A stretch of 64,000 nt of DNA from Myxococcales bacterium (GTDB lineage Bacteria > Myxococcota_A > Bradymonadia > UBA7976 > UBA1532): positions 517,359 through 581,358 of the forward strand of contig JACKDP010000001.1 of NCBI GenBank assembly GCA_020633435.1. The letters are read 5' to 3'. The translations under genes and the position numbers were made by a program. Shown piece after piece: positions 1 through 64,000 of the stretch. Numbering within the stretch: the first letter of the stretch is position 1; each line of letters starts with the position of its first letter. A model generated the notes under the pieces. The model was given only the letters and a program-made list of their open reading frames with translations. It did no database searches and was not told the origin of the DNA.

Positions 1-619
1 TGGGGATGCAGAAGCTGCCGCACGGCGAGCGCAGCGCGTGGCTGTACAGGCCGGTGCGCTCCCCGCGGATGTCGAAGGTGCGCACCTCGGTGAAGCCCAG
101 GACGTCCTGGTAGAAGCTCGACCACCGCGCCAGCGTGCCCTGGTAGACGTTGTTGGTCAGGTGGTCGACCGCCAGGAAGCCCGCGTCGGGCACCACCAGG
201 GGCGCCGGGTGCGCCGCCAGCTCGCCCCAGAAGCGCTCCGGCGTGACGAAGTACACGAGGCTGTCGCCCACGCCGAGGATGGCCGGCACGTCGTACGGCA
301 CCCCCGGACCCGCCCACGGCCGGGCCCCGCGCGCCACGGCCGCCTGGAAGGCCGCCTGCGGATCCTCGACCCAGAGGCCGAGCCCGCAGACCGACGCCCC
401 GTGCGCCGCGCCGAAGTCGGCGGCGAAGCCCCGCGGCTGCGCGTTCACCAGGAACCGGATGTCATGCTGCCGAAAGACCTCGACGGCGGCGCTGCGGTGC
501 TGGTGCGTGCGCGAGAAGCCGAACGCGGCGAAGAGCTCGCCCAGGCCCGCGGCGTCCAGCGCCCCGCCCGGGGCCCACTCAACGAACGCGATCCCCTTGA
601 TCCCACACGGGTTTTCCAT
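1..619 (-). CDS. hppD: 4-hydroxyphenylpyruvate dioxygenase, N-terminal part only (3' end runs off the window start)
   Basis: Minus-strand ATG at 619-617 reads MENPCGIKGIAFVEWAPGG..., matching HPPD N-termini as I recall them; the ATG overlaps the hmgA stop (TGATG). Confidence 0.7.
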   Translation of the reverse strand, partial: MENPCGIKGIAFVEWAPGGALDAAGLGELFAAFGFSRTHQHRSAAVEVFRQHDIRFLVNAQPRGFAADFGAAHGASVCGLGLWVEDPQAAFQAAVARGARPWAGPGVPYDVPAILGVGDSLVYFVTPERFWGELAAHPAPLVVPDAGFLAVDHLTNNVYQGTLARWSSFYQDVLGFTEVRTFDIRGERTGLYSHALRSPCGSFCIP

Positions 620-1731
620 CAGAGCGCCCCCTTCTCCATCCAGCTCTTCCAGTAGGTCGGATCACAGACCGCGCGGCCGGCGGTCGTCAGCTCAAGCGGC
701 TCGCGGGTGTCCACCATCACGGCCTTCTCGCTCGTCCGCTGCTTGTCGCGCGCGGCGGCGACGGCCCCGGGCTGCGGGCCGTGGTGGATGCCCTGCGGGT
801 GGAACGTCACCAGCCCCGGGCGGATGCCGGCCCGGCTGAAGAAGTCCCCGTCGTGGTAGAACAGCACCTCGTCGTAGTCGATGTTGGCGTGGAAGAACGG
901 CACCTTGAGGGCGCCCGGATCCCCCGTCTCCAGCGGCCGCGGCAGGAACGTGCAGATGACCGCGCCCGGCATCGTGAAGGTGCAGTGCGCCGTCGGCGGC
1001 AGGTGGTAGCGCTCGCTGCTCACCGGCCGGATGTCGTCGATGTTCAGCCGCCAGACCGACAGATCCCCCTTCCAGCCCACCGTCGTGATGGGGTGGTGGG
1101 GGTACTCGACGCGGGTCAGCCGGCCGCCGCGCTTGATCCAGAGGTTCCAGCGGGTGCGCCCGGGCTCCTCGGCCATGGGCCCCGGCGCGGGCACCTCGAT
1201 GACGTCGGGATCGAAGAGGGCGTGGCGGCCCAGCAGCCCACGGTCGGGCAGGCCCACCGGGCCCCGGCTCTCCACCGTGAACAGGTCGGTCACCTCCACC
1301 GGGCGCACGCGATAGACGGTGCCCCGCGGGATGACCAGGTAGTCGCCGCGGCGGTACGTGATGGGCCCGAAGTCGGTCTCCAGCGTGCCGGCGCCCTGGT
1401 GCACGAAGAGCACGTCGTCGCCATCGGCGTTGCGCACGCAGTCGGCCATCGGGGCCGCGATGCGCGCGTAGCCCAGGCTCACGCTGCTGTTCTGCAGGAA
1501 CTCCACCCGCCCGAGGGGGCCGTGCTCGGCGCGCTCCGGCAGGGTGTCCACCGCCAGGCACTCCGGCCGGCAGTCGCCCTCGATGGCCGTCCACCCCAGG
1601 GGGGATCGGCTGCGGTACAGGTGGCTCACGCGGCCGAAGAAGCCCTCCCGGCCGAACTCCTCCTCCACCGTCCCCTCGGGCAGATCCACATGGGCCTGCC
1701 GCGTCACGCGCCCGCGCTGCTGGTACATCAC
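619..1731 (-). CDS. hmgA: homogentisate 1,2-dioxygenase
   Basis: 370-aa ORF with HGD-like motifs (FHANIDYDEVLFYH, HPQGIHHGP); coupled to hppD downstream. Confidence 0.75.
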   Translation of the reverse strand: MMYQQRGRVTRQAHVDLPEGTVEEEFGREGFFGRVSHLYRSRSPLGWTAIEGDCRPECLAVDTLPERAEHGPLGRVEFLQNSSVSLGYARIAAPMADCVRNADGDDVLFVHQGAGTLETDFGPITYRRGDYLVIPRGTVYRVRPVEVTDLFTVESRGPVGLPDRGLLGRHALFDPDVIEVPAPGPMAEEPGRTRWNLWIKRGGRLTRVEYPHHPITTVGWKGDLSVWRLNIDDIRPVSSERYHLPPTAHCTFTMPGAVICTFLPRPLETGDPGALKVPFFHANIDYDEVLFYHDGDFFSRAGIRPGLVTFHPQGIHHGPQPGAVAAARDKQRTSEKAVMVDTREPLELTTAGRAVCDPTYWKSWMEKGAL

Positions 1732-1832
1732 GCCTCCTCCGGTCCACCCGCCTGGGCCCAGGTTCGCGCTGGCACACCATCGGCTGAAAGCATAAACTTC
1801 AGACGATCTTGAACAGAAAAACGGATGACTAC

Positions 1833-2726
1833 ATGGCCCTGACCCTCGACGCCCTGGAGGTCCTCGACGCCGTCGATCGAGCCGGCAGTTTCGGGAGCGC
1901 CGCCCGTGCCCTGCACCGCGCCCAGTCGGCCGTCTCCTACGCCATCCGCCAGCTCGAGGAGGCCCTGGGCGTCGCGCTCTTCGACCGCTCGGGGCACCGC
2001 GCCGTCCTCACGCCGGCGGGCCGGGCCACCCTCGACGAGGCCCGCGGCGTCCTGGCCCGCGTCCGCCGCCTGGAGCACCTGGCCCTCCGGTTTCAGGGGG
2101 GCTACGAGCCGCACCTGGCCGTGATCATCGACGGCATCCTGCCCATGGGCCCCATCATGGAGGTCCTGCGGCGGCTGGCGGACGAGCGGGTGCCGACCCG
2201 CATCCAGCTCAAGGTGGAGTTCCTCGGCGGCGTCCAGGACCGGTTCGAGGCGGACGCCGCCGACCTGATGCTCGTCAAGGACTACACCCGCGATCCCCGG
2301 CTGGTGGCGCGCCCCCTGCCCAGCGTGGCCTGCGCCCTCGTCGCCGCCGCCGACCACCCCCTCGCCGGCCGCCGCGACCTGGAGTTGCTCGACCTGCACG
2401 AGCACGTCGAGCTGACGGTGCACGACTCCAGCACCTCGCGCCGCCTCGTCGACCAGCGCCTGTTCGGCGGCCCGCGCGTCTTCTACCTGAGCGACTTCAA
2501 CACCAAGCGCGAGGCCCTGCGCCGCGGCCTCGGCTACGGCTGGATGCCCGGCTACCTCATCGACGACGATCTGGCGCGCGGCGCCCTCGTCGTCCTCGAC
2601 TACCGCCCGGGGGCGCGCTTCACGTTCACGCCGGCGCTGGTGCACCCCGTCGACCGCCCGCTCGGCCGCACGGGCCTGCGGTTCTTCGAGCTGCTCACGG
2701 CGCCAGGGCCAGCAGCCGCGCCGTGA
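1833..2726 (+). CDS. LysR-family transcriptional regulator
   Basis: N-terminal HTH (LDALEVLDAVDRAGSFGSAARALHRAQSAVSYAIRQLE) plus LysR substrate-binding-like C-terminus; divergent from hmgA. Start could be TTG 1809 or ATG 1833. Confidence 0.8.
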   Translation: MALTLDALEVLDAVDRAGSFGSAARALHRAQSAVSYAIRQLEEALGVALFDRSGHRAVLTPAGRATLDEARGVLARVRRLEHLALRFQGGYEPHLAVIIDGILPMGPIMEVLRRLADERVPTRIQLKVEFLGGVQDRFEADAADLMLVKDYTRDPRLVARPLPSVACALVAAADHPLAGRRDLELLDLHEHVELTVHDSSTSRRLVDQRLFGGPRVFYLSDFNTKREALRRGLGYGWMPGYLIDDDLARGALVVLDYRPGARFTFTPALVHPVDRPLGRTGLRFFELLTAPGPAAAP

Positions 2727-3741
2727 CGCGGTCGGCCAGGCCGGGCCGGCCGCAGCGCGCTCGCAGCGCCGCGACGTCCGCCGTCGGCGGCGCGTCGAGC
2801 AAGCCCGCCGCCGCCGCCGCCACCGCCGCGGCCGTGCAGCCCGCCTGGACGCACTCCGGGAAGGCGCCGCGCCCCAGCACCAGGTTCGGAAGGCCGACCC
2901 ACGGCACCCGCACGAGCCGCCGCGCCACCGCCGCCGAGGCCGGGTGCAGCGCCGCCAGCGTCACCGGCGGCCGGCCGGCCAGCGCGGCCTCCAGTGTCGC
3001 CGTCCCCGCCCCCGCGAGCGCGATCCGGGACGCCGCCAGCGCCGCCGGGGCCGAGGCGGCGAGGTGCACGGGCAGCCCGCTCGCCGCCACCGCCCGCTGG
3101 ATCCACCCCCGATCCACCGTCGACGCGATGGCCAGGTGGGCCTCCAGGTCGGGCCGCCCCCGACGCAGCCGCGCGAGGGCCGCCAGCATCACGGGCAGCA
3201 GGCGGCGCACCGCCGCGTCCCGGCTGCCCGGCAGCAGCGCGACGCCCGCCCCCAGGCCCGGCGCGGGGGCCTCGGCCAGCGGGTGACCCACCCACTCCGC
3301 GCTCACGCCCCTTGACCGAAACCACTCGACTTCAAAGGGAAAAAGGCAGCCCACCCAGGCCGCCCGCGCCACGTCCCGCGCCCGCCACGGGCGCCAGGCC
3401 CAGGCCTGCGGAGGGGCCAGCCAGGCCACGGGCACGGGGGCCTGGGCCAGCAGCCGGCGGTTCAGCTCCGGGAAGTCCACGAGGAGGGCGGCGTCCACGC
3501 CGGCCAGCGCGGCGCGCAGGCGACGCCAGACCCCCAGGAAGGCCGGCGCCGTGCCCACGGCCTCCACCAGCCCGTGCGCCGCGAGCTCGCGGGCGTGACC
3601 CAGCAGCCCGAGGCCCGCCGCCGCCGAGGCGTCGCCCCCGACGCCCACGACGTCGTGGCCAGCGGCGACGAGCCGGGCGACCACCGGGGCCAGCAGGGCG
3701 TCGCCGGAGGCCTCCCCCGCCACCACCAGGAAGCGGGCCAC
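2695..3741 (-). CDS. lpxB: lipid-A-disaccharide synthase
   Basis: In-frame part of ORF 2695..4122 from GTG at 3741: VARFLVVAGEASGD...LPGSRDAAV, LpxB-like. Confidence 0.7.
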   Translation of the reverse strand: MARFLVVAGEASGDALLAPVVARLVAAGHDVVGVGGDASAAAGLGLLGHARELAAHGLVEAVGTAPAFLGVWRRLRAALAGVDAALLVDFPELNRRLLAQAPVPVAWLAPPQAWAWRPWRARDVARAAWVGCLFPFEVEWFRSRGVSAEWVGHPLAEAPAPGLGAGVALLPGSRDAAVRRLLPVMLAALARLRRGRPDLEAHLAIASTVDRGWIQRAVAASGLPVHLAASAPAALAASRIALAGAGTATLEAALAGRPPVTLAALHPASAAVARRLVRVPWVGLPNLVLGRGAFPECVQAGCTAAAVAAAAAGLLDAPPTADVAALRARCGRPGLADRVTARLLALAP

Positions 3742-3742
3742 C

Positions 3743-4537
3743 TCAGGCCGCGCGCCGGCGCGCCCGGGCGGCGATGGCCTCGACGAGGGCCAGGGTCGCC
3801 ACGGCGTCGCGCCCGTCGGCCAGCGGGCCGGCGTCGTCGCCGCGGACCGCCCGGCAGAAGGCCGAGAGCTCCAGCGCCAGGGGATCCCCGCCCCCCGCGA
3901 GATCGAGGTGGCAGCCCGCCCCGCGCAGGCGGCGTCGCACCCCGGCGTGCTCCTCGGCCGCCCAGAGCCGCGCCTCGCCGCCGGGGCCGCGCAGGTGCAC
4001 GCCCACGAAGCCCGGGCCCTGGCGCGCGGCCGCCACCTCCAGCCCGGGCCCCAGGAGGTGCCGCGCCAGATCCAGATCGTGGACGAGCCAGTCCAGCGCC
4101 AGGGGGCCCGCCGCCCGCACACCGACGCGCCGGGCCACGACGACGCGGCCGCCGCGCCAGCCCGCCAGCGCCGGGTTGAAGCGCTCCAGGTAGCCGACGT
4201 GCAGGCGCAGGCCGCCGGCGTCGGCCAGGGCCACCAGGCGCGCCCCTTCCGCCGCCGAGAGCGCCAGGGGCTTCTCGGCGAGGACGTGCACCCCGCGCTG
4301 CAGCAGGCTCGCGGTCACCTCGGCGAGGGCCGGCAGCGGCACCACCACCGACGCGGCCTCCACCGCCGGCAGGCGGTCGAGGCCCGGCAGCGCGACGGCC
4401 CCCACGCCCTCGGCCACCCGCTGGGCCCGGGGCAGGTCGGGATCGACGACCGCGGCCACGCGCACGCCCGGCAGCGCCCCCAGCCGCGCCGCGTGCAGCG
4501 CCCCGAAGCGCCCCGCCCCCACCACCGCTACCTGCAT
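3743..4537 (-). CDS. Gfo/Idh/MocA-family NAD(P)-dependent oxidoreductase
   Basis: Rossmann motif MQVAVVGAGRFG; GAGGAG RBS before ATG at 4537; stop 1 nt before lpxB start. Confidence 0.65.
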   Translation of the reverse strand: MQVAVVGAGRFGALHAARLGALPGVRVAAVVDPDLPRAQRVAEGVGAVALPGLDRLPAVEAASVVVPLPALAEVTASLLQRGVHVLAEKPLALSAAEGARLVALADAGGLRLHVGYLERFNPALAGWRGGRVVVARRVGVRAAGPLALDWLVHDLDLARHLLGPGLEVAAARQGPGFVGVHLRGPGGEARLWAAEEHAGVRRRLRGAGCHLDLAGGGDPLALELSAFCRAVRGDDAGPLADGRDAVATLALVEAIAARARRRAA

Positions 4538-4744
4538 CGGGCTCCTCATGGCGGGGATGCATACGGCGCGCGGGCCGGCGGGTCAACGCCCGCTGGCACC
4601 CGAGCGACGCACCCGCGCCGCAGGTGCATAGCGGGCTTCGCACCCGCGCCGTCGCCAGACCGCATAACACCGTCATGACGCGCCGCGTCAGGGCTGGCAC
4701 ACGGCTTGCTCAATGGCGGCCCGCCGATTTCGCAGGAGGTCCCC

Positions 4745-5779
4745 ATGGCTCGCTCGCAGGCTCGCACCCAGGACGCCGATCGCTCGCCCGCCCGCGCGGC
4801 GCGTACCGCCGTCATCCTGAACAAGAACGCCAAGCGGGTCACCGAGCGCGTCCGCAAGCGCATCGTCGAGGTGGCACCCGACGCCGACGTCTTCTTCACC
4901 GAGACGCTCGAGCAGGCGAAGTTCGTGACGCGCCGCGTGGTGGACTCGGGCTACGGCACCGTCGTCACCGGCGGCGGCGACGGCACCGTCGTCAACACCA
5001 TCCAGGACGTGCTCGACCGCGTCGAGACGACCGGCCGGGAGCGGCCCCGCTTCGGCGTCCTGCGCCTCGGCACCGGCAACGCCGTCGCCGACTTCCTCGG
5101 CGCCCGCGACTACGCCGCCGACCTGCAGGACTTCGGCGCCGCCGCCACCCGCGACGTGCACCTGCTGAAGGTGGATGGCCACCAGCGCACGCCCTTCCTG
5201 GGCTTCGGCTGGGACGCCTACATCCTCAACAACTACATCCGCATGAAGGAGGCCGCCGAGCGGTTCGCCGTGACGCGCGCCCTCTTCAAGAGCGCCATGG
5301 GCTACGTCATCGCCGGCGTCGGCAAGTCGGTGCCCGAGCTGCTGGTGCGCCGCCCCCGCTGGCAGGTCCGCATCATCAACACCGGCGGCATCGGCTTCCG
5401 CCTGGACGCCGACGGCCAGGTCGTCGACCGCTTCGCGCCCGGCGCCGTGGTCTACGAGGGGGGCGCCCGCATGGTCTGCGCCGGCACGACCCCCTACTAC
5501 GGCTTCAAGTTCAAGATCATGCCCTTCGCCGATCGCACGCCGGGCATGTGCCACGTCCGCGTGGCGGATCTGCACCCCATCGCGGCCGTCAGCCGCCTGC
5601 CCTCGGCCTGGCGCGGCACCATGCGCCACCCGGGCATGCACGACTTCCAGCTCTCGTCCTTCCGCCTGGAGTTCGACGAGGAGGCCCCGTTCCAGATCGC
5701 CGGCGACGGCATGGGCACCCGCAGCGCCGTCGACGTGGCCGTCGACGCCCCCATCCGCTGCTGCCACTTCCCCGGCTGA
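4745..5779 (+). CDS. diacylglycerol-kinase catalytic-domain (YegS/LCB5-like) lipid kinase
   Basis: DAGK_cat-like motifs (VVTGGGDGTVVNTI, LRLGTGNAVADFLG); AGGAGG RBS before ATG 4745. Confidence 0.7.
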   Translation: MARSQARTQDADRSPARAARTAVILNKNAKRVTERVRKRIVEVAPDADVFFTETLEQAKFVTRRVVDSGYGTVVTGGGDGTVVNTIQDVLDRVETTGRERPRFGVLRLGTGNAVADFLGARDYAADLQDFGAAATRDVHLLKVDGHQRTPFLGFGWDAYILNNYIRMKEAAERFAVTRALFKSAMGYVIAGVGKSVPELLVRRPRWQVRIINTGGIGFRLDADGQVVDRFAPGAVVYEGGARMVCAGTTPYYGFKFKIMPFADRTPGMCHVRVADLHPIAAVSRLPSAWRGTMRHPGMHDFQLSSFRLEFDEEAPFQIAGDGMGTRSAVDVAVDAPIRCCHFPG

Positions 5780-5890
5780 GCCCCCCGGCGGCGCGCCCGC
5801 CACCCGCCTCGTGCACGTCTTCGCATCTTGCCCGTTGTTTGCAGCGGTCCGGCGGTGATAGACAGGCCCGCCACGCGTCCTGGAGGAACC

Positions 5891-6415
5891 ATGCGCCTCT
5901 ACGCCAGCCGCGTCCCGATGATCGCGCAGGAGGTGGTCCGCCACCTCGTCGACAAGCAGCTCATCGACGTGGCTCCGGAGAACATCAACGAAGTCGAGCT
6001 GGACGCCGAGTCGGTGCTCAAGGAGTACCTGCGCGCCGAGCGCCAGCTCACGGAGCAGGCCAAGGACCTGGCGCACGAGCGCGGCCTGGACTACTCGGCC
6101 CACCAGAAGATCAAGCGGCAGCTCGCCGAGCGGGCGAAGTTCGGGCTCTACGAGGACGCGGTCGGCTACATCGCCAACCAGCTCATCGAGACGTTCCTGC
6201 ACACCCGCCACGTCGACGAGATCTTCGCCGCCGACAACGAGCTGCGCAGCGCCATCGCGCCCCTCATCCGGCGCCAGATGAGCTCCGGCGACGAGCTGGA
6301 CGCCGAGGTCCGCAAGCGCATCAAGAACCTGCAGGAAGGCACCCAGGACTGGGAGATCCGCTACCAGCAGACGCTGGAGCGCCTCAAGGTCGCTCGGGGC
6401 CTCACCGACGAGTAG
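5891..6415 (+). CDS. conserved hypothetical protein (DUF507-like)
   Basis: ORF 5828..6415; GGAGGA RBS before internal ATG 5891; charged helical protein. Confidence 0.6.
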   Translation: MRLYASRVPMIAQEVVRHLVDKQLIDVAPENINEVELDAESVLKEYLRAERQLTEQAKDLAHERGLDYSAHQKIKRQLAERAKFGLYEDAVGYIANQLIETFLHTRHVDEIFAADNELRSAIAPLIRRQMSSGDELDAEVRKRIKNLQEGTQDWEIRYQQTLERLKVARGLTDE

Positions 6416-6418
6416 GCG

Positions 6419-7138
6419 CTACGCCTCCGCCGCGTCGGCGTCCTCCGCCAGCAGACGCTCCAGGGCCTGCTCGGCGGCCGCGCGCTGCGCGCGCTTCTTG
6501 GACGTCCCCGTCCCTCGGCCGTACTCGACGCCGGCCAGCGTGACCACCACGTCGAACTCCCGCGCGTGATCGGGGCCGCGCACGTCGGCCTGCGTGTAGA
6601 CCGGCGCCACGCCGCGCTGCCGCTGGGCGGCCTCCTGCAGGCGCGTCTTGTAGTCGCGGTAGCCCTCCTGGGGCGTCGTCAGCCGGATGCGCTCCCCGAA
6701 GTGCCCGACGACGAAGGCGCTCGCGGCCTCCAGCCCGCCGCTGAGGAAGAGGGCCGCCACCACGGCCTCGTAGGCGTCGGAGAGCACGGACGCCTTGTCC
6801 CGGCCCTCCGTCCGCTCCTCCCCCTTGCCCAGCCACATCAGGTCGCCCAGGCCCATGGCCCGGGCCTGATCGGCCAGGCTCGTCTCGTTGACGATGGCCG
6901 CGCGCAGGCGCGAGAGGCTGCCCTCGGACAGCCGCGGGTGCGCCCGGAAGAGCCCGTCGCCCACGATGACCCCGAGCACCGCGTCCCCCAGGAACTCCAG
7001 GCGCTCGTTGTGCCGCGTCCCCGGCCCCGCCTCGTTGGCGTAGGACGAGTGCGTCAGCGCCTCGCGCAGCAGATCCAGGTGCGCCTCCATGGCGATCTCG
7101 CGGGCGAAGCGCCGCAGGGACGCCTCGCGGCGGTTCAT
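6419..7138 (-). CDS. rnc: ribonuclease III
   Basis: RNase III signature ERLEFLGDAVLG and C-terminal dsRBD-like region; start chosen at second Met by comparison with E. coli Rnc. Confidence 0.85.
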   Translation of the reverse strand: MNRREASLRRFAREIAMEAHLDLLREALTHSSYANEAGPGTRHNERLEFLGDAVLGVIVGDGLFRAHPRLSEGSLSRLRAAIVNETSLADQARAMGLGDLMWLGKGEERTEGRDKASVLSDAYEAVVAALFLSGGLEAASAFVVGHFGERIRLTTPQEGYRDYKTRLQEAAQRQRGVAPVYTQADVRGPDHAREFDVVVTLAGVEYGRGTGTSKKRAQRAAAEQALERLLAEDADAAEA

Positions 7139-7148
7139 CAGCGCGTCG

Positions 7149-8255
7149 TCACCCAGCATGTCGGCCCTCCTCGGCGGCGAGCGCCCGGGTGATGACGCCG
7201 CCCCCCAGGACGCGCGTGCCGTCGTAGAGCACCAGCGACTGGCCCGGGGCCACCGCGCGCTCAGGCGCCGCGAACCGCACCCGCAGGGCGTCGGGCCCCA
7301 CCACCTCGACGTGGGCGTCGGCCCCGGGGTGGCGATAGCGGATGCGGGCCCGCGCGCCGAAGCGCATGGCGGGCGGCGCCCCCGCGATCCAGCGCAGCTG
7401 CGTGGCCTCCAGCCCCTCGGCCGCCAGCCGATCCGCCTGCCCCACCACGATGGTCCGCGTCGGGCCGTCCACCGACAGCACGTACAGGCGCTCCCCGGCG
7501 GCCACGCCCAGGCCCTTGCGCTGGCCCACGGTGAAGCGGTGCACCCCGCCGTGCTCCCCGAGCGTCGTGCCCGCCTCGTCCACGATGGGCCCCGGCCCCG
7601 GCAGCCGATCCGCGCCGGCGATGCGCTCCACCACCGGCACGTAGTCCCCCTCGGGCACGAAGCAGATGTCCTCGCTGTCCGCCTTGTCCCACGTCGGCAG
7701 CCCGAGCTGGCGAGCGCGCTCGCGCACCTCGGACTTGCTCAGGCCCCCGAGCGGGAACCGCGTCATGGCCAGCGCCGCGCCGGGGATGCCGAAGAGGAAG
7801 TACGACTGGTCCTTGTCGGCGTCGACGGCCTGGTGCAGCGCGTAGCCGTTTGGCCCCTCGAGCACCTGGGCGTAGTGCCCCGTCACCAGCCAGTCGGCCC
7901 CCAGGCCCCGGGCGCGCTCCAGCAGCGGCGCGAACTTCACGTGGTCGTTGCAGCGCACGCAGGGGTTGGGCGTGCGCCCCGCCAGGTAGTCCGCCGCGAA
8001 GGGCTCGATGACCTGCTGGCGGAAGACGTCGCGGTAGTCGACGACGTAGTGCGGGATGCCCAGGGTGTCGCAGACGTGGCGGGCGTCCATCAGGTCGTCC
8101 GGGGAACAGCACGAGCCCCCGCGGCGCTCCAGCTCGGCCGGCGAGGCGTCGCGCAGCTTCATCGTCAGGCCCACGACCTCGTGGCCCGCCTCCACCATCA
8201 GGGCCGCCGCGACGGAGGAGTCCACCCCGCCGCTCATGGCCACCATCACCCGCAT
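7149..8255 (-). CDS. mnmA: tRNA-specific 2-thiouridylase MnmA
   Basis: PP-loop [11 protein letters not shown], conserved Cys motifs; GGGAGG RBS upstream. Confidence 0.9.
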
Positions 8256-8268
8256 GATCGCACCTCCC

Positions 8269-9381
8269 TCAGCACGGGCCGGCCTGCCGGACGCGCGCCA
8301 CGAGCCGCGGCAGGACGGCGAGCAGCGCGTCCACCTCGGCCGCCGTGTTCTCCGGGCCCAGCGAGGCCCGCAGGCCCTGGCCCGCCGCCGCCGCGGGCAG
8401 CCCCAGCGCCGTCAGCACCGGCGAGGGCTCCACCGCCCCGGCCGCGCAGGCCGAGCCCGACGACAGGCAGAACCCCTCCAGATCCAGCGCCGCGAGGAGC
8501 ACGTCCCCGGGCACCCCATCGAACCGCCAGGCCACCGTGTTGGGCAGCCGAACCTCTTGATCTCCATGGAAGATCACCCCGGGCAGGGCCGAGAGCCCGG
8601 CCCGCAGGCGATCCCGCAGGGCCGCCACGGCGGGCATCCCTGCCAGCCGCGCCGGCACCGCCTCGGCCGCCGCGCCGAAGCCCACGAGGGCCAGCGTCGG
8701 CTCCGTCCCCCCCCGCCGCCCGCGCTCCTGGGGGCCGCCCGCGATCACCGGCCGCAGCCGGCGCCCCGGCGCGATCCACAGCGCGCCCGCGCCAGCGGGC
8801 CCGCCGATCTTGTGGGACGACACCGCCGCCACCGCCGCCCCCAGGGCGGGCAGGCGCAGCGGCACCCGCCCGAACGCCTGCACGGCGTCGCAGAGCAGGG
8901 GCGCGCCGACCCGGGCCGCGATGTCCGCCACCGGGTACACATTGCCCAGCTCGTTCTGGGCCGCCATCACCGCGACGAGGGCCGTGTCGGGCCGCACCGC
9001 CGCCGCCACCGCCGCCGGATCGAGGCGCCCCGCGGCGTCCACCGGCACCCGCGTCACCTCGGCCCCGGCCACCGCGCAGGCCCCGAAGACCGCCGGGTGC
9101 TCCACCGCCGAGGCGACGACGTGCCCGCCCGGCGGCACCAGCCCGCCGATGGCCAGGTGCAGCGCCTCCGTCGCCCCGCTCGTGAACACCAGCTCGCCGG
9201 GCGCCACCCCGAGCGCGCCCGCGACCTGACGCCGCGCCGCCTCGAGGGCCGCCCGCGCGCGGCGGCCAGCCTGGTGCACGCTCGAGGGGTTCCCCGGCGG
9301 CCCGGCCAGCCAGGCCGCGCAGGCCCGCGCGGCCGCGGGGGCCAGCGGGGCGGTGGCGTTGTGATCGAGGTAGATCGCCAT
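8269..9381 (-). CDS. cysteine desulfurase (NifS/IscS family, class V aminotransferase)
   Basis: N-terminal [12 protein letters not shown]-Lys region SSHKIGGP, active-site SSGSAC; directly upstream of mnmA. Confidence 0.85.
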
Positions 9382-9458
9382 GAAGGCGGGAAGCTACCGG
9401 ATGGCGGGGGGGAAGTCACGCCGCGACGCCCCGGGGGGCGTCGGCGAGAGCGCGCCGA

Positions 9459-10175
9459 TCAGTCGGGCTCGCAGGCGTTGAAGTCGGTGTCGCAGGAGAA
9501 GTCGGCGCCGCAGTCGGCGTCGGCGCGGCAGCCGAGCTGGCAGAAGCCGCCGGAGCAGATCTGGTGCAGCACGCCCGGGGTCTGGTCGCAGTCGCTGTCG
9601 TCGCCGCACTGGCCGTTGTTGCCGCCGCCACCCGCGCCGCCACCGCCGCCGCCGGTGATGCAGGCGCTGGCCTGGGCGCAGTCGGCGCCCGCGGTGCGGA
9701 CGCACGACGCGACGGGGCCGGTGGCCGGGTCGTTCTCGGTCTCGCAGGCGGTCTGGAGGGCGGCCTGCTGGTTGGCCGGGATCACGCCGCACTCGGCGGC
9801 CCGCTGGGCGATGAGGGCGCAGTCGCCGCCACCGCCGCCGCCGCCCGCGCCGGCGTCGGCGACGGACTGGGACTGGCAGCGGGCGCACACGCCCACGGCC
9901 TCGCCGCTGGCCTTGTCGCAGAACTCGTTGGCCGCGCAGTTCTGATCGCTGGTGCAGCCGGGCTCGCAGTTCAGATCGTCGACGCAGTACTGGCCGGCCT
10001 GGCACATGAGGAGCCCGCCGGAGCAGGGGGTGATGCCGTCGCGGCCCTGGAGGCCACAGCCGTTGCCGCCGCCGCCGCCGCCACCCGCGCCGCCGCCGTC
10101 ACCACCACCGCTGTCACAGGCGACCATGCCCACCGAGAGCAGCGCGCCCGCCGCCAGGATCTTCAACAAGTTCAT
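9459..10175 (-). CDS. Gly- and Cys-rich secreted lipoprotein
   Basis: Signal peptide MNLLKILAAGALLSVGMVAC, poly-Gly tracts and many Cys; start at internal ATG of ORF 9459..10247. Confidence 0.55.
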   Translation of the reverse strand: MNLLKILAAGALLSVGMVACDSGGGDGGGAGGGGGGGNGCGLQGRDGITPCSGGLLMCQAGQYCVDDLNCEPGCTSDQNCAANEFCDKASGEAVGVCARCQSQSVADAGAGGGGGGGDCALIAQRAAECGVIPANQQAALQTACETENDPATGPVASCVRTAGADCAQASACITGGGGGGAGGGGNNGQCGDDSDCDQTPGVLHQICSGGFCQLGCRADADCGADFSCDTDFNACEPD

Positions 10176-10334
10176 GGTTCTCTCCGACCATCGAGGCCCC
10201 GGGGGGGCGTGTGGCCGCGGAACATAGTGGAAGATGCCCGCCGTCACAAGGGAATGTCGGTCTGAGTCCTACCCCGGCCGACGGCCCGGACAGGGGCTTT
10301 ACGCCACGCGAGCGAACGCGCAGGATGCCGCCCC

Positions 10335-12959
10335 GTGAGACCCGAGCGCCCCGAAGTGCTGGCCCCGGCCGGCGACCTGACCGCCATCCGCGCCGCCCTC
10401 GCGGCGGGCGCCGACGCCGTGTACTTCGGCCTCGCCGATGGCTTCAACGCCCGCGCGCGGGCCACCGGCGTGACGCGCGCCGAGCTCCCGGCGGTCATGG
10501 CCGAGATCCACCGCGGCGGCGCCCGCGCCTACCTCACCCTCAACACGCTGCTCTTCGAGACGGAGCTGCAGCCGATGGAGGACCTGCTGCGCGACGTGGC
10601 CGCCGCCGGCGTGGACGCCCTGATCGTGCAGGATCCCGCCGTCGCCCTGCTCGCCCAGGCCATCTGCCCCGACCTGGAGCTGCACGCCAGCACCCAGATG
10701 ACCATCAGCAGCGCCGAGGGCGTCCGCTTCGCCCGCGCCCTGGGGGTGACGCGCGTCGTCCTGCCCCGCGAGCTCTCCGTCAAGGAAATCAAGCGGTTGC
10801 GCGCCGAGGCCGACGACATGGAGCTCGAGGTCTTCGTGCACGGCGCCCTCTGCGTGTCCTGGAGCGGCCAGTGCCTCACCAGCGAGGCGTGGGGCGGCCG
10901 GTCGGCCAACCGCGGCCAGTGCGCCCAGAGCTGCCGGATGCCCTACGACCTCTACGTCGACGGCGAGCACCGGCCCCTCGGCGACGTCCGCTACCTGCTC
11001 AGCCCGCGCGATCTGGCCGCCTTCCGCGCGGTGCCGGCCCTGGCCGAGCTGGGCGTGCACACCCTGAAGATCGAGGGGCGCTACAAGGGGCCCGCCTACG
11101 TCGTCGCCGCCGTGGAGGCCTACCGCCGCTGGACGGCGGCCGCCGCGCGGCCCGGTGGCCCCACCGAGGCCGACGAGGCCCGCGTCGCCGACGATCTGCG
11201 CGATCTCGGGGTCATCTACTCCCGCGGCTTCTCCGACGGCTTCCTCGGCGGGGCCGACCACCAGCACCTCGTCGAGGGCCGCTACCCCAAGCACCGCGGC
11301 GTCTGCCTCGGCGTCGTCCTGCAGGTGCTCGACGGCCGCCGGGTGCGGGTGAGCGCGGGCGCCGACCGGCCGCGCACCGGCGGCCTGGCGCTGGGCGAGG
11401 CCCGCGGCGAGGCCCCCGTCGGCAGCCGCTCGGAGCCCCTGCTGCTGCTGGGCGGCTCCCCCACCGACGGGACGGGCGCCGCCGGCACCCCCATCGAGCC
11501 CCGCCCGGGCCTGGGGGTCGTCTTCGACGCCGGCCACCCGGAGGACGCCGCCGAGCCCGGCGGCCCCATCTTCGCCGTCGACGCCGAGCCGGGGGCCTAC
11601 GTCCTCACCTTCGGCCAGCCCGGCCCCGACCTCGGCCGCGTCCGCCCCGGCGACTTCGTGTGGATCACCGGCGATCCAGCCCTGGAGCGCCGCGCCCGCA
11701 AGCTGCTGGAGGCCCCCGTGACGGGGCGGCTACCGCTGCACCTGCGCGTCTTCGGCGCCGAGGGCCAGCCCCTCGCCGTCGAGGCCCGCCTGGGCGCCCG
11801 CCGCGCGCACGCCCAGAGCGCTGGCCCCCTCACCCCCGCCCGCGATGGCGGCCTCGACGCCGCCCTGCTGGCCGACAAGCTCGGCGCCTTCGGCGGCACG
11901 GCCTACCACCTCGCCGATCTGGACGCCGCCGGCCTCGCCCCCGGGCTGCACCTGCCCGTCTCGGCGCTCAAGGCCCTGCGCCGCGCCCTCGTCGCCGCCC
12001 TCGACGCCCCGACCGCCCCCCGGATCGTCGACGCCCGCCCCGCGCGGCCCCGGCTGCCCGCCGCCGCCGCCCCGACGCGCCCCCTCTGGACGCCCGACGC
12101 CCCCCTGCTGCTCCCCGTCTGCCGCACCGACGAGCACGTCACCGCCGTCCTCGCCGCCGGCCTGCCCGTCATCGAGCTGGACTGGATGGAGCGCGCCGGC
12201 CTCGAGCGCGCCGTCGAGCGCGCCCGGGCCGCCGGCCTGCGCGTGCACATCGCCACGCCCCGCGTGCAGAAGCCGGGCGAGGAGGGCTTCGACCGCCGCA
12301 TCGCGCGCCTGGAGCCCGAGGGCGTCCTCGTCCGCCACTTCGGCGCCCTGGTCCACTTCGACGAGCACCCCGACGAGCGCCGCCCCGAGCTGCACGGCGA
12401 CTTCTCCCTGAACGTCACCAACTCGCTCACGGCCGGCCGGCTGCTGGCGCTGGGCCTCGACACCCTGACCGCCGCCCACGACCTCGACGCCGCCCAGCTC
12501 TTCGCCCTGCTGCCCGAGGTGCCCCGCGGCCGGCTGGCGGTGACGGTGCACCACCACATCCCGACGTTCCACACCGAGCACTGTGTCTACGCGCACCTGC
12601 TCAGCGACGGCCGCGACATCCGCTCGTGCGGCCAGCCCTGCCAGGACCACCTCATCGAGCTGGCCGACCACCAGGGCCTCCGCCACCCCGTCGTCGTCGA
12701 TCCGGCCTGCCGCAACACGGTCTACAACGCCCAGGCCCAGAGCGCCGCCAGCCTCGTGCCCCGGCTGCTCGACGCCGGCGTGCGGCGCTTCCGCGTGGAG
12801 TTCGTGCGCGAAGACACCGGCGAGGCGCTGCGCATCCTGGCCGGCTACCAGGCGCTCCTGCGCGGCGACCTGGCCCCCCGCGATCTGCTGGAGCGCCTGC
12901 GCGTCCAGGCGCGCTTCGGCGTCACCGCCGGCACCATGCGCACCCTGCGCCCGGCATGA
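10335..12959 (+). CDS. peptidase U32-family protein (RlhA/TrhP/UbiU-like)
   Basis: 874-aa ORF; N-terminal U32 domain with Cys cluster (HGALCVSWSGQCL...GQCAQSC). Confidence 0.8.
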   Translation: MRPERPEVLAPAGDLTAIRAALAAGADAVYFGLADGFNARARATGVTRAELPAVMAEIHRGGARAYLTLNTLLFETELQPMEDLLRDVAAAGVDALIVQDPAVALLAQAICPDLELHASTQMTISSAEGVRFARALGVTRVVLPRELSVKEIKRLRAEADDMELEVFVHGALCVSWSGQCLTSEAWGGRSANRGQCAQSCRMPYDLYVDGEHRPLGDVRYLLSPRDLAAFRAVPALAELGVHTLKIEGRYKGPAYVVAAVEAYRRWTAAAARPGGPTEADEARVADDLRDLGVIYSRGFSDGFLGGADHQHLVEGRYPKHRGVCLGVVLQVLDGRRVRVSAGADRPRTGGLALGEARGEAPVGSRSEPLLLLGGSPTDGTGAAGTPIEPRPGLGVVFDAGHPEDAAEPGGPIFAVDAEPGAYVLTFGQPGPDLGRVRPGDFVWITGDPALERRARKLLEAPVTGRLPLHLRVFGAEGQPLAVEARLGARRAHAQSAGPLTPARDGGLDAALLADKLGAFGGTAYHLADLDAAGLAPGLHLPVSALKALRRALVAALDAPTAPRIVDARPARPRLPAAAAPTRPLWTPDAPLLLPVCRTDEHVTAVLAAGLPVIELDWMERAGLERAVERARAAGLRVHIATPRVQKPGEEGFDRRIARLEPEGVLVRHFGALVHFDEHPDERRPELHGDFSLNVTNSLTAGRLLALGLDTLTAAHDLDAAQLFALLPEVPRGRLAVTVHHHIPTFHTEHCVYAHLLSDGRDIRSCGQPCQDHLIELADHQGLRHPVVVDPACRNTVYNAQAQSAASLVPRLLDAGVRRFRVEFVREDTGEALRILAGYQALLRGDLAPRDLLERLRVQARFGVTAGTMRTLRPA

Positions 12960-13213
12960 CGGATCCCGTCGCCGCCCTGCGCGCGCGCATCGACGCCGTG
13001 GATGACGCCGTGCTGGCGCTGCTCGGCGAGCGCCTGGCCATCGCCCGGGCCATCGGCCAGCACAAGCCCACCCTGGGTCGGGACGCCGAGCGCGAGGCCG
13101 CCGTCATCGCGCGCCTGCGCGCCCTGGACGCCACCCTCGCGGACGCGGTGCCGGACATCTGGGACGCGCTCTTCGCCACCAGCGACGCCTGGCAGCGCCG
13201 CGATCGGGGCTGA
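12956..13213 (+). CDS. chorismate mutase (AroQ-type, small)
   Basis: 85-aa MTDPVAALRARIDAVDDAVLALLGERLAIARAIGQHK...; ATG overlaps U32 stop (ATGA). Confidence 0.7.
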   Translation: MTDPVAALRARIDAVDDAVLALLGERLAIARAIGQHKPTLGRDAEREAAVIARLRALDATLADAVPDIWDALFATSDAWQRRDRG

Positions 13214-13227
13214 CCCCCCGGGCCGGA

Positions 13228-13392
13228 TCAGTCGCCGAGCGGCTCGAAGTCGGCCTTGGTGGCCCCGCAATCCGGGCAGGTCCACGTCTCCGGCAGCGAC
13301 TCGAACGGCGTCCCGGGCGGGATGCCCGCGTCGGGGTCGCCGATGGCGGGATCGTACACATGGCCGCAGATGACACAGATATAGGACTTCAC
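13228..13392 (-). CDS. rubredoxin
   Basis: [15 protein letters not shown]...WTCPDCG: two CxxCG knuckles; GTG start with GGAGAA RBS. Confidence 0.85.
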
Positions 13393-13652
13393 GGGGTCTT
13401 CTTCTCCGCACAGGTGTGGCGACAGTCGGCGACGATGGCCTCCCAGGCCCGCGCCTGCATCTGGGACTGCTCCAGGCAGTCTCGCACGCACGGGCTCTCC
13501 GCCGGATCCCCGGGCTGCGGCAGCGACGCGGTGACGGGCGCGGGCGGCGGCGCGGCGGGCGCCGCTTCCGTGGCGGGCGGCGCGCTCTGGCAGCCCGGCG
13601 AGGCCAGCAGGATCAGGGAAAAAGGCAGCGAAATCGGAGCGTTAGCGCGCAT
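13389..13652 (-). CDS. small Cys-containing secreted protein
   Basis: Signal-peptide-like N-terminus (LILLASPGC), four Cys; stop overlaps rubredoxin GTG (GTGA). Confidence 0.4.
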
Positions 13653-14627
13653 CGATCCGGAAGTCGGCCGGCACGTCGTCGAAGCCGGGTCGCTCCGTCC
13701 GCCGCTCCGGGACCGGCACCAGCGTGCCGGTCAGGCCGAGGGGCTCCGACAGGACCGACCGCAGCCACTCGCTCACGTCCCAGGTGACGAGCAGCTCGCG
13801 ATCGCCGGGCGTGACCTCGACGATGCCCGCGTAGAACTCGAAGGACCGCCGCGACCGCACGAAGAGGGCGTCGCCCTCCACCTCGGTCTCGCCGGGATCG
13901 AAGCCCACGGCGTCGGCCTTGCCGCGCGCGTCGTCGGGGCCGCCCTCGGAGGGGCTGGGCGCCGGCTCGGCGAAGGGCAGATCGGCCCCGCCCGCGCCGG
14001 GCAGCGGCAGGGCGGGCTCATCGGACGGGCTGGGCGCCGGCTCCGACGGGCTGGGCGCCGGCTCCGACGGGCTGGGCGCCGGCTCCGACGGGCTGGGCGC
14101 CGGCTCCGACGGGCTGGGCGCGGGCTCCGACGGGCTGGGCGCCGGCTCCAGCGGCAGATCGTCCGCCTTGCCGCGCTCGATGAGCTCGTCATCCTCGGGC
14201 GCTTGCAGCGCGCCGCCCACGGCGACGGAGACCCCGTCGGCGTCGGGCCGGATGCGCACGAGCACCTGGTAGGCCCCCGGGCCGGACAGCCGCAGCGCCC
14301 GCTCGGGCAGCTCCGTGCGATCCCCCTCCTCGTCGAAGACGTAGCGCACCGGCACGGCGTCGCCCGCCTGATCGAGGTCCTCCGGCAGCACGAAGATCTC
14401 GGCTTCGAAGGAGAGGCGCTCCACGTCGAGGGCGTCCGAGATCTCGCCGAGGCCCACGAGGCGCAGCCGGGGCCGCAGCTCCAGGGCGGTGGCGCTGCCC
14501 GCGCCGCCCGGTCCACCCACGGCGCCGACGCCCTCGCCACGCGGCGGCGCGTCGGCCTCTTCCCCGCAGGCTACGAGGGCCAGAGACGCGATCAGGATGG
14601 CCCCGAGGGCCTGCGTGAGGCTGCGCA

Positions 14628-14631
<4 letters not shown>
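13642..14631 (-). CDS. lipoprotein with PAPSPSE tandem repeats
   Basis: In-frame tail of ORF 13642..17130 from MMRSLTQALGAILIASLALVAC (lipobox); six PAPSPSE repeats; ATG overlaps stop of the sigma-54 activator. Confidence 0.6.
14020..14150. repeat. 21-bp tandem repeat (about 6 copies) encoding the PAPSPSE repeats
   Basis: cggctccgacgggctgggcgc repeated head-to-tail. Confidence 0.8.
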
Positions 14632-18482
<3,851 letters not shown>

Positions 18483-18590
18483 GGACTCGGTTCCAGGTCG
18501 GTGCTAGACCACAGATGCCGTCGGCGCGCCGGCGGCTGCGCAGGCCCGCGGGCCGGCGCCGTGGGTAACCTGGAACCGCCCGGGGGCGCA

Positions 18591-19409
18591 ATGATCTGGG
18601 TCGTCGTCGTCTGCGGCATCGCCGCGCTGGTCGTCGCGCCGGCCATCGCCGCCGTCGAGACGTGGCGCCTGCGCCGCGACCCCGATGACATCGGGTTCTG
18701 GGTCTTCGCCCGCCAGGTCGAGGGCCGCTGCCAGGTGCGCTGGGGCCGCGGCCAGTCCCCCATCGTGCGGCTGCCGCTGCCCGGCGCCGAGGGCCGCGCC
18801 CGCGTCGTCCCCCTGGGCCGCGGGCGCCAGGCCGTCGAGGTGCGCGCCTGGCTGGCGGCCTCCACCGGCTTCGCCGCGCGGGTGGCCTCGCCCCCCCAGG
18901 CGCCGAACCGCTGGCACGCCCCGGGCCTGGCCCCCGTCGAGCTGGAGGAGGCCCTGCCCCTCGACGCCTCCGTCGAGAGCACCGACCCCGATCGCATCGC
19001 CCGCGTCCTGGCCCGCCGGGCCGTGCGCGACGCCCTGGCCCACCTGGCCGACCGCGTCGCCGGCTTCGAGCTGCGCGTCAACGGCGGCCTCGTCGGCCTG
19101 CAGGTGCGGCCGGCCATCCCCTTGCGGCCCGGCGCGGCGATGGAGGCCCTGGGGGGCGTGGCGGTCGACGCCCTGCGCGTCCTCGCCGCCGAGGCCAGCG
19201 AGCTGGCGGGCTCCCTGCTCGACTCGGGCGAGGCGCCCCCCGAGAAGGCGTGCGCGGCCTGCGGCGTGCGCGCCGGGGACGACCCCTGGATCTGCCCCGC
19301 CTGCGCCGGCGCCATCCACCGCGGCTGCCGCGAGATGGTCGGCGGGTGCGCCCGCGCGGGCTGCCGGCTGACGGCCGACGCGGATCCGGGCCGCGGCGCC
19401 GAGGCCTGA
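18591..19409 (+). CDS. hypothetical membrane-anchored protein with C-terminal Cys cluster
   Basis: In-frame tail of ORF 14676..19409 from ATG 18591 (MIWVVVVCGIAALVVAPAIAAV); C-terminal CAACG...CPACAG...C. Confidence 0.5.
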   Translation: MIWVVVVCGIAALVVAPAIAAVETWRLRRDPDDIGFWVFARQVEGRCQVRWGRGQSPIVRLPLPGAEGRARVVPLGRGRQAVEVRAWLAASTGFAARVASPPQAPNRWHAPGLAPVELEEALPLDASVESTDPDRIARVLARRAVRDALAHLADRVAGFELRVNGGLVGLQVRPAIPLRPGAAMEALGGVAVDALRVLAAEASELAGSLLDSGEAPPEKACAACGVRAGDDPWICPACAGAIHRGCREMVGGCARAGCRLTADADPGRGAEA

Positions 19410-19413
19410 CCCG

Positions 19414-20178
19414 GTGGCCCTCGTCACCCTGCTCACCGACTTCGGCGACGCCGACGGCTTCGTGGGCGCGATGCGCGGGGTCCTCCTGAGCCACGCCCCG
19501 GGCGCCCGCCTCGTCGACGTCGCCCACCACGTCCCCCGCGGCGACGTGGCCAAGGCGGCCCGCGTCCTGGCCCGCGCGGCCCCCTGCTTCCCGGCCGGCA
19601 CCGTGCACCTGGTCGTCGTCGATCCGGGCGTCGGCTCCAGCCGCCGGCCCGTCGCCGTCGCCGCGGGCCACCACCTCTTCGTCGCCCCCGACAACGGCGT
19701 GCTCGGCCCCACCCTGGCTCGACTGGGGGGCCCGACGGCCGCCGTCGAGATCCGGGTCGACGCCGCAAGCGCCCGGATCAGCAGCACTTTTCACGGCCGC
19801 GACGTCTTCGCCCCCGCCGCGGCCGCCCTCGTCGCCGGGGCCTCGCTCGCGGCCCTCGGCGACGCCCTCGCCTCGCCGCTCGTGGCCCTGCCCGCCGCGC
19901 CGCCGGGCCGCGTCATCGAGGTGGACGCCTACGGCAACCTCATCACCGACGTGCCCGCGGACGGCCCCGTGGCGCTCCAGATCGCCGGCCACACGCTGCA
20001 CGGCCCCGCCACCTGCTACGCCGACGTCGCCCTCGGCGAGCTCGTCCTGGTGCGCGGCTCGGAGGGCACCCTCGAGGTCGCCGTGCGCGACGGCTCGGCC
20101 GCCGCCCGGCTCGGCGTGGGCGTCGGCGCGCCGGTGGCTTGCGTCGCCACCCCGGGCGAGCGAGGATTCGCGCCGTGA
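19414..20178 (+). CDS. SAM hydroxide adenosyltransferase (DUF62 family)
   Basis: LLTDFGDADGFVGAMRGV...VVVDPGVGS; GTG start. Confidence 0.65.
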   Translation: MALVTLLTDFGDADGFVGAMRGVLLSHAPGARLVDVAHHVPRGDVAKAARVLARAAPCFPAGTVHLVVVDPGVGSSRRPVAVAAGHHLFVAPDNGVLGPTLARLGGPTAAVEIRVDAASARISSTFHGRDVFAPAAAALVAGASLAALGDALASPLVALPAAPPGRVIEVDAYGNLITDVPADGPVALQIAGHTLHGPATCYADVALGELVLVRGSEGTLEVAVRDGSAAARLGVGVGAPVACVATPGERGFAP

Positions 20179-20759
20179 AGACGCTCACCCTGCTCGCCCT
20201 CGCCCTGGGCCTCGCCGCCTGCGCCGAAGACACGGGCGATGGCGCCGTGATCGGCAGCCTCTTCGTGCCCGCCTGCGAGGACGGCACCCCCCTCGACAAG
20301 ACGTGCCCCGAGACGACGGACCCGCGCCAGTGCGAGGCCTTCGACCTGGGGGCCGACTTCTTCGCCGTCGAGCCCTACGGCGATGGCGCCCTCCTGCGCA
20401 TCCAGCGGGGCGGCCGCATCCTGGCGCTGACCGACGCCCTGGTCCTCGAGATCAGCGACTACCGCCTGCTGCGCGGCCAGCTCGGCAACCGCCTGCCCGT
20501 CGGCTTCGACCGCAACATCCGCGGCGCCCTCGGCCTCTTCCACCTCTGCCCGGACTCGACGCAGAGCTACGACATCAGCGGGCAGGTCACCTTCTCGGCC
20601 TTCGGCGTGCACAAAGGCGACCGCGTGGCCGGCACCTTCGAGCTGGAGGTCCGCGACGGCCGCTCCGAGACGGGCGCCAGCCGCGTGCTCGGGGTGCTGC
20701 ACGGCGACTTCGACTTCATCGTGCGCAAAGGACCCCCCTATCAGCCCTTCGCCGACTAG
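20175..20759 (+). CDS. lipoprotein, function unknown
   Basis: Lipobox LLALALGLAAC; GTG overlaps previous stop (GTGA). Confidence 0.55.
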   Translation: MKTLTLLALALGLAACAEDTGDGAVIGSLFVPACEDGTPLDKTCPETTDPRQCEAFDLGADFFAVEPYGDGALLRIQRGGRILALTDALVLEISDYRLLRGQLGNRLPVGFDRNIRGALGLFHLCPDSTQSYDISGQVTFSAFGVHKGDRVAGTFELEVRDGRSETGASRVLGVLHGDFDFIVRKGPPYQPFAD

Positions 20760-20787
20760 CCCGCCCCTGGCCGCCGGCGCCCGCCTC

Positions 20788-22008
20788 GTGCTCGAGGTCG
20801 AGCGCCTGGCCGCCGACGGCGAGGCCATCGCCCGCGCCCCCGACGGCCGCGTGGTCTTCCTCTGGGGCGCCGCCCCGGGCGACCGCGTGGAGGTCCAGCT
20901 CGACCGCGTCCGCAAGCGCCACGCCCATGGCCACGTCGTCCGGCGCCTGGCCGACGGCCCCGATCGCGTGCCCGCCCCGTGCCCGCACGCCGAGGTCTGC
21001 GGCGGCTGCCCCTGGCAGGGCATCGACCGGGCCACCCAGCGCGCCGCCCTCGCCCGCCACGTCGGCCACCTGCTCCAGCGCGCCGTGGGCCACCCCGTCG
21101 AGGTGGACGTCGTGCCCACCGCCGCGGGCCTCGGCTGGCGCAGCACCGCGCGGCTGCACTGGCAGGATGGCCGCCTGGGCTACCACGGCCACCGGACGGC
21201 CACCGTGCTCGACGTCGACGCCTGCCCCGTCCTCGCGCCGCCGCTCGACACCCTGCTGGCGACCGTCCGGGCCACGCTCGGCCCCCACCTCCGGGGCACC
21301 GGCACCCTGCGCCTGTCGGCGGGCCCGGGCGCCGAGGCTGGCACCGTCCACCTGGCCGGCCCGCTGCCCCCGGCCCTGGCCGCCGCCGCCCGCACGCTGC
21401 CCGGCCTGCCCGGCTGCCAGGGCGTCGTCCTGGAGCTCTTCGGCAAGCGGCCGGAACGACTGGGGAAGACCGAGAACCTGATCGGCGGCGTCCCCCACCC
21501 CGCCGACGCCTTCCTGCAGGCCCACGGCCCCGGCGCCGCCGCCCTCGTCGCCGCCGTCCTCGACCGCCTGCCGACGCCCGGGCCCCTGCTCGAGCTCTAC
21601 GCCGGCTCCGGCGCCTTCACGGTGCCCCTCGCGCAGCGCGGCCACCGCGTCACCGCCGTCGAGTTCCAGGGCGCCGCCGCGCAGGCCCTGGCCGAGACGG
21701 CGCGGGCCACGGGGCTGCCCATCGACGCGCGCGCCGGCGACGCCGCCCAGCCGCCTCGCCAGGCCGACGGCCGCCCCTTCCCCATCGCCCTCCTCGATCC
21801 GCCACGGGCCGGCGCGGCCGACGCCGTCGCCGCCCTGCACGCCGCCGGCACCGAGCGCCTCATCTACGTCGCCTGCGACCCCGCTACCCTCGCGCGCGAC
21901 GTCGGCTGGCTCGCGGCCCGCGGCTGGCGGCTGCTGGAGGCGGAGATCCACGACCTCTTCCCGCACACCGGCCACGTCGAGACGCTGGCGGTCCTGGCGC
22001 GCGGCTGA
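20788..22008 (+). CDS. RNA (uracil-5)-methyltransferase, RlmD/RumA family
   Basis: TRAM-like N-terminus, Cys cluster (CPHAEVCGGCPWQ), SAM motif LELYAGSGAF. Confidence 0.7.
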   Translation: MLEVERLAADGEAIARAPDGRVVFLWGAAPGDRVEVQLDRVRKRHAHGHVVRRLADGPDRVPAPCPHAEVCGGCPWQGIDRATQRAALARHVGHLLQRAVGHPVEVDVVPTAAGLGWRSTARLHWQDGRLGYHGHRTATVLDVDACPVLAPPLDTLLATVRATLGPHLRGTGTLRLSAGPGAEAGTVHLAGPLPPALAAAARTLPGLPGCQGVVLELFGKRPERLGKTENLIGGVPHPADAFLQAHGPGAAALVAAVLDRLPTPGPLLELYAGSGAFTVPLAQRGHRVTAVEFQGAAAQALAETARATGLPIDARAGDAAQPPRQADGRPFPIALLDPPRAGAADAVAALHAAGTERLIYVACDPATLARDVGWLAARGWRLLEAEIHDLFPHTGHVETLAVLARG

Positions 22009-22088
22009 GGCGTCCCGCCCTGGTGGCCGCGTCGCCGCTGGGCTATGCTGCCGCCGGTACCCCGGCCCCGCCCGGGGGAGGAGGCAGC

Positions 22089-22619
22089 ATGGCGGAGCGC
22101 CGGTTCATCCCCGTCGTCGTGCGCGGCCTGGCCCTCGATCCCGAGAGCAACCAGCCGGTGTTGCTCCTCCAGGACGCCACCGCCCGCCTGTTGCTGCCCA
22201 TCTGGATCGGCGCCGCCGAGGCCGCCGGCATCGCCGCCCGCCTCTCCAACGAGCGCCCCGCCCGCCCACTGACGGCCGACCTCGTGCACAGCGTCCTCGG
22301 GCGCCTCGGGGCCCGCGTCGAGCGGCTGGACGTCCGCGCGGTGGAAGATGGCGTCTTCCTTGGGGATTTGCTGGTCCGTGACGCCAGCGGCCGCGTCCAC
22401 CGCATCGACTGCCGCCCCTCCGATGGCGTCGCCCTCGTCCTGCGCGACGCCGGCGTCATCCGCGTCGAGCGCGCCGTGATGGAGGAGGCCCGCCCCATGG
22501 ACCTGGCCGAGCTCGACCCCCCGCGCCACGCGATCAGCGCCGATGACGAGGCCGGCCGCGCCCGGCTGCTGGCCACGCTGGGCGACCTGGATCCGGCGGA
22601 GCTGGGCCTGGAGATGTAG
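22089..22619 (+). CDS. bifunctional-nuclease (DUF151-like) domain protein
   Basis: In-frame tail of ORF 20979..22619 from ATG 22089 with GGAGG RBS. Confidence 0.55.
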   Translation: MAERRFIPVVVRGLALDPESNQPVLLLQDATARLLLPIWIGAAEAAGIAARLSNERPARPLTADLVHSVLGRLGARVERLDVRAVEDGVFLGDLLVRDASGRVHRIDCRPSDGVALVLRDAGVIRVERAVMEEARPMDLAELDPPRHAISADDEAGRARLLATLGDLDPAELGLEM

Positions 22620-22721
22620 GCACCCCGACCCCCGATACGTAGATCTGCCCTGGCCTGCCCGTTGCGGACCGCGGCGGACCCCCCCTATCATTCGGCGGTT
22701 TTTCCTGGAGGCTCGCCAGGC

Positions 22722-23465
22722 ATGCTGCGCTGGGCATTTCGAGAGGCGCGCTGGCGCCTGGCTGCGGGGGGCGCCATCGCCCTGAGCGGCCCCCTCTGGC
22801 TGCCCGCCGAGCCCACCACTCGCATCTGGTCTCTGGCGTTCCTCGCCGTCCTGGCCCCCTGGCTCGTCCTGGGGCGCGACGCCCTCCGCGTCGAGCGCGA
22901 CATGCGCGGCCCCCTCGCCTCGGCCCGGGGCCTGGGCCGCTGGGTGGCGGCCGAGCTCGCGCCGGCCCTGGCCGTCGTCGCGCTGGGCGCCGCCGTCGGC
23001 GCCGGCTTCGAGCCCCTGGCCGCCCTGCCCCTCTTCGCGTGGGGCGCGTTCCTGGTCTGCCTGGCCGACGCCCTCGACCGCCGCAGCGCCCGCGCCGGCG
23101 CCGCCTGGGTCGGCGTCATCCTGGTGGCCGTCGTCGTCCTCACGGCCCCGCTCTGGGTGGCCGGCTGGCTCGGCGGCGCCTCGCACTGGCCGGGCACCCT
23201 GGCCGTGGGCCTGCACCCCGCCGCCGCCGCCCTCGCGGGCGGGGGCCACGCGACGCTGCAGGACCCGGTGCTCTATCGTTGGAGCCTGAGCGGCGTGGTG
23301 GAGGTCCGCCCGCTGCCCTGGTGGCCCGCCACCCTCACCTTCCTCGGCCTGGCCATGGTGATGGCGCGGGCCGCACTTCACAGCGCCCGGCGGCCGGTCG
23401 CCGCCTGGGCCGGGGGCGCCCGCGCCCGCTCGCGTGCACGCATGACCCTGGAGGCAGAGAGATGA
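22722..23465 (+). CDS. hypothetical integral membrane protein
   Basis: Several hydrophobic segments; stop overlaps next start (ATGA). Confidence 0.45.
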   Translation: MLRWAFREARWRLAAGGAIALSGPLWLPAEPTTRIWSLAFLAVLAPWLVLGRDALRVERDMRGPLASARGLGRWVAAELAPALAVVALGAAVGAGFEPLAALPLFAWGAFLVCLADALDRRSARAGAAWVGVILVAVVVLTAPLWVAGWLGGASHWPGTLAVGLHPAAAALAGGGHATLQDPVLYRWSLSGVVEVRPLPWWPATLTFLGLAMVMARAALHSARRPVAAWAGGARARSRARMTLEAER

Positions 23466-24550
23466 AGCGATTCCCCCGCCTGCTGGCCGCCCTGGTGACG
23501 CTCTGCGTCGCCAGCCCGGCCGCCTTCGCCGGCGAGCCCCTGGACGCCGCCCTCGTCGACACCGCCAAGAAGGCTGTCGACAACGGCATCCACTTCCTGC
23601 GCTACAAGCAGGAGGAGAACGGCTCCTACGGCAACCACCCCGGCCTCACCGCCATGGTCCTGCTCGCCTTCGCCGAGAGCCACCGCGCCTACCGCGCCGA
23701 CGAGGGCCCCTTCGTCAGCAAGGCGGCCGAGTGGCTGGCGGCCCAGGCCCGCGCCGACGGCGCCATCACCGGCGACGCCACCCCCACCTACAACACGGCC
23801 CTCGCCATCATGGCGCTGCACGTCATCGATCCGGTGAAGTACAAGAAGCAGGTCGAGGCGGGTCAGGCGTTTCTGGTGAAGTTCCAGAGCGATGAGGACC
23901 AGAAGTACGAGAAGACCGACAAGTTCTACGGCGGCATCGGCTACGGCGGCGACGAGCGCCCCGACCTGTCGAACCTGCAGTACGCCCTCGAGGCGCTGAA
24001 GAAGACGGACTACGACCCCCAGAGCGATGTGTGGGCGAAGGCCGAGATCTTCCTGAACCGCTGCCAGAACCGCAGCGAGTCCAATGACCAGGCGTGGGCC
24101 GGCAACGACGGCGGCTTCGTCTACGCCCCGGGCCAGAGCTCGGCCGGCGGCACCACCAGCTACGGCGCCATGAGCTTCGCGGGCCTCAAGAGCCTGATGT
24201 TCGCCAAGGCCGGCAAGGACGACCCCCGCGTGAAGGCGGCGTTCGACTGGATCCGGAAGAACTACGACTTCAACACCCACCCCGGCATGGGCACCACCAG
24301 CTACTACTACTACCTGCAGACCGCCGCCGGCGCCCTGGAGGCCTTCGGCGAGGACTTCGTGCCCGACGAGAAGGGCCGCAAGCGCCGCTGGGCCGCGGAT
24401 CTCATCACCAAGATCCTCAGCATGCAGCAGAAGGACGGCTCGTGGGTCAACGCCAACCCCAAGTACTGGGAGGGCAACCCCCTGCTCGTGACCGCCCGCT
24501 CCATCATCTCGGTCAACGACGCGCTGCGCTCCGCCGGCGCCAACAAGTAG
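23462..24550 (+). CDS. secreted prenyltransferase/squalene-oxidase-repeat (terpenoid-cyclase-fold) protein
   Basis: Signal peptide MKRFPRLLAALVTLCVASPAAFA; Trp/Gly/Tyr-rich repeat-like blocks. Confidence 0.55.
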   Translation: MKRFPRLLAALVTLCVASPAAFAGEPLDAALVDTAKKAVDNGIHFLRYKQEENGSYGNHPGLTAMVLLAFAESHRAYRADEGPFVSKAAEWLAAQARADGAITGDATPTYNTALAIMALHVIDPVKYKKQVEAGQAFLVKFQSDEDQKYEKTDKFYGGIGYGGDERPDLSNLQYALEALKKTDYDPQSDVWAKAEIFLNRCQNRSESNDQAWAGNDGGFVYAPGQSSAGGTTSYGAMSFAGLKSLMFAKAGKDDPRVKAAFDWIRKNYDFNTHPGMGTTSYYYYLQTAAGALEAFGEDFVPDEKGRKRRWAADLITKILSMQQKDGSWVNANPKYWEGNPLLVTARSIISVNDALRSAGANK

Positions 24551-24605
24551 CGCCCCCGCTGCCATGGGGATCGACACGCACCGTCGATCCCGGCATCTTG
24601 CCCCC

Positions 24606-26090
24606 ATGCTCGCTCGCCCCCTCCTCCCCCTCCTGACGCTGCTGCTGGGCGCAGGCGCCGCGCTCGCCGGCCCCGACATCACCCCGGTGGGGGACGGCGG
24701 CAGCTACGCCCTCACCTTCGAGAGCCGCAGCGTGCACCCGCAGAGCGCGCGGGTGGTGGCGGGCACGGCCGGCCTGGACGCCCCCGTCGAGCCCTTCCAG
24801 CGGCTCGTGGCCGTGGCCCAGTGCATCGGCACGCCGCCCCCGCTGCACGGCGGCCTGGGCGACGCCGACGATCCCCTCCCCGTCCCGGCGCTGGACTTCC
24901 CCGACGGCCCCCCGGCCCTGTGGATCCACCGCGAGCGCGCGGGGCGGGCGGCCCTGGAGAAGCGCATCCAGGAGGTGCGGGCCGGGCTGGCCCTGCGCCA
25001 CCTCACGCCGGCCGAGGTGCCCGTGCACTTCGCCGCCCTGCGCTTCGCGCCCCTGATCCTCATCGAGATCAACGACTGGGCCGAGCTGGCCGCCGGCCAG
25101 CGGGCCGCCCTGCGGGGCGCCGTGGCGGCCGGCAGCGTGCTCGTCGTCGGCGGGGGCGAGGGGCCCGTGGCGGCCGACGCCCTCGCCGCCGTGCTCCCCG
25201 TCCAGGCGGGCACCGCCGAGCGGGCCGGGCCCGCCCTGACGGCCGCCCTGCAGCACGCCTCCGGCCACCGCGTGCTCACCCCCGGCCCGGGCGCCCAGGC
25301 GCGCATCCTGGCCGACGGCGCCCCGGTCCTCGTGGACGGCCCCCACGGCCTCGGCCAGGTCCGCGTCGCCGCCGTCCGCCTCACCGAGCTGGACGCGGGC
25401 GCCGTGGCCCAGGCCCTCTTCGCCGAGGCCCCCGACGCCCTGGGCACCGTGCTGGCCTGGCTGCAGGCCGCGCCGCCCCTCGCCGAGGCCCGCTCGGCGC
25501 CGCTCGCGGCCTACGCCTGGTACCTGCTGGCGGGCCTGGCCTTCCTGGGCCTCCTCGCCCGCTTCGCGCCCCGGGTCGCCGTGGTGCTCGTCGTGCCCCT
25601 GGGCGTGACGGCCGCCGTCCTGCCGCCCACCAGCGCCGACTGGACGCCCCGCGCCGGCCGCGTGCTCTACATCCGCGCTGGCGCCGAGGCCCTGGCCATC
25701 GGCACCGTCGACGTCACCCTCCAGCGCGGCGGGGCCCACGCCCTGCCCGCCGGTGGCGCCGAGATCAGCCTGGAGGACGCCCGCCCGGGCGGCGCCTGCG
25801 CCCTGCTCGCCCCCGGTCAGGCCTTCTGGGCCGTCGCCGGCGAGCCCGGCGCCCGCCGCCGCCTGACGTTCTTCGCGCTGCAGGCCGCCCCGCAGGCCGG
25901 CCCCCCCGGCGCCGAGACGCTGCCGGCCTGGCCGGCCGGTCCCCTCGCGGCCGCCCCGCTGCAGCCCGTCGAGGGGGCCAGCGTCCCGCTCGCCGGCGGC
26001 CCCGTGCAGGTGGCCGGCTGGCTCACGGACGCCACGCCCCCGGCCGCGAAGCCCCCCGCCGTCCTCGCCGCGCCGCCCGAGCCCGAGTAG
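24606..26090 (+). CDS. hypothetical exported protein
   Basis: Signal peptide MLARPLLPLLTLLLGAGAALAG plus an internal hydrophobic segment. Confidence 0.45.
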   Translation: MLARPLLPLLTLLLGAGAALAGPDITPVGDGGSYALTFESRSVHPQSARVVAGTAGLDAPVEPFQRLVAVAQCIGTPPPLHGGLGDADDPLPVPALDFPDGPPALWIHRERAGRAALEKRIQEVRAGLALRHLTPAEVPVHFAALRFAPLILIEINDWAELAAGQRAALRGAVAAGSVLVVGGGEGPVAADALAAVLPVQAGTAERAGPALTAALQHASGHRVLTPGPGAQARILADGAPVLVDGPHGLGQVRVAAVRLTELDAGAVAQALFAEAPDALGTVLAWLQAAPPLAEARSAPLAAYAWYLLAGLAFLGLLARFAPRVAVVLVVPLGVTAAVLPPTSADWTPRAGRVLYIRAGAEALAIGTVDVTLQRGGAHALPAGGAEISLEDARPGGACALLAPGQAFWAVAGEPGARRRLTFFALQAAPQAGPPGAETLPAWPAGPLAAAPLQPVEGASVPLAGGPVQVAGWLTDATPPAAKPPAVLAAPPEPE

Positions 26091-26118
26091 GCCCCCCACC
26101 GAAATCAGGAACACGATC

Positions 26119-27507
26119 ATGGCCTTGCGTCCCCTCCACACCGAGACGGCCGCCTCGCTGGCCGACCTGACCCGCCGCGGCGACGTGACCTGCGTCGAGG
26201 TCATCGAGGCCCACCTGGCCCGCATCGAGGCCGTGAACCCGGCCGTGAACGCGGCCACCGTCGTCCTGGCCGAGCCCGCCCTCGCCGCGGCCCGGGCGGC
26301 CGACGCCCTGCCCGCCGACCGGCGCGGCCCCCTGCACGGCGTGCCCTTCACGGTGAAGGAGAACATCGACTGCCTGGGCTCGCCGACGACGCACGGCCTG
26401 CCCGCCCTGCGCGGCGCCCTGCCCTACGCCGACGCCCCGACGGTGGCCCGCCTGCGCGCCGCGGGCGCCATCCCCATTGCCCGCAGCAACCTGTCCGAGC
26501 TGGCCATGCGCCTCTGCACCGACAACCCGCTGCGCGGCGCCACCCGCAACCCCTGGGACGCGCGCCTCACGGCCGGCGGCTCCAGCGGCGGCGACGCCGT
26601 CGCCGTCGCGACGGGCATGGCGCCCCTGGGCCTGGGCAATGACATGGGGGGCTCCCTGCGCATCCCGGCCCACTGCGCCGGCGTGGCGAGCCTCAAGCCC
26701 ACGACCGGCCGCGTGCCCCACGCCGCCTCCCTGCCCCCGCAGGACTACGGCCTGGCCAGCCAGCTCATGCTCGCCCACGGCCCGATGGCCCGCAGCGTCG
26801 CCGATCTGCGCCTGGCCCTCGGCGTCCTCGCCGGCCGCGACGCCCGCGACCCGCGCTCCGTCGACGCCCCGCTGCGGGGGCCCGCCGCCCGCACCGCCGG
26901 CCTCGTCCGCCACCTGCCCGGCACGCCCCCCGCGACCGCCGCCGCCATCGCCCGCGCGGGCGACGCGCTGCGCGCCGCCGGCTGGGACGTCGAGGAGGTC
27001 GATCCCCCCGAGCTCGACCTGCTGGAGGCCGTCTGGATCGCCCTGGTAGCGGCCGACGTCGCCGCCGTCCTGCCGGCCATGCGGCCCTTCCTCTCGGCCC
27101 CGCTCATCGGCCACCTCGAGCGCCTCATGCGCCTCGATCCGGGCCTGCCCCCGCACCGCGTCCACGTCGAGCGCTCGCGCCTGGCCCGCCGCTGGTCGGG
27201 CCTGTTCGCCGACCACGCCGTCCTCGTCGGCCCCACCTGGACGCAGCCCGTCTGGCCCGTGGACGCCGACCTCGACCCCGCCACCGGCGTCGACCTGCTG
27301 CGCGCCACCACCCGCTTCATCTTCCCGGGCAGCGCCCTCGGCCTGCCCGTCGTCACCCTGCCCCTGGGCGTCGACGACGGCCTGCCCACCACCGTCCAGA
27401 TCTACGCCGACCTCTGGCGCGAGGACGCGGCCCTGGACGCCGCCGCCGCCCTCGAGGCCGCCCCCACCCTGCCCCTCGATCCGCGCGGCCTGCGCCGGTC
27501 CGGTTGA
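26119..27507 (+). CDS. amidase (amidase-signature family)
   Basis: GGSSGG motif and Ser-cisSer-Lys context. Confidence 0.85.
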   Translation: MALRPLHTETAASLADLTRRGDVTCVEVIEAHLARIEAVNPAVNAATVVLAEPALAAARAADALPADRRGPLHGVPFTVKENIDCLGSPTTHGLPALRGALPYADAPTVARLRAAGAIPIARSNLSELAMRLCTDNPLRGATRNPWDARLTAGGSSGGDAVAVATGMAPLGLGNDMGGSLRIPAHCAGVASLKPTTGRVPHAASLPPQDYGLASQLMLAHGPMARSVADLRLALGVLAGRDARDPRSVDAPLRGPAARTAGLVRHLPGTPPATAAAIARAGDALRAAGWDVEEVDPPELDLLEAVWIALVAADVAAVLPAMRPFLSAPLIGHLERLMRLDPGLPPHRVHVERSRLARRWSGLFADHAVLVGPTWTQPVWPVDADLDPATGVDLLRATTRFIFPGSALGLPVVTLPLGVDDGLPTTVQIYADLWREDAALDAAAALEAAPTLPLDPRGLRRSG

Positions 27508-27540
27508 AGTCCACGGCCGGGGCCGCTAGCCTCCCGCGCC

Positions 27541-28185
27541 GTGCGCCTCAAGATCACCGAGACCTTCTTCAGCATCCAGGGCGAGAGCACCTTCGCCGGC
27601 CGCCCGTCCGCCTTCGTGCGGCTGACCGGCTGCGACCTGCGCTGCACCTGGTGCGACTCCACCTACACCTTCACCGGCGGCGGCTGGCGGACGATCGACG
27701 AGATCATGAGCGAGATCGAGGCCTTCGGGGCCGATCTCGTCTGCGTGACTGGCGGCGAGCCCCTGCTGCAGAAGGCCGTGCACCCGCTGATGGAGCGCCT
27801 GCTCGACGCGGGCCTGACCGTCACGCTGGAGACGGGCGGCCACCGCGACGTGAGCGGCGTCGACCCCCGCGTGCACCGCATCGTGGACCTGAAGGCCCCG
27901 GCGTCGGGCGAGGTGGAGAAGAACCACTGGCCCAACCTGGCGGTCCTCGGCCGCCGCGACGAGGTCAAGTGCGTCCTGGCCGACCGCGCCGACTACGAGT
28001 GGGCCCGCGCCATCGTGCGCGAGCACGCCCTGGCCACCCGGGTGGCGGCCATCCTCTTCAGCCCCGTGCACGGACGGCTCGCGGGCGATACCCTGGCCGC
28101 CTGGGTGCTGGAGGATCGCCTGCCGGTCCGCCTCCAGCTCCAGCTGCACAAGTACCTGTGGGGAGCCGATGCGCGAGGGGTCTGA
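27541..28185 (+). CDS. queE: 7-carboxy-7-deazaguanine synthase (radical SAM)
   Basis: [15 protein letters not shown]...[11 protein letters not shown], QueE-like. Confidence 0.9.
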
Positions 28186-28873
28186 GAAGCGGGCGGTGGT
28201 GCTGCTGAGCGGCGGCCTGGACTCGGCCACCGTGCTGGCCGAGGCCGTGGCCACGGGCCGGCAGGTCACCGCCTTGTCATTCCGCTACGGGCAGCGCCAC
28301 GAGCACGAGCTGCAGGCGGCCGCCCGCGTCGCCGCGGCCTTCGGCGTCACCGACCATGTCATCGCCACCATCGACCTGGGCATCTTCGGGGGCTCAGCGC
28401 TGACGGACGCCGGCCTGGCCGTGCCCCACGGCCGCTCCGAGGCCGACATGGGCGAGGGCATCCCCATCACCTATGTGCCCGCCCGCAATACGATCTTCCT
28501 CTCGTTCGCCCTGGCCCTGGCCGAGGTGCGCGGCGCCGAGGAGATCCACCTGGGCATCAACGCGGTGGACTACTCGGGCTACCCCGACTGCCGCCCCGAG
28601 TACCTGGCCGCCTTCCAGGCCATGGCCGCCCTGGCCACGCGCCAGGGCGTCGAGGGCGCGCCCGTCCGCCTCGTGGCCCCGCTGGTGCTGCTGTCCAAGG
28701 CCGACATCGTCCGCCGCGGGGTGAGCCTGGGCGTCGACTACGCCCTCACCCACTCCTGCTACGACCCCGCCCCCGACGGCGGCGCCTGCGGCGACTGCGA
28801 CGCCTGCGTCCTGCGGCGCCGGGGCTTCGCGGAGGCGGGCGTCGACGATCCGACCCGCTACGCCGCCCGGTGA
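28169..28873 (+). CDS. queC: 7-cyano-7-deazaguanine synthase
   Basis: PP-loop [12 protein letters not shown]; C-terminal Zn Cys motif; overlaps queE. Confidence 0.9.
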
Positions 28874-29472
28874 GGCGCGCGGCGACCCTGGCGGTGGCGC
28901 TGCTGGCCGGCGCCTGCACCAACACCTCCCGCAAGACCGGGGACGCCCCGCCCGAGGGGCTGCCCTGGCTCGCCACCACCTACGCCGTCGAGCTCACCCT
29001 GGTGGGCAGCGACTGCCACCCCGGCGGCCAGGATCCCGAGGTCCGCCCGGCGACGGCCGAGATCTACCAGGACGGCGACTACGTGGAGTGGCGGCAGCTG
29101 AGCACCGCCGTCGACGGCGACTTCTGGTACCTGACGGGGGCCCTCTGCCCCCGCGATGGCGGCAGCGTCCTGCGCCTCGCCGGCGGCCGGCGCGACACCG
29201 TCAACGGCTGCCAGGCCCGCACCACCATCCCCGCGGTGGGCGAGCCGAACCTGGACGACCCCTGCGCGGGCGACGGCCGCCTGGAGCTGGTGCCCGATGA
29301 GGACGGCTGCGGCGGGCTGCACCTGGCCGAGGCCTCGGCCCAGGCGCGCATCAGCTTCCACCGCGACTGCTCCTGGAAGAGCGCCTGCACCCTCGAGCTG
29401 ACCCTGAAGGCCACGCCGCTGACGCGGGATCCCCGCGCGCCGGCGCCGCCGGAGGGCTGCGCCACGCCCTGA
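28870..29472 (+). CDS. lipoprotein, function unknown
   Basis: Lipobox LLAGAC; GTG overlaps queC stop. Confidence 0.5.
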
Positions 29473-29636
29473 CGGGCCGCTGGCTCGCCCCGGGGCATCC
29501 GCTTCGTCGAGTGGGTGCAAGCGCAGCGAGCGCGGCGCGCTCTGCGCGGCGACCAGGCGCGGGCGCGCCGGTCACCGGGCCGCGGCGGCCACCCCACCGG
29601 GGCGCCGCGCGGACAGACCTCCGCGACCTCCGGACG

Positions 29637-29843
29637 TCAGGCGCGCCGGTAGAAGATCACGATGGTCAGGCAGTGGAACTGACGGTCGCTGGACTGGCGC
29701 ACCACGGTGTCGACCACCTGGATGTCGCCCTGCTGCTCGAGCCAGGTGGTGATCACCTCGCCGAGGTCCGCGCGCTCCATGGCCTTGGTGGCCGTGAAGA
29801 CCTTGACCGCCGTATAGCCCGCCGAGGGCGGGCCGTCCGTCAA
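29637..29843 (-). CDS. small hypothetical protein downstream of rpsU
   Basis: 68-aa ORF overlapping the rpsU stop by 4 nt; no recognisable motif. Confidence 0.35.
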   Translation of the reverse strand: MTDGPPSAGYTAVKVFTATKAMERADLGEVITTWLEQQGDIQVVDTVVRQSSDRQFHCLTIVIFYRRA

Positions 29844-30079
29844 GTACGGACCCGCTGCGCCCGACGCCGCTCCTTGCGGCGGCGACGCTCGGCCTCGCGC
29901 TGCTTGCGCTTCCGCTTGACCGAGGGCTTCTCGTAGAAGCGGCGGCGCTTCAGCTCCTTGTAGATGCCCTCATGGGCCACCTTGCGCTTGAGGGCCTTGA
30001 TGGCGCGCTCGACATTGTCACCTTCGACGGCGACCTCGAGGGGCCGAAGCACGAGCTCGTTCTGGCTCAAGGACATCAC
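29840..30079 (-). CDS. rpsU: 30S ribosomal protein S21
   Basis: KRRRFYEKPSVKRKRKQRE, basic C-terminus; GGAAGG RBS; start GTG 30079 or ATG 30076. Confidence 0.8.
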   Translation of the reverse strand: MMSLSQNELVLRPLEVAVEGDNVERAIKALKRKVAHEGIYKELKRRRFYEKPSVKRKRKQREAERRRRKERRRAQRVRT

Positions 30080-30140
30080 CTTCCTTCAGAAACGGACACC
30101 AGCCGGGGCCCCACGGGCCACCGGGCGACGAAGCCGCGGC

Positions 30141-30170
30141 AGGATAGAGAGCCGGCCCTGAGGTGTCAAG
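30141..30170 (-). promoter_or_regulatory. sigma-70-like promoter for rpsU
   Basis: Minus strand reads CTTGACA-N17-TATCCT about 60 nt upstream of the rpsU start. Confidence 0.5.
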
Positions 30171-30264
30171 CCGGTTTGCGTCTCTGGGCTGCGAGAATAT
30201 CGCGCCCGCCACCGGCACGATAACCAGAGCCACACACCCATGAAATCATTGAGGAAAGCCCAGG

Positions 30265-31194
30265 CTAGCGGCAGGCGGCGTTGTCGGGGGTGCTGCGGTT
30301 GACGGCGCCCATCTCTTCGATCACCGCCAGGCTGCTGCGCAGCTCGTCGCACTCGACCTGCCCATCGCCGTCCAGATCGAGGTTCAGCGGGGCCCCGCCC
30401 CGGCCGTCGACGCGCAGCATCACGAAGTGCCCCGGCGTCGGGCTGGGCACGATGTCGGCCCCCGCGCGGCACAGCGGGCTGGTGGCGTCGAGCACGCTCT
30501 GGTCGACGCGCACCGCGGCCACCCCGGCGAAGCGCCCCGGCGCCTCGCGCACGCCCTCCACCCGCACCCGCGTCCGCTGGGCCACCCGCACCTCGCAGAC
30601 GGGCTCGCCCAGGCCGTTCGTGGTCACGAACGTCACCCCCGGCTCCCCGTCGCCGTCGGCGTCCGTCACCCGCGGATCGTCCACCGCCGTCGGCGGCACC
30701 GCGTCGGCCCCGATGGCCGCCATGCCCCAGTAGTCGACGAACTCGCTGCCCAGGTAGGGGGCGCCCACGTCGTCGCCCAGCACATAGGCCGAGGTGTCGC
30801 GGGGCTCCAGGGCGTCCGCCACGGTGTCGGGCACCGTCGAGCGCAGCCCCCCCACCAGCGGGCTCAGCTCCCCGCGGCAGATCTTGAGCCGCTCCCGCAG
30901 CGCGCGCGCCCCGTCGCCGGCGTCCCCCTCCTCCAGCACGTCCAGCAGGTAGAAGTTCCAGACCAGGTTCTCCACCTGCGTGCCGATGGCCGACATGCAC
31001 TGCGGCCCCTCGACGAAGAGCACCCAGCGGCCCACCAGCGACGTCGCGCCGGCGTCCGCCTCCCCCGCCCCCGCCTCCCGGCGGCCCCCGTCCGCCACGC
31101 CCCCGTCGATCTGATCGGGGAAGTGGGACGTGCCCGCCGTCAGCTCCTCGCAGCCCAGCAGCGCCAGGGCCAGGCCGATCGCGCGCGCGCTCAT
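30265..31194 (-). CDS. lipoprotein, function unknown
   Basis: In-frame tail of ORF 30265..31599 from ATG 31194 (lipobox ALALLGC); ATG overlaps the upstream OMP stop. Confidence 0.55.
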   Translation of the reverse strand: MSARAIGLALALLGCEELTAGTSHFPDQIDGGVADGGRREAGAGEADAGATSLVGRWVLFVEGPQCMSAIGTQVENLVWNFYLLDVLEEGDAGDGARALRERLKICRGELSPLVGGLRSTVPDTVADALEPRDTSAYVLGDDVGAPYLGSEFVDYWGMAAIGADAVPPTAVDDPRVTDADGDGEPGVTFVTTNGLGEPVCEVRVAQRTRVRVEGVREAPGRFAGVAAVRVDQSVLDATSPLCRAGADIVPSPTPGHFVMLRVDGRGGAPLNLDLDGDGQVECDELRSSLAVIEEMGAVNRSTPDNAACR

Positions 31195-32579
31195 CAGAAC
31201 CTCCACCGCAGATCCACGGACGCCGCCACCAGGTAGCCGCCGTGGGTGTAGCCCGGGAAGCCCGGGGAGCCCGTCTGCAGACCCCGCGTCTCGGCCGCCG
31301 AGAGCAGCGGCGTGTCCTCCGCCAGGTCCGGCGACTCGTCGCAGAGCGCCCGCACCCCGGGCGCGCAGTCGGGGTAGGCCCCGCGCGCCTTGCGCGTCTC
31401 CTCGGTGAGGAGCGCCTGCACCTGGAAGGCGATGTCGAGCGTCAGGTCCTGGCCGAACACCTGCAGATCCCGCCCGGCCCCGAAGCCGAAGCCCACGCGG
31501 TCGTTGTCCACGTAGCTCGTCCGCCCCGTCTGGGTGGGCACCGGGCTGGGCGTGAACGAGACCCCCGCGCGGGCGAACGTGCGCTCCCCCACCGGCCACT
31601 CCAGCGCCGCCTTGGCGTCCACCGTGTCGTCGAAGCCCCCGGATTCATTGTGGTTGTCGGTGTAGCGGCTCCACGCGCGGTAGGTGCCCTCCAGGCTCGC
31701 CGTGAAGCCCCCCTCGGCCACCCAGGCCACGCCGAGCGTCGCCCGCAGGGGCGAGAAGGCCGTCACCAGGTCCAGCTCCTGGAAGACGACGCCCTGCTCC
31801 TCGTCGCCGCGCACCTGCACCTCGCTGCGCCCGTGGATGCGGGTGCGCACCTCGTCCTGGAACGCCACCCCCACCCGCAGCTGCTCGAAGGGCTGCACCT
31901 GCAGGCCCGCCGTCAGCGCGCGGCTGAACTCCGTCCCCACGCGCGCGTTGATGTCCACCTGCGTCAGGTCGGTGGCCGAGCGCGCGTAGACGGGCGCCGT
32001 CACCTTGGCCCCCGGCAGGATCATCAGCCCCAGCCCCATGGACAGCCAGCTCCGCAGCCGCCACGCCAGCGCGAAGGTGATGACCTCGCTCTCCAGGCGC
32101 TCCCCCAGCAGCTCGTAGTGCAGCCGGTTGGAGAAGGCCTGCTCGCGCTCGTCGGCGAAGTGGGTGTTCAGCGAGGCGAAGCCCTCGAACGGCACGAAGG
32201 CCGCCACGCCGACGGCCAGATCCTCGGAGAACGGGTGGGCGCTCAGGCCCAGCAGCGCCCCCGCCGTGCCCGGCGGCTCCACCGTGTCGGCGCGCGCCGA
32301 GGGGTTCGCCCCGTAGCCCTTGGGATCGTAGCCCAGGGGCCGCGGCGTCAGCAGGATGGACGTGCGGTTGAACAGGCCGGTGACGCCCACGATGAACGCG
32401 GACGGCGACTCCGTGAGGCCCGCGGGGTTGTGGAACGCCGCCATGGCGTCCCCCGCGAGGGCCGCCACGGCGCCGGCCATGGCCTGGCTGCGCGCGCCGG
32501 CCCCGAAGACGTCGAAGAGGTTGGCGTGGGCCGGCCCGGCGAGGGCGGTGGCGGCCAGGGTGAGCGCGAGGCGACGCAT
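31194..32579 (-). CDS. outer-membrane beta-barrel protein, FadL/TodX-like
   Basis: Signal peptide MRRLALTLAATALAGPAHA; ends with aromatic terminus ...DLRWRF. Confidence 0.65.
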   Translation of the reverse strand: MRRLALTLAATALAGPAHANLFDVFGAGARSQAMAGAVAALAGDAMAAFHNPAGLTESPSAFIVGVTGLFNRTSILLTPRPLGYDPKGYGANPSARADTVEPPGTAGALLGLSAHPFSEDLAVGVAAFVPFEGFASLNTHFADEREQAFSNRLHYELLGERLESEVITFALAWRLRSWLSMGLGLMILPGAKVTAPVYARSATDLTQVDINARVGTEFSRALTAGLQVQPFEQLRVGVAFQDEVRTRIHGRSEVQVRGDEEQGVVFQELDLVTAFSPLRATLGVAWVAEGGFTASLEGTYRAWSRYTDNHNESGGFDDTVDAKAALEWPVGERTFARAGVSFTPSPVPTQTGRTSYVDNDRVGFGFGAGRDLQVFGQDLTLDIAFQVQALLTEETRKARGAYPDCAPGVRALCDESPDLAEDTPLLSAAETRGLQTGSPGFPGYTHGGYLVAASVDLRWRF

Positions 32580-32646
32580 GGGCCCTCCAGGCGACAAGGG
32601 GCCGCGAGGTAGCACAGGCGCGGCCGGGCCGGGAAGCCCCGCCGCC

Positions 32647-34812
32647 TCACTGGATGATGATGCACCGCCCGTTGAGGCACTCCCGCGAGATGGGACACCG
32701 CGGCCCGCCGCCGCAGAGGCACTGCCCCGCCACGCAGGTGTCCGACCGGAGGTCGCACCCCAGCTCGAAGCCGTCGCCCTCGTCGACCGTGCCGTCGCAG
32801 TCGTCATCGGCGTTGTTGCAGTCCTCGCCCGAGGGCCCCCGCCCGGAGCACGCGCCGTAGACGCCATCCCGGCACACCTGCTCGCCTACCGTGCACACGC
32901 CGACGTCCGTCCCGCAGGGCCGCACCAGCGCCTCGTCGGTGCTGCCGTCGCAGTCGTCGTCCACGCCGTTGCAGGTCTCGGCGGGTACCGCGCCGCACTG
33001 CCCGCAGGCGTTCAGCGTGCCCTCGTCGGTCTGCCCGTCGCAGTCGTCATCGGCCCCGTTGCAGATCTCGTCTGGCACCCGGCCACAGGCGCCGCAGGCG
33101 TTCTGCACGCCCTCGTCCGTGCGCCCGTCGCAGTCGTCGTCGTCTCCGTTGCAGGTCTCCTCCGGCACCGCCCCGCAGTCGCCGCAGGCGTTCTGGACGC
33201 CCTCGTCCGTGCGCCCGTCGCAGTCGTCATCGACGCCGTTGCACGCCTCCGCGACGGGCCCCGTCTCGCCCTGGCACGCCCCCCAGCCGCCGCCATCGCA
33301 GGCCTCCTGGCCCTGCCGGCACCGCCCGACGCTGCTCCCGCACGCCCGCACGAGCCCCTCGTCCGTCCGCCCGTCGCAGTCGTCATCAACCCCGTTGCAG
33401 GCCTCCTGCCGCCCCGTCACCTCGCCCTCGCAGGCGCCGTAGCCCCCGCCGACGCAGCGCTGCACGCCCTGCCGGCACCGGCCCACGTCGCTGCCGCACG
33501 CGCGGTCCAGCCCCTCGTCCACGGCGCCGTCGCAGTCCTGGTCGCGCGCGTCGCAGGTCTCGGGCATCGGCCCCACCTGCCGCGCGCAGGCCCCGAACTG
33601 GTGATCCTGGCCGCAAGTCCGCGTTCCGGCTCGACAAATCCCCACGTCGGGCGCCCCCGGCCCCTCGTAGCAGGCCACCGTGTCGCCCGGGGTGCACCGG
33701 CACTGGCCGCCCTCGTCCACCGCGCCGTCGCAGTCGTCATCCTCGCCGTTGCACGCCTCCGGCCCCGGCACCACCGCGCCCTCGCAGCCGGCGCCGCACA
33801 CGGCCAGGCCGGGCCGGCACGCCCCCACCCCCGACGTCCCGTCGGGCCCCGGGTAGCACGGCACCGGCTCATCCACGACGCCGTCGCAGTCGTCGTCCTC
33901 GCCGTTGCACACCTCCACGGCCGCCTCCCCAGCCGCCGCCGTGCAGGCCACCTCGCCCTCCACGCACGCCGTCTCGCCCGCCACCGCGCAGGCCCCGACG
34001 CCGACCTCGCAGGGCTGCCCCACGCCGAAGTCCTCGTCCACCCGGCCATCGCAGTCGTCGTCCAGCCCGTTGCACGCCTCGTCCGTCGGCGCCCCCGGCT
34101 CGCCGTCGCACACGAGCCCGTCCGGCGTGCACCGCGGCCGCCCCTCCCGAGCGCAGGCCCCCACCCCCACCGGGCAGAGCGCCTCCGGATCCAGCACCGC
34201 CTCGTCCGTCCGCCCGTCGCAGTCGTCATCGGCGCCGTTGCAGCGCTCGTCCGCCGGCGGCACCTCCCCCTCGCAGGCCCCGAAGCGCATGGACGGCCCG
34301 CACCGCTGCTCGCCGGCCTGGCAGACGCCCACGCCGGCCTCCCCCGGCGCCCCCGAGAAGCAGGCCTGCCGGGTGCCGGGCTCGCAGGGCGCGCAGTCCA
34401 CCTCGTCCACCCGCCCGTCGCAGTCGTTGTCCACCTCGTCGCAGATCTCGGTGAGCGGCCGCTGGGCCCCCGCGCAGTCCCCCAGCCGGGCGTCCACGCA
34501 GGCGCGGATCCCCGCCCGGCAGATGCCGGTGCCCGCCTCGCTCGGCCCGCACCGCTGGTCGGCGTCCTCGTCCACCTCGCCGTCGCAGTCGTCGTCGAGC
34601 CCGTTGCAGGCCTCGGGCGGGCAGGCCGCCGCGTCGGGCCCCTGGTCCACCGGCGCCGCGTCGGCCACCGCGCCCTGGTCGGCCGGCGCCGGATCGCGCA
34701 CATGCCCCCCGAGCCCGCTGCGGAGCGCGTCGCCATCCGCCGTGCAGCCCGCGACCCAGACCGCCAGCAGGCAAAGCGCCCACCCCCTCCCGCCCCTGCG
34801 CACATCCGTCAC
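32647..34812 (-). CDS. MopE-like Cys-rich repeat lipoprotein
   Basis: Lipobox LLAVWVAGC; at least 14 repeats of CNGxDDDCDGxxDE. GTG start chosen at 34812 (GGGAG 7 nt upstream); 34803 is also possible. Confidence 0.7.
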   Translation of the reverse strand: MTDVRRGGRGWALCLLAVWVAGCTADGDALRSGLGGHVRDPAPADQGAVADAAPVDQGPDAAACPPEACNGLDDDCDGEVDEDADQRCGPSEAGTGICRAGIRACVDARLGDCAGAQRPLTEICDEVDNDCDGRVDEVDCAPCEPGTRQACFSGAPGEAGVGVCQAGEQRCGPSMRFGACEGEVPPADERCNGADDDCDGRTDEAVLDPEALCPVGVGACAREGRPRCTPDGLVCDGEPGAPTDEACNGLDDDCDGRVDEDFGVGQPCEVGVGACAVAGETACVEGEVACTAAAGEAAVEVCNGEDDDCDGVVDEPVPCYPGPDGTSGVGACRPGLAVCGAGCEGAVVPGPEACNGEDDDCDGAVDEGGQCRCTPGDTVACYEGPGAPDVGICRAGTRTCGQDHQFGACARQVGPMPETCDARDQDCDGAVDEGLDRACGSDVGRCRQGVQRCVGGGYGACEGEVTGRQEACNGVDDDCDGRTDEGLVRACGSSVGRCRQGQEACDGGGWGACQGETGPVAEACNGVDDDCDGRTDEGVQNACGDCGAVPEETCNGDDDDCDGRTDEGVQNACGACGRVPDEICNGADDDCDGQTDEGTLNACGQCGAVPAETCNGVDDDCDGSTDEALVRPCGTDVGVCTVGEQVCRDGVYGACSGRGPSGEDCNNADDDCDGTVDEGDGFELGCDLRSDTCVAGQCLCGGGPRCPISRECLNGRCIIIQ

Positions 34813-34924
34813 GACAGCACTCCCAAGCCTCCGCGCCCCATGGTATCGCTCGCCCGACTCTTTGCCACGGGTCGCGGGTCCGGTACCTTGGGCCCCCACC
34901 CCCAGGCCCCATGGAGGCGAGCAC

Positions 34925-36016
34925 GTGCAGCTCGGGGACGTCTTCGAGCAGGCCGAGGCGGCCGCCGCCCCCGCGGCCCCCCGCCGCCCCCGGCGCTGGC
35001 GCCGCTGGCTGGCCGCCGCCGCCGCGCTCGCCCTGGGCGGCGCCCTCTGGCGCCACGGCCCCGGCGTCGCCCTCGCCGAGCCCGGCGACCTGCTCGTGCT
35101 GACGAACGACACCGGCCTCGACCTCTTCGGCCCGCCCGTCGAGGTGGTCGTGGGCGGCGACACCCCGGTCTTCTACGTGCCCGTGGCCCGCCACGCCTAC
35201 GTGCTCAGCCCGCGCCCCCGCGTGCCCGACCCCGTCCGCCTCACCGCCCTCTCGGCGGAGGGCGTGCCCGTCACGCTGGTGGACACCGCCGTCACGTACC
35301 GCGTCGACCGCGAGGACGCCGGCCTCGTCTTCACCACCCTCGGCGTCGACGCCGCCACCTGGGACGCCCACGCCCGGGCCGCCCTCGCCGCCTGCTGGAG
35401 CGAGGCCATCGCCGCCCGCGGCGCCGGCTGGCTGGCCCGCGAGACGCCCGTGAGCCTGCTGCCCAGCGTGCAGGAGGCCCTGCGCACCCGGCTCAAGCCG
35501 TTGACTTTGCAGGAGATTCGCCCGCCCACCTGGTCCATCGCCCCCGAGCTGCGCGCCGCCCTCGAGGCCGAGGCCGAGGCCGACGCCGCCGAGGCCGCCG
35601 ACGAGAAGGCCCGCACCGAGGCCGAGGCCCAGCGCGCCCTGCGCCGCCAGGCCACCGAGCAGCAGGCCGGCCGGCCTCGGCGCCGCCGGGCCGACGGCCG
35701 CGCCGCCATCGAGGCCGCCCGCACCCGGGCCGCCGAGCGCCTCGCCTGGCCCGCCAGACCATCGCCGACGCCGCCGCCGTGGCCGAAGTCGAGCGCGAGG
35801 GCCTGCTGCGCCGCGCCGAGGCCATCCAGGCCCGCGCCCCCCTCGAGGCCGAGGCCATGAAGGCCCGCGTCGACGCCCTGCGCCAGGACGGCCCGGCCTT
35901 GCTGGACCACCTCATCGCCACCCGCATCCTGCCCCAGCTCGCCCGCGTGCGGGCCGGCCGCCCGGCGCCGCCCGCCGCCCCGCGTCCGCCCCGTCCGCCG
36001 CCCCGGAGAGCGCGCC
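34925..36016 (+). pseudogene. HflK-like SPFH/band-7 gene with apparent frameshift(s)
   Basis: GTG 34925 with GGAGG RBS; SPFH-like sequence in one frame, then the sensible reading continues in another frame from about 35750; 3' end uncertain. Confidence 0.4.
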
Positions 36017-36923
36017 ATGAGGATCCTCGGCCCCCTCCTGGGCGTCACCGTCCTCGGCGGCAGCCTCTTCGCCCTGGCCCTGGCCCCCGTCCCCCCGGGC
36101 CACACCGGCACCCGGGACGCCGAGCGCCTGGCGCCGGGCCTGCACCTGCACGCCCCGCAGCTCTTTGAGGTCGTGGCCACCCCCGAGGGCGCCCCCACCC
36201 TGCTCGGCCGCCCCGGCACCGAGCCCCCGGTGCGCGTCGAGACGGCCAGCGGCGCCGTCTTCCTGGACGTCGCCGCCCGCGGCCCGTGGACGCCGACGCC
36301 CTGCGCGCCGCACTGGCGAAGGGCCTCGCCGACGCCGACGCCGCCACCCTGCGCGACCCCCGGGCCCTGCGCGCCCGCGTCCGCAAGGCCGCCGCCCCCG
36401 TCGCCGCCGACCTGCTGGGCGTCTCGCGCCCCCCGGCCCTCGCCGCCCGCGACCTCGACGGCCACCTGCAGCACCTCATCGCCGACGCCGCCGAGCGCCA
36501 GACGCGCCTGGGCGCCCGCGCCGAGGCCCGCCGCCAGGCCGCCGAAGCCGAGGAGGCCGACCTGGCCGCCCGCGCCGCCACCGAAGAGCGCACCCGCGCC
36601 GCCCTCCGCGCCGAAGCCGAGGCCGAGGCCGCCCGCCCGTCGCCGAGGCTGACGCCGAGGCCGCCCGCCTGCTCGCCCAGGCCGAGGCCGACCGCGCCCG
36701 CGCCGCCGCCGACGCCGAGCTCGCCCTCGCCCGCGCCGAAGCCGACCGCGACGCCCGCCTGGCCGCCGCCCTCAGCGGCGAAGGCGCCCGCTACCACGCC
36801 GCCATCGAAGCCGCCCGCCGCTTCGAGCTCGGCGACACCCAGCTCGAGACCCAGGATCCAGAATTCTTGAGGAAGTTCGGCAGCATGGAAGCCTGGCGCC
36901 GCTTCTTCCTCGGCGACCGCTGA
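36017..36923 (+). pseudogene. HflC-like gene with two apparent frameshifts
   Basis: N-terminus MRILGPLLGVTVLGG in one frame, middle and HflC-like C-terminus (QDPEFLRKFGSMEAWRRFFLGDR) in two other frames; switches near 36290 and 36640. Confidence 0.4.
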
Positions 36924-36933
36924 CGGAGCACCC

Positions 36934-37512
36934 ATGGCCCGCACCCCCTCGACCATGATCGCCCTGGGCACCCCCTGCCCCGACTTCGCCCTCCCCGACA
37001 CCGACGGCCGCACCGTCCGCCGCGACGACTTCGCCGACGCCCCGGCCCTGCTCGTCATGGTCCTCTGCAACCACTGCCCCTTCGTCGTGCACCTGCGCAG
37101 CGCCCTCGCCGCCTTCGGCCGCGAGTACCAGGCCCGCGGCCTCGCCATCGTGGCCCTCAACGCCAACGACGCCGACGCCTACCCCGCCGACGCCCCCGCC
37201 CAGATGCCCGCCGAGAAGGCCAGCGCCGGCTACACCTTCCCCTACCTGCACGACGCCACCCAGACCACCGCCCGCGCCCTCGGCGCCGCCTGCACCCCTG
37301 ACTTCTTCCTCTACGGCCCTGACCGCACGCTCATCTACCGCGGCCAGTTCGACGCCAGCCGCCCCGGCAACAGCGAGCCCATCACCGGCCAGGACCTGCG
37401 CGCCGCCTGCGACGCGGCGCTGGCGGGGGTGGAAGTGAGCGCCGAGCAGTGGCCGAGCCTGGGCTGCAACATCAAGTGGAAGCCGGGGAACGAGCCCTCA
37501 TATTTCGGGTAG
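36934..37512 (+). CDS. thioredoxin-fold (redoxin-family) protein; 3' end is the element insertion site
   Basis: CxxC motif LCNHCPF; last codons ...NIKWKPGNEPSYFG overlap the left att repeat. Confidence 0.7.
   Translation: MARTPSTMIALGTPCPDFALPDTDGRTVRRDDFADAPALLVMVLCNHCPFVVHLRSALAAFGREYQARGLAIVALNANDADAYPADAPAQMPAEKASAGYTFPYLHDATQTTARALGAACTPDFFLYGPDRTLIYRGQFDASRPGNSEPITGQDLRAACDAALAGVEVSAEQWPSLGCNIKWKPGNEPSYFG
37467..37496. repeat. attL: 30-bp direct repeat, left copy
   Basis: caacatcaagtggaagccggggaacgagcc, 29/30 identical to 53289-53318. Confidence 0.8.
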
Positions 37513-37643
37513 TTACGGGCCCATGGCAGGCGTCTGTACAGCCAAATCGGGCCATTTCCAGCCCGAAACCTGTACAACCTGTACAGCGAGATCGTGGTCG
37601 CTCCTCAACTCGTGCCAGGGCGGGATCACCTTCCTTGGGCTCC

Positions 37644-38348
37644 TCACGCCAGCTTCCCGGCCAGGGCGACCAACCAGTCCAGATAGAGGTCGAGGCGGGA
37701 TGTGCCGTTGACCTTGGTTCGCAGGAACTTCCCGAGGCTGTTCACCCCGCGCTCGCTCCGGCCCATGTCCCTGATCGTTGCGTCTCCTCCGACGGCGATG
37801 AGCCCGTCGTTCATCGTCGCCTTCGAGGCAGGACTGCGATGAGCCATGAAGTTCCGCATGGCCTTCACCGCATCAAAGGCGAGTCCGTCCGATGCTGTCA
37901 GCGCCGCGATCTTCGCCCGGTACGTCGGCGCCAGGCGTTGATCCGCTCGCTGCTTGAACGTCTCGAAGTCCTTGAACGAGAGGTTCCACCCATCGGGGTC
38001 GAGGATGCTCCTGAGATCGGTGAGCTTGACGTGCTTGCCGGGCTCGAACTCCACGGCGCCCGCGTGCCAGGCACCGAACTTGTCTGTGATCGAGGTGCGG
38101 ATGCGGTTCTTCTCGTGGGCGATGAAGCCGCTTGCATCCTTGTTGATGGCGGCGAGAACCCAGTCAGACAGGAACGTCTCCAACCCTACCGCTGCTGCCA
38201 GCAACGTGTTCTCGGCCAACGTCGCGATGTCCGTCTTCTCGTGGGCCGTGCCGCTCAAGGACGTGCTGACGCGGTTGTAGTACACCTTCAAGTCCCCGAG
38301 ATCCGCGGCGTAGCCCTGAGCCACCTCCGTCGGGTTCGCCTTGTTCAT
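37644..38348 (-). CDS. HEPN-like (Abi2-type) protein, candidate abortive-infection RNase
   Basis: 234 aa from internal ATG with GGAGGG RBS; RNxxxH motif (MRNFMAHR). Confidence 0.5.
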   Translation of the reverse strand: MNKANPTEVAQGYAADLGDLKVYYNRVSTSLSGTAHEKTDIATLAENTLLAAAVGLETFLSDWVLAAINKDASGFIAHEKNRIRTSITDKFGAWHAGAVEFEPGKHVKLTDLRSILDPDGWNLSFKDFETFKQRADQRLAPTYRAKIAALTASDGLAFDAVKAMRNFMAHRSPASKATMNDGLIAVGGDATIRDMGRSERGVNSLGKFLRTKVNGTSRLDLYLDWLVALAGKLA

Positions 38349-38423
38349 CAGCCCTCCATCCGTCCCCGTCCGCGCACATGCTGCCGTTGGCGAGCCTATA
38401 GCAGTCGGTCTGTGGAGGTCCAA

Positions 38424-38762
38424 GTGCCCACAGCTTCTCAAGTCGAACTCGATGAGCCCGACCGCCGGATCGACGCGCTGATCGACTACTTCGCCGACGA
38501 CGGCGACGACGCCCTCCGGGCATGGGCCGTAGAGGCCCTCGCTGGCGGCCTGGGCGTAGATGCAGTTGTCGTCGAGGGGGAGAGTGCGGCCCGGCGCCTT
38601 CGGGCGCTAGGGGACGCCCTGGGGGGCCGCCTGGCGCTCGCCATCTACCAGACGCCCGAGCAAGGCCCGAGGCTGGTCGAGGCCGTGCTGGAAGGGCTGC
38701 TGGTGGGCCTGCGGGACGGCCCGCCCGAGCCGGTCAGTGAGGTCGTGCGGCGCGGCCTGTGA
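38424..38762 (+). CDS. small hypothetical protein
   Basis: GTG with GGAGG RBS 5 nt upstream; 3' end overlaps the convergent gene by about 28 nt. Confidence 0.3.
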   Translation: MPTASQVELDEPDRRIDALIDYFADDGDDALRAWAVEALAGGLGVDAVVVEGESAARRLRALGDALGGRLALAIYQTPEQGPRLVEAVLEGLLVGLRDGPPEPVSEVVRRGL

Positions 38763-39357
38763 TGGCGTCGAACGCGGCGCCCTGCAAGTAGACGCCGCTG
38801 ATCCAGAAGTCGGCCAGCTTGTCGCCGTCCCAGTCGGACTCCACGAGCCGCGCCTTGACCAGGGTGCCGTCCTCCGCGAGCCGGTCGCGCAGCGCAACGC
38901 GACCCGCGAGGTCGAGTTCCGAGAACGTCGCCGACATCTCGGGGCTGACCGACATCAGACCGAACGAGAACTGCCCGATCTCGCCCATGACCGTGTAGAG
39001 ATCGAGGCCCATCGCGGGGACGGCGGCCAGCACCAGCAGGTCGGCTTCGACGGGATCGAGGCCATGCTCCTCACGCAGGTTGACCAGCGGCAGCGCAACC
39101 CCCGCCGCGGCGCTCGCCGCGATCCGGCGGTCGATCATGGTGCGCAGGTTGCCCTCCGCGGTGGCGAGGCGGGCGACCTTCTGCTTCGTCCGGCAGCACA
39201 CGCCGTCGGACTCCGCCGCGGCGTCGATCAGCCCCACGGCCTCGTCGGCTTCCTTGTCCGCCTCGATGCGGGCGCCAAGGTGGCGGCACCTGGCCTTCAC
39301 CCACCGGATCTCGTCCGCGAGGTGGTCGAGGGGGGTCGAGTACGCGAGGGTGTGCAT
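38734..39357 (-). CDS. hypothetical protein
   Basis: 207 aa from ATG 39357 with AAGGAG RBS; no recognisable motif. Confidence 0.45.
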   Translation of the reverse strand: MHTLAYSTPLDHLADEIRWVKARCRHLGARIEADKEADEAVGLIDAAAESDGVCCRTKQKVARLATAEGNLRTMIDRRIAASAAAGVALPLVNLREEHGLDPVEADLLVLAAVPAMGLDLYTVMGEIGQFSFGLMSVSPEMSATFSELDLAGRVALRDRLAEDGTLVKARLVESDWDGDKLADFWISGVYLQGAAFDAITGRAARPH

Positions 39358-39545
39358 GGCGGTGCTCCTTGCTCTCTGGGCCATGCCATCTACTACGCCT
39401 TCGGCCCCAGTCCTGAGCCCCTCCCCCGGCCCCCGGCGGCACCATCACGTCCCGATTTTTCGGGCTTTGACCCCGTTGCGGCGCGTGTCACCGCGCAGTA
39501 CAACCGCTGTGGCAACTTGCGGCAAACAACGGCGAGGACTGCACG

Positions 39546-39749
39546 GTGCCCGAGTACCTGACCATCGACGAGGTTTGCGAGCTTCTCCAGTTGGGCAAGC
39601 GCACCGTGTACGAGCTTGCCCGGACGGGCCGCTTGCCGGGCGCCGCGAAGATCGGCGGCCAGTGGAGGGTCAACCGGGCCAAGCTCGCCGCCTGGCTGGA
39701 GGCCGGGGGCGAGTTCGCCGCGGTCGAGGGGGGCGAGCGCGACGAATGA
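39546..39749 (+). CDS. excisionase/AlpA-family HTH DNA-binding protein
   Basis: LTIDEVCELLQLGKRTVYELARTGRLPGAAKIGGQWRV; stop overlaps the SNF2 start (ATGA). Confidence 0.65.
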   Translation: MPEYLTIDEVCELLQLGKRTVYELARTGRLPGAAKIGGQWRVNRAKLAAWLEAGGEFAAVEGGERDE

Positions 39750-42595
39750 CGACCCCCTACCATGCGCAGTTCTGGGCCTACACGTTGACCGTACAGGGGT
39801 CGCCGGACTCGGTGGACGGCCTGTCGCGGGCCATCTCGAACGCCCGCGTAGACCTGAACCCGCACCAGGTAGACGCAGCCCTGTTCGCCCTCAAGTCGCC
39901 GCTGTCGAAGGGCGTCATCCTCGCCGACGAGGTGGGCCTCGGGAAGACCATCGAGGCCGCCCTGGTGATCTCGCAGCGATGGGCGGAGCGCCGCAGGCAC
40001 ATCCTCGTCGTGGTGCCCGCCTCGCTGCGGAAGCAGTGGCAGCAGGAGTTGTGGGAGAAGTTCTTCATCCCCTCGGTGGTGCTGGAGCGCAAGTCGTGGA
40101 CGCGGCTCCAGGCCGAGGGCAAGCCCAACCCCTTCGACCTCGGCGATCAGGTCGTCATCTGCTCCTACTACTTCGCCGCCAAGCACCGGGAGGCCGTGGC
40201 CCACGTCCCGTGGGATCTGGCCGTCATCGACGAGGCCCACCGGCTGCGAAACGTCTACAAGAAGGGCAACAAGACGGCGAAGGCCCTGTCCGCGGGCCTG
40301 GCCCACGCCACGAAGCTCCTGCTGACCGCGACGCCGCTCCAGAACTCGCTGATGGAGTTGTACGGCCTCGCCAGCGTCATCGACCCGCACCTGTTCGGTG
40401 ACCCCATCTCCTTCCGCGAGCAGTTCGTCCGCGAGGCGGACGAGGGCGTGCGGAACCGGCTGTTGAAGCAGCGCATCGCCGAGGTCTGCCAGCGCACCCT
40501 GCGGCAGCAGGTGCTGGAGTACGTCCGGTTCACGGAGCGCATCCCGGTGACGCAGGAGTTCTTCGCCAGCGACGCCGAGCAGCGGCTCTACGACGAGGTG
40601 TCCGAGTACCTCCGCCGCGACACCCTGTACGGCCTCCCGTCGGCCCAGCGGACGCTGATGACGATGGTGCTGCGGAAGCTGCTGGCCTCGTCGTCCTTCG
40701 CCATCGGCGGCACCCTCGACGGCCTGTTGTACCGCCTCCGGCAAGTGCAAGAGGACGTGCGCAAGGGCACCGCGGTCGCCCTGCACGATGCCGTGGAGGA
40801 CGACTTCGAGACGGTGGACGAGATCGAGGACGACTGGGAGGAGGACGAGGCCACCGACGCCAACGGCGACGACATCGACCCCGCCCTGCTGGCCGACGAG
40901 ATCGCCATCATCGAGGCGTGCTCCAAGCTCGCCGCGGGCATCCATTCCAACGCCAAGGGCGACGCCCTCCTGCGGGCACTCGCGCAGGCGTTCGAGCAGG
41001 CCGAGGCCGTGGGCGCCGCGAAGAAGGCGGTGGTGTTCACGGAGTCCCGGCGCACGCAGGACTACCTGTACCGGCTGCTGACCGCGAACGGCTACGAGGG
41101 CCGCGTCGTGATGATCAACGGCAGCAACAACGACGAGGCCGCCAAGGCCGTCTACGCGGAGTGGATGACCCGGCACGCGGACGACGGGGTGCCCACCGGC
41201 GCCCGCGCCGTCGATGTCCGGGCCGCCATCACCGAAGCGTTCAAGACCGACGCCACCATCCTGCTGGCGACCGAGGCCGCCGCGGAAGGCGTCAACCTCC
41301 AGTTCTGCTCCCTGGTCTTCAACTACGACTTGCCCTGGAACCCCCAGCGGGTCGAGCAGCGGATCGGGCGCTGCCACCGCTACGGCCAGACCCATGACGT
41401 GGTGGTCGTCAACTTCGTCAACGAGCGCAACGCCGCCGACCGCCGCGTCCTCGACCTGCTGTCCGAGAAGTTCAGGCTGTTCGAGGGGGTCTTCGGCGCC
41501 TCCGACGAGGTGCTCGGCGCCATCGAGTCCGGCGTGGACATCGAGCGGCGCATCGCGGCCATCTACCAGGGCTGCCGCACCGCCGAGGACATCGCCGCCG
41601 CCTTCGACGACCTGCGGGCCGACCTCGACGAGCAGATCACCGCGCAGATGAGCGAGACGCGGCAGCGCCTGCTCGACCACTTCGACGAGGACGTGCAGGC
41701 CCGCCTCCGCGTCCACCGCGACCTGGCCCAGGCGTCGCTCGACGAGAGGGGCCGGATGCTGTTGAACCTCACCCGGCACGAGCTTGGGGACGACGCCTCC
41801 TTCGCACCTGACCGGCCCCGGTTCGAGTACCACGGCACCGCGGCTCGTCGCGGGTGGTACAGCCTCGACTGGAAGGCGGCGGACGCCGAGGGCCTGGTCT
41901 TCTACCGCATCGACCACCCCCTCGCGCAGGGCATCGTCGAGCAGGCCCGCCAGCGACAGCTTCCCGTGCAGCACCTGGCCTTCGACTACGGCGCCTACGG
42001 CACGTCGGTCGCGGTGCTGGAGCCGTACATCGGTCGCCGGGGCTGGCTGGCGTGCAGCCTGCTGACGGTGAACTCGGTGGCCGACGAGCAGTTCGTCGTC
42101 CTGGCCGCGGTGACCGACGACGGCGAGGTGCTCGACGCCGAGTGGTGCCGACGCCTCATGCGCATCGGAGCCGCCGCCGAGGGAACGCCCGAGGCGCCCG
42201 CGGATCTGGAGCCCGCGGTCACCGGCCAGGTCGAAGGCCACCTGCGCGACGTGGAGGCCCGCAACGGGCGCTACTTCGACGCCGAGGTGTCGAAACTCGA
42301 CCGCTGGTCAGACGACCTCAAGCTCGGCCTGGAGCGGGAGTTGAAGGACTTGGACGCCGAGATCCGGGCGAAGCGCAAGGAGTCCGCGGTCGCCATCTCA
42401 CTGGCGGACAAGCTCACGGCGCAGCGGGACATCAAGGCGCTGGAGCAGCGCCGGAACCGCAAGCGGCGGGATCTGTACGAGGAACAGGACAAGATCGACG
42501 AGCAACGGGCAGCACTCATCGACGGGATCGAGCGGCAGCTTCGCACCACACATGCGGTGCAGCGCCTGTTCACCGTCCGGTGGAGCATCCGATAG
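39746..42595 (+). CDS. SNF2-family helicase
   Basis: 949 aa: LADEVGLGKTIEA (motif I), VIDEAHRLRN (DEAH), LLLTATPLQNSL, C-terminal helicase motifs and coiled-coil tail. Confidence 0.85.
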   Translation: MTTPYHAQFWAYTLTVQGSPDSVDGLSRAISNARVDLNPHQVDAALFALKSPLSKGVILADEVGLGKTIEAALVISQRWAERRRHILVVVPASLRKQWQQELWEKFFIPSVVLERKSWTRLQAEGKPNPFDLGDQVVICSYYFAAKHREAVAHVPWDLAVIDEAHRLRNVYKKGNKTAKALSAGLAHATKLLLTATPLQNSLMELYGLASVIDPHLFGDPISFREQFVREADEGVRNRLLKQRIAEVCQRTLRQQVLEYVRFTERIPVTQEFFASDAEQRLYDEVSEYLRRDTLYGLPSAQRTLMTMVLRKLLASSSFAIGGTLDGLLYRLRQVQEDVRKGTAVALHDAVEDDFETVDEIEDDWEEDEATDANGDDIDPALLADEIAIIEACSKLAAGIHSNAKGDALLRALAQAFEQAEAVGAAKKAVVFTESRRTQDYLYRLLTANGYEGRVVMINGSNNDEAAKAVYAEWMTRHADDGVPTGARAVDVRAAITEAFKTDATILLATEAAAEGVNLQFCSLVFNYDLPWNPQRVEQRIGRCHRYGQTHDVVVVNFVNERNAADRRVLDLLSEKFRLFEGVFGASDEVLGAIESGVDIERRIAAIYQGCRTAEDIAAAFDDLRADLDEQITAQMSETRQRLLDHFDEDVQARLRVHRDLAQASLDERGRMLLNLTRHELGDDASFAPDRPRFEYHGTAARRGWYSLDWKAADAEGLVFYRIDHPLAQGIVEQARQRQLPVQHLAFDYGAYGTSVAVLEPYIGRRGWLACSLLTVNSVADEQFVVLAAVTDDGEVLDAEWCRRLMRIGAAAEGTPEAPADLEPAVTGQVEGHLRDVEARNGRYFDAEVSKLDRWSDDLKLGLERELKDLDAEIRAKRKESAVAISLADKLTAQRDIKALEQRRNRKRRDLYEEQDKIDEQRAALIDGIERQLRTTHAVQRLFTVRWSIR

Positions 42596-42603
42596 GAGCG
42601 GGG

Positions 42604-44427
42604 ATGTCGAAGAAGACGAAGCTGGAACTGACCTGGATCGGCAAGGACAAGCGGCCCCGCCTGGAGCCGCGCATCCTGCTCGAAGATCCCGAACTGAGCT
42701 ACGCCGCCGACCATCGGGTTCGGCAGGGCGACATCTTCGACAACATGCTGATCCACGGAGACAACCTGCTGGCTTTGAAGGCGCTGGAGCAGGACTTCAC
42801 CGGCGCCTTCAAGTGCGTCTACATCGACCCTCCGTTCAACACCCAGCAGGCGTTTGAGCACTACGACGATGGCGTGGAGCACTCGGTCTGGCTGTCACTC
42901 ATGCGCGAGCGCCTCTCCATCGTCCACCGGCTCATGCACCCCGAGGGGACGCTGTTCGTCCACATCGACGACAACGAGCTTGGCTACCTGATCGTCCTCC
43001 TCGACGAGGTGTTCGGGCGCACCAACCGCGTGTCCATCGTCACATTCAAGCAGGGCTCGGCGACCGGCCACAAGGCCATCAACCCCGGCTGCGTGACGAC
43101 CACGAACTTCGTGCTGATGTACGCCAAGGACAAGGCAGCCTGGAAGCCGCGGAGGGTCTTCACGGCTAGGGAGCGAGACAATCGCTACAACCAGTTCATT
43201 CCGAACATCGGCGACCACCACTCCAAGTGGCGAATCGTGACGCTGATGACCGCCTTCGCCGCCAGCCAGGGGGTCACGGAGACACAGGCCAGGGGTCTGG
43301 CTCGCAAGCAGCCCGACCAACTGGACGAGTTCGTGAAGGACAACGGGCCGAGCGTGGTGCGTCTCGCAAGGCCGTCCTACGACGCCGTCAGCAAGGCTGC
43401 CCAGGCGCTCATCGACGAGTCGAACGCGAACCCCGAAGTGGTGTTCCACCTCCCGCGGGAGGGGCACAAGGACTTCTACTTCATCCGGGGCGAACGAATC
43501 CTGTTCTACAAGGACAAGCTCAGGGAGATCGACGGGCAGTACGTTGCGGGTGAGCCGCTCACGACGCTCTGGGACGACCTCCTCTCCAACAACTTGCACA
43601 ACGAAGGTGGGGTCAGCTTCCCCAAGGGGAAGAAGCCCGAAGCCCTGATCAAGAGGGTCATCGACCTGTCCACCGAGCCCGGTGACTGGGTGCTCGACTC
43701 GTTCGCAGGCTCGGGCACGACGGGGGCGGTGGCCCACAAGGCCGGTCGAAGGTGGGTGATGGTCGAACTCGGTGACCACTGCCATACCCATGTCCTTCCC
43801 CGGCTCCGAGCGGTTATTGACGGGGCCGATTCCAGCGGGAGCACGCAGGCAACCCGATGGAAAGGCGGCGGCGGCTTCCGCTTCTGCCGCCTCGCGCCCT
43901 CCCTACTGGAGGAGGACAAGTGGGGCAACTGGGTCATCAACCGGGCCTACAACAAGGAGATGCTGGCGGAGGCCATGTGCAAGATCGAGGGCTTCCGCTA
44001 CGAGCCGAGCCCGACCATCTTCTGGATGCACGGCCAGTCCACCGAGACGGACTACCTCTACGTCACCACGCAGACCCTGACCCACGAGCAGTTGCAGGTC
44101 ATCAGCGCGGAGGTCGGTGACGAGCGCACGTTGCTCATCTGCTGCTCGGCCTTCCGAGCGCGGCTCGACCAGTTCCCGAACCTCACGGTGAAGAAGATCC
44201 CCGCAGCGGTGCTCGAACGCTGCGAGTGGGGCAAGGACGACTACTCGCTGAACGTCCAGACGGTCATGGGAGAGGAGCCCGAGGCGCCCGAGCCTGAACC
44301 CGACCAGTCCGCGGGCGCCACCGTGCCGCCGCCATCGTCGAAGAAGCGCAAGGGCCGCAAGCCGAAGATGCAGGAGTTGCCGCTGTTCGCCGCGGCCCAC
44401 CATGGCAAGTCGGGAGGTGACCAGTGA
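42604..44427 (+). CDS. Type III R-M Mod-like N6-adenine DNA methyltransferase
   Basis: DPPF motif (CVYIDPPFNT) precedes the SAM motif (VLDSFAGSGTTG). Confidence 0.85.
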   Translation: MSKKTKLELTWIGKDKRPRLEPRILLEDPELSYAADHRVRQGDIFDNMLIHGDNLLALKALEQDFTGAFKCVYIDPPFNTQQAFEHYDDGVEHSVWLSLMRERLSIVHRLMHPEGTLFVHIDDNELGYLIVLLDEVFGRTNRVSIVTFKQGSATGHKAINPGCVTTTNFVLMYAKDKAAWKPRRVFTARERDNRYNQFIPNIGDHHSKWRIVTLMTAFAASQGVTETQARGLARKQPDQLDEFVKDNGPSVVRLARPSYDAVSKAAQALIDESNANPEVVFHLPREGHKDFYFIRGERILFYKDKLREIDGQYVAGEPLTTLWDDLLSNNLHNEGGVSFPKGKKPEALIKRVIDLSTEPGDWVLDSFAGSGTTGAVAHKAGRRWVMVELGDHCHTHVLPRLRAVIDGADSSGSTQATRWKGGGGFRFCRLAPSLLEEDKWGNWVINRAYNKEMLAEAMCKIEGFRYEPSPTIFWMHGQSTETDYLYVTTQTLTHEQLQVISAEVGDERTLLICCSAFRARLDQFPNLTVKKIPAAVLERCEWGKDDYSLNVQTVMGEEPEAPEPEPDQSAGATVPPPSSKKRKGRKPKMQELPLFAAAHHGKSGGDQ

Positions 44428-47400
44428 ACCGCCTCGTCAACACCATCTCGGGTCGTCTGAGCCTCCGGCCCCCGCAGCGCCAGTCGCTGGAGATCCTCGA
44501 CCGCATCTGCGAGATCGCTGACCCGACCAAGGCGACCGATCTCGCAACCGCGCTCGGGATCATCAAGTCCGAGTACCCGTCGGTCACCGACTTCGAGCGG
44601 GACTTCCCCTCGCTGTGCTTCGCCCTCGCCACCGGCGTCGGCAAGACCCGGCTCATGGGCGCCTTCATCAGCTACCTCTACCTGACCAAGCGAAGCCGCC
44701 ACTTCTTCGTGCTGGCGCCCAACCTGACCATCTACAACAAGCTGATCGCCGACTTCACCCCCGGCACGCCCAAGTACGTCTTCCAGGGGATCTCGGAGTT
44801 CGTGACCGCCCCGCCGGTCATCATCACCGGCGACAACTACGAGAGCGGCGTCGGCGTCCGAGAGGAGGCCCGGCGCCAGATGGGCCTGTTCCGGCCCGGC
44901 GGCGAGGATGCCGTCCACATCAACGTCTTCAACATCAGCAAGTTCAACAAGGACACGGGGGGCAGGAAGGGCTCGCCCAGGATGCGGCGCCTGTCGGAGT
45001 ACATCGGTGAGAGCTACTTCGACTACCTGGCCGGGCTCGACGACCTGGTGGTGCTCATGGACGAGGCCCACCGCTACCGCGCCGACGCGGGTATGAAGGC
45101 CATCAACGAGTTGAAGCCCATCTTGGGCCTGGAGTTGACGGCGACCCCCTTCACCGAGTCGGCGAAGGGGCCGGTGGCCTTCGGCAACGCCATCTACGCC
45201 TACTCGCTGGCCGAGGCCATCGTGGACGGGTTCGTGAAGGAGCCCGCGGTCGCCACCCGCAAGGACTTCGACGCCAGCCAACTCGACGACGCGAAGTTGG
45301 AACGCATCAAGCTGGAGGACGGCGTGCGCTTGCACGAGCAGGTCAAGGCCGACCTCCAAGCCTACGCCGCCAACACCGGGCGCCCCTACGTCAAGCCGTT
45401 CATGCTGGTCATCGCCCGCGACACGACGCACGCCTCGGCCCTGATCGACCTGTTCAAGTCCGAGACGTTCTTCGAGGGGCGCTACGCCGACCGCGTGATC
45501 GAGGTTCACTCGGCCCTCAAGGGCGAGGAGAAGGAGGAGACGGTTGAGCGGCTGCTGGCCGTGGAAGACCCCGCCGAGCAGACGGAGATCGTCATCCACG
45601 TCAACATGCTCAAGGAGGGGTGGGACGTAACGAACCTCTACACCATCGTCCCGCTGCGGGCCGCCAACGCCCGCACCCTCATCGAGCAGTCCATCGGTCG
45701 CGGCCTGCGGCTGCCCTACGGCAAGCGTGTCCGCAAGTACGGCCTGCCCCCCACCCACCCTGCCGACCGGCTCACCATCGTCGCCCACGACAAGTTCCAA
45801 GAGATCGTGGACGAGGCCAACCGCGGTGACTCCATCATCCGCCGCATCGACACCATCTACATCGACCCGGAGGAGGCCGCCGACGCTCCGAAGCCGGTCG
45901 AGGTGCCCCCGCTGGTCGAGCAGATTCTTGGCGGAGCCGACCGGCCTACGGTGCCGGGCCTCGGCCCCGCCCCCGCGGGTGACCCGGCCCAGGGCACCGC
46001 CCCCACCCTGCCGACCAAGAAGACGCCGACGTTCCTGACGCCCACGGCGAAGGCGGTGGCGAAGGCGACGCTGACGGCGATCACCAAGAAGACCACGTTG
46101 CCGTCGGCGAAGACGCTTCTGCAACCGGAGCAGCAGAAGAAGCTGGTCGAGGAGGTGAAGGCGCAACTTCCCGACCAGCAGGAGCTACCGGGCATCGAGT
46201 CGGAGATCGAGGAGGTCGTCAAGCAGGCCACCGAAGCCTACGTTGACCTCTCCATCGACATCCCCGAGGTGACCGTCGTGCCCACCGGCGAGGTCACCAT
46301 CGTCTACGCCGACTTCGACCTCGACACGTCCAAGCTGCCTGCGCTCCAGCCCGTCGAGCGGGACATCTACATCCAACACCTGGCGAGCCACGAGCAGCAG
46401 CAGTTGTCTTCCGGCGGTGGTGGTGTCGGCTACGAGCGGCGCCTGGAAGATCACGTTGTCCGGGCGCTCATCGACTTCGACGACGTGGACTACGACGGCA
46501 ACGCCGACCTGCTCTACAAGCTCGCGGGCCAGATGGTCGCCCACCTCCAGGGCTACCTGCCCGACGAGGAGGCCGTGAAGAACGTGCTGGTCTACTACCA
46601 GTCGCGGATCGGCAACCTCGTCCACGGCCAGATGCTGGCCCACCGGCACGAGTTGACGACCGGCTACGAGGTGAAGGTGCTGTCCGGGCACCGTCCGCTC
46701 CAGCCCTCGGTGATCAAGCTCAAGCCGAGCGAGTCCCCCCGGAACTTCCGGGCGCCGGTGGACGACAAGCGCCGCATCCCGCAGATGGTGTTCGGCGGCT
46801 TCTCGAAGTGCTTGTACCCGCTCCAGAAGTTCCACTCGGACTCGGAGCGCCGGTTCGCGGTGCTGCTGGAGATGGACAAGGCCGTGCAGAAGTGGGTGAA
46901 GCCTGCGCGGGCGAACTTCCAGATCGTCCTCAAGGGCGGCTCGCTCTACGAGCCGGACTTCGTGGTCGAGGCCGACGACGCCTTCTACATCGCCGAGGTC
47001 AAGGCCGAGGGCATGGTGCAGGAGGCCGACGTGCTGGCGAAGGCCGAGGCCGCCGCGGTGTGGTGCAGGTCGGCGACGCAGGAGGGGGCGGGCGCCAAGC
47101 CCTGGCACTACCTGCTCATCCCCGCGGACAAGATCGCCGAGAACGCCTCGTTGGCGTGGCTGGCGAAGCAGTACGAGCACAAGGCCAGCGCCCCCGCCGA
47201 GGTCGTGTCCGAGGACGCGGGCGCCAAGGTGCTGCCGTTCAAGAAGCTGGAGGGCACGGAGATCAGGCCCTTCGAGAACTGCGTGCCGCTCTACGCCGAC
47301 CTCAGGATCGCCGCGGGCCGCTTCGGCGAGGAGCTGGCCGTGGACGCGGTGCCCCAGCAGGGCGAGGTGGAGAACCCCGAGGACTACGAGTGGGTCGCCT

Positions 47401-47744
47401 ACCGGGGGAGTTCCCGGCCCCGTCGCGGCCTGTTCGTAGCCCAGGTGGTCGGCGAGTCCATGAACAAGCGCATCCCCAACGGCGCCTGGTGCGTGTTCAA
47501 CCTCGAACACGGGGCCGATGGCGAAGGTGAGATCGTCCTCGCCCGGCACGACGAGATCCACGACGGCGACCTCGGCCAGTTCACCGTGAAGTTCTACCAG
47601 CGCGAGGTGCTCGACGACGACGGCGTGCGGATCACGCTGCGGCCCTCGTCCAGCGACCCGCAGTTCAAGAAGCCCATCGTGCTGGAGAACCTGGCCGAGG
47701 GCGACCTGCGGATCGTGGCCGAGTTCGTCGAGGTGCTGCGGTAG
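44424..47744 (+). CDS. Type III Res-like helicase-endonuclease fused to a LexA/UmuD-like S24 domain
   Basis: 1106 aa: Walker A (ATGVGKTRL), DEAH (VLMDEAHRY), PD-(D/E)xK-like nuclease motif (EPDFVVEADDAFYIAEVKAEG), then about 150 aa resembling an S24 peptidase (GESM, TVKF); GTG overlaps Mod stop. Confidence 0.8.
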   Translation: MNRLVNTISGRLSLRPPQRQSLEILDRICEIADPTKATDLATALGIIKSEYPSVTDFERDFPSLCFALATGVGKTRLMGAFISYLYLTKRSRHFFVLAPNLTIYNKLIADFTPGTPKYVFQGISEFVTAPPVIITGDNYESGVGVREEARRQMGLFRPGGEDAVHINVFNISKFNKDTGGRKGSPRMRRLSEYIGESYFDYLAGLDDLVVLMDEAHRYRADAGMKAINELKPILGLELTATPFTESAKGPVAFGNAIYAYSLAEAIVDGFVKEPAVATRKDFDASQLDDAKLERIKLEDGVRLHEQVKADLQAYAANTGRPYVKPFMLVIARDTTHASALIDLFKSETFFEGRYADRVIEVHSALKGEEKEETVERLLAVEDPAEQTEIVIHVNMLKEGWDVTNLYTIVPLRAANARTLIEQSIGRGLRLPYGKRVRKYGLPPTHPADRLTIVAHDKFQEIVDEANRGDSIIRRIDTIYIDPEEAADAPKPVEVPPLVEQILGGADRPTVPGLGPAPAGDPAQGTAPTLPTKKTPTFLTPTAKAVAKATLTAITKKTTLPSAKTLLQPEQQKKLVEEVKAQLPDQQELPGIESEIEEVVKQATEAYVDLSIDIPEVTVVPTGEVTIVYADFDLDTSKLPALQPVERDIYIQHLASHEQQQLSSGGGGVGYERRLEDHVVRALIDFDDVDYDGNADLLYKLAGQMVAHLQGYLPDEEAVKNVLVYYQSRIGNLVHGQMLAHRHELTTGYEVKVLSGHRPLQPSVIKLKPSESPRNFRAPVDDKRRIPQMVFGGFSKCLYPLQKFHSDSERRFAVLLEMDKAVQKWVKPARANFQIVLKGGSLYEPDFVVEADDAFYIAEVKAEGMVQEADVLAKAEAAAVWCRSATQEGAGAKPWHYLLIPADKIAENASLAWLAKQYEHKASAPAEVVSEDAGAKVLPFKKLEGTEIRPFENCVPLYADLRIAAGRFGEELAVDAVPQQGEVENPEDYEWVAYRGSSRPRRGLFVAQVVGESMNKRIPNGAWCVFNLEHGADGEGEIVLARHDEIHDGDLGQFTVKFYQREVLDDDGVRITLRPSSSDPQFKKPIVLENLAEGDLRIVAEFVEVLR

Positions 47745-47766
47745 ACCGGCATGTAGGAGAAAGGAC

Positions 47767-48168
47767 GTGAAGCAAGAGAACCTTGACGACCTCGTCGCCG
47801 CGGTGCTGGCCGTCAACAGCTACTCCATCGAGAAGGCGTGGGCGCTTCTCCCAAAGCTGCGTGAGGCAGGGCTGACGACGCCTGTGACCTTCCCTACGGA
47901 TCTCGGACCGGCGACCGTCAAGCTCGCGTCGGCGGGGTACGACCGCGGGTTGCTCACGGAGATGTTCGCCAAGCGCCTGCTCGGCCTCATGCAGGAGGCC
48001 GGGTCCGGGGCGCTGGACGAACTGGACGCCTTCGTCGAGGCCGACCGCAAGGACGACGCGGTGGCTCTGCTGGTGACCGTGCCGGGGATCGGCCCGAAGG
48101 TGGCCCGGACCGCCTGGGAGTTGCTCCGTTCGGGACGGGGCGCAGCGGGCGCAGCGAGCAAATCCTGA
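47767..48168 (+). CDS. small hypothetical protein with helix-hairpin-helix-like motif
   Basis: GTG with AGGAGA RBS; VTVPGIGPKVA resembles an HhH. Confidence 0.45.
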   Translation: MKQENLDDLVAAVLAVNSYSIEKAWALLPKLREAGLTTPVTFPTDLGPATVKLASAGYDRGLLTEMFAKRLLGLMQEAGSGALDELDAFVEADRKDDAVALLVTVPGIGPKVARTAWELLRSGRGAAGAASKS

Positions 48169-48245
48169 TCCCTTAGTTTCGAGCATTACTTGGGGTGAGG
48201 GATTTGCTCGCTTGCCTGGGTAGCGTGCCTCGCAGGAGGTGCAAC

Positions 48246-49553
48246 ATGCCCAACTTCCCGAGCCGCATCGACATCGCCAACTCGCCCGAGTATTTCCCGA
48301 TCACGGCGCTCATCGCCGCGGGCCTGTGGCCCGACCTGACTCCGCCCGCCAAGGCCCTGCTGCCCGTCCTGTGGGACTTCCACCGGGAGTACCCCGACGC
48401 CTGCCACCCGAACCGGAAGACCCTCGCCCGGCTGTCGGGCATCAGCCCGCCCTCCGTGTCGAACGCCCTGACGGTGCTGGAGGACATCGGCATCGTGCAG
48501 ACGATCCAGACGCCGGGGCCGAGGCCGAACACCTACAAGCTCAAGTGGACGAATCTCCGGGCGCCGAAGAAGGCTGCCGCCGACACCGGATCGCCCTACC
48601 GGCGTCCGAGTGCGGACTGGGAACTGCACATGGGGACTGACGCCGAGGGCCATGCGGTCGCCAAGTACGAGCGCAAGGGGGGTGGGCTCCACCGCATGTC
48701 CGACGGCTGCTTCATCCGGGGCCAGGTCGAGATGGTGATCCACGACCTGCTCGTGGCCTGGGGCGTTCCCCACTGGTCGGAGGTCGGGTACTGCGACCTC
48801 GGCATCAAGCTCCGGCACGCGAAGTCCGGCGACCTCAACCGGCAGGCCACCGTGGACTTCGTGGTGGCGCCGGGCTTGCTCGTCGAGCGCCTCGGCCTGC
48901 CAGCGACCCAGGGGTCGGCGAAGAAGTACCGGGCCAAGTCCGCCGCGAAGATGAAGGCCGCCCGGAAGGCCGGGTGGACGGTGCTGACCATCGAGCCTGA
49001 CCAGCGGCCCGGCGACTGGCTGCTGGAGCCCATCAGGAAGGCGTGGGCCGACGCGACCATCGACGAGGCGACCCGCCTCCGGCGGCTCCTCCAAGGCGCT
49101 GGGAAGCACGAGGAGTCGCACGGTCCGAGCCGGAAGCTCGACGCCCACATCGAAGATGCGAAGGCCCGGCTGGCGGGCAAGAAGGAGCCCCGCAAGAGCC
49201 GCGGCCTGACCATGCAGAAGCGCGGCGAACATGGGTTCCCCGTGACGTACCGCTGCGACCCCATCATCGTGCTGATGGAGCAGGCCCGCCCCGCACCCGA
49301 GCCCGAGGATGACCTCGACGACTGGTTCGACGAGGTGCCGAGCGCCTACGAGCCGCAGCGCCCGCCCGACCTGCCCGCTCCCGACGAGAGGATGCTCGGG
49401 CGGCTCCGCGACCTGGACGACGAGATCGCCGACCTCGACGACCAGATGGCGGCCCTCGACGATGACAGCGACGACTACCAGGCCCTGCTGACGCAGAAGT
49501 GGGAACTCGAAGGGAAGAAGGGCGACCTGGAGGCCCAGTGCTACATGCGGTGA
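48246..49553 (+). CDS. hypothetical protein with N-terminal winged-helix-like region (possible replication/maintenance function)
   Basis: AGGAGG RBS before ATG 48246; HTH-like NRKTLARLSGISPPSVSNALTVLEDIGIV; acidic C-terminal tail. Confidence 0.45.
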   Translation: MPNFPSRIDIANSPEYFPITALIAAGLWPDLTPPAKALLPVLWDFHREYPDACHPNRKTLARLSGISPPSVSNALTVLEDIGIVQTIQTPGPRPNTYKLKWTNLRAPKKAAADTGSPYRRPSADWELHMGTDAEGHAVAKYERKGGGLHRMSDGCFIRGQVEMVIHDLLVAWGVPHWSEVGYCDLGIKLRHAKSGDLNRQATVDFVVAPGLLVERLGLPATQGSAKKYRAKSAAKMKAARKAGWTVLTIEPDQRPGDWLLEPIRKAWADATIDEATRLRRLLQGAGKHEESHGPSRKLDAHIEDAKARLAGKKEPRKSRGLTMQKRGEHGFPVTYRCDPIIVLMEQARPAPEPEDDLDDWFDEVPSAYEPQRPPDLPAPDERMLGRLRDLDDEIADLDDQMAALDDDSDDYQALLTQKWELEGKKGDLEAQCYMR

Positions 49554-49744
49554 GGGTGCCTCGACGCGGTGCCCGCTTCGGCCTCCCGCTCGCGCACGAC
49601 CGCTTCGAGGTCGTACCGGACGGCGCCGCGGAGCCTCACCACGGGGATCTGCCCGTCCCGAGTCATGCGGCGGACCGTCGAGAGGCTCACGCCGAGGGCG
49701 TCTGCAAGCTCCGTGGCGGTGAGCAGGCGGTGCATGTTGCTCAT
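49541..49744 (-). CDS. excisionase-family HTH protein
   Basis: 67 aa from ATG with GGGGAGG RBS; LLTATELADALGVSLSTVRRMTRDGQIPVVRLRGAVRY. Confidence 0.6.
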   Translation of the reverse strand: MSNMHRLLTATELADALGVSLSTVRRMTRDGQIPVVRLRGAVRYDLEAVVREREAEAGTASRHPHRM

Positions 49745-49990
49745 GTTGGCCTCCCCGGAAGTCGAGTCCATGCACAGATCGCGGCCCATAGGACGACCAA
49801 CCGGGTCGAAACGGTCAGCGACGGTCACACAGTCGCCGCCGCGGCCTCGGGGCGTCCAGAACCGTCGCTGCGGATGGTTCTCGCCGGGCCAACCGTGGGG
49901 GTTGGGACGCCGAACGGTGGGGGTTGGCCGAAGGTAGGTGGATTCGGCCCGGTGCGGCCCGCGGGGTTGTGGCCCGCGGACATGCGCGGT

Positions 49991-50629
49991 TCAGCGGGCT
50001 TCGGCGACGGCGACTTCTGGCCCACCCACCGGACGGGCCTCGGCGAGCCTGCGTCGCAGGGTCGTCCGCGGGAGGCCGAGCATGTCGGCGACCTCGCGGA
50101 CGCTGTGCCCTTGGGCGATGAGGGCCTGGGCTGCACGAAGGTCGAGGCCACGCCGCGGGCGCCCGAACTTCACGCCACGCTCGCGGGCGCGAGCGACGCC
50201 TGCCTGGACGCGCTCTTGGATCAGGGCGTGCTCAAGTTCGGCGACCACCGCGGCGAGCGTGAACAGCGCCTTCCCGAGGGCGGTGGTCGTCTCGATGTTC
50301 TCCCTGACGGACACGAACTCGACCCTGCAACGGCGGAACTCGTCGAGGGCCTCCAGCAGGTGCTGGGTCGAGCGGGCGAACCTGTCGAACCGCCACACCA
50401 TCACCACGTCCACCTCGGCGCCGCGGACGGCGGCCATGAGGCCGTCCAGGCCGGGCCGGGCCTCGGTGGTGCCGGACACGCCGTCGTCGATGAACTCGTG
50501 AACGACCTGCCAGCCGCGCTGCGCGGCCACTCGGCGAAGGTCATCAAGCTGGAGCCCCACGTCCTGCCCGTGCCCGGCGGTGCTCACCCTGGCGTACAAC
50601 GCCGCCCGCGTCTTCCGGCTCGTCGCCAT
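49991..50629 (-). CDS. serine recombinase (resolvase/invertase family)
   Basis: AALYARVSTAGHGQD (catalytic Ser region), C-terminal HTH. Confidence 0.85.
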   Translation of the reverse strand: MATSRKTRAALYARVSTAGHGQDVGLQLDDLRRVAAQRGWQVVHEFIDDGVSGTTEARPGLDGLMAAVRGAEVDVVMVWRFDRFARSTQHLLEALDEFRRCRVEFVSVRENIETTTALGKALFTLAAVVAELEHALIQERVQAGVARARERGVKFGRPRRGLDLRAAQALIAQGHSVREVADMLGLPRTTLRRRLAEARPVGGPEVAVAEAR

Positions 50630-50690
50630 CCCGTCCTCCGCGTCGTCTCCCCCAACTACGGAGTGGGCCGGAAGTCTGAGCCCCGCGGGC

Positions 50691-50785
50691 TTCTGGCCCG
50701 GAGATTCTCGGGGGCGGGCGAGATTCTCCCTGATCGGGTTCTCGGCGTCTTGGCAGGCACCTTCCGCCGCGGGAAACGTCGCCAG
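50691..50785. repeat. three direct copies of GAGATTCTC, followed at about 50848-50882 by a palindrome CCGATC-N8-GATCGG
   Basis: Copies near 50691, 50710 and 50776, upstream of the serine recombinase gene. Confidence 0.5.
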
Positions 50786-51016
50786 CGAGATTCTCGACCG
50801 TCAGGATCGGTTCTTCGGCGAGAAGTTCCCTCTCCGGCGTGTCAGAACCGATTGAAAACCGATCTGGGTTCGGATCGGGGGGCGCGATCCGGGGACTCCG
50901 GGTCACGGACATTTTGCGACCGAGCGGGCCAACGGTCTGCGGCAGGGGGTTGACTCGGGCACACCCTCGGGCCAAGATGTATCCATTGGATACAGGGCGC
51001 CTGATGGCGCAGGGAG

Positions 51017-51298
51017 ATGGTGGTGAGAGAGTACACGGAGCCGGAAGGGGATGCGGCCCAGAACCTCGGCCAGTGGAGACGTGAGTGGGAAGAAATCCCC
51101 CCCTTCCCGTTCAGCGAGTATGACGCATCGGATCGAGCCGTTGACCGCCTCGTGGTGAACTTGCACCTGGCCCTCGACGAGGAGGACGAGATTCGAGAGG
51201 TGCTGGAGCACCTGCGATGCCTCGCTACCGACTACCACAAGTGGTCGGTTCGGGCGGGCAAGCTGCTGGAACACGTCGAAGCTCAGGCCCAACGGTAG
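51017..51298 (+). CDS. small hypothetical protein
   Basis: 93-aa acidic ORF, RBS-like GGGAG at the start. Confidence 0.35.
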   Translation: MVVREYTEPEGDAAQNLGQWRREWEEIPPFPFSEYDASDRAVDRLVVNLHLALDEEDEIREVLEHLRCLATDYHKWSVRAGKLLEHVEAQAQR

Positions 51299-51302
51299 AC
51301 TC

Positions 51303-51587
51303 GTGGCTACGTCCTCTCGGTCCAAGGAACTGCCGACCGGCGCCGAGCAAGTTCGCCTGATCTTGGCGGAACTCGGCTGGACGCATGAGGTGGCGGCGGA
51401 GCACCTCGGCGTGGGCCGCGTGACCGTCAGCCGGTGGGCGAGCGGCGCCCGCGACCCCGGCGAGCAGGTACTCCGGCACCTGCGGATGATCCATCACCTC
51501 CGGGGCCTGCTCGGCGACGACCTCTGGCAGCAGGCGATGGCCGACCTGGCGAGCAGTCAGGGCTCGGAGCGGGGAGCCGCCAAATGA
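51303..51587 (+). CDS. HTH DNA-binding protein
   Basis: AEQVRLILAELGWTHEVAAEHLGVGRVTVSRWASG, HTH-like. Confidence 0.5.
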   Translation: MATSSRSKELPTGAEQVRLILAELGWTHEVAAEHLGVGRVTVSRWASGARDPGEQVLRHLRMIHHLRGLLGDDLWQQAMADLASSQGSERGAAK

Positions 51588-52072
51588 CCGAACATGCGCA
51601 GCTCGACATCCCCGCCTTGGTGGAGGAGATCAACGCCGCCGAGGACGACCCGATGTGGAAGGCGTGGACGAAGGATCGCCTGCGGCTCCAAGACCAACTT
51701 CACGAGCTTCGCGCCGTCCGAGATGCTCTCGCCCGCAAGCTCCGGGCATTGGCGCCCACGACGCCGGGCGGGGACAAGAGGCCCATGACCCGGCGGGAGC
51801 AGCGGATGGCGATGGGCGGCGGCGGCCTGTGGCCGCTGGCCCAGGCTGCGGAGATGCTGCCCATGAAGGACAACGAGGCGAGGGGCTGGCTGCGCAACGA
51901 AGGGCTCGTCGGCGACCTGGCCGGGCGTGAGGTCGTGCATTGGGGCCGCGTGCTCGACGCGCCCTACGCCACGAAGGATGAGGCGCCGTCGGTGCCTGCG
52001 AAGCAGGAGACACGGCGCCGGAAGCCGCTCCCGCGGGTGCGCCTCGGTGGCTCGTCGGGGGCGTCACGATGA
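51584..52072 (+). CDS. hypothetical protein
   Basis: ATG overlaps the previous stop; stop overlaps the integrase start. Confidence 0.4.
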   Translation: MTEHAQLDIPALVEEINAAEDDPMWKAWTKDRLRLQDQLHELRAVRDALARKLRALAPTTPGGDKRPMTRREQRMAMGGGGLWPLAQAAEMLPMKDNEARGWLRNEGLVGDLAGREVVHWGRVLDAPYATKDEAPSVPAKQETRRRKPLPRVRLGGSSGASR

Positions 52073-53202
52073 GCCCTCCAAGGAGTGCGCGACCCAAGCC
52101 CTTCTCGCTCGACATGATCAAGTGCCGGATCGTCCGCGGGCCGCACCCGGACGACCCGAACCGTTGGTACTGGCAGGCGGTCACCTACGGAGACGGTGAG
52201 CAGCGCACCATCTGGACGGGTTGGGGGTCGGTCGAGGAGGTGAAGGCCGCGCTGGCGCCGTTGCTGATGGGGATGCAGGCGGCCCCGTCGCGCCGTGAAG
52301 ACCGGGTGTCCACTGTGCAGGATCTCCTTGAGGTCTGGTTGGCGTGGCAACTCGGCCAACCGAACCTGAGCGAAGGGCGCAAGCTCAACTCGAAGAAGGA
52401 GGCAGAGCACGTCGCCGCCGTGATCGGTGATGTGCTCATCCTGCGGCTCGACACGACGACCCTGACGGAGTACCAGCGCGTGCGGCTGCGCGAGGGGGCC
52501 TCGACCGGCGTGATCCGCAACGAGATCAGCACCGTGATCCAGGCGTGGAACTGGGGCGGGGAGCGTGGGCTCGCACCGGAGCGGCGGCTGCGACGCCCCC
52601 GTTTGCAGCACAAGTCTGTGCGGAACGACTACGTTCCCGACCTGGTGGAGTTCTGGAAGGCCGTGGACGCGCTGCCCGACTCCAGACCCTGGGCTCGCAC
52701 CATGCTCCTCCTGCTGGGTGCGACGGGGGCGAGGCCAAGCGAGATCGCCGCCCTGACCTGGGAGGACATCCACTGGCGACGCCGTACCGTCCGTCTGGAC
52801 GGCAAGACCGGGAAGCGCCTGGCAGTCGTGAGCCAAGAGGTCTTGGACGAGTTGGCGCCGCACCGCCCCGACCCCGCGACTGGCCGCGTCCTCTCCGTGA
52901 GCTTGACCACGGCACGGGTGGACATCCGCAAGATCCTGCGGGACGCCTGCGTTGCGGCCAACGTGACGCCGTTCCTCCCGATGTCCATCCGCAAGATGGT
53001 CGAGAACGCGATGTTCGACGCTGGGGCCGACCCCGGCGTCGTCTCCCGGCAGCTTGGGCACACGCCGGAGGTGTCCTTGAGGCACTACCGCAGGGCGAAG
53101 TCGGCTCGCGTGGACGAGGTTCTCGCTCGTGCGGGCATCGGCACCAGGCCGGACGGCAACGTCGTGTCGCTGGCCGAGCACCGCAAGGCCAAGGACTCGT
53201 GA
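52069..53202 (+). CDS. tyrosine-type site-specific integrase
   Basis: Catalytic-domain motifs (LLGATGARPSEIAALTWEDI; LGHT...SLRHY) with the Tyr near the C-terminus. Confidence 0.85.
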   Translation: MSPPRSARPKPFSLDMIKCRIVRGPHPDDPNRWYWQAVTYGDGEQRTIWTGWGSVEEVKAALAPLLMGMQAAPSRREDRVSTVQDLLEVWLAWQLGQPNLSEGRKLNSKKEAEHVAAVIGDVLILRLDTTTLTEYQRVRLREGASTGVIRNEISTVIQAWNWGGERGLAPERRLRRPRLQHKSVRNDYVPDLVEFWKAVDALPDSRPWARTMLLLLGATGARPSEIAALTWEDIHWRRRTVRLDGKTGKRLAVVSQEVLDELAPHRPDPATGRVLSVSLTTARVDIRKILRDACVAANVTPFLPMSIRKMVENAMFDAGADPGVVSRQLGHTPEVSLRHYRRAKSARVDEVLARAGIGTRPDGNVVSLAEHRKAKDS

Positions 53203-53288
53203 CCTGTACAGCCCGACCTGTACAGCCGCAGGAGCGGCTGTCGTAACATGCTGAAACCATGCGACAAGCTGGCACAGGTGGCGGCGTT

Positions 53289-53318
53289 CAACATCAAGTG
53301 GAAGCCGGGCAACGAGCC
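53289..53318. repeat. attR: 30-bp direct repeat, right copy
   Basis: caacatcaagtggaagccgggcaacgagcc, followed in frame by the likely original gene tail (...NEPTTNLYA, stop). Confidence 0.8.
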
Positions 53319-53406
53319 GACGACGAACCTGTACGCGTGAGCGGTTCGGCAAGGGTTTGATTTGATTGCAAATCTCGCCCGCAGCGTGCTGGCGGGGGCC
53401 GGCCGC

Positions 53407-55497
53407 TCAGGACGTGAGGCGGTCGAAAGCCTGCTGGCGGGCCAGGAGCGTAGGCGACGGGGGCTCGCCCGCGAGGCGGTCGAAGCGGTCAGTGAGCAAC
53501 TTCTGCATCAGCTCGGTATGCGCCGCCGGCAGGCGCTCGAAGTGGGGCCAGAGGAGGTCCAGCGCCTCGTCCGCGGCGGCGCGGGCCTCGGCGGCCCGGC
53601 CGAGGGCAGCGAGGACGTCGCCGCTGCTGTCCATCGCGTTTGCAAGGTCAGGCTCGAACGCGTCCGGACGCGACGACGCAAGACGGCGATAGATACCCAC
53701 CGCCTCCGCCGTCGCTGACAACGCCTCCTCAAGACGACCCAACGATGAGATGTCACCGCCCAGGTTGTTGAGGCTCATGGCAAGGTCAGGCTCGAACGCG
53801 TCCGGACGCGACGACGCAAGACGTCGATACACGTCCACCGCCTCCGCCGTCGCTGACAACGCCTCCTCAAGACGACCCAACGATGAGAGCCGATTGCCCA
53901 GGTTGACCAGGCTCATGGCAAGGTCAGGCTCGAACGCGTCCGGTCGCGACGACGCAAGATGCCGATACACGTCCACCGCCTCCGCCGTCGCTGACAACGC
54001 CTCCTCAAGACGACCCAACGATGAGAGCCGATTGCCCAGGTTGACCAGGCTCATGGCAAGGTCAGGCTCGAACGCGTCCGGACGCGACGACGCAAGATAC
54101 CGATACACCTCCACCGCCTCCGCCGTCGCTGACAACGCCTCCTCTCGACGACCCAACGACGAGAGGTCAACGCCCAGGTTGTTCAGGCCACCCGCAAGGT
54201 TCGGCTCGAACGCTTCAAGACGCGACGACGCAAGACGGCGATAGATACCCACCGCCTCCATCGTCGCTGACAATGCCTCCTCAAGACGACCCAACGATGA
54301 GAGTCGATTGCCCAGGTTGTTCAGGCTCATGGCAAGGTCTGGCTCGAACGCGTCCGGACGCGACGACGCAAGACGGCGATCGAGACCCACCGCCTCCGTC
54401 GTCGCTGACAACGCCTCCTCAAGACGACCCAAAGATGAGAGCCGATTGCCCAGGTTGTTCAGGCTCGTGGCGAGGTCAGGCTCAAACGCGTCTGGACGCG
54501 ACAGTGCAAGACGGCGATAGATACCCACCGCCTCTGTCGTCGCTGACAACGCCTCCTCTCGACGACCCAACGAGGAGAGCCCAATGCCCAGGTCGGTCAG
54601 GCTCATGGCAAGATCGGGTTCGAACGCGTCCGGACGCGACGACGCAAGACGGCGATAGATACCCACCGCCTCCGCCGTCGCTGACAACGCCTCCTCTCGA
54701 CGACCCAACGACGCAAGGTCACGGCCCAGGCTGGTCAGCGCCCTCGCAACGTCTGCGTCCGGGCGTGCCGACGCGAGGCCTCTGTAGGACCCCACGGCTT
54801 CCGTTGACGCCGATAACGCTTCTGCGACCTCGTTCGCCAGGCCCATGTGCCCACTCCGCACCAAGGCCGCCAGCGCGCCAACCATCGCGTCGAAGCGCGC
54901 CGGATCCTCGGGAGCAAGCGCGAGCGCCGCTCGCGCCCGTCGCTCGGCGAGCTCCACCTCGGCAGGCGAGGCCCCATCTGACCGTTGCACGGGCGAAGTA
55001 ACATCGGGCTGCGAGACAGGAACCGGCGCGACCATCGGCTCAACAAGCAGGGTGTTGATAGACCAGAGATCGGGCGCAGCCAGCCGCACTACCGGCCGGG
55101 CCCACGCGGGCATGGCCACGACCAGGGCGTGCAGCCCGGATCGGCGCAGCGGCTCTCGGTGCTCGTTCCAGCGTTGTGCCGCGTTGAACCATGCGGTTCG
55201 CCAATCCTGCTCCGGACCAAAGGCCTCGCACCAGACCACGCCCCCTCTGGGCGCCGCCAGGATGCGACCGAGTGCGTCGCTCAGGTCCCCCGGATGCTCG
55301 CAGAGAACGGTCTCGATCGGCCAGCCACGGGCACCCGCCAGCGCCATCGTTCGGGCCCGAAGAATTCGAGCTGGAAAGCGGTCTGCCGCGACCACCGTCG
55401 CGATGACGAACCGATCTGCGAAATCCAGGAGATCACTGAGCAATTCCCAGGGCCGCTCCTCCAGGAGCGGCTGCGCTGCGAGGTGGTCTTCGGCCAC
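53407..55497 (-). CDS. TPR-like repeat protein (about nine 46-aa repeats), partner of the upstream NTPase
   Basis: Repeat unit RPDAFEPDLAMSLNNLGNRLSSLGRLEEALSATAEAV.VYRRLASS; GTG start 4 nt after the NTPase stop (ORF extends to 55554). Confidence 0.65.
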   Translation of the reverse strand: MAEDHLAAQPLLEERPWELLSDLLDFADRFVIATVVAADRFPARILRARTMALAGARGWPIETVLCEHPGDLSDALGRILAAPRGGVVWCEAFGPEQDWRTAWFNAAQRWNEHREPLRRSGLHALVVAMPAWARPVVRLAAPDLWSINTLLVEPMVAPVPVSQPDVTSPVQRSDGASPAEVELAERRARAALALAPEDPARFDAMVGALAALVRSGHMGLANEVAEALSASTEAVGSYRGLASARPDADVARALTSLGRDLASLGRREEALSATAEAVGIYRRLASSRPDAFEPDLAMSLTDLGIGLSSLGRREEALSATTEAVGIYRRLALSRPDAFEPDLATSLNNLGNRLSSLGRLEEALSATTEAVGLDRRLASSRPDAFEPDLAMSLNNLGNRLSSLGRLEEALSATMEAVGIYRRLASSRLEAFEPNLAGGLNNLGVDLSSLGRREEALSATAEAVEVYRYLASSRPDAFEPDLAMSLVNLGNRLSSLGRLEEALSATAEAVDVYRHLASSRPDAFEPDLAMSLVNLGNRLSSLGRLEEALSATAEAVDVYRRLASSRPDAFEPDLAMSLNNLGGDISSLGRLEEALSATAEAVGIYRRLASSRPDAFEPDLANAMDSSGDVLAALGRAAEARAAADEALDLLWPHFERLPAAHTELMQKLLTDRFDRLAGEPPSPTLLARQQAFDRLTS
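53510..54890. repeat. 138-bp tandem repeats (about 9 copies), coding
   Basis: The motif gtcaggctcgaacgcg recurs at 138-bp spacing; central copies nearly identical. Confidence 0.8.
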
Positions 55498-55501
55498 CGG
55501 G

Positions 55502-56800
55502 CTAGCTCGCGGCCTGTGATTCCAGACGGTCTGCGAGATCGAGAACGACGTCACGAACGATGGGGTGGACGTCGTACCACTCCGACCCGTTCTGGTAGCA
55601 GAGCACCAGGTGGCTGTCGAAGTACCGCGCCAGGCTGCCCAGGCCCTCCAGGTCCCTCAACTCGGCCTCGTGGGAGCGAGCGATCCGAGCCAGCCACCGA
55701 ACGTCCTCATGAGGAATCGGGGTGAACTGGGCCCGCAAGCGCTCCAGGGCAGCCCGGCGCGCGTCGGCCGATGCCGGCAGCGTGCGAGCCTCCAGGGCGA
55801 CGGTCTGCAGGACGCGGACGAGGTCGCGCAGGTGCCCGCCCGTCGCCAGAATCAGCTCCTCGAGAGCGTCGCGATCGCCCAGAACCACCGACCAGTCCGT
55901 GCGCTTGCCGACGAGCTGGACGAGACGCTCGATCCCAGGCGCGTAGGGCTGGCCGTCGCCATCGTCGACATAGGCCCGGACCTTCTGAGCGGGCAACGTC
56001 AGCAGGCCCGCTCCCGAATACGGGCTGCCGATGTTCGGCCGGCGGATGCGGAGCCAGGGCGGGACCGTATAGATGACATGGGTGGATGGCAGCTTGAGCT
56101 TGTCATCGTGGTCGGCGAACAAGCGTTCGAGTGACTCATGCACCCGCGCCTCGGTCTCATTGGTCCCACGGGCATGCTCGACCGAGTCGACGAGGACGAC
56201 GAGTGCCGTGCCCGGTCGGGCTGCCTCCAGCGCGAGTACACACTCCGCGACAAACCCACGCACCTCCCTGGCGAACGCGCCCAGGCTGGTCCCGAGCGCC
56301 TTCTGCACTTCCTGGCGAAAGAGCGGGTTGCTCTTGAGCTCTACCTTCATCCCCGCGAGGCTCACGTCCTTCAACGTGACGATGGTCCCGGTGACGAAGC
56401 CCCAGAGGCGCTGGCCGAGCGCGGCTCGCGCCGGGCTCTCCGGCAGGAGCGCTTCGTCGGTGAGCTTCTCGGCCAGGGCACCACAGAGGGCCAGCAGGAA
56501 GTCGGTGATGTCGATGGGGGTGTGGAGATCCAGGTAGTCCTCCACGTCGATGAGAACGACCGTGTAGTCCTCAGCGCCCAACTCACTGCGCAGACGCCTC
56601 AGCTCGGTGCTCTTGCCTGCGCCGCGGTAGCCGGACAGCAGCTGAGCACTCTCGCCCTCGGAGAACAGGATGGTCTCTTTGAGGCGAAGCACGACGTCGG
56701 ACTGGTCCTCGTACAGCGGGTAGTAGCGGGGGTCCTCCGGGTTCAACGGCACGTCAGCCATCTCTCGGAAGAAGCGCTGCCGCCGGTCGCGATCGGTCAT
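55502..56800 (-). CDS. P-loop NTPase (AAA/STAND-like)
   Basis: Walker A LLSGYRGAGKSTEL; Walker-B-like ALVVLVDSVEH; helical C-terminus. Confidence 0.65.
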   Translation of the reverse strand: MTDRDRRQRFFREMADVPLNPEDPRYYPLYEDQSDVVLRLKETILFSEGESAQLLSGYRGAGKSTELRRLRSELGAEDYTVVLIDVEDYLDLHTPIDITDFLLALCGALAEKLTDEALLPESPARAALGQRLWGFVTGTIVTLKDVSLAGMKVELKSNPLFRQEVQKALGTSLGAFAREVRGFVAECVLALEAARPGTALVVLVDSVEHARGTNETEARVHESLERLFADHDDKLKLPSTHVIYTVPPWLRIRRPNIGSPYSGAGLLTLPAQKVRAYVDDGDGQPYAPGIERLVQLVGKRTDWSVVLGDRDALEELILATGGHLRDLVRVLQTVALEARTLPASADARRAALERLRAQFTPIPHEDVRWLARIARSHEAELRDLEGLGSLARYFDSHLVLCYQNGSEWYDVHPIVRDVVLDLADRLESQAAS

Positions 56801-57447
56801 CGGGCCTCCGTCGTCCTCAGGTGCCGCGCAGTATAGGAGCCACGGTCGTCGGACACCACGGCATCGCGCACAGCCGTCATCGACCCTGGAACGCCGCCCA
56901 CGGGCTCATCGGGGCCCCCGAGGGCTCGTGGTACTGACGCGAACCCACCAGGGGGCAACTCCGGGACTCCCCTGAGGGCGTGGCCATCGAAGTGGCGGCC
57001 CGCAGGAACTGGCCACTCGATGGGCGGACCCGGGGGAAGGGGTACGCCGCCACCGGATCGGTGACGGCCGCTCGACAGCCTCCCCAGGCCCACTGCGAAA
57101 GGCAACGGCCTTCCTTTTTGTTTCGTCGACCGCTAGGAAAGGTTCCTCCGCAGCAGTAGGCAGCATGGACCTGGGCAGGACTTCTTCCGAGTGGCTCACC
57201 ACGAGCACGACAGCCGAGTAGGTCCAGGCGTTTCTGCCCGACCCCCCTGGAGCCGGCCCTCAGCCTGACGGCCGAGGACTCGCGGAGCGCGCCAACCGGG
57301 CACTCGGTGCCATCCTGTTTGGCGACTGCACCTGCCGCCTCACGCCTCCGCCTTCCGGCCAGCAGGGCCCAGGTGATAGCGTCGTCCCGCAGACCCCCGC
57401 CAGCAGGCGCGAGGTGTGCCCCCCTTGCCTGGTCCCAAGGAGGCGCC

Positions 57448-58032
57448 ATGAGCACGGTCCTCGTCCTGGCCAACGCCGTGGTCGACCAGCTTCCAGAGAC
57501 CCACAGCCCGGTTCCCTTCGTCGAAGCCTGGGCCGCGGTGGCGAAGGTCGAGGTCGTGCGCCAGGTCTTCGACGATCAGAACGATCTCAGCCAGCTGTTG
57601 AGGCGGTTCGCCACCGGGGGTCCCGCCCGGGTGGTCTGTCTCGCCGGCCATGGCGAGGGTGGCCACCCCGGCAGCCTCGGCCCGGGCATCGACCTGCCAG
57701 CCGCCCTGACAAGCGCCTTCCCGCGCGGAGCGCACCGGCCGCGCCGCCGAGGCCTGCTGACCGTGGGCTGCGAAGTCGACGCGGCGGCGGTCCTGGCCGG
57801 CACGGGCAGTGGCCTGGACTGGATCGCCGGCTGCCGCCGGCGGGTACCGTGGCTCGTCGCGGTCCACCAGGGCCTGCTGTTCCTTCACTCCCTCCTCGTG
57901 GGGCGCCCGACCGGAGACCCCGACCAGGTCCTGTCCACCATCTCCGCCGAGACGGCCGCCAGCTGGGTCTCCGCGGACCACCGGTCGCTGGTGGAGTTCG
58001 GCGTGACCGCGCGCCCGGTCGTCGAGCCGTGA
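57448..58032 (+). CDS. hypothetical protein with possible caspase-like His/Cys dyad
   Basis: GGAGG RBS before ATG; VVCLAGHGEGG and LLTVGCEVDA are spaced like a protease dyad (speculative). Confidence 0.4.
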   Translation: MSTVLVLANAVVDQLPETHSPVPFVEAWAAVAKVEVVRQVFDDQNDLSQLLRRFATGGPARVVCLAGHGEGGHPGSLGPGIDLPAALTSAFPRGAHRPRRRGLLTVGCEVDAAAVLAGTGSGLDWIAGCRRRVPWLVAVHQGLLFLHSLLVGRPTGDPDQVLSTISAETAASWVSADHRSLVEFGVTARPVVEP

Positions 58033-58081
58033 CCGCACTGGTCGCCCTCTCGGAGCCCGTTGATGTTTGCCTCCGGGCTCC

Positions 58082-58095
58082 CTACAGTTCTGTAG
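58082..58095. promoter_or_regulatory. perfect palindrome CTACAGttCTGTAG overlapping the antitoxin RBS (candidate operator)
   Basis: 6-bp arms with 2-bp spacer, about 15 nt upstream of the antitoxin ATG. Confidence 0.45.
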
Positions 58096-58109
58096 AAGGA
58101 GGTGCCCCC

Positions 58110-58400
58110 ATGTCCCGCAGCCAGATCTCCGCTTTCGTCTCCGACGAGACGCGCGCTCGCCTGGAGCGCTACGTCGCCGCGCACGGGATGAAGAAGGCCG
58201 CGGTCGTCGAGCGGGCGCTGCTGCACCACCTCCAGGCGCTCGAGGAGCTTCCCGCTGACATCGTGCTCCCGCCTCGCTTGCTCCTGGAACCCGATGGCTT
58301 CCGTCGCCTGGTCGAACGCGTGGAGGAGGCCGGTGAGCCGACCGCGGCGATGAAGGTGCTCTTCGGTGAGGTGGTTGACCCCGCGAACGATCCGACGTGA
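58110..58400 (+). CDS. ribbon-helix-helix antitoxin (DUF1778/TacA-like)
   Basis: MSRSQISAFVSDETRARLERYVAAHGMKKAAVVERALLHHL, RHH-like; stop overlaps toxin start. Confidence 0.65.
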   Translation: MSRSQISAFVSDETRARLERYVAAHGMKKAAVVERALLHHLQALEELPADIVLPPRLLLEPDGFRRLVERVEEAGEPTAAMKVLFGEVVDPANDPT

Positions 58401-58930
58401 TCGAGGTCCGTCAGCTCCGGGCTGCCGACGACCGGGCGGTGTTCTCGTGCGGCCAGCCCGACCTGGACCGCTTCTTTCTACGCTACGCCGGGCAGAACCA
58501 GTTCAAGCACCACCTCGGCGTCACCTGGGTCGCCGTCGACGGTGACCAGGGGGATCGCATCCTCGGCTTCGCGACAGTGAGCGCGTCGCAGATCGAAGCC
58601 ACCGGGCTGCCACCCGAGCTGCGCCGGCGCCTGCCCCGCTATCCCCTGCCCGTCCTCCGGCTCGCCCGCCTGGGCGTCGACCAGTCGGCGCAGGGGCGTG
58701 GCGTGGGACTGCTGCTCCTGAAGTCCGTGTTCGTCCTGGCTCGGCAGATGGCCCGGGACGTCGGGTGCGTTGGTGTCGTCGTGGACGCGAAGGCGGAGGC
58801 CATGGCCTTCTACGGGCGGTTCGGGTTCGAGGTCATCGACGGGCTGGTTGAAGGCGAGCTGGGCGACCGGCCGGTGGCGACCCCGATGTTTCTGCCGCTC
58901 GGCCTGATTCCAGCCATCGAGCCCGACTGA
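58397..58930 (+). CDS. GNAT-family acetyltransferase toxin (TacT/KacT-like)
   Basis: GNAT core LARLGVDQSAQGRGVGLLLL...AFYGRFGF; GTG overlaps antitoxin stop (GTGA). Confidence 0.7.
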   Translation: MIEVRQLRAADDRAVFSCGQPDLDRFFLRYAGQNQFKHHLGVTWVAVDGDQGDRILGFATVSASQIEATGLPPELRRRLPRYPLPVLRLARLGVDQSAQGRGVGLLLLKSVFVLARQMARDVGCVGVVVDAKAEAMAFYGRFGFEVIDGLVEGELGDRPVATPMFLPLGLIPAIEPD

Positions 58931-58972
58931 GACCAACGCGGGCGCCCCGCAAACCAGCCTACGAGGGTCCCC

Positions 58973-59659
58973 ATGGCCTTTGATCTGCGCCTGTCCGTTG
59001 ACCTCGCCGCTTGCCGCTCGGCCCTGGAGGCCCTTGCGGCATCGACCGGCTGCACCGTGGTGGTCTCTCCCGCCGGTGCCAGCTTCGGCCTGCCCCACGA
59101 CAATGATGCCGCGCGCGTGGCCTTCGCCGGCCTCGTCGCCCTCGTTCGGGCCCATGGCGGGCAGCTCCATGACCCCCAGGCAGGCGCCACCATCGACCTC
59201 GCCAACCCCGGGAGCTGGCCCCCGGCCTGGGTGGACCCCGCCGACGGCCTGCCGCCCCCACCCCGGGTGGTGGCGCAGGTGCAGGTCCGGCTGCGCACCG
59301 ACAACCTCGCGTATGCAAAGCACTTCTGGTGCGAGCGGCTGGGCGGGCGGGTGCTCTTCGCGGGTGACGCGCGGCTGGAGGTGGACCTGTACGGGGTGCG
59401 CGTGGTGCTGCACCTGGGCCCAAAGGCGCGGCCGAAGCCTGCCCTGGTGGGGCCCGGGGGGCAGGATCAGCTGCCCGCCACCTGCCTGACGCTCACGCTG
59501 CCCGCGGGGGACTACGACGCGCTGCTGCGGCGGCTGCGGGCGATGGCGCAGTACTTCTCGTTTCAGCCGCGGCCACGGCAGATCGACGGGGGCGCGCAGG
59601 CCGAGTCGTTCGTGGTGGCCGACTCCAACGTGAACTTCGTCGAGGTGCGGCGCGGCTAG
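58973..59659 (+). CDS. hypothetical protein, possibly VOC/glyoxalase-fold
   Basis: Weak resemblance only. Confidence 0.4.
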   Translation: MAFDLRLSVDLAACRSALEALAASTGCTVVVSPAGASFGLPHDNDAARVAFAGLVALVRAHGGQLHDPQAGATIDLANPGSWPPAWVDPADGLPPPPRVVAQVQVRLRTDNLAYAKHFWCERLGGRVLFAGDARLEVDLYGVRVVLHLGPKARPKPALVGPGGQDQLPATCLTLTLPAGDYDALLRRLRAMAQYFSFQPRPRQIDGGAQAESFVVADSNVNFVEVRRG

Positions 59660-59734
59660 CCGGCGCCCCGCGGCTTGCACCGACCCCCCTCCCCGGTCCA
59701 CCCTCCGGCCGATTTTCGACCGAGAGGAGTCCCC

Positions 59735-60286
59735 ATGGCCCACCCCTGGCACGACCTGCCCAACAACCCCGACACCTGCCACGAGTCGTTCAACGTCGTC
59801 ATCGAGATCCCGCGCGGGTCGAAGGTGAAGTATGAGATCGACAAGCCCACCGGCCTGCTGCGGGTGGATCGCATCTTGTACTCTTCGGTGATGTATCCGG
59901 CCAACTATGGCTTCATCCCCCGCTCGTACTGCGAGGATGGCGATCCGCTGGACGTGCTGGTGCTGGGATCGGAGGCCGTGCACCCGCTGTCCATCATGGA
60001 GGCGCGGGCCATCGGGGTGATGCACATGGAGGATCGCGGCGAGGCGGATGACAAGATCATCGCCGTGCATGTGCATGATCCGGCCTTCGCCGACTACACG
60101 GATGTGTCTCAGATCCCGAGTCATATCGGGCGCGAGATCAAGCGGTTCTTCCTCGACTACACCATCCTGGAGGGCAAGGTGGTGCAGGTGGATGACATTC
60201 AGGGGCGCGACGCCGCCATCGAGGTCATCCGGGAGGCGTTCGCCTTCTACCGCGCCGAGGAGACGAAGCTGCGCGGCTGGCGGTAG
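59735..60286 (+). CDS. ppa: inorganic pyrophosphatase
   Basis: FNVVIEIPRGSKVKYEIDK...DGDPLDVLVL, family I PPase; start at internal ATG with GAGGAG RBS. Confidence 0.9.
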   Translation: MAHPWHDLPNNPDTCHESFNVVIEIPRGSKVKYEIDKPTGLLRVDRILYSSVMYPANYGFIPRSYCEDGDPLDVLVLGSEAVHPLSIMEARAIGVMHMEDRGEADDKIIAVHVHDPAFADYTDVSQIPSHIGREIKRFFLDYTILEGKVVQVDDIQGRDAAIEVIREAFAFYRAEETKLRGWR

Positions 60287-60345
60287 CAGCGTTGATCCCC
60301 GGCGCATCTCGGTAGAGAGTGCCGCCAGGACGCGGAGGTGGTGCG

Positions 60346-62304
60346 ATGCGCGGCGGACTGCTGGGGCTGGCCCTCATGGTGGGCTGTGGGGGCGCGGGGA
60401 CGCGCGGCGGGGCGGCCGAGGACGCCGAGCAGGCGGCCTTCCTGGGGGCCGACGCCCAGGGCGGGCTGGACGCCGCCGGGGCCTGCGCGGTGCGCAAGCA
60501 GGCGCGCGAGGCGACGCCGGCGGCCCTCGCGGCGGCGGGCGTGGGGCCGAAGGCGGTGGCCGCGCTGCTGGCCCACCGCGCCGGGCCCGATGGCCAGCCG
60601 GGCACGCCCGACGACGGCGGCTTCGACACCCTGGCCGAGCTGGACGCGGTGCCGTTCGTGGGCCCCGAGGCCTTCAAGTGGCTGCAGGCCAGCGCCCCGC
60701 CCTGCGGCGACATCGCCGTGCAAGTGCTCGGGATCAATGACTTTCATGGCAACCTGCTGCCACCGTCCGGGTCGGGCGGGCGCATCCAGACGGGGCCGGA
60801 TCGCGAGAAGGACGCCGTCGAGGCCGGCGGCGTCGAGTACCTGGCGACGCACCTGGCGCGCCTGGCGGCGACGTCCCCCAACACCGTCATCGTGGCGGCC
60901 GGCGACCTGGTGGGGGCGAGCCCGCTCATCTCGGCGCTCTTCCACGACGAGCCCGCCATCGAGGCGCTGAGCCTGGCCGGGCTCGACGCCGCCGCCGTGG
61001 GCAACCACGAGTTCGACGAGGGCTGGGCCGAGCTGCTGCGGCTGCAGCGCGGGGGCTGCCACCCCAAGGATGGCTGCCGCACGGCGGTCCCGTTCGCGGG
61101 CGCCGACTTCCAGTACCTGGGAGCCAACGTCATCGTCGAGGCGACGGGCGAGACGCTCTTCCCGCCCACCCTGGTGCGGCGCTTCGGCGGCGTGCGCGTG
61201 GGCTTCATCGGGTTGACGCTGGAGGGCACCCCGTCGGTGACGGTGGCGTCGGGCGTCAAGGGCCTGCGCTTCGGCGACGAGATCGCCACCATCAACGCCC
61301 AGGCCGCGGCGCTCAAGGCGCAGGGCATCGAGACCATCGTCGTGCTCATCCACGAGGGCGGCAAGACGACGGGGCTCTACAACGGCTGCGAGGGGCTCAG
61401 CGGGCCCATCATCGACATCGTGGCCGGCCTCGACGCCGCCGTGGACGTGGTGCTCACCGGCCACAGCCACCAGGCGTACCTGTGCCGCCTCGGGGGCCGC
61501 ATCGTGGCCTCGGGGGCCCACGCCGGGCGGCTGGTGACGGACGTCGACCTGACCATCTCCGAGGTCACCGGCGACGTGGTGTCCATGCAGGCCGAGAACG
61601 TCATCGTCACGCGGGACGTGCCGAAGGCGCCGGCCCTGACGGCCCTCATCGAGCGCTACCAGGCGGTGGCCGCCCCCCTGGCCAACCGCGTCGTCGGCGT
61701 CGTCGAGGGGGATCTGACGCGGGCCTTGTCGCCGGCGGGCGAGAGCAGCCTGGGCAACGTCATCGCCGACGCGCAGCTCGCCGCCACCCGCGCCGAGGGG
61801 GCGGTCATCGCCTTCATGAACCCCGGCGGCCTGCGGGCCGACATCGGCGCGGCGCAGGTCGCGGGCGGCGAGGCGCCGGGCCAGGTGACGTACGGCGAGG
61901 CCTTCACGGCCCAGCCCTTCAACAACCTGCTCGTGAGCATGGACCTCACGGGGGCCCAGCTCGACACCCTGCTGGAGCAGCAGTGGAAGGGCGACCGCGC
62001 CCGCATCCTCTCGGTTTCACAGGGGTTTCGGTATCGCTACGACGCCCGCAAGCCCCTCGGCGATCGCGTCGACGCCCTGACGCTGGACGGCAAGCCCATC
62101 GATCCGGCCGCCACCTACCGCATCACCGTGAACAGCTTCCTGGCCGACGGGGGCGACACCTTCGCCATCCTGGGCGAGGGCCAGCGGCGGGTGACGGGCG
62201 CGGTGGACGTGGACGCGCTGGCCGACTGGCTGGCGGCCCACCAGCCCCTGCCCGTGCCGACCCTCGACCGCATCACCCGCGTGGACGCGCCGAAGCAGCC
62301 CTGA
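60346..62304 (+). CDS. bifunctional metallophosphatase/5'-nucleotidase lipoprotein with N-terminal HhH-like segment
   Basis: Lipobox LALMVGC; NDFHG, GNHEFD, GHSH motifs; N-terminal AAGVGPKAVAALLAHR resembles a ComEA-type HhH. Confidence 0.8.
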   Translation: MRGGLLGLALMVGCGGAGTRGGAAEDAEQAAFLGADAQGGLDAAGACAVRKQAREATPAALAAAGVGPKAVAALLAHRAGPDGQPGTPDDGGFDTLAELDAVPFVGPEAFKWLQASAPPCGDIAVQVLGINDFHGNLLPPSGSGGRIQTGPDREKDAVEAGGVEYLATHLARLAATSPNTVIVAAGDLVGASPLISALFHDEPAIEALSLAGLDAAAVGNHEFDEGWAELLRLQRGGCHPKDGCRTAVPFAGADFQYLGANVIVEATGETLFPPTLVRRFGGVRVGFIGLTLEGTPSVTVASGVKGLRFGDEIATINAQAAALKAQGIETIVVLIHEGGKTTGLYNGCEGLSGPIIDIVAGLDAAVDVVLTGHSHQAYLCRLGGRIVASGAHAGRLVTDVDLTISEVTGDVVSMQAENVIVTRDVPKAPALTALIERYQAVAAPLANRVVGVVEGDLTRALSPAGESSLGNVIADAQLAATRAEGAVIAFMNPGGLRADIGAAQVAGGEAPGQVTYGEAFTAQPFNNLLVSMDLTGAQLDTLLEQQWKGDRARILSVSQGFRYRYDARKPLGDRVDALTLDGKPIDPAATYRITVNSFLADGGDTFAILGEGQRRVTGAVDVDALADWLAAHQPLPVPTLDRITRVDAPKQP

Positions 62305-62316
62305 CGGGCCGGCGGG

Positions 62317-62646
62317 TCAGAGGACCAGCCAGGGGTCGTCGGCGTGCAGGAAGTCGAACCGGCCGTCCGCCGGCGCGGCGGCGACCAGGCGGTCGTGCTC
62401 CACGAAGACGTAGAAGGGCCAGTCCGGCGGATCGGCGCCGCAGGCCGGGCACGTCTCGCCCTCCCCGTCGACGACGACGCGGGCCAGGCCCGGTCGGCCC
62501 TGGTCGTTGCCCCCCCAGGCCAGCGTGTCGCCCAGGCGGTAGTCGAACTGCCAGCAGTCACCGAACTTGAACTGGACGTAGACCTGGACCTGCGCGCTGC
62601 ACCACGGGCAGCACAGGTCGACCGCGACCCGGTTGAACGCCCCCAT
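62317..62646 (-). CDS. small zinc-ribbon-like protein
   Basis: 109 aa from ATG with AGGAGG RBS; CPWC...CPAC. Confidence 0.5.
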   Translation of the reverse strand: MGAFNRVAVDLCCPWCSAQVQVYVQFKFGDCWQFDYRLGDTLAWGGNDQGRPGLARVVVDGEGETCPACGADPPDWPFYVFVEHDRLVAAAPADGRFDFLHADDPWLVL

Positions 62647-62669
62647 CGACCCCTCCTGACGCCTTGCCC

Positions 62670-63002
62670 TCAGTCGAACAGGAACTCCACCGCCATCCCG
62701 TCGGGATCCCGGGTGTAGAGGCGGCCGCGGACGTCCTCCCACGGGGCGCCGAGGGCCGCGAGCCGGGCCTCCAGCGCGGGCCGCTCGCTGGCGGGCAGCG
62801 CGAGGGCGAGGTGGTGGCCGTGGGCCACGCCCACCGGATCGGCCGGCCCCCGCGGCACGATGGCCAGGTGCACGCCGCCCGCGCTCACGAGGGTGTGGCC
62901 GGCCCGCGTGGTGGCCTCCCCGGCCAGCAGCGCGGTGTAGAAGGCGCGGCTGGCGGCCACGTCCGCCGCCGCCACGCCCACATGGTCGACCCGCAGGCTC
63001 AC
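62670..63002 (-). CDS. VOC/glyoxalase-family protein
   Basis: VSLRVDHVGVAAADVAASRAFYTALLAG...MAVEFLFD; GTG overlaps upstream stop (GTGA). Confidence 0.55.
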   Translation of the reverse strand: MSLRVDHVGVAAADVAASRAFYTALLAGEATTRAGHTLVSAGGVHLAIVPRGPADPVGVAHGHHLALALPASERPALEARLAALGAPWEDVRGRLYTRDPDGMAVEFLFD

Positions 63003-64000
63003 CGGTCCAGCCCCAGGGCGATCTCGAGGTTCTCGATCTGGCTCTTCAGGCGCTGCACGTCGTACTCCCGCGTCCACACCTCTTGCTGGGCCAGGTCGCG
63101 CCCGGCCTCGGCCTCGCGCAGGGCGGCCAGGGTGGCGTCCCGGGCCTCCTCGGCGTCGCGCCGGCGCGTCCGCGCCGCGGCCACCAGCACCTCCAGCTCG
63201 CGCAGGCGGCGATCGCCCCCGCTGACCTCGCCGTCGCGCTCCGCCTGCTCGGCCAGGACGCTGGCCAGCTCGCGCTCGGCGGCCAGGGCGCGGCGGCGGG
63301 CCTCGGCCACCTCCAGGCGGACGGCCTCGCGCTGCTCCTCCCGGCGGCGGCGCTCGGCCTCGGCCCCTCCACCCTCCGCCACCCGGGCGGCCAGGCCGGC
63401 GACCTCGGCCTCCAGGGCGGCCCGGCGCACGGCCTCAGGGGTGGCCTCCTCGGCGGCGGCCCGCGCGGCGGCGGCCTGCAGGGCGGCCCGCGAGAACTCG
63501 CCCGTCGGCAGATCATCAAGGGGATCAAGCGCTTGCGGGCGCGCGGCCGGGGCGATAGGGCCCGTGGGGCGGCGTGGCAGCGGGCGCACGACCACCGGCA
63601 CCAGCTCGGCCGGCGGGCGCGACATGACGGTGGGCGGGGGCGGCGGGGCGGCCGGCCGGGACGGCGGCGGCACCGAGACCCGCGGGATGAGGATGGGCCC
63701 GGGCGGGTCGCTCGGCGGCGGCACCGGGATGGCCGCCGGGGCGGGCGCTTCTCGCGGCCGGCGGGCGCAGCAGGCGCGGATCGGCCAGGCAGGTGGCGCC
63801 GGCCGGGCGACCGGTGACGGGGCGCTCGACCACGGGGGGCCTCGTCGGCCTCGCCCAGCAGGCGGGGGTCGATGACGCGGGTCGCGCCCCGGCGGCCCGC
63901 GGGCTCCGGCCGCGGGGCGGCGGCGCGCGGCGCCCGGCCGGGCATGACCCGCACGCGCTGGTCGCCGATCTGGATGACGTCCCCCGCCATCAGCGGGAAC
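62999..64000 (-). CDS. FHA-domain / Pro-rich / coiled-coil protein, 5' end beyond the window, possibly frameshifted
   Basis: FHA-like C-terminal strand GDVIQIGDQRVRV at the window edge in one frame; Pro-rich linker and coiled-coil C-terminus in another. Confidence 0.35.
   Translation of the reverse strand, partial: VPADGGGRHPDRRPARAGHARPGAARRRPAAGARGPPGRDPRHRPPPAGRGRRGPPWSSAPSPVARPAPPAWPIRACCARRPREAPAPAAIPVPPPSDPPGPILIPRVSVPPPSRPAAPPPPPTVMSRPPAELVPVVVRPLPRRPTGPIAPAARPQALDPLDDLPTGEFSRAALQAAAARAAAEEATPEAVRRAALEAEVAGLAARVAEGGGAEAERRRREEQREAVRLEVAEARRRALAAERELASVLAEQAERDGEVSGGDRRLRELEVLVAAARTRRRDAEEARDATLAALREAEAGRDLAQQEVWTREYDVQRLKSQIENLEIALGLDR

Follow-up and report, generated by a model that had tools for sequence, protein, structure and literature searches.

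A divergent stand-alone HEPN-like protein at the edge of an integrative element, a candidate RNase effector

HEPN RNases are among the commonest effector modules of prokaryotic immunity and toxin systems, so one more of them is in itself unsurprising. ApeA and DARNA are single-protein HEPN defences that cut tRNA anticodon loops upon activation by an infection-derived ligand. [quoted passage not shown] 2013, PMC3710099). AbiD and AbiF themselves (Abi_2, PF07751) are abortive-infection HEPN proteins with an R-N-x-x-x-H-type motif, and upstream tandem repeats of the RNA-antitoxin type have been reported for AbiF. Other points of comparison are HepT of the HEPN-MNT systems, a protein of ~130-150 aa, and the PrrC/RloC-type anticodon nucleases, of which PrrC, an ABC-ATPase-domain protein, is encoded inside a restriction-modification (R-M) operon.

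Here we describe a 234-aa HEPN-like protein encoded in a window of 64,000 nucleotides, the whole stretch of DNA analysed, from a Myxococcales bacterium. It is a poorly annotated addition to a well-known kind of protein, and its gene is of a type ordinary among bacterial defence and toxin genes. The Pfam, NCBIfam and PADLOC libraries miss both this protein and most of the individually tabulated members of a sizeable family of solo HEPN proteins of ~230 aa. We now have for this family a confident structural model and a set of candidate catalytic residues, R165 and H170 together with E57, S172 and R218, and the gene can be placed within a precisely bounded mobile element.

The gene and its integrative element

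The HEPN-like gene lies on the minus strand at 37644..38348 and encodes a stand-alone protein with a pI of 9.0, which is present in public data as a 'hypothetical protein' of a Myxococcales bacterium MAG (P0001). The minus-strand reading frame of the gene, 37644-38441, opens with TTG; the 234-aa form opens with the ATG at 38346-38348, which has GGAGG 4 nt before it, and this start matches those of the relatives, the 14 closest of which all have M1, K3 and P6. The codons of the Rx4H HEPN motif, R165-N-F-M-A-H170, occupy 37839..37856 on the minus strand and are followed by those of R171 and S172, residues 163-172 reading AMRNFMAHRS. The first-pass annotation, made from the sequence alone, had reported a 234-aa reading frame with the motif MRNFMAHR and codon habits unlike those of the flanking core genes, and both observations hold. 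The frame is present, with RNFMAH as residues 165-170, and TTG supplies 24% of its Leu codons, compared with 1% in 18 core genes and 9% in the other genes of the element, while ACG supplies 65% of its Thr codons against 48% in core genes. The GC content of the gene is 63.1%, that of the left flank 76.1% and that of the element 67.7%. In 37300-39800 we found neither a sigma-70-like promoter nor a convincing terminator, and no RNA family or repeat resembling an antitoxin.

The HEPN gene is cargo of an integrative element, as it shares with an integrase gene the interval between two direct repeats. The left copy of a 30-nt repeat (attL core, 37467..37496) falls inside the 3' end of an AhpC/TSA-family gene (36934-37512), and the right copy (attR core, 53289..53318) lies 87 nt downstream of a tyrosine integrase gene (52069..53202, plus strand; Pfam Phage_integrase, E 3.5e-14). 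The repeat reads CAACATCAAGTGGAAGCCGGG[G/C]AACGAGCC, its two copies being identical at 29 of 30 positions, and bounds an element of 15.8 kb. The HEPN gene sits just inside the attL end; its earlier placement at the left edge of an element was thus exact. The integrase gene lies just to the inner side of the right copy. Copies of a palindrome-containing word, CCTGTACAGC, cluster just inside both ends of the element. Contigs of four other assemblies are 100% identical to the window and all end at 37458-37467, at the left repeat, the expected outcome when an element boundary makes the assembly graph branch. GC content is 64-70% per kilobase over ~37-57 kb, compared with 76% to the left of 37.5 kb.

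The remaining cargo (~37.5-53.3 kb) includes several HTH proteins, a resolvase and a plus-strand operon at 39546..47744 that encodes an HTH_17 protein, a DrmD-like SNF2 helicase, a Type III methyltransferase and a Type III restriction subunit, the last with a C-terminal S24 peptidase domain in Pfam. PADLOC matches three of these products to DrmD (2.8e-203), MTase_III (8.9e-186) and REase_III (7.2e-221).

A divergent HEPN family

Relatives of the 234-aa protein were recovered by an exhaustive HMMER scan of 1.84 billion representatives (clusters at 50% identity), which returned 402 of them at E<=1e-3 and 220 at E<=1e-10. In a word-indexed homology search, the protein matched itself only and a family profile reached just 4 proteins. 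Among the representatives listed by the HMMER scan, nearly all relatives are 225-240 aa long and align end to end. Their distribution is wide but patchy, taking in various bacterial phyla, plasmids and prophage-like contigs, and they are annotated almost entirely as 'hypothetical protein'; one plasmid relative bears the PGAP label 'HEPN domain-containing protein'.

By our own estimate, a bare Rx4H occurs by chance in about one in four proteins of this size, so the weight lies on conservation of the motif among relatives. In an alignment of 85 sequences with 23-39% identity to the 234-aa protein, E57 and R165 are each present in all 85, and H170, S172 and R218 each in 84. Position 166 is Asn in 73 sequences and Asp in 11 (84/85 together), and the consensus at the motif is AIRNxIAHRS. 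The conserved pattern of the family is R-N/D-x3-H-x-S, with an invariant E57 and a near-invariant R218, and R[NDHSTQ]xxxH is found in 142 of 151 fetched sequences, the remainder being mostly fragments. It corresponds to the conserved motif of the HEPN superfamily, an Rx4-6H in which the Arg is followed by a polar residue. A helical insert at ~73-150 is specific to the family and contains a near-invariant N122 and a conserved LDPxGxNxTF loop.

Taken alone, the 234-aa protein has no match in Pfam, NCBIfam or PDB sequences; no NCBIfam model covers its family, and a PADLOC scan of the protein gave only a weak Cas8b match (E 0.046) and no defence-system model. Its relatives are more informative. 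In a Pfam scan of the 85 members, 29 match RiboL-PSP-HEPN (PF18735; best E 1.8e-8), 18 match Swt1-HEPN, 14 Apea-HEPN, 6 MAE_28990-HEPN and 4 pEK499_p136 HEPN. The PF18735 gathering cut-off of 28.4 bits is passed by two of 18 individually tabulated members, P0086 (34.9 bits) and P0058 (28.7 bits), and the exhaustive HMMER scan matches the 234-aa protein to P0086 at E 9.9e-19. Its membership of the HEPN superfamily is therefore a case of transitive homology, in which two relatives pass the PF18735 cut-off and one of these matches the protein itself. Family consensus sequences align with positions 2-175 of the 191 in PF18735 at 23.0 and 24.8 bits, below the cut-off, and reach 23.8 bits against Apea-HEPN, just under its cut-off of 24.4 bits.

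Structure prediction agrees with this assignment. With the family alignment, AlphaFold2 gives an all-helical model (pLDDT 97.4, pTM 0.92), whereas a single-sequence run of the 234-aa protein reached a pLDDT of only 39.6. The predicted fold is all-alpha with a four-helix up-and-down core, as in the HEPN superfamily; Foldseek comparison of the predicted structure with the PDB and BFVD returned nothing significant. Membership of the 234-aa protein in the HEPN superfamily, if as a divergent representative, is well supported. The earlier HEPN reading had been staked on finding a HEPN-family match and conservation of the Arg and His, and it stands, as R165 is present in 85 and H170 in 84 of the 85 aligned sequences and relatives match HEPN Pfam models.

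Judged by sequence, the family stands next to RiboL-PSP-HEPN and Apea-HEPN, as a sister or outlier, and is a clean member of neither. RiboL-PSP-HEPN is its best-matching model and shares the Rx4-6H motif, but the 234-aa protein has no PF18735 match of its own, and none of the ~150 representatives listed is long enough to contain an endoRNase L-PSP fusion. Nor, on the same kind of evidence, is the family Abi_2: only two of the 85 members match PF07751, with E-values of 0.0068 or weaker, and the 234-aa protein has no match to it. The first-pass association with Abi2-type abortive-infection proteins therefore fails as a statement of family membership but is roughly right at the level of the clade, given the distant relationship of RiboL-PSP-HEPN to AbiF/AbiD described by Anantharaman et al. 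(2013). HepT has only 7-14% sequence identity (PDB 5yep, 7ae2 and 8xdj) to the 234-aa protein, which has a helical insert of ~80 further residues (~73-150) as well as a C-terminal extension.

Loci of relatives and proposed function

Loci of relatives, 53 in all, were collected from genomes, metagenomes and viral contigs, and three plasmid regions were added. The loci were retrieved with a six-sequence alignment, as broader alignments had no conserved stretch suitable for the locus search. When 150 neighbour proteins from 41 non-redundant loci were pooled and scanned with Pfam, no neighbour family turned up in more than two cases, and all-against-all BLAST clustering of the flanking proteins yielded near-duplicate loci and a few pairs and triplets but no conserved partner. 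One triplet is made up of the ORFs that precede the relatives in L041, L044 and L047. That of L041, a distant relative, is a GmrSD_N/DUF262 gene directly upstream of the HEPN gene and so belongs to what Anantharaman et al. (2013) treat as the ParB-like family, a further likeness to RiboL-PSP-HEPN; no ParB/DUF262 gene was found near the HEPN gene described here in the 37-57 kb region.

What does recur among the relatives is a type of neighbourhood, made up of mobile-element and defence genes. The former include integrases, resolvases, relaxases, transposases, phage portal proteins and ImmA/IrrE-type peptidases. The latter include AbiU2, AbiTii, a CAP12-type TIR protein, DUF4062, Mrr (Mrr_cat), GmrSD_N/DUF262, an MmeI-like methylase with an SNF2 helicase, an SMC-like ATPase, Shedu and DruA. 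On small conjugative plasmids, relatives lie near Shedu, resolvase and helicase/methylase genes. From the impression that these neighbourhoods give, we infer a defence role for the HEPN gene.

The reading that we favour, and consider somewhat more probable than its alternatives taken together, is that the gene encodes a stand-alone HEPN-fold protein, of an under-annotated clade beside RiboL-PSP-HEPN and Apea-like HEPN, that acts as an RNase effector of abortive infection or growth arrest. By analogy with characterized HEPN enzymes, the protein would form a homodimer in which two Rx4H motifs make up one metal-independent RNase site, and would cleave cellular RNA, the likeliest targets being tRNA anticodon loops or mRNA. 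In this way it could protect the host, and hence the element, against phage. As no neighbour is conserved across the relatives, it is unlikely that an adjacent gene supplies a dedicated protein antitoxin, and the HEPN protein is probably kept inactive by autoinhibition or by its oligomeric state, with a cue from infection as the switch. The helical insert at ~73-150 is the obvious, if speculative, candidate for the regulatory element of the family.

The best working analogy for such a protein is with ApeA and DARNA. ApeA (Apea-like HEPN, PF18739) is likewise a stand-alone HEPN protein without a partner gene, and offers a plausible functional model; 14 of the 85 members match Apea-HEPN and the consensus comes close to its threshold. 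It differs in forming large ligand-activated oligomers with a separate ligand pocket, by the description in a preprint, and no PADLOC model matches the 234-aa protein. More tentatively, the whole family may be an unrecognized single-gene anti-phage system, in which a compact, partner-free HEPN RNase of ~230 aa with a built-in infection sensor has spread on integrative elements, plasmids and prophages; the sensor might be the insert at 73-150 with its LDPxGxNxTF loop. Should the family turn out to act in defence autonomously, a gene this small would be a convenient system in which to study infection sensing by a minimal HEPN enzyme.

The nearby R-M genes raise a different possibility, which we regard as unlikely, that the protein is a back-up effector tied to the adjacent R-M/helicase module in the manner of PrrC and EcoprrI, silenced by the restriction complex and freed when a phage disables restriction. 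The operon for the HTH, DrmD-like SNF2, Type III Mod and Type III Res proteins is only 1.2 kb from the HEPN gene on the same element, so that, as with PrrC/RloC-type nucleases, a predicted RNA-targeting effector stands beside an R-M module on mobile DNA and the logic could be analogous. Several HEPN families are known from R-M operons (Anantharaman et al. 2013, PMC3710099), and comparable arrangements exist among the relatives: in L016 an SNF2 helicase and an MmeI-like methylase flank the relative, with no more than 3 bp on each side, in L024 it directly precedes such a methylase, and the plasmid relatives are near helicase and methylase genes. Methylase families nevertheless make up just two of the 150 neighbour proteins from the 41 loci, and R-M genes are accordingly missing from the vicinity of most relatives. 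In addition, the HEPN gene is on the strand opposite to the R-M operon with two genes intervening; it is outside the operon and, unlike PrrC, its product has no ATPase domain. A PrrC-like link to the Type III/DrmD module is possible, and L016, L024 and the plasmids lend it slight support, but it is not a family-wide property.

Neighbouring ORFs and the antitoxin question

Two small ORFs separate the HEPN gene from the R-M operon. The first, at 38424..38762 on the plus strand, encodes an acidic protein of 112 aa (pI 4.3), with a GTG start and GGAGG 5 nt upstream. The second, at 38734..39357 on the minus strand, encodes a 207-aa winged-helix-domain protein (PF22977 WHD; pI 4.95), with an ATG start after AGGAG. 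The two overlap convergently by 29 bp at the 3' end of the 207-aa ORF, in agreement with the first-pass annotation. The 112-aa ORF is divergent from the HEPN gene, 75 bp separating their start codons, and the WHD gene is upstream on the same strand as the HEPN gene, ending 385 bp before its start. Neither neighbour had been credited with a recognizable motif, which remains true of the 112-aa ORF, for which Pfam, NCBIfam and PADLOC scans give no family match, but not of the 207-aa ORF, which matches PF22977 at E 6e-20 (residues 10-189 of a 216-aa form, model positions 8-187 of 221).

Public annotation of five independent contigs calls the 112-aa ORF on each of them and the 207-aa form on three. 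The open frame that contains the 112-aa ORF runs from 37449 and is mostly an antisense shadow of the HEPN gene. We rejected the reading of the ORF itself as a mere shadow, and keep it as a probable gene, because its coding periodicity (GC1 0.88, GC2 0.46, GC3 0.82) continues past the HEPN gene, it has its own ribosome-binding site and it is called in public annotation. We also considered whether the 207-aa ORF might represent an AAA ATPase cut short to its N-terminal part, a kind of protein in which PF22977 WHD can occur. This was rejected in turn: the match spans positions 8-187 of the 221-position model, the sole full-length WHD relative is 233 aa long and the downstream minus-strand frames are interrupted. 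The 207-aa protein has two relatives only, of 233 and 124 aa, and both neighbours of the HEPN gene have almost no relatives anywhere.

It had been proposed that one of these neighbours could be a cognate antitoxin or partner. In such a pair, which we judge quite unlikely, a basic HEPN toxin would be neutralized by the acidic, divergent 112-aa protein or by the acidic WHD protein encoded upstream. The charges are complementary (pI 9.0 for the HEPN protein as against 4.3 and 4.95), the gap of 75 bp between the divergent start codons is tight, and the three genes occur together on every independent contig, yet these contigs are the same element at 99.9-100% identity. Being on the opposite strand, the 112-aa ORF is not co-transcribed with the HEPN gene, and the 385-bp distance also speaks against pairing with the WHD gene. 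A tblastn search with the WHD protein and the 112-aa ORF placed neither beside HEPN relatives in the 53 fetched loci, which leaves the antitoxin idea unsupported, and no family at all was seen more than twice among the 150 neighbour proteins. Both candidates are themselves nearly without relatives.

Antitoxins of described kinds are likewise lacking at the locus. No MNT-type nucleotidyltransferase is adjacent to the HEPN gene, in contrast to known HEPN toxin-antitoxin pairs such as HepT/MntA with their co-oriented partner, and nucleotidyltransferase families are absent from the neighbour families listed for the relatives (41 loci). The region upstream of the HEPN gene, 38349-38733, contains no direct-repeat families and no Rfam match, and so gives no sign of an RNA antitoxin, in contrast to the repeats of AbiF; it does contain a single weak 12-nt array at 38680-38721 (score 40).

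Finally, it is highly unlikely that the protein is a catalytically inert or non-defence helical protein, a regulator or scaffold of the mobile element with an incidental Rx4H match, as might be supposed from its failure to match any family model on its own and from the frequency of chance Rx4H motifs, given that R165, N/D166, H170 and S172 are near-perfectly conserved in sequences of only 23-39% identity to it and that relatives match HEPN models.

Among the relatives' loci, near-identical copies are shared by a Ramlibacter MAG and a MAG of Xanthomonadaceae. On either side of the latter copy lie ORFs that resemble, by eye, IS3-family transposase genes, and together these observations indicate recent horizontal transfer.

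The integrative element and its insertion site

The 15.8-kb unit is an integrative element bounded by 30-nt direct repeats (37467-37496 on the left and 53289-53318 on the right, identical at 29 of 30 positions). It is inserted in an AhpC/TSA-family gene, at the 3' end, and provides this gene with a new C-terminus, …NEPSYFG*; the displaced native end, …NEPTTNLYA*, is found at the right repeat. Just inside both ends lie several copies of CCTGTACAGC (37534-37594 and 53201-53227), each containing the palindrome CTGTACAG; these copies may be arm sites for the recombinase. Contigs from four independent assemblies (L054-L057) carry the same element at 100% identity to the window, and all of them end at 37458-37467, no more than 10 nt from the left repeat. 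This common break point suggests that those samples contain a mixture of occupied and empty or excised forms.

Just beyond the right repeat, a minus-strand stretch (53407-56800) encodes a 715-aa TPR protein and a 432-aa AAA_16/STAND-like NTPase. Its GC content remains low, at 65-68%, and it may represent a second defence-type insertion in the hotspot used by the 15.8-kb element.

A helicase-augmented Type III restriction module

The plus-strand stretch 39546-44427 of the element encodes a small HTH_17 protein (a PADLOC 'mad1' match, E 3.5e-10) and a DrmD-like SNF2 helicase (a PADLOC DrmD match, E 2.8e-203). The HTH_17 gene shares an ATGA overlap with the start of the helicase gene, which is followed by the Type III methyltransferase (Mod) and restriction (Res) genes. 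This set is a helicase-augmented Type III restriction-modification module that lacks the other DISARM genes. The 1106-aa Res subunit (44424-47744, plus strand) is itself an unusual fusion, as its C-terminus carries a LexA-like Peptidase_S24 domain (residues 981-1099, E 1e-6), a hint that restriction may be controlled by self-cleavage or in a way linked to damage.

Genomic settings of the HEPN-like family

Relatives of the window's 234-aa HEPN-like protein, which is encoded just inside the left repeat, occur in several settings. At locus L016 (564-6862), the genes for a 1140-aa SNF2 helicase and an MmeI-like methyltransferase flank the family member, leaving at most 3 bp on either side. At L024 (254-4745), the gene immediately after the family member encodes a 1360-aa protein similar in type to that methyltransferase. 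This operon-like layout echoes the helicase and methylase surroundings of the window's gene. The relative P0150 lies on a mobile element (L005, 1-13757) with relaxase and coupling-protein genes; nearby are a DruA gene, a Multi_ubiq/Prok-E2/ThiF cluster and an integrase, and the gene directly downstream codes for a 163-aa Ribosomal_L12-domain protein.

Near-identical copies of one family member are found in a Ramlibacter MAG (Betaproteobacteria; L002, 614-1321) and a Xanthomonadaceae MAG (Gammaproteobacteria; L003, 6001-6708), the latter flanked by ORFs whose translations, read by eye, resemble IS3-family transposases. Such close identity across two classes, together with the putative IS3-family flanks, indicates recent horizontal transfer.

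At three further loci, an R-x4/5-H protein is encoded directly upstream of the family member on the same strand, with motif RNDAVGH in L004 (3109-4035), RCHSAH in L013 (1495-2316) and RNDAGH in L022 (738-1499), the last with a weak DUF4145 match. At each of these loci the two neighbours look like a tandem pair of HEPN-like genes.

Follow-up and report, generated by a model that had tools for sequence, protein, structure and literature searches.

A helicase-associated Type III restriction-modification operon on an integrative element with a LexA/UmuD-type S24 tail on its restriction subunit

In a window of 64,000 nucleotides from a Myxococcales bacterium (contig JACKDP010000001.1, positions 517,359 to 581,358) we identified a four-gene operon encoding a small helix-turn-helix (HTH) protein, an SNF2-type ATPase, a Type III methyltransferase (Mod) and a Type III restriction subunit (Res) extended by a LexA/UmuD-type S24 domain. 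The parts are established by motifs, profile matches and gene context; from these we infer that the locus is probably a mobile-element-borne 'helicase-associated' restriction-modification (R-M) system of Type III in which the S24 tail of Res may work as a safety fuse. The arrangement of SNF2, Mod and Res has already been published; the new part appears to be the S24 tail, which might couple restriction to the cell's response to DNA damage.

All four open reading frames lie co-directionally on the plus strand at the coordinates that had been assigned to them from sequence alone, and the junctions read as claimed there. The HTH gene (39546..39749, GTG start, 67 aa) shares the sequence ATGA at 39746-39749 between its stop codon and the start of the SNF2 gene (39746..42595, 949 aa). 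The SNF2 stop codon TAG (42593-42595) is followed by the 8 nt GAGCGGGG and the ATG of mod at 42604, which is preceded by GGAG. The mod gene (42604..44427, 607 aa) in turn overlaps res (44424..47744, 1106 aa) by GTGA at 44424-44427, with GGGAGG located 5' of the res start. Third-position GC ranges between 0.86 and 0.95 in three of the four frames, matching real genes in DNA of 65–75% GC, while the assignment of mod as a gene rests on its Pfam and PADLOC matches. The Pfam matches of all four proteins exceed the gathering scores, and the searches suggested by the sequence-only reading returned HTH_17 (69 bits; TIGR01764, 58 bits) for the excisionase-type HTH, SNF2-rel_dom (117 bits) and Helicase_C (64 bits) for SNF2, N6_N4_Mtase (134 bits) for Mod, and ResIII (72 bits) and Peptidase_S24 (28.8 bits, cut-off 23.3) for Res, as well as MTase_III and REase_III in PADLOC. 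A scan for terminator-like sites on the plus strand inside the operon found none. A sigma-70 promoter scan 5' of the operon gave nothing either, a scan that says little in DNA of 70% GC. The four genes form a coupled operon.

As had been proposed, the operon forms part of an integrative element. Its edges are marked by a 21-bp direct repeat (37467-37487 and 53289-53309, plus strand) that extends to 30 bp with one mismatch, giving attL at 37467..37496 and attR at 53289..53318; the chance expectation for such a repeat is 0 matches. The repeat delimits 15.8 kb and brackets the operon together with a serine recombinase of the resolvase type (49991..50629, minus strand) and a tyrosine integrase (52069..53202, plus strand) that adjoins attR. 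attL falls within the 3' end of the gene 36934-37512, which encodes an AhpC/TSA protein, and the sequence 3' of attR looks like the displaced original 3' end of this gene. Since a tRNA scan of the window detected no tRNA, the element is not a tRNA-integrated one.

Mod and Res were compared with the features that define Type III enzymes. Mod is a beta-class amino-methyltransferase in which DPPF (aa 75-78) precedes FAGSG (aa 367-371), that is, motif IV comes before motif I as in the Type III order DPPY/F before FxGxG. It matches the PADLOC family PDLC03636 (MTase_III) with 619 bits over model positions 1-556 of 575. Res is encoded directly after mod and combines an SF2 motor, with GVGKT (K74) and DEAH (213-216), with a C-terminal PD-(D/E)xK nuclease motif, P844-D845 ... 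E858-V-K860 (46950..47003, plus strand). K74, the DEAH box, D845, E858 and K860 are unchanged in 48 homologues, and Res scores 734 bits with PDLC03648 (REase_III). All motifs named in the sequence-only reading are thus present, and judged by sequence the pair is a Type III Mod/Res. EcoP15I and EcoPI likewise have a beta-class Mod in which DPPF precedes FxGxG, a Res that joins an SF2 motor to a C-terminal PD-ExK nuclease, and overlapping genes with mod ahead of res; they differ from the window in its additional SNF2 gene, HTH gene and S24 tail. At the sequence level, full-length Res gave only a weak match to a Type I HsdR among PDB entries and no detectable match to the Res of EcoP15I. The model of full-length Res was of modest quality (pLDDT 67, pTM 0.42) and was left out of the fold search.

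The SNF2 protein (Walker A K67, DEAH 162-165) belongs, by its sequence, to a very widespread family. RapA is the closest solved relative of its core, and the C-terminal region (aa ~655-949) is family-specific. The same order of SNF2-type ATPase, Mod and Res has been described for the likewise widespread Eco86II (E. coli NCTC86) / BspHIV group, in which the ATPase, as in the window, contains no nuclease motif (PMC8259958). Murray et al. (2021) reported this 'additional helicase-like ATPase', with its function unknown, from over 500 genomes (PMC8259958). The Type III locus of NCTC86, retrieved with a Mod query from another family, encodes an SNF2 protein of 963 aa followed by Mod and Res; since it matches the published layout, we take it to be Eco86II. 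Its SNF2 protein is 43% identical to that of the window over aa 2-948 (808 bits), the C-terminal region included. An SF2 ATPase homologous to that of Eco86II is therefore located 5' of mod, the arrangement by which we recognise a helicase-associated Type III system. In contrast, Mod and Res of the window belong to another Type III family (PADLOC 03636/03648) than those of NCTC86, only the catalytic motifs being alignable, and the window adds the HTH gene and the S24 tail to the Eco86II layout. Eco86II produces m4C, whereas the window Mod is of another family and its DPPF motif occurs in both m6A and m4C enzymes.

The linkage of SNF2 to Type III genes extends well beyond these two loci. Among 50 informative genome loci with an SNF2 homologue, probes for two Mod/Res families detected Mod/Res within 12 kb in 32 (24 for one family, 8 for the other), and a third Type III family was present in two examined loci out of the 18 without a probe match. 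The neighbours of the SNF2 family are Type III Mod/Res genes of three families. One independent metagenomic locus (L088) even repeats the complete four-gene layout with the S24 tail, its Res being 64% identical to that of the window, and a Lujinxingia locus (L001) shows the order SNF2, Mod and Res with S24. Between SNF2 and mod, homologous loci often hold other defence genes such as ietAS, PARIS-like, AIPR or Abi genes, and this gap is a cargo site for them; the window represents a bare version with no additional defence genes at this position.

A special case of this kind is found in E. coli, where SNF2 and mod flank ietAS. The only SNF2 genes that we found beside ietAS-type AAA/S8 genes in this species encode full-length homologues of the window SNF2 with 44% identity, and next come genes for Mod and Res that belong to the same family as those of the window. 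Their gene content and frequency (74 of 5,426 genomes, compared with more than 1.5% of E. coli) agree with the ietHAS system (Liu-DS4; PMC13069673), suggesting that these genes are the tested ietH. There, mutation of the SNF2 ATPase abolished defence and the mutants were toxic, and the helicase was treated as an accessory of ietAS (PMC13069673). The window differs from ietHAS in having neither ietA nor ietS and in the direct coupling of SNF2 to Mod/Res. The gene reported as an ietAS accessory hence appears, on the basis of sequence and neighbourhood, to be a conserved accessory 'third gene' of Type III systems. As SNF2 is dispensable for methylation and in-vitro cleavage by Eco86II, yet essential for the ietAS module in E. 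coli, its most likely targets are proteins or complexes bound to DNA, and it would itself neither cut nor methylate. When Eco86II was partially purified, SNF2 escaped detection (PMC8259958), and a physical complex with Mod and Res is hypothetical.

We also considered whether the four genes are a multi-gene system of the DISARM, ARMADA or MADS kind instead of a Type III R-M system, a reading that we regard as highly improbable. It can draw on the score of SNF2 with DrmD models (675 bits) and on that of the HTH with the MAD1 model, and DISARM class 1 does share with the window a related SNF2 ATPase core next to an amino-methyltransferase. However, the DrmD_b score of 675 bits lies below the curated cut-off of 950, the match covers the ATPase core only and leaves the C-terminal region of SNF2 outside the model, and the SNF2 family has Type III Mod/Res of three families as neighbours. 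No equivalents of DrmA, DrmB (DUF1998), DrmC or YprA accompany the genes, nor, among the matches listed, do equivalents of mad2-8. DISARM was accordingly rejected, in agreement with the sequence-only reading, as DrmA, DrmB and DrmC (PLD) domains are absent from every ORF of the element. ARMADA, defined here by ArmC, a YprA-family helicase, together with DUF1998 and optionally a UvrD-like ArmD, was rejected since the locus has none of these. MADS, taken as an 8-gene operon with mandatory MAD6-8 and with MAD2 as a methyltransferase recognizing a bipartite site, was rejected on gene content: the sole mad model matched was mad1 by the HTH, with SNF2 and Mod judged among the best 25 PADLOC families listed. 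The Hma and BREX helicase models of PADLOC were likewise rejected for SNF2, on which they score in the shared SNF2 core only.

The S24 tail of Res comprises aa ~920-1106 (47181..47741, plus strand) and was recognised by Pfam, by motifs and by fold search. The predicted cleavage site A964-G965 (47313-47318) lies upstream of a predicted catalytic dyad of Ser1012 (47457-47459) in a GxSM context and Lys1056 (47589-47591) in TVK. In S24 peptidases of this kind the scissile bond upstream of the dyad is Ala-Gly or Cys-Gly. LexA, UmuD and lambda cI have in common with the tail the fold, an Ala-Gly site that follows VPL..., a serine in GxSM and a lysine in TVK; they differ from the window module, which has no N-terminal repressor domain and forms the C-terminal tail of a 920-aa nuclease-helicase. 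Relative to LexA, tails of this clade carry an insertion of 10-12 residues between cleavage site and serine. A fold search was needed because single-sequence phmmer of the tail against the PDB yielded no LexA-family entry, only spurious repeat-protein matches. With a tail model of moderate confidence (pLDDT 73), Foldseek returned the cleavable fragment of lambda cI, UmuD' and UmuD bound to RecA as top matches. VPLY..[KR][IVA]AAG, GxSM and TVK are kept in all 23 tailed Res homologues, which form two clades of about 50% identity. Across a wider set of representative tails Ala-Gly is retained in 121 of the 132 that could be aligned. Sequence and model together indicate that the tail is a complete LexA/UmuD-type S24 module that is predicted to be self-cleaving.

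For enzymes of the EcoP15I type the steps carried out by Mod and Res are established. By analogy, Mod, probably as a dimer, would read a short asymmetric site and methylate one strand; Res would bind Mod and be switched by ATP into a sliding state, and unmodified DNA would be cut when two complexes meet, Type III cleavage being dependent on ATP and on a pair of sites in inverse orientation. SNF2, with its RapA-like double-strand-DNA translocase core, would be the conserved accessory partner. Self-cleavage of LexA-like S24 modules is stimulated by RecA filaments or by high pH. We propose that RecA filaments would arise from DNA damage, for instance from self-restriction upon entry of the element into a host that lacks the methylation, and that they would stimulate cleavage at Ala964-Gly965 and thereby remove the tail. 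Res would then end in ...RIAA, an end resembling the ClpXP-targeted end of cleaved LexA, and restriction would pause until Mod has caught up. Self-cleavage, its dependence on RecA, the direction of its effect (off or on) and targeting by ClpXP are all inferred.

The direction could be the opposite. Intact Res might be held inactive or locked as a dimer by the tail and be turned into a fully active nuclease once cleavage is set off by RecA filaments that form on phage DNA during damage or replication, making restriction inducible by infection. The conserved cleavage machinery is equally compatible with such an activation switch, the tail (aa 920 onward) adjoins the nuclease domain (aa 843-860), and many toxic proteins that target DNA, for which autoinhibition might be necessary, also bear it. 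DNA-damage-activated expression of defence genes is moreover known for M78-type protease-regulator pairs, which occur in these loci. We nevertheless consider activation unlikely. The tail is absent from about 96 of the best 120 matches among Res proteins of the window's family and from all 32 genome loci, and is therefore not needed for basic function; tail-less Res being the norm and presumably active, the core needs no release step. Irreversible activation by any host damage would also be dangerous for a chromosome that is protected by methylation but hemimethylated.

Alternatively, cleavage could be incidental and the tail mainly a module for dimerisation or RecA docking that pairs two Res nucleases or recruits Res to RecA-coated DNA. 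The S24 domain of LexA/cI-family proteins serves as the dimer interface and binds in the groove of the RecA filament, Type III cleavage requires two enzymes to meet, and Ser-to-Ala or Lys-to-Arg changes in about 10 tails allow for a non-catalytic role in a minority. Against this, Ala-Gly, Ser and Lys are all kept in 109 of 122 representative tails, suggesting selection on proteolysis itself, and we give a purely structural role a low probability.

The safety-fuse reading would bear on how hosts survive their own restriction. How a host is spared once its DNA is damaged, or when the enzymes reach a cell without the methylation, is understood mainly for Type I enzymes, in which ClpXP degrades HsdR, and poorly for Type III enzymes. 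A Res with a built-in LexA-like module would, if the reading is true, directly link the SOS signal to restriction. The S24 tail is also found on many other restriction and defence motor proteins, in at least eight other architectures, which suggests a general design principle; its bearers include Type III Res, Type ISP/IIG and MmeI-like enzymes, SNF2 and Schlafen-type helicases, DUF3427 helicases and GHKL ATPases. Tentatively, bacteria may have repeatedly added the tail to dangerous DNA-targeting enzymes as a portable switch that senses RecA and brings about self-destruction (or self-activation). Outside the Type I/ClpXP paradigm, autoproteolysis followed by degradation could then be a general, SOS-coupled way of alleviating restriction, or a control on how mobile defence systems become established. 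We found no description of an S24/LexA-like domain fused to restriction or defence enzymes in a literature search that covered few subscription journals, and the Res-S24 fusion appears to be undescribed.

The sequence-only reading had regarded the operon as a candidate undescribed system. For the order SNF2, Mod and Res this did not hold, as it is recurrent and published, so that the gene order was largely known already for three of the four genes from homologous neighbourhoods and from PMC8259958; the Res-S24 fusion is real, conserved and undescribed as far as searched. It had also seen SNF2, the HTH and the S24 fusion as misfits in a plain Type III system, which remains true of the fusion, whereas SNF2 turned out to be a known recurrent partner and the HTH an occasional extra. 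The HTH gene is found directly upstream in 9 of 88 homologous loci and is absent from about 90%. Its scores with the MAD1 model amount to 53 bits in NCBIfam, below the cut-off of 80, and 38 bits in PADLOC. Other loci of this system (L001 and L031) contain HTH_3 with Peptidase_M78, a second kind of damage-responsive protease regulator. By analogy to the controller proteins of R-M systems and to MAD1, which MADS can largely do without, the small HTH protein is most likely a regulator of the operon.

The operon consists of four open reading frames on the + strand, and re-reading the coordinates and junction sequences gave overlaps and a gap identical to those described in the sequence-only reading. 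The HTH gene (39546–39749, HTH_17 or excisionase-type HTH) overlaps the SNF2 gene (39746–42595, SNF2-rel_dom and Helicase_C) by an ATGA, both assignments being returned by Pfam, PADLOC and NCBIfam. The SNF2 gene ends with a TAG stop followed by an 8-nt gap, GAGCGGGG, and the Mod gene (42604–44427, N6_N4_Mtase; PADLOC Type III MTase, 619 bits), which is joined to the Res gene (44424–47744, ResIII; PADLOC Type III REase, 734 bits) by a GTGA overlap. A Peptidase_S24 match at the Res C-terminus exceeds the Pfam gathering score, and all four proposed domains (SNF2, N6_N4_Mtase, ResIII and Peptidase_S24) were recovered by Pfam/PADLOC. Purine-rich ribosome-binding sequences precede the SNF2, Mod and Res starts, codon-position GC backs three of the four reading frames, and a scan of the + strand found no terminator-like sites within the operon. 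Residues ~480–560 of Res form a Pro/Thr/Ala-rich linker between the motor and the C-terminal half, to which the full-length model assigns a pLDDT below 50.

The proposal that these genes are a candidate undescribed defence system did not hold. Murray et al. (PMC8259958) have already described a SNF2-type ATPase with a Type III R-M system, the SNF2-Mod-Res combination is widespread, and E. coli NCTC86 shows the same order, SNF2 (963 aa), Mod and Res, at its Type III locus. The NCTC86 SNF2 protein is 43% identical to that of the window over its full length (808 bits), whereas its Mod and Res belong to a different family. The Mod/Res family of the window is itself present in E. coli and Salmonella, with identities of 44–53% for SNF2, Mod and Res. 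The operon is a Type III R-M system with a SNF2 partner, of a known, widespread and mechanistically unexplained kind, and not a new defence system. DISARM DrmD was rejected as an assignment for the SNF2 protein, which matches it via the ATPase core only and reaches 675 bits against the NCBI curated DrmD_b cut-off of 950. DISARM, ARMADA and MADS were likewise rejected: DrmA/B/C, YprA and MAD2-8 genes are all absent among the matches listed. The nearest solved relative of the SNF2 protein is RapA.

An HTH gene is located directly upstream of SNF2 in 9 of 88 loci and is therefore optional; some of the E. coli and Salmonella loci with window-family Mod/Res also show an upstream overlapping HTH. 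A regulatory role would fit the small effect of mad1 in MADS, where its deletion barely alters defence. In E. coli LS45 (L093, 13808–14008) the small HTH before SNF2 was named MAD1 by the NCBI pipeline. Since the Type III/SNF2 operon of this strain contains no further MADS genes, that model is apparently not specific to MADS and picks up operon-leading HTH proteins in general.

Both the Res and the SNF2 families are very large, with at least 8,000 candidates each in homologue searches. Scanning one genome per species with the SNF2 alignment yielded 80 loci, spread over almost all major bacterial phyla; Mod and Res were sought nearby by tblastn and counted on the 50 loci with sufficient downstream DNA. 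Window-family Mod/Res was present at 24 of these, a second Type III family (PADLOC 03634/03647) at 8, and 18 had no match to either of the two families probed. A third Type III family (03646/03654) was found in both of the two loci examined from these 18, and at one third-family locus SNF2 is placed after Res and not before Mod. Because the loci carry Mod/Res of three families, the SNF2 family is, as judged from its gene neighbourhoods, a dedicated Type III R-M partner across three Mod/Res lineages.

At most homologous loci 0.8–6 kb of other genes separate SNF2 and Mod. These include ietA/ietS and, at loci L003, L008, L010, L017, L019, L024, L026, L030, L031, L038, L042, L046, L068, L085, L091 and L093, genes such as Abi, AIPR, AAA_21 with DUF4276 (PARIS type), HerA, SMC-like ATPases, DUF1016/YhcG nuclease, Bro-N, HTH_3 with Peptidase_M78, and SLFN_AlbA_2 with Fic-like_C. 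Defence or abortive-infection genes recurrently insert in the SNF2-Mod gap, and the operon of the window is the empty, minimal form in which SNF2 is coupled directly to Mod. One cargo belongs to a validated system: ietHAS requires the SNF2 helicase ietH, whose ATPase mutants turn toxic (PMC13069673). Since ietA/ietS sit between SNF2 and window-family Mod/Res in two E. coli loci (L084, 7582–18328; L086, 2724–14754), ietHAS looks like the front part of a SNF2-Type III operon with ietAS as cargo; by gene content it would match genes one to three of a SNF2-ietAS-Mod/Res operon in E. coli. The frequencies agree, with 74 of 5,426 genomes as compared to >1.5% of E. coli in the paper (PMC13069673).

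The placement of the operon on an integrative element was borne out. A lower-GC island (65–70%, ~37.5 to 60 kb) interrupts the ~75% GC of the window, and a direct repeat, CAACATCAAGTGGAAGCCGGG, occurs as 21 bp exact at 37467 and 53289, flanking the operon, a resolvase and a tyrosine integrase. It reaches 30 bp with one mismatch (37467–37496 and 53289–53318), with none expected by chance. The left copy lies inside the 3’ end of an AhpC/TSA peroxiredoxin gene (36934–37512), whose displaced original end appears to come after attR, the right copy; the latter directly follows the tyrosine integrase gene (52069–53202). Between the repeats we also found genes for a winged-helix protein, an HTH_36 protein, a second HTH_17 and an HTH_3 protein. 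The repeat-bounded 15.8 kb is an integrative element inserted at the end of a host gene; a tRNA scan found no tRNA genes in the window. Just beyond attR, a TPR-repeat protein (715 aa) and an AAA_16/STAND-like NTPase (432 aa) are encoded on the - strand (53407–56800) in DNA that is still low-GC; the two genes may mark a second island or be a defence-like pair of their own. Left of the element, in ~80% GC host DNA, lie - strand genes for a 10-repeat MopE-type copper-binding protein (32647–35163) and a FadL/TodX-type outer-membrane transporter (31194–32867), which would suit a Gram-negative host resembling Myxococcota. In public data, proteins identical to the Res and SNF2 of the window are attributed to a Myxococcales MAG.

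The part meriting follow-up is the Res-S24 fusion and its wider pattern. The best 120 Res homologues fall into two length classes: ~96 have 877–939 aa and stop just past a conserved ...LAKQ(Y/F) segment, and 23 have 1067–1112 aa and carry the S24 tail. Tailed proteins form two clades, with 64–100% and about 50% identity to the Res of the window. The tail was gained or lost recently, because tail-less Res proteins are known at up to 80–90% identity. The complete four-gene layout with the same overlaps recurs in L088; L001 has SNF2-Mod-Res(S24) and L091 SNF2-cargo-Mod-Res(S24).

All 23 Res tails keep the motifs VPLY..[KR][IVA]AAG, GxSM and (F/Y)TVK, the window residues being A964-G965, S1012 and K1056. 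In LexA the counterpart of the cleavage motif is ...VGRVAA/GEP. An AlphaFold model of the tail only (pLDDT 73, pTM 0.74) was matched against the PDB. The best match was the cleavable lambda cI fragment (2ho0, E = 8e-4), other top matches being UmuD' and UmuD on the RecA filament (8gmt, target TM 0.73); S26 signal peptidases ranked after the cI/UmuD entries.

With the tail as query, a set of 1.84 billion representative proteins gave 868 matches at E <= 1e-3 and 299 at E <= 1e-10. It is C-terminal on SNF2 helicases, Schlafen-group-3/DUF2075 (SLFN-g3) helicases with or without GIY-YIG, GHKL ATPases, a DUF1998/MZB protein, a ResIII-Helicase_C-DUF3427 helicase, Eco57I + Type_ISP_C enzymes and an MmeI-like enzyme. 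Among the matched proteins P0241–P0390, many otherwise unrelated DNA-motor or restriction proteins end in the same S24 tail subfamily (35–65% identity). Ala-Gly, Ser and Lys are all kept in 109 of the 122 tails spanning every site; about 10 tails show Ser-to-Ala or Lys-to-Arg changes. From this sequence distribution, the S24 tail is evidently a mobile module. A literature search of incomplete coverage found no account of restriction or defence enzymes fused to S24.

What the operon parts are, and that they are conserved, was observed directly, and the Type III reaction cycle is taken from what is established for this family; for SNF2, HTH and tail we infer the roles. For the tail we favour a damage-triggered fuse, in which RecA filaments would stimulate the predicted cleavage of Res at A964-G965; Gao et al. 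(PMC9926225) describe a RecA groove that docks LexA, UmuD and cI alike. Cleavage at this position could also serve to activate the enzyme, which we consider unlikely, and a tail acting mainly as a dimerisation or RecA-docking module is a quite improbable alternative. With the tail as a fuse, cleaved Res would end in ...RIAA. This end would resemble the ...RVAA of cleaved LexA, a ClpXP target, whose recognition by ClpXP was reportedly found by Neher and co-workers in 2003. The fuse would guard against self-restriction in a host that is naive or damaged, plausibly a need of an R-M system on an integrative element.

Because HTH_3 + Peptidase_M78 genes occur in sister loci (L001, L031), an independent pointer suggests that DNA-damage input matters for this type of system. 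L001 is from Lujinxingia vulgaris and, among cultured organisms, is the closest relative of the operon (3836–4894 and 13444–19122); here the HTH_3 + Peptidase_M78 gene lies upstream of SNF2, replacing the HTH_17 gene of the window, and GmrSD-type and Mrr-type Type IV restriction genes follow, indicating a defence island.

Follow-up and report, generated by a model that had tools for sequence, protein, structure and literature searches.

A C-terminal LexA-type S24 module on a type III restriction subunit and on other defence enzymes suggests a link between DNA-damage sensing and restriction control

Results

The Res-S24 gene belongs to a three-gene cassette

The window, a stretch of 64,000 nucleotides from a Myxococcales bacterium (GCA_020633435.1, contig JACKDP010000001.1), carries a cassette of three genes on the forward strand. 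The first gene (39746..42595) encodes a DrmD-like helicase of the SNF2 family, 949 aa long, which matched the Pfam models SNF2-rel_dom and Helicase_C and the DrmD model of PADLOC. The second (42604..44427) encodes a type III Mod DNA methyltransferase of 607 aa with a DPPF motif (Pfam N6_N4_Mtase, 134 bits; PADLOC MTase_III, 619 bits). The third (44424..47744), one unbroken open reading frame of 1106 aa plus the stop codon, encodes a type III Res subunit that ends in an S24 module. The Mod and Res reading frames share 4 nt, from the Res start to the Mod stop codon, and these co-oriented genes are translationally coupled. The SNF2 gene also precedes Mod and Res-S24 at two other loci, L002 (87% identity) and L010.

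The cassette resembles the DISARM system in that its helicase matches DrmD models best and adjoins an adenine methylase; however, this helicase is partnered by the Mod and Res genes of a classical type III system. The helicase scored 675 bits with the NCBIfam model DISARM_DrmD_b (NF038318), for which the cut-off is 950, and neither DrmA, DrmB (DUF1998) nor DrmC (PLD) was found in the cassette, the neighbours being Mod, Res and mobile-element genes. We therefore ruled out membership of the cassette in DISARM. A scan of the operon for promoters and terminators gave nothing informative, and no tRNA that would mark the attachment site of the island was found.

The protein is a type III Res subunit

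The Res-S24 protein scored 734 bits with the PADLOC model REase_III (PDLC03648). Pfam ResIII (aa 33-243, 72 bits), SWI2_SNF2 and Helicase_C (aa 348-429) identified an SF2 helicase-like ATPase motor at about aa 33-434 (44520..45725), which is followed by a PD-(D/E)xK endonuclease domain at aa 795-861 (46806..47006) with the motif P844-D845 ... E858-x-K860. Neither the Walker A motif GVGKT (G71-T75) and the DEAH motif (D213-H216) of the motor nor the nuclease residues P844, D845, E858 and K860 varied across 73 homologues. Pfam RE_endonuc matched Res-S24 weakly (E 0.084), and a match to it was recorded for the homologues P0037, P0040 and P0083. A Foldseek search with a full-length AlphaFold2 model of moderate quality (pLDDT 72, pTM 0.40) returned EcoP15I Res (4zcf_C, E 1.1e-9) as the top PDB match. 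The PADLOC score, the structural match to EcoP15I Res and the coupled Mod gene identify the protein as a true type III Res subunit, in agreement with a preliminary description of this DNA that had called it a type III Res-like nuclease.

As in EcoP15I and EcoP1I, the SF2 motor comes first, the PD-(D/E)xK nuclease lies C-terminal to it, and a type III Mod gene stands directly upstream. The window system differs from these enzymes in its extra C-terminal S24 module and in the SNF2 (DrmD-like) helicase gene upstream, and its Res shares only ~14% sequence identity with EcoP15I Res. Judged by its sequence, Res-S24 is a type III restriction subunit of the working type, to which an apparently intact LexA-type S24 module has been added at the C-terminus through a flexible linker. 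This linker (~aa 915-935, 47166..47228) is variable and was modelled with low confidence; in the full-length model, the pLDDT drops under 50 at aa 931-935. Two close relatives of Res that lack S24, P0005 (90% identical) and P0012 (80%), end inside the linker, which indicates that S24 is a clean, portable add-on.

The C-terminus is a complete LexA-type S24 module

An S24 domain had been proposed for the last ~150 residues of the protein, that is, for residues 956-1106 and the stop codon at the 3' end of the Res reading frame (47290..47744). The domain is indeed present. Pfam Peptidase_S24 (PF00717, gathering score 23.3) matched the last 199 aa with 32.9 bits (E 5.8e-8) and the whole protein with 28.8 bits, both above the threshold, and an AlphaFold2 model of aa 922-1106 (pLDDT 85.9, pTM 0.81) showed the S24 beta-fold, with fold matches to LexA, UmuD and CI. 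Its proposed extent was too short, as the conserved module begins at about aa 936 (nt 47229). The predicted self-cleavage module (aa 936-1106, 47229..47741) is complete, consisting of a conserved lead-in (LPFKK..RPFENCVPLY), a cleavage-site region and the catalytic core. The question of LexA kinship was settled by fold comparison, because searches by sequence or profile gave spurious or weak matches: single-sequence phmmer with the C-terminus against PDB sequences returned only spurious multi-repeat matches to designed Kelch-like proteins, and a profile search returned weak LexA matches (E ~0.2). No NCBIfam or PADLOC model covered the S24 part.

A profile alignment to E. coli LexA placed Ser1012 (47457..47459), the predicted nucleophile, on S119; Lys1056 (47589..47591), the predicted general base, on K156; and A964-G965 (47313..47318) on the scissile bond A84-G85. 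Ser1012 lies in the motif GESM (aa 1010-1013, nt 47451-47462) and Lys1056 in TVKF (aa 1054-1057, nt 47583-47594). The preliminary description had named this Ser and this Lys as the catalytic pair, and both are kept among the homologues. It had compared GESM with a GDSM of LexA, which is right for M. tuberculosis LexA; E. coli LexA, in contrast, has GMSM. The S24 profile search with fold comparison and the conservation of Ser and Lys had been set beforehand as the tests of the proposal, and both came out positive.

An internal Ala/Cys-Gly cleavage site is also present N-terminal to the core, RIAA/GRF being aligned with the RVAA/G of LexA. This RIAAG site was absent from the preliminary description. 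In an alignment of 73 sequences (A1), A-A-G and Lys1056 were invariant and Ser1012 was present in more than 90%, and over ~230 relatives the cleavage site, the Ser and the Lys were essentially invariant. All three occurred together in 229 of 289 S24 domains, most of the others being truncated fragments, and in 78 of the 80 loci from reference genomes. Among 235 active-like domains, a set in which P1' is Gly by selection, P1 was Ala in every case and P2 in 229. The consensus at P4-P1 was (K/R)-(A/V/I)-A-A, like the RVAA of LexA. The cleavage site, Ser and Lys are all under purifying selection.

The module also differs from the LexA C-terminal domain, lambda CI and UmuD (MEROPS S24). The cargo in front of the predicted cleavage site of the window protein is a 960-aa restriction motor-nuclease and not a DNA-binding domain, and the module adds the conserved lead-in, of the form LPF(R/K)..PF.N.VP. 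Compared with LexA, it has an insertion of ~13 residues between the cleavage site and the core (region aa 966-990) and ~7 extra residues ahead of the Lys. We rejected the possibility that the protein is a LexA repressor proper, which has an N-terminal winged-helix DNA-binding domain and regulates through SOS boxes: the part N-terminal to the cleavage site is the Res motor-nuclease, and the likeness is to the LexA C-terminal domain.

We also compared the residues with which LexA contacts RecA. In the profile alignment, whose identity is only 27%, the invariant F1004 corresponds to LexA F111 and F/Y1053 to LexA V153, and an invariant Asp1047 and a further acidic residue, at 1049, fall close to the D150-E152 patch of LexA. 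These conserved counterparts count in favour of cleavage triggered by RecA-ssDNA filaments (RecA*). Self-cleavage might instead be independent of RecA, occurring as constitutive post-translational maturation or in response to another cue such as pH, stress, a phage protein or an anti-restriction factor. All S24 proteins autodigest at high pH, and the insertion at aa 966-990, which has no LexA counterpart, would also fit such a cue; however, the RecA-contact counterparts are conserved, and constitutive cutting would render the fusion pointless. We consider RecA-independent cleavage improbable.

The same module is found on many defence enzymes

A search of 100,044 species genomes matched the S24 subfamily at 224 loci. 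Its partners are type I HsdR, MmeI/Eco57I-like, DUF2075 (Nhi/AbiO-like), DUF3427 and SNF2-helicase proteins, and further MZB, PLD, HNH and GHKL proteins, all ending in the same S24 subfamily, so that the distribution of the module is modular and promiscuous. HsdR is a recurrent and frequent carrier. Several kinds of partner, namely PLD, HNH, GIY-YIG plus DUF2075, DUF3427 and GHKL proteins, have no obvious methyltransferase. The preliminary description understated this scope, since the same module sits on many defence enzymes other than Res.

Could the fusion be an artefact of mis-assembly, of a frameshift joining Res to a neighbouring repressor gene, or of a chance motif match? In some database entries (L001, L005, L006 and L007), S24 is indeed separate from the Res or helicase part, the two lying in overlapping genes, but these overlapping reading frames in metagenome assemblies look like the result of frameshift errors. 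Of the best 120 Res homologues, 23 have the fused reading frame, and these come from two clades and from many samples; the fusion was also found in Lujinxingia vulgaris and in dozens of reference genomes. Codon usage is uniform along the gene of the window (GC3 is 0.96 within the S24 part and 0.95 elsewhere), and the HMM and fold statistics are significant. The artefact explanation, which we hold to be extremely improbable, is effectively refuted. Seemingly stand-alone S24 genes beside helicase or Res genes (P0121, P0139, P0172 and P0226) were considered as a trans-acting form of the module and rejected; they are overlapping split reading frames, for which frameshifts in metagenome assemblies are the simplest explanation.

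A separate group of S24 domains, mostly fused to SNF2 helicases, has lost the A-G site and carries Ala for Ser and Arg for Lys, all jointly. Joint loss is expected if the site, the Ser and the Lys act as one device. These catalytically dead variants cluster only partly, and the conserved Phe and acidic motif are still present in them.

The preliminary description had offered two roles for the S24 domain, to tie restriction to DNA damage or to control oligomerisation, and either would be a matter of inference. The catalytic option is strengthened because the AA/G site is invariant and because the separate group lost the site, Ser and Lys together. The other option is a structural role without regulatory cleavage, in which S24 would mediate dimerisation, as it does in LexA and CI, or anchor the enzyme to RecA filaments, and would pair two Res nucleases or direct the enzyme to recombination intermediates. 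In LexA and UmuD, the S24 C-terminal domains form dimers (PMC9926225), and the persistence of dead variants on SNF2 helicases, with the Phe and acidic motif kept, suggests that the fold is useful beyond catalysis. Nevertheless, the Res, HsdR and DUF2075 fusions hardly vary in their cleavage site, Ser and Lys, and close Res relatives presumably function without the domain, so that the core reaction should not require S24. A purely structural role seems to us a minor prospect.

Discussion

That the same tail is found on many DNA-cutting defence enzymes suggests a link, so far undescribed, between DNA-damage sensing and the control of restriction. We give an about even chance to the general proposal that the module is a portable LexA-derived switch, cut on RecA filaments, which has become attached on repeated occasions to motor or nuclease subunits of bacterial immune enzymes (type I, type III, MmeI-like, DUF2075, DUF3427, SNF2, PLD, HNH and GHKL). 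For the enzyme of the window, our preferred explanation, to which we lean tentatively and with a little less than even confidence, is a built-in, RecA-coupled restriction alleviation, in which self-cleavage of S24 exposes a degron and acts as a brake on autoimmunity.

In an undamaged cell, the full-length protein would restrict DNA as its S24-less relatives do. RecA* filaments would arise in DNA damage, during repair or after self-restriction, and the S24 domain would dock in the filament groove in the manner of LexA, whereupon Ser1012 and Lys1056 would cut between A964 and G965. Cleavage would release the S24 domain and leave Res with the end ...DLRIAA-COOH. This end resembles the ...RVAA-COOH of LexA(1-84) and the ...LAA of the ssrA tag, so ClpXP might degrade Res, and restriction would be off while repair synthesis produces unmodified sites. 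We infer all four elements, namely cleavage itself, its triggering by RecA*, a degron role of the new C-terminus and off-switching as the outcome.

Both the LexA(1-84) end and the ssrA tag are recognised by ClpXP; Neher et al. in 2003 reportedly found the LexA 1-84 fragment to be a ClpXP substrate by virtue of its RVAA end. The resemblance of (K/R)-(A/V/I)-A-A at P4-P1 to this RVAA counts for the degron and the off-switch, although the conservation at P3-P1 could reflect the substrate pocket of the protease itself rather than a degron. The structurally unrelated partners are best explained by a mechanism that needs no partner-specific contact, such as cleavage with an exposed degron. Type IA and IB HsdR subunits are destroyed by ClpXP after DNA damage, a process known as restriction alleviation (PMC12707154; PMC11109961), which provides a physiological precedent for the off-switch, HsdR itself being among the recurrent fusion partners. 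The proposed outcome is the same, a motor-nuclease subunit proteolysed when repair makes unmodified sites. However, the alleviation signal of EcoKI is the complex translocating on host DNA and is LexA-independent (PMC11109961), whereas the proposed sensor of the window enzyme is built in and would read RecA* directly.

Several points count against off-switching. Type III enzymes are by nature less hazardous at replication forks than those of type I, and are therefore less clearly in need of alleviation. RecA-independent S24 cleavage exists, an example being IrvR (PMC7101444). Once freed of S24, Res would resemble its natural S24-less relatives, which are presumably active, so that off-switching rests wholly on the proposed degron.

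The same cleaved product speaks for the opposite outcome, an activation switch. The tethered S24 domain, possibly dimeric, would keep the enzyme inactive, and RecA*-triggered self-cleavage would free the active nuclease; with RecA* coming from phage ssDNA, from replication or recombination intermediates or from the SOS response of prophage induction, S24 would be a sensor of infection or damage. UmuD sets a precedent as an S24 protein that is activated by cleavage (PMC9926225). Many of the nuclease and helicase partners have no visible methyltransferase, and such enzymes need a trigger; for the PLD, HNH and DUF2075 helicase-nuclease partners, an activating sensor is at least equally logical. 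Against activation, one small domain would have to inhibit at least 10 enzymes of unrelated structure; restriction enzymes of the classical type I, type III and MmeI-like kinds must act on incoming DNA immediately and ahead of a RecA* signal; and ordinary DNA damage would unleash the nucleases on the host genome. We regard activation as a serious rival, albeit a rather unlikely one.

Restriction alleviation by a fused S24 domain may be compared with CapH/CapP, which shares the concept that immune activity is coupled to a DNA-damage signal by proteolysis. CapH/CapP and other damage-responsive defence regulators work at the transcriptional level, through a separate pair of metallopeptidase and repressor, whereas the effector enzyme of the window system carries its own S24 autoprotease as a fused domain.

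The preliminary description named no earlier report of this fusion, and we likewise found no description of a Res-S24 fusion in the searchable literature, including a 2025 review of restriction-modification biology, in which no alleviation mechanism for type III enzymes is described either. To our knowledge, a mechanistic account of how restriction enzymes spare a host with damaged DNA exists only for some type I systems, in which ClpXP degrades HsdR. If our preferred explanation is true, the window enzyme would carry the first restriction-alleviation device to be reported from a type III system. The module recurs on at least 10 kinds of defence enzyme in many phyla; if it cleaves itself on RecA filaments, it would represent a new general control principle of bacterial immunity, be it a brake on autoimmunity or an infection trigger, and would add to innate immunity a general layer of post-translational control, not recognised until now, that is tied directly to the DNA-damage sensor. 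Such a switch would offer an easy experimental handle, in that single mutations of the Ser, Lys or Gly should lock it, and a compact, transferable tag for DNA-damage-responsive degradation or activation in synthetic biology. Cultured carriers that make the proposal testable now are Lujinxingia vulgaris, Achromobacter insuavis LMG 26845, Geomonas edaphica and Curvibacter sp. PAE-UM.

A type III Res subunit that ends in an S24 domain

The Res-S24 gene is a single ORF on the plus strand (44424..47744, 1106 aa), and the interval 47290..47744 is its 3' end. GC3 is 0.95-0.96 along the whole gene, and it is very improbable that the fusion is an artefact. About 900 residues from the N-terminus onwards make up a type III restriction Res subunit. 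In Pfam they match ResIII, SWI2_SNF2 and Helicase_C, and RE_endonuc weakly; PADLOC REase_III scores 734 bits, and 73 homologues show no variation in Walker A, DEAH or P844-D845...E858-x-K860. The nearest solved structure is EcoP15I Res (4zcf_C), the top PDB match of the predicted full-length AlphaFold2 model (E 1e-9), and the window enzyme belongs to the type III Res family.

The C-terminus of Res is an S24 domain. Its last 199 residues match Pfam Peptidase_S24 with 32.9 bits (E 5.8e-8), above the gathering score of 23.3, and an AlphaFold2 model of residues 922-1106, made from the 73-sequence alignment, has a pLDDT of 85.9 and a pTM of 0.81. The preliminary description had claimed a LexA/UmuD-like domain at this position, with the Ser of GESM (residues 1010-1013) and the Lys of TVKF (residues 1054-1057) as counterparts of LexA residues. 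In a profile alignment with E. coli LexA, S1012 aligned with S119 and K1056 with K156. The observation is confirmed, and the interpretation that came with it is supported. R-I-A-A-G (961-965), which had escaped the preliminary description, aligned with R-V-A-A-G (81-85), the LexA scissile site. Because the alignment covers scissile site, Ser and Lys, Res-S24 apparently carries the whole self-cleavage device, including the substrate loop, beyond the mere fold. All tests run place the domain in peptidase family S24, and cleavage is predicted. We rejected the possibility that it is LexA itself; the module matches LexA in cleavage site, Ser and Lys, but has no DNA-binding domain.

Conservation and loss of the cleavage device

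The extension is present in 23 of the 120 best Res homologues, which are about 1070-1112 aa long and form two groups (64-100% vs 49-53% identity to the window protein). AAG, Ser and Lys are retained in all 23. An HMM built from the 73-sequence alignment found 289 S24 domains among 382 retrieved proteins, and 229 of these have AAG, Ser and Lys together, the exceptions being mostly fragmentary (truncated) sequences; the two residues singled out in the preliminary description are thus conserved among homologues. In the 235 active-like domains, Ala stands at P1 without exception and at P2 in 229; P3 can be A, V, I, F or L, and K or R prevails at P4. Gly at P1' was the selection criterion for this set and is hence present in all 235 by construction. 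The self-cleavage module is apparently complete, selectively maintained and flexibly tethered to the type III Res.

In the full-length model the pLDDT of the linker drops under 50. Two other Res proteins, which share 90% (P0005) and 80% (P0012) identity with that of the window, stop within this variable linker and have no S24, and the relative from Nitrospira consists of a simple Mod-Res pair. Therefore, S24 is dispensable for the basic reaction of the Res core.

In a discrete set of domains outside the window (P0247, P0255, P0264, P0268, P0293, P0322, P0346, P0367 and P0369), the A-G site is gone, with Ala (in one domain His) in place of Ser and Arg in place of Lys, jointly, as would be expected of a single functional unit. 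Full-length members are SNF2 or Helicase_C proteins. The dead variants cluster only in part, suggesting one or a few evolutionary events. Because the two dead sequences inspected, P0322 and P0367, retain the conserved Phe and the acidic motif, the dead domains suggest a function other than catalysis, for instance dimerisation or binding to the RecA filament. They also support a purely structural or targeting role for S24 in general, which we consider improbable.

The module on other proteins

The 185-residue module served as query in a word-indexed search and for phmmer, which was run exhaustively against 1.84 billion representative proteins. With phmmer, 871 proteins matched at E<=1e-3 (298 at E<=1e-10), and both searches found one S24 subfamily C-terminal on many other proteins. 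The carriers include type I HsdR (HSDR_N + SWI2_SNF2 + T1R_D3 + T1RH-like_C; PADLOC REase_I 1139 bits), further ResIII and RE_endonuc families, MmeI/Eco57I-type methylase-nucleases, SLFN-g3/DUF2075 helicases (some with GIY-YIG; partial PADLOC matches to PDC-S41, AbiO and Nhi), DUF3427 helicases, SNF2 helicases, ~2000-aa proteins aligning with the MZB/DUF1998-containing P0244, PLD and HNH nucleases, HATPase_c_3 (GHKL) ATPases and ordinary XRE-HTH repressors. Many immune enzymes carry this portable module, a wider scope than first stated. In some MmeI/Eco57I-like enzymes it is internal (P0327, aa 797-963 of 1166; P0330, aa 1146-1311 of 1490), with ~180-200 residues beyond it, and cleavage there would yield two substantial parts.

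When 100,044 species, each represented by one genome, were scanned for two narrow peptide patterns, at least 224 loci with the module came up. The best 80 of these 224 come from Desulfobacterota/Geobacterales, Myxococcota, Acidobacteriota, Planctomycetota, Verrucomicrobiota, Beta- and Gammaproteobacteria, Nitrospira, Actinomycetota, Chloroflexota and Bacillota, cultured strains among them. By our own labelling, the 80 comprise ~53 fusions to DUF2075 helicases, ~15 to type I HsdR and 3-4 to type III Res, plus 2 ~2000-aa proteins aligning with P0244 (MZB). AAG, Ser and Lys are present in 78 of the 80, where Ser was built into one search pattern and only the AAG and Lys counts are independent of the search. 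We rejected apparently free-standing S24 genes: those called separately in four loci (L001, 1686-2234; L005, 8001-8912; L006, 7001-7600; L007, 1080-1643) overlap or abut the end of a gene for Res or for a DUF2075 helicase and are split ORFs, most likely frameshift errors in metagenome assemblies and not real split genes.

Domain databases already annotate the Pfam S24 match on individual proteins. What appears to be new is the architecture, S24 on a restriction enzyme, and the regulatory link that it implies. The full-text literature searched, in which subscription journals are thinly covered, gave no description of S24 on a restriction or defence enzyme, both 'S24' and 'LexA' are absent from a 2025 restriction-modification review of 270,000 characters (PMC12707154), and PADLOC has no model for the module. 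The view that the fusion is undescribed therefore holds for the searchable literature and that review, and the fusion would surprise specialists in restriction-modification and phage defence.

Proposed trigger and outcome of self-cleavage

Res-S24 would cut its own chain at A964|G965. The trigger would most likely be the RecA-ssDNA filament (RecA*), because the module is LexA-like down to the sequence of the cleavage site and because counterparts of the LexA residues that contact RecA (PMC9926225) are conserved. In a low-identity alignment, the invariant F1004 corresponds to LexA F111 and F/Y1053 to V153, and two further residues, Asp1047 (invariant) and the acidic residue 1049, fall close to the LexA D150-E152 patch. 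S24 proteins that act without RecA exist (PMC7101444), and we give a small chance to a trigger other than RecA in Res-S24.

As to the outcome, we tentatively favour a self-cleavage that leads to degradation of Res and thereby alleviates restriction. The cut Res would end in ...RIAA-COOH, like the ...RVAA-COOH end of LexA(1-84), which, according to Neher et al. 2003, is reportedly recognised by ClpXP. ClpXP would degrade the cut Res, and restriction would be relieved while repair synthesis makes unmodified sites. This outcome is favoured because it does not depend on a specific S24-cargo contact and so fits at least ten unrelated carrier enzymes, and because it parallels what is established for type I HsdR, whose alleviation requires ClpXP (PMC12707154, PMC11109961), HsdR itself being a frequent cargo of the module. 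The opposite outcome, in which S24 keeps the enzyme inactive until RecA* forms on phage intermediates or in prophage induction, is consistent with a cut product that resembles the natural S24-less Res, presumably active, and with several cargos that come without a methyltransferase. We regard such activation as rather unlikely, and the degradation of Res is again favoured because classical restriction enzymes must be active before any RecA* signal.

The cassette and its island

Upstream of Res lies the type III Mod methyltransferase gene (42604..44427), whose stop overlaps the Res start by 4 nt. A DrmD-like SNF2 helicase (39746..42595) comes before Mod, and its C-terminal ~300 aa have no Pfam match. 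We rejected DISARM for this cassette, as the helicase scores under the DISARM cut-off and DrmA, DrmB and DrmC are absent. The triad SNF2-Mod-Res(S24) is also found in a Planctomycetota genome (L010) and in Lujinxingia vulgaris (L002), in the latter as part of a defence island that also encodes GmrSD and Mrr. The DrmD-like SNF2 helicase forms an operon with a type III Mod-Res pair of the classical kind, and this combination could be a type III variant, assisted by a helicase, that has not been described before. A remnant of the triad was seen in locus L003.

The cassette is located in a lower-GC island (37600-57000, ~0.65-0.70 vs 0.75-0.79 in the flanks), at whose borders in the window there is no tRNA. 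The island also encodes an HTH_36 protein (48195-49553), an excisionase-like HTH_17 protein (49541-49828, minus strand), a serine recombinase (49991-50629, minus strand) and a tyrosine integrase (52069-53202). Locus L001 shares the island backbone, with an HTH_36 protein 72% identical. Next to the integrase, a TPR protein of 715 aa (53407-55554, minus strand) and the AAA_16/STAND-like ATPase beside it (55502-56800, minus strand) could form a second, STAND/Avs-like defence locus (53407-56800), where PADLOC gives only a weak TPR match. Divergent from the SNF2 helicase and just upstream of it, a winged-helix variant protein of 216 aa (38734-39384, minus strand; PF22977, 72 bits) could be a regulator of the cassette. 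Directly downstream of Res is a small ORF of 133 aa (47767-48168) with a weak helix-hairpin-helix match; L001 has a 101-aa ORF at the equivalent position.

Follow-up and report, generated by a model that had tools for sequence, protein, structure and literature searches.

In a 15.9-kb integrative island of an uncultured myxobacterium, the gene of a small serine recombinase and the ~270 bp upstream of it (50653-50917) form, judging from sequence comparison, a conserved backbone cassette, which was found in ~20 Myxococcota elements with varied defense cargo and with replication genes beside it. By analogy with known systems, we consider it somewhat probable that the cassette holds a res-like site which would resolve multimers of the excised, replicating circle, and that the resolvase would also regulate its own expression. 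All positions given here refer to the window, i.e. the whole 64,000-nt stretch of DNA that was analyzed.

The island and its ends

The island occupies window positions 37467-53319, and its insertion point is the 3' end of a gene for an AhpC/TSA-redoxin. Among its genes are those of a type III restriction-modification system together with a DrmD-like helicase. Its ends and its integrase are as follows.

37467-37497, plus strand: attL, first copy of a direct repeat (21 nt exact, or ~31 nt if one mismatch is allowed), within the 3' end of the redoxin gene
53289-53319, plus strand: attR, second copy of the att repeat
52069-53202, plus strand: tyrosine integrase of the island (PF00589, E = 3.5e-14)

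CTGTACARC repeats follow attL at 37534, 37570 and 37579, and the interval from the integrase stop codon to attR contains CTGTACAGC repeats, at 53204 and 53218. Altogether, five copies of CTGTACARC lie at the island ends, with 0.21 expected in the window. A sixth match, on the minus strand at 41-49, is unrelated. Two independent Logan contigs, L001 and L002, both stop 116 nt past the integrase stop codon, an end point that corresponds to window position ~53318, the outer edge of attR. The GAGATTCTC repeats upstream of the serine recombinase (see below) were also considered as arm-type sites of the tyrosine integrase, and were rejected as such, as the att ends have another repeat, CTGTACARC, and attR is 2.5 kb away.

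The serine recombinase

49991-50629, minus strand: small serine recombinase (resolvase/invertase type), 212 aa, intact, with PF00239 and a C-terminal HTH

The PF00239 match (E = 2.6e-44) covers profile positions 1-144 out of 145, i.e. the full-length catalytic domain, and the motifs ALYARVST, WRFDRFARS and IQERVQAG are conserved across 20 relatives. YARVST and DRFAR presumably contain the counterparts of the catalytic residues R8/S10 and D67/R68/R71 of gamma-delta resolvase. The C-terminal HTH was identified by HTH_8 (27.2 bits) and HTH_23 (24.6 bits), both at or above cutoff, and is preceded by a GRPR-type arm, FGRPRR, at residues 154-159. Domain match, HTH and catalytic motifs together bear out the resolvase-type serine recombinase of the preliminary description, and the truncated remnant that would have counted against it can be dismissed for this full-length protein. 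Among solved structures, the nearest are Gin invertase (2.7e-21) and gamma-delta/Tn3 resolvase (~1e-17), while the best PHROG is 'DNA invertase' and relatives are labeled 'Pin-like' at JGI. An NCBI 'recombinase family protein' of a Myxococcales MAG is 100% identical to the recombinase. A ribosome-binding site, GGAGGA, is located 4 nt ahead of the ATG.

Repeats and conserved boxes upstream of the recombinase

The intergenic region upstream of the gene measures 387 bp (50630-51016), in line with the ~390 bp given earlier. It contains the following features.

50653-50684, minus strand: promoter-like GGGCTCAGA-N16-GTAGTTG, just upstream of the resolvase
50701-50828, minus strand: heptamer array of six to seven GAGAAYC-like units, by sequence matches
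50843-50872, minus strand: candidate core (crossover) site, consisting of box B and a weaker inverted partner, CGAACCC, at 50866-50872
50859-50878, no strand assigned: palindrome CCGATC-N8-GATCGG, which extends into the left half of the candidate core site
50881-50917, minus strand: box A and a GATCRCG box, at a fixed distance from box B
50950-50993, plus strand: promoter-like TTGACT-N17-CAAGAT with a palindrome, by direct reading, ahead of the integrase operon

The three direct copies of GAGATTCTC that had been pointed out at the outset are exact, lie on the plus strand at 50701-50709, 50720-50728 and 50787-50795, and are the only ones in the 64 kb; 0.13 copies are expected, and none out of 100 shuffles reached three. 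A repeat search and direct reading placed these 9-mers in a longer unit, GCGAGATTCTC-N3/9-GATCGG(G)TTCTYCGGCG, which is present at 50718-50747 and 50785-50820. Read on the resolvase strand, each 9-mer is a copy of the heptamer GAGAAYC in the form GAGAATC (from the reverse complement of GAGATTCTC), and the array is completed by CGAGAACC at 50737-44, GAAGAACC at 50809-16 and a degenerate GAGAAGTTC on the plus strand at 50820-28. In the 400 nt upstream of the resolvase, GAGAAYC occurs four times, where its frequency in the rest of the window would predict 0.08.

Box B, GGTTTTCAATCGGTTCTG at 50843-50860, is the island's version of a conserved 19-nt box, GGTTTTTCAATCGGTTCTG, in related loci. Among 134 related loci, 21 keep it at 14 or more out of 19 positions, with TTT.CAA.CGGTT nearly invariant, and in the 64-kb window it is unique within three mismatches. 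A search of 15 related loci in either orientation likewise turned up no further copy, i.e. there is one per locus. The candidate core site has outer heptamer-like arms that are directed toward each other across the one A+T-rich stretch of the region, and we suggest that the box B region is the crossover site, even if its strong conservation is confined to one half, unlike in a symmetric crossover site. Box A is the reverse complement of 50900-50917, GCAAAATGTCCGTGACCC, and the GATCRCG box lies at ~50883-50890. In 20 loci, an A/T run and a TGCAGGTTGAA-like box are found ~53 nt, or roughly five helical turns, upstream of box B, and an alignment of these homologous regions, 93 nt long, needs just two gap columns of one base each. 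The fixed spacing of boxes A and B in these loci, without any conserved RNA structure, indicates sites that are read at the level of DNA.

The palindrome CCGATC-N8-GATCGG is present as previously described, one being found with 0.02 expected, in a stretch that is variable among homologs. A scan picked it out as a weak, terminator-like hairpin of the minus strand, with CCGATCCGAACCCAGATCGG ahead of a T run, but a role as terminator or RNA was rejected, since RNAalifold on the 20 homologous regions gave no pairs and Rfam nothing.

The putative resolvase promoter, GGGCTCAGA-N16-GTAGTTG, is kept as GGGCTCA...GTAGTG in L003, L017, L025, L026, L030, L074, L088, L089 and L172 (labels of related loci), and the same motif also faces the integrase side in L003 and L024; a sigma-70 scan found nothing. 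On the other side, TTGACT-N17-CAAGAT precedes an operon of orf93, HTH_31, orf162 and the integrase, and the perfect palindrome GTATCCA-T-TGGATAC at 50979-50993, confirmed by search, may be an operator. The region 50950-50993, which comprises both, showed no conservation in relatives.

The cassette in related elements

The preliminary description would have been refuted by an absence of the repeats from homologous elements, and a search for them found the heptamer upstream of homologous recombinases elsewhere: six copies of GAGAAYC in L024, four in L025, three in L008, and two each in L026, L088 and L089. Pooled over the regions upstream of box-B-sharing resolvases, its density is 3.0 against 0.23 per kb, a 13-fold enrichment (P = 5e-19), even though the resolvases of the array-bearing relatives are only 50-66% identical. 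Upstream of relatives without box B there was no enrichment of GAGAAYC. From locus to locus the number of heptamers varies, their spacing is irregular, and both orientations are found. The closest relatives with usable upstream DNA, L003 (77% identity) and L090 (71%), have box B only and no strict heptamer array, while the HTH recognition helix of their resolvases, PRTTLRRRL, is identical to that of the island. Consequently, the array may be dispensable or bound by another factor. A box B-like sequence without an array was likewise found in L166, L167 and L168 (70-72%). For L086 (77%) the upstream sequence comprises 44 nt only, and P0002 and P0003 are closer relatives, at 81-83% identity.

Integrases next to the resolvase were identified with an iterated HMM, which replaced tblastn, as the latter missed diverged integrases, and which may itself still miss some. 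A tyrosine integrase adjoins the resolvase in the window, L003, L009, L011, L024, L025, L026, L030, L074, L166 and the P0003 contig, and a large serine integrase in L008, L089, L090 and L167. The two kinds of partner are interleaved on the resolvase tree, among close resolvases, and the cassette thus appears independent of the chemistry of integration. The adjacent replication genes differ as well, encoding an HTH_36 Rep, a Prim-Pol or a RepB_primase. No protein other than the resolvase is common to every array-bearing locus, and on the integrase side the small proteins are unrelated. Outside these elements, a viral collection gave one match, with 62% identity and without box B, and no relative above 53% identity was found among the PLSDB plasmids.

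An exchange of modules by crossover at box B was also considered, and is unsupported despite the integrase swaps among close resolvase relatives. Box A and the outward promoter-like motif of the integrase side are kept in elements of both the tyrosine and the large serine type, which places the swap points beyond the candidate core.

Genes beside the resolvase

48195-49553, plus strand: replication-initiator-like protein, HTH_36 (PF13730; PHROG 'replication initiation protein', 2.4e-8)
49541-49744, minus strand: excisionase-family/MerR-like HTH_17 gene, 67 aa (PF12728 and TIGR01764)
49745-49990, minus strand: conserved non-coding spacer from the resolvase to HTH_17, with a GC hairpin after the resolvase stop codon and repeats

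Homologs of the HTH_36 Rep protein adjoin the resolvase in L086, L090, L168 and L030. The small excisionase-like HTH gene reported downstream of the recombinase was recovered with scores above cutoff (PF12728, 39.7 bits, cutoff 27; TIGR01764 'excisionase family', 36.8 bits, cutoff 28.8), and its PHROG is 'excisionase and transcriptional regulator' (1.6e-11). It probably starts at the ATG at 49744 and not as in the first ORF given for it (49541-49828); it is called as 67 aa on L001 and L002, and its reading frame continues without a stop as far back as a GTG at 49828. A homolog in L086 has 81% identity. The gene directly follows the resolvase in only about half of the array-bearing loci, and HTH_17 genes in this position were found in L008, L025, L026, L086 and the P0002 contig. 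In the relatives, HTH_17 is usually followed by a large gene (a Prim-Pol in L008, and genes without Pfam match in L024, L025 and L026). The domain family also takes in AlpA/MerR-like regulators and MADS HTH proteins, and small resolvases work without an excisionase. A function as directionality factor of the tyrosine integrase, or as an AlpA-like regulator, seems more likely for the HTH_17 protein than one as partner of the resolvase.

The spacer is 81% identical to that of L086, compared to ~77% for the flanking coding DNA. It contains two direct repeats, CCAACCCCCACSGTT, at 49891-49905 and 49913-49927 (0.26 expected) and one CGAGAACC heptamer at 49876-49883, while an Rfam scan of 49745-49990 gave no match.

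Proposed role and alternatives

In the reading that we favor, the tyrosine integrase would excise the island and the Rep-like protein would then replicate the circle, a step suggested by domain matches, so that a means of resolving multimers would be needed. Resolvase dimers would bind heptamer-ended sites, i.e. the core around box B (50843-50872) and, as accessory sites, the GAGAAYC array (50701-50828) including the three GAGATTCTC copies, and would recombine two directly repeated copies of the site in dimers or concatemers to yield monomers. Since the array is located between divergent operons, right beside the putative resolvase promoter, this binding would probably also repress transcription, as in Tn3 and gamma-delta. 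The HTH_17 gene would not be needed for resolution. The res or crossover site that was proposed earlier on is thereby the best reading of the region, the repeats being non-random and recurring upstream of homologous recombinases.

A rival reading that overlaps with multimer resolution is one in which no recombination takes place in the region, and the heptamers and boxes are transcription factor sites of a switch between the divergent resolvase/HTH_17 and orf93/HTH_31/orf162/integrase operons. Their ligand would be the HTH_17 protein, a host factor, or the resolvase in a purely repressing role. The position of the array against a promoter-like motif between the two operons would suit such a switch, as would the locus-to-locus differences in heptamer number, orientation and spacing, which are like those of operator arrays, the lack of an array in L003 and L090 though their resolvase HTH is identical, and the HTH_17 genes that follow the resolvase in the loci listed above. 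Against this, L024, L030, L088 and L089 have arrays with no HTH_17 directly downstream, the array loci have no other small regulator in common, and the catalytic domain is kept intact across the family, which suggests selection for catalysis. Regulation without recombination is therefore held to be rather unlikely, and Tn3 and gamma-delta use the same sites for both. That the repeats instead are iterons of a replication origin, binding the Rep-like protein, was the other suggestion in the preliminary description. They are direct repeats in non-coding DNA of an element with a Rep-like gene, and the only A+T-rich stretch of the region is located here. Yet the units are 7-9 bp and not 17-22 bp long, lie 1.1 kb from the rep gene with two other genes in between, and in homologs vary in number and are found in both orientations at irregular spacing. 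Moreover, the heptamers track no Rep type, since arrays occur with an HTH_36 Rep, with a Prim-Pol or with no recognizable replication protein, and L090 and L168 have the HTH_36 Rep and no array, which makes iterons very unlikely.

A DNA invertase in the style of Hin, Gin and Pin, flipping a promoter-bearing segment and so toggling island genes, is called to mind by the Gin, PHROG and JGI assignments of the protein and by the reverse complement of box B (…GATTGAAAACC), which to our eyes resembles a hix/gix half-site, although we take this as a lead only. The one inverted repeat that might bound such a segment, 21 nt and 90% complementary (49944-49964 and 52134-52154), is a GC-rich terminator-like hairpin unlike box B and near chance (~0.1 expected by a rough estimate). 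The single box B in the window and in each related locus examined, with both orientations searched, argues against an invertible switch, and the independent assemblies L001 and L002 have the same orientation as the window; we regard inversion as highly improbable. The same low standing is given to a nested or composite structure, hinted at in the preliminary description, by which the resolvase, the repeats and HTH_17 would be remains of a separate transposon or island inside the tyrosine-integrase island. It is true that two recombinase families occur within one 16-kb element, and Tn3-family transposons typically carry resolvases. Nevertheless, the resolvase adjoins the integration gene in tyrosine- and large-serine-integrase elements alike, neither a transposase nor terminal repeats flanking the module were found in a search of the window, and the G+C content of the module is the same as that of the rest of the island. 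Recurring in ~20 elements with different cargo, the cassette is a conserved part of the backbone and no evidence of nesting, and is most likely an ordinary cassette for dimer resolution and self-regulation.

A more far-reaching version of the resolution model holds that resolvase, box A, box B and array form a portable module, repeatedly joined to unrelated integrases in an undescribed family of small replicative Myxococcota defense islands, and constitute a new type of synaptic or regulatory complex, by which the resolution of multimers would be tied to regulation of the excision operon. This we regard as speculative, and doubtful as it stands. The site layout in question is a half-conserved, A/T-centered core with a box five turns off and up to ~10 heptamers in either orientation.

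Comparison with known systems

SGI1 is a tyrosine-integrase island that replicates after excision and has a small serine resolvase in its backbone, with res upstream of the gene; this Res/res system has been shown experimentally to eliminate island multimers, and its res is canonical and Tn3-like, 107 bp long with three boxes of 28, 30 and 25 bp (PMC12217951). The present island likewise combines a tyrosine integrase with a small serine resolvase and has its candidate sites in the upstream intergenic region. Unlike in SGI1, the candidate region measures ~170-270 bp and contains six to seven heptamers and two conserved boxes, while a Tn3-like motif is missing. The two islands are also unrelated in host phylum, cargo and replication genes, and for the present one the role is a predicted one. 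If this role is correct, the idea derived from SGI1, that replicating excised islands carry their own resolvase and res against multimers, extends to an unrelated, uncultured phylum. The comparison also defines a recurrent backbone of small Myxococcota defense islands, made up of a resolvase cassette, a replication gene and an integrase of one or the other chemistry, which could help to delimit such islands in metagenomes, and the conserved box and heptamer are concrete candidate binding sites for a new resolvase specificity. No current view is overturned by the finding.

With Tn3 and gamma-delta the island shares a small recombinase with C-terminal HTH and a site cluster upstream of it, between divergent units, that is possibly both recombination site and operator. 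It differs in having no transposase and no terminal inverted repeats, in its motif (GAGAAYC instead of TGTCYNNTA) and in subsite number and spacing. A Tn3-type res is defined as ~120 bp with three dyad subsites (~28, 30-34 and 25 bp) of 12-bp inverted half-sites, the centers of sites I and II being an integral number (4-7) of helical turns apart. As in such a res, the cluster at 50653-50917 is directly upstream of the resolvase, with a single box B per locus, while the island region spans ~170 bp and has more than six half-sites. Dyads of 24-30 bp can be drawn at 50843-50872, 50787-50816, 50720-50744 and 50701-50728, although this choice is not unique, and the candidate centers are 57 and ~69-86 bp apart depending on the dyads chosen (57 bp for candidate sites I and II). 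TGTCYNNTA has no match in the window, and a distant resolvase would be expected to recognize another motif.

The plasmid resolvases Sin (pI9789), beta (pSM19035) and ParA (RK2) also have one site per replicon beside the recombinase gene, but are plasmid-borne, whereas the island is an integrated element. Site II of Sin tolerates half-sites in direct repeat, a property that would agree with the mixed orientations of the heptamers in the island. Finally, among Hin, Gin, Cin and Pin, Gin is the closest solved structure by sequence, and the GRPR arm before the HTH is a common trait, while the island differs from these systems in having neither a second, inverted site nor any sign of an invertible segment. 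The A/T tract of box B lies next to GG/CC, presumably as in hix/gix half-sites.

The region upstream of the resolvase gene

The small serine recombinase gene, its intergenic region and the gene downstream contain the following features:

49541-49744 (-): HTH_17 gene, best read as 67 aa, start ATG at 49744, with the same call on two independent contigs
49991-50629 (-): serine recombinase (resolvase), 212 aa; PF00239 E=2.6e-44 over the whole profile, plus a C-terminal HTH
50653-50684: promoter-like motif of the resolvase, GGGCTCAGA-N16-GTAGTTG
Heptamer copies: GAGAATC, three times; CGAGAACC, 50737-50744; GAAGAACC, 50809-50816; a degenerate copy, 50820-50828
50843-50860 (-): box B, the 18-nt GGTTTTCAATCGGTTCTG, past the heptamer array, with a heptamer-like end GGTTCTG

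Exact copies of GAGATTCTC were found only at 50701, 50720 and 50787 in the 64-kb window, where 0.13 are expected by chance and three were reached in none of 100 shuffles, and the palindrome CCGATC-N8-GATCGG lies at 50859-50878 (0.02 expected). Three copies and a palindrome in this region had been noted in the preliminary description, and both exceed chance. On the resolvase strand the 9-mer reads GAGAATCTC, the repeat unit being the heptamer GAGAAYC, often with a C in front; two of the three 9-mers are part of a larger sequence that is duplicated, GCGAGATTCTC-N3/9-GATCGG(G)TTCTYCGGCG. Box B occurs once in the window. Its outer arm is a heptamer, a weaker inverted partner (GRAAC-like) lies about 25 bp off, and the arms surround the region's only A+T-rich stretch.

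A motif GGGCTCA-N16-18-GTAGTG precedes the resolvase gene in the window and in related loci (L003, L024, L026, L030, L074, L088, L089 and L172), and in several loci it is also present on the other strand, towards the integrase side. A scan for the sigma-70 consensus did not match it, and it may act as a promoter or operator specific to this family.

Conservation in related loci

By employing genome and metagenome collections together with exact-protein look-ups, we assembled 165 loci with resolvase relatives (40-77% identical). The box GGTTTTTCAATCGGTTCTG was kept at at least 14 of 19 positions in 21 of the 134 loci having enough upstream DNA, 120-290 nt upstream of the resolvase gene. Twenty box-bearing regions align over 93 nt with two gap columns, each of a single base, and share a near-invariant TTT.CAA.CGGTT, a second box (an A/T run and a TGCAGGTTGAA-like sequence) about 53 nt upstream of box B, and a GATCRCG box in between. 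RNAalifold predicted no structure for this alignment, and the boxes are therefore taken to be sites read as DNA.

In box-bearing loci, the 400 nt in front of the gene contain the strict heptamer at a density of 3.0 per kb, compared with 0.23 elsewhere (Poisson P=5e-19); loci lacking the box show no enrichment (0.24 vs 0.24 per kb). Arrays were found in L024 (six copies), L025 (four), L008 (three) and L026, L088 and L089 (two each), in both orientations and with varying spacing. Among the closest relatives with usable upstream DNA, i.e. L003 (77%), L090/L168 (71%) and L166 and L167 (70-72%), the strict array is missing, and all retain the box, either as such or in diverged form; the PRTTLRRRL recognition helix is identical in L003 and L090 despite this. 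Absence of the repeats from homologous elements, named in the preliminary description as evidence against its reading, is not what is seen, since heptamers and box recur in relatives such as L024 and L025.

Proposed function of the conserved sites

Resolvase dimer sites consist of two arms facing inward around an A+T-rich centre. Box B is built in this manner and occurs once per locus, and the resolvase is the sole protein common to all array-bearing loci, whose small integrase-side proteins are unrelated to one another. For these reasons we favour, with moderate confidence, a res-like site that would serve both multimer resolution and transcription repression. Its core would lie around 50843-50872, with accessory heptamer sites between the core and the promoter-like motif at 50653-50684. 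Acting here, the resolvase would turn multimers of the excised, replicating circle back into monomers, and the same site would repress transcription; resolvase binding, catalysis and circle replication are steps that we infer. A precedent is SGI1, in which a backbone resolvase and the res site upstream of it were shown experimentally to eliminate island multimers (PMC12217951). Unlike the canonical Tn3 res, the window site spans about 170 bp or more, with more than six half-sites and other spacings, and the Tn3 motif TGTCYNNTA is absent from the window.

An operator array with a regulatory role alone, to which the resolvase as repressor, the HTH_17 protein or a host factor would bind, is a plausible but less probable alternative and overlaps this model in part. 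An invertase switch is unlikely, as no second copy of the site was found in the window or in the related loci examined. The only long inverted repeat (49944-49964/52134-52154) is GC-rich hairpin sequence near chance level, unlike box B. This repeat, 21 nt long and 90% complementary, has between its halves the resolvase gene, the intergenic DNA and the first part of the integrase gene. The original proposal of a res/crossover site or iterons holds best in its first half; unit size, mixed orientation and missing co-variation with Rep make iterons unlikely. The further suggestion of a composite or nested element is contradicted by the cassette (resolvase gene and upstream sites) consistently adjoining an integration gene in relatives, and by uniform G+C.

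The resolvase and the HTH_17 gene

The preliminary assignment of a resolvase-type serine recombinase is borne out by an intact gene matching the full PF00239 profile; with the catalytic motifs YARVST and DRFAR present, it is no remnant. Its closest solved relatives are the Gin invertase (2.7e-21) and gamma-delta/Tn3 resolvase (about 1e-17), and it is 100% identical to a protein of a Myxococcales MAG. Frameshifted or truncated copies in several related loci (L074, L073, L076, L077, L080-L085) indicate that the cassette decays in some elements. The small downstream gene, described earlier as excisionase-like, does clear the cutoffs for PF12728 (HTH_17) and for TIGR01764 (excisionase family). It directly follows the resolvase gene in only about half of the array-bearing loci, and a link between the two is putative.

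The spacer between these genes (49745-49990) is 81% identical to that of L086, versus about 77% for flanking coding DNA. It contains a direct repeat of CCAACCCCCACSGTT (two copies, 22 nt apart) and a GC hairpin past the resolvase stop, gave no match in Rfam, and may serve in regulation or encode a small RNA or peptide that is not annotated.

Placement of the cassette and the host island

In the window, L003, L009, L011, L024, L025, L026, L030, L074, L166 and the contig of the related protein P0003, the resolvase has a divergent tyrosine integrase no more than about 2 kb upstream of it. Loci with no detected tyrosine integrase have a large serine recombinase (545-629 aa) in its place (L008, L089, L090, L167), and the two partner types are interleaved in a neighbor-joining tree of the resolvases, built without bootstrap support. 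Integrase chemistry has been swapped repeatedly inside one element family. Adjoining replication genes encode an HTH_36 Rep (window, L086, L090, L168, L030), Prim-Pol (L008) or RepB_primase (L003), while the cargo varies, with e.g. type I and type III restriction systems, methyltransferases and AbiE. Conserved placement, adjacent replication genes and differing cargo thus mark the cassette as part of the backbone shared by a family of small defence islands that are integrative and probably replicative. Accessory resolvase systems on integrative islands are of a known kind; this Myxococcota element family is undescribed.

The window island is delimited as follows:

37467-37497: att direct repeat, first copy (attL), 21 nt exact, or about 31 nt if one mismatch is allowed; lies in an AhpC/TSA-redoxin gene, at its 3' end
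52069-53202 (+): tyrosine integrase gene
53289-53319: att direct repeat, second copy (attR), 87 nt beyond the tyrosine integrase stop

The att repeats, CAACATCAAGTGGAAGCCGGG, bound a 15.9-kb integrative island, which brings a replacement end for the redoxin gene; no tRNA gene is present. G+C drops from 72-81% to 64-70% at about 37 kb, and contigs L001 and L002 both end 116 nt after the integrase stop, at a point equivalent to about 53318 in the window, the outer edge of attR. Five copies of CTGTACARC cluster just inside the island ends (37534-37587 and 53204-53226), out of six matches in the whole window (0.21 expected), and are likely arm-type sites of the tyrosine integrase.

The cargo (39080-47744) comprises a DrmD-like SNF2 helicase (PADLOC DrmD match, 6.7e-203), a type III methyltransferase and a type III restriction enzyme, followed by a small HhH protein and a replication-initiator-like HTH_36 protein. 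Beyond these come the HTH_17 and resolvase genes (-), then orf93, an Xre-type HTH gene, orf162 and the integrase gene (+). The restriction enzyme carries an S24/LexA-like peptidase domain at its C-terminus (residues 981-1099), an unusual fusion. At 50950-50993, 24 nt ahead of orf93, TTGACT-N17-CAAGAT runs straight into a perfect palindrome of 15 nt, GTATCCATTGGATAC. The integrase operon encodes an Xre-type HTH_31 protein, for which this is a candidate operator; it was not seen in relatives.

Lastly, the DNA just beyond attR (53407-56800, continuing to about 59000) encodes a STAND/AAA ATPase and a TPR protein of 715 aa whose tandem repeats are near-identical. This DNA stays at lower G+C (65-69%), and may be a second, adjacent island or its remnant.
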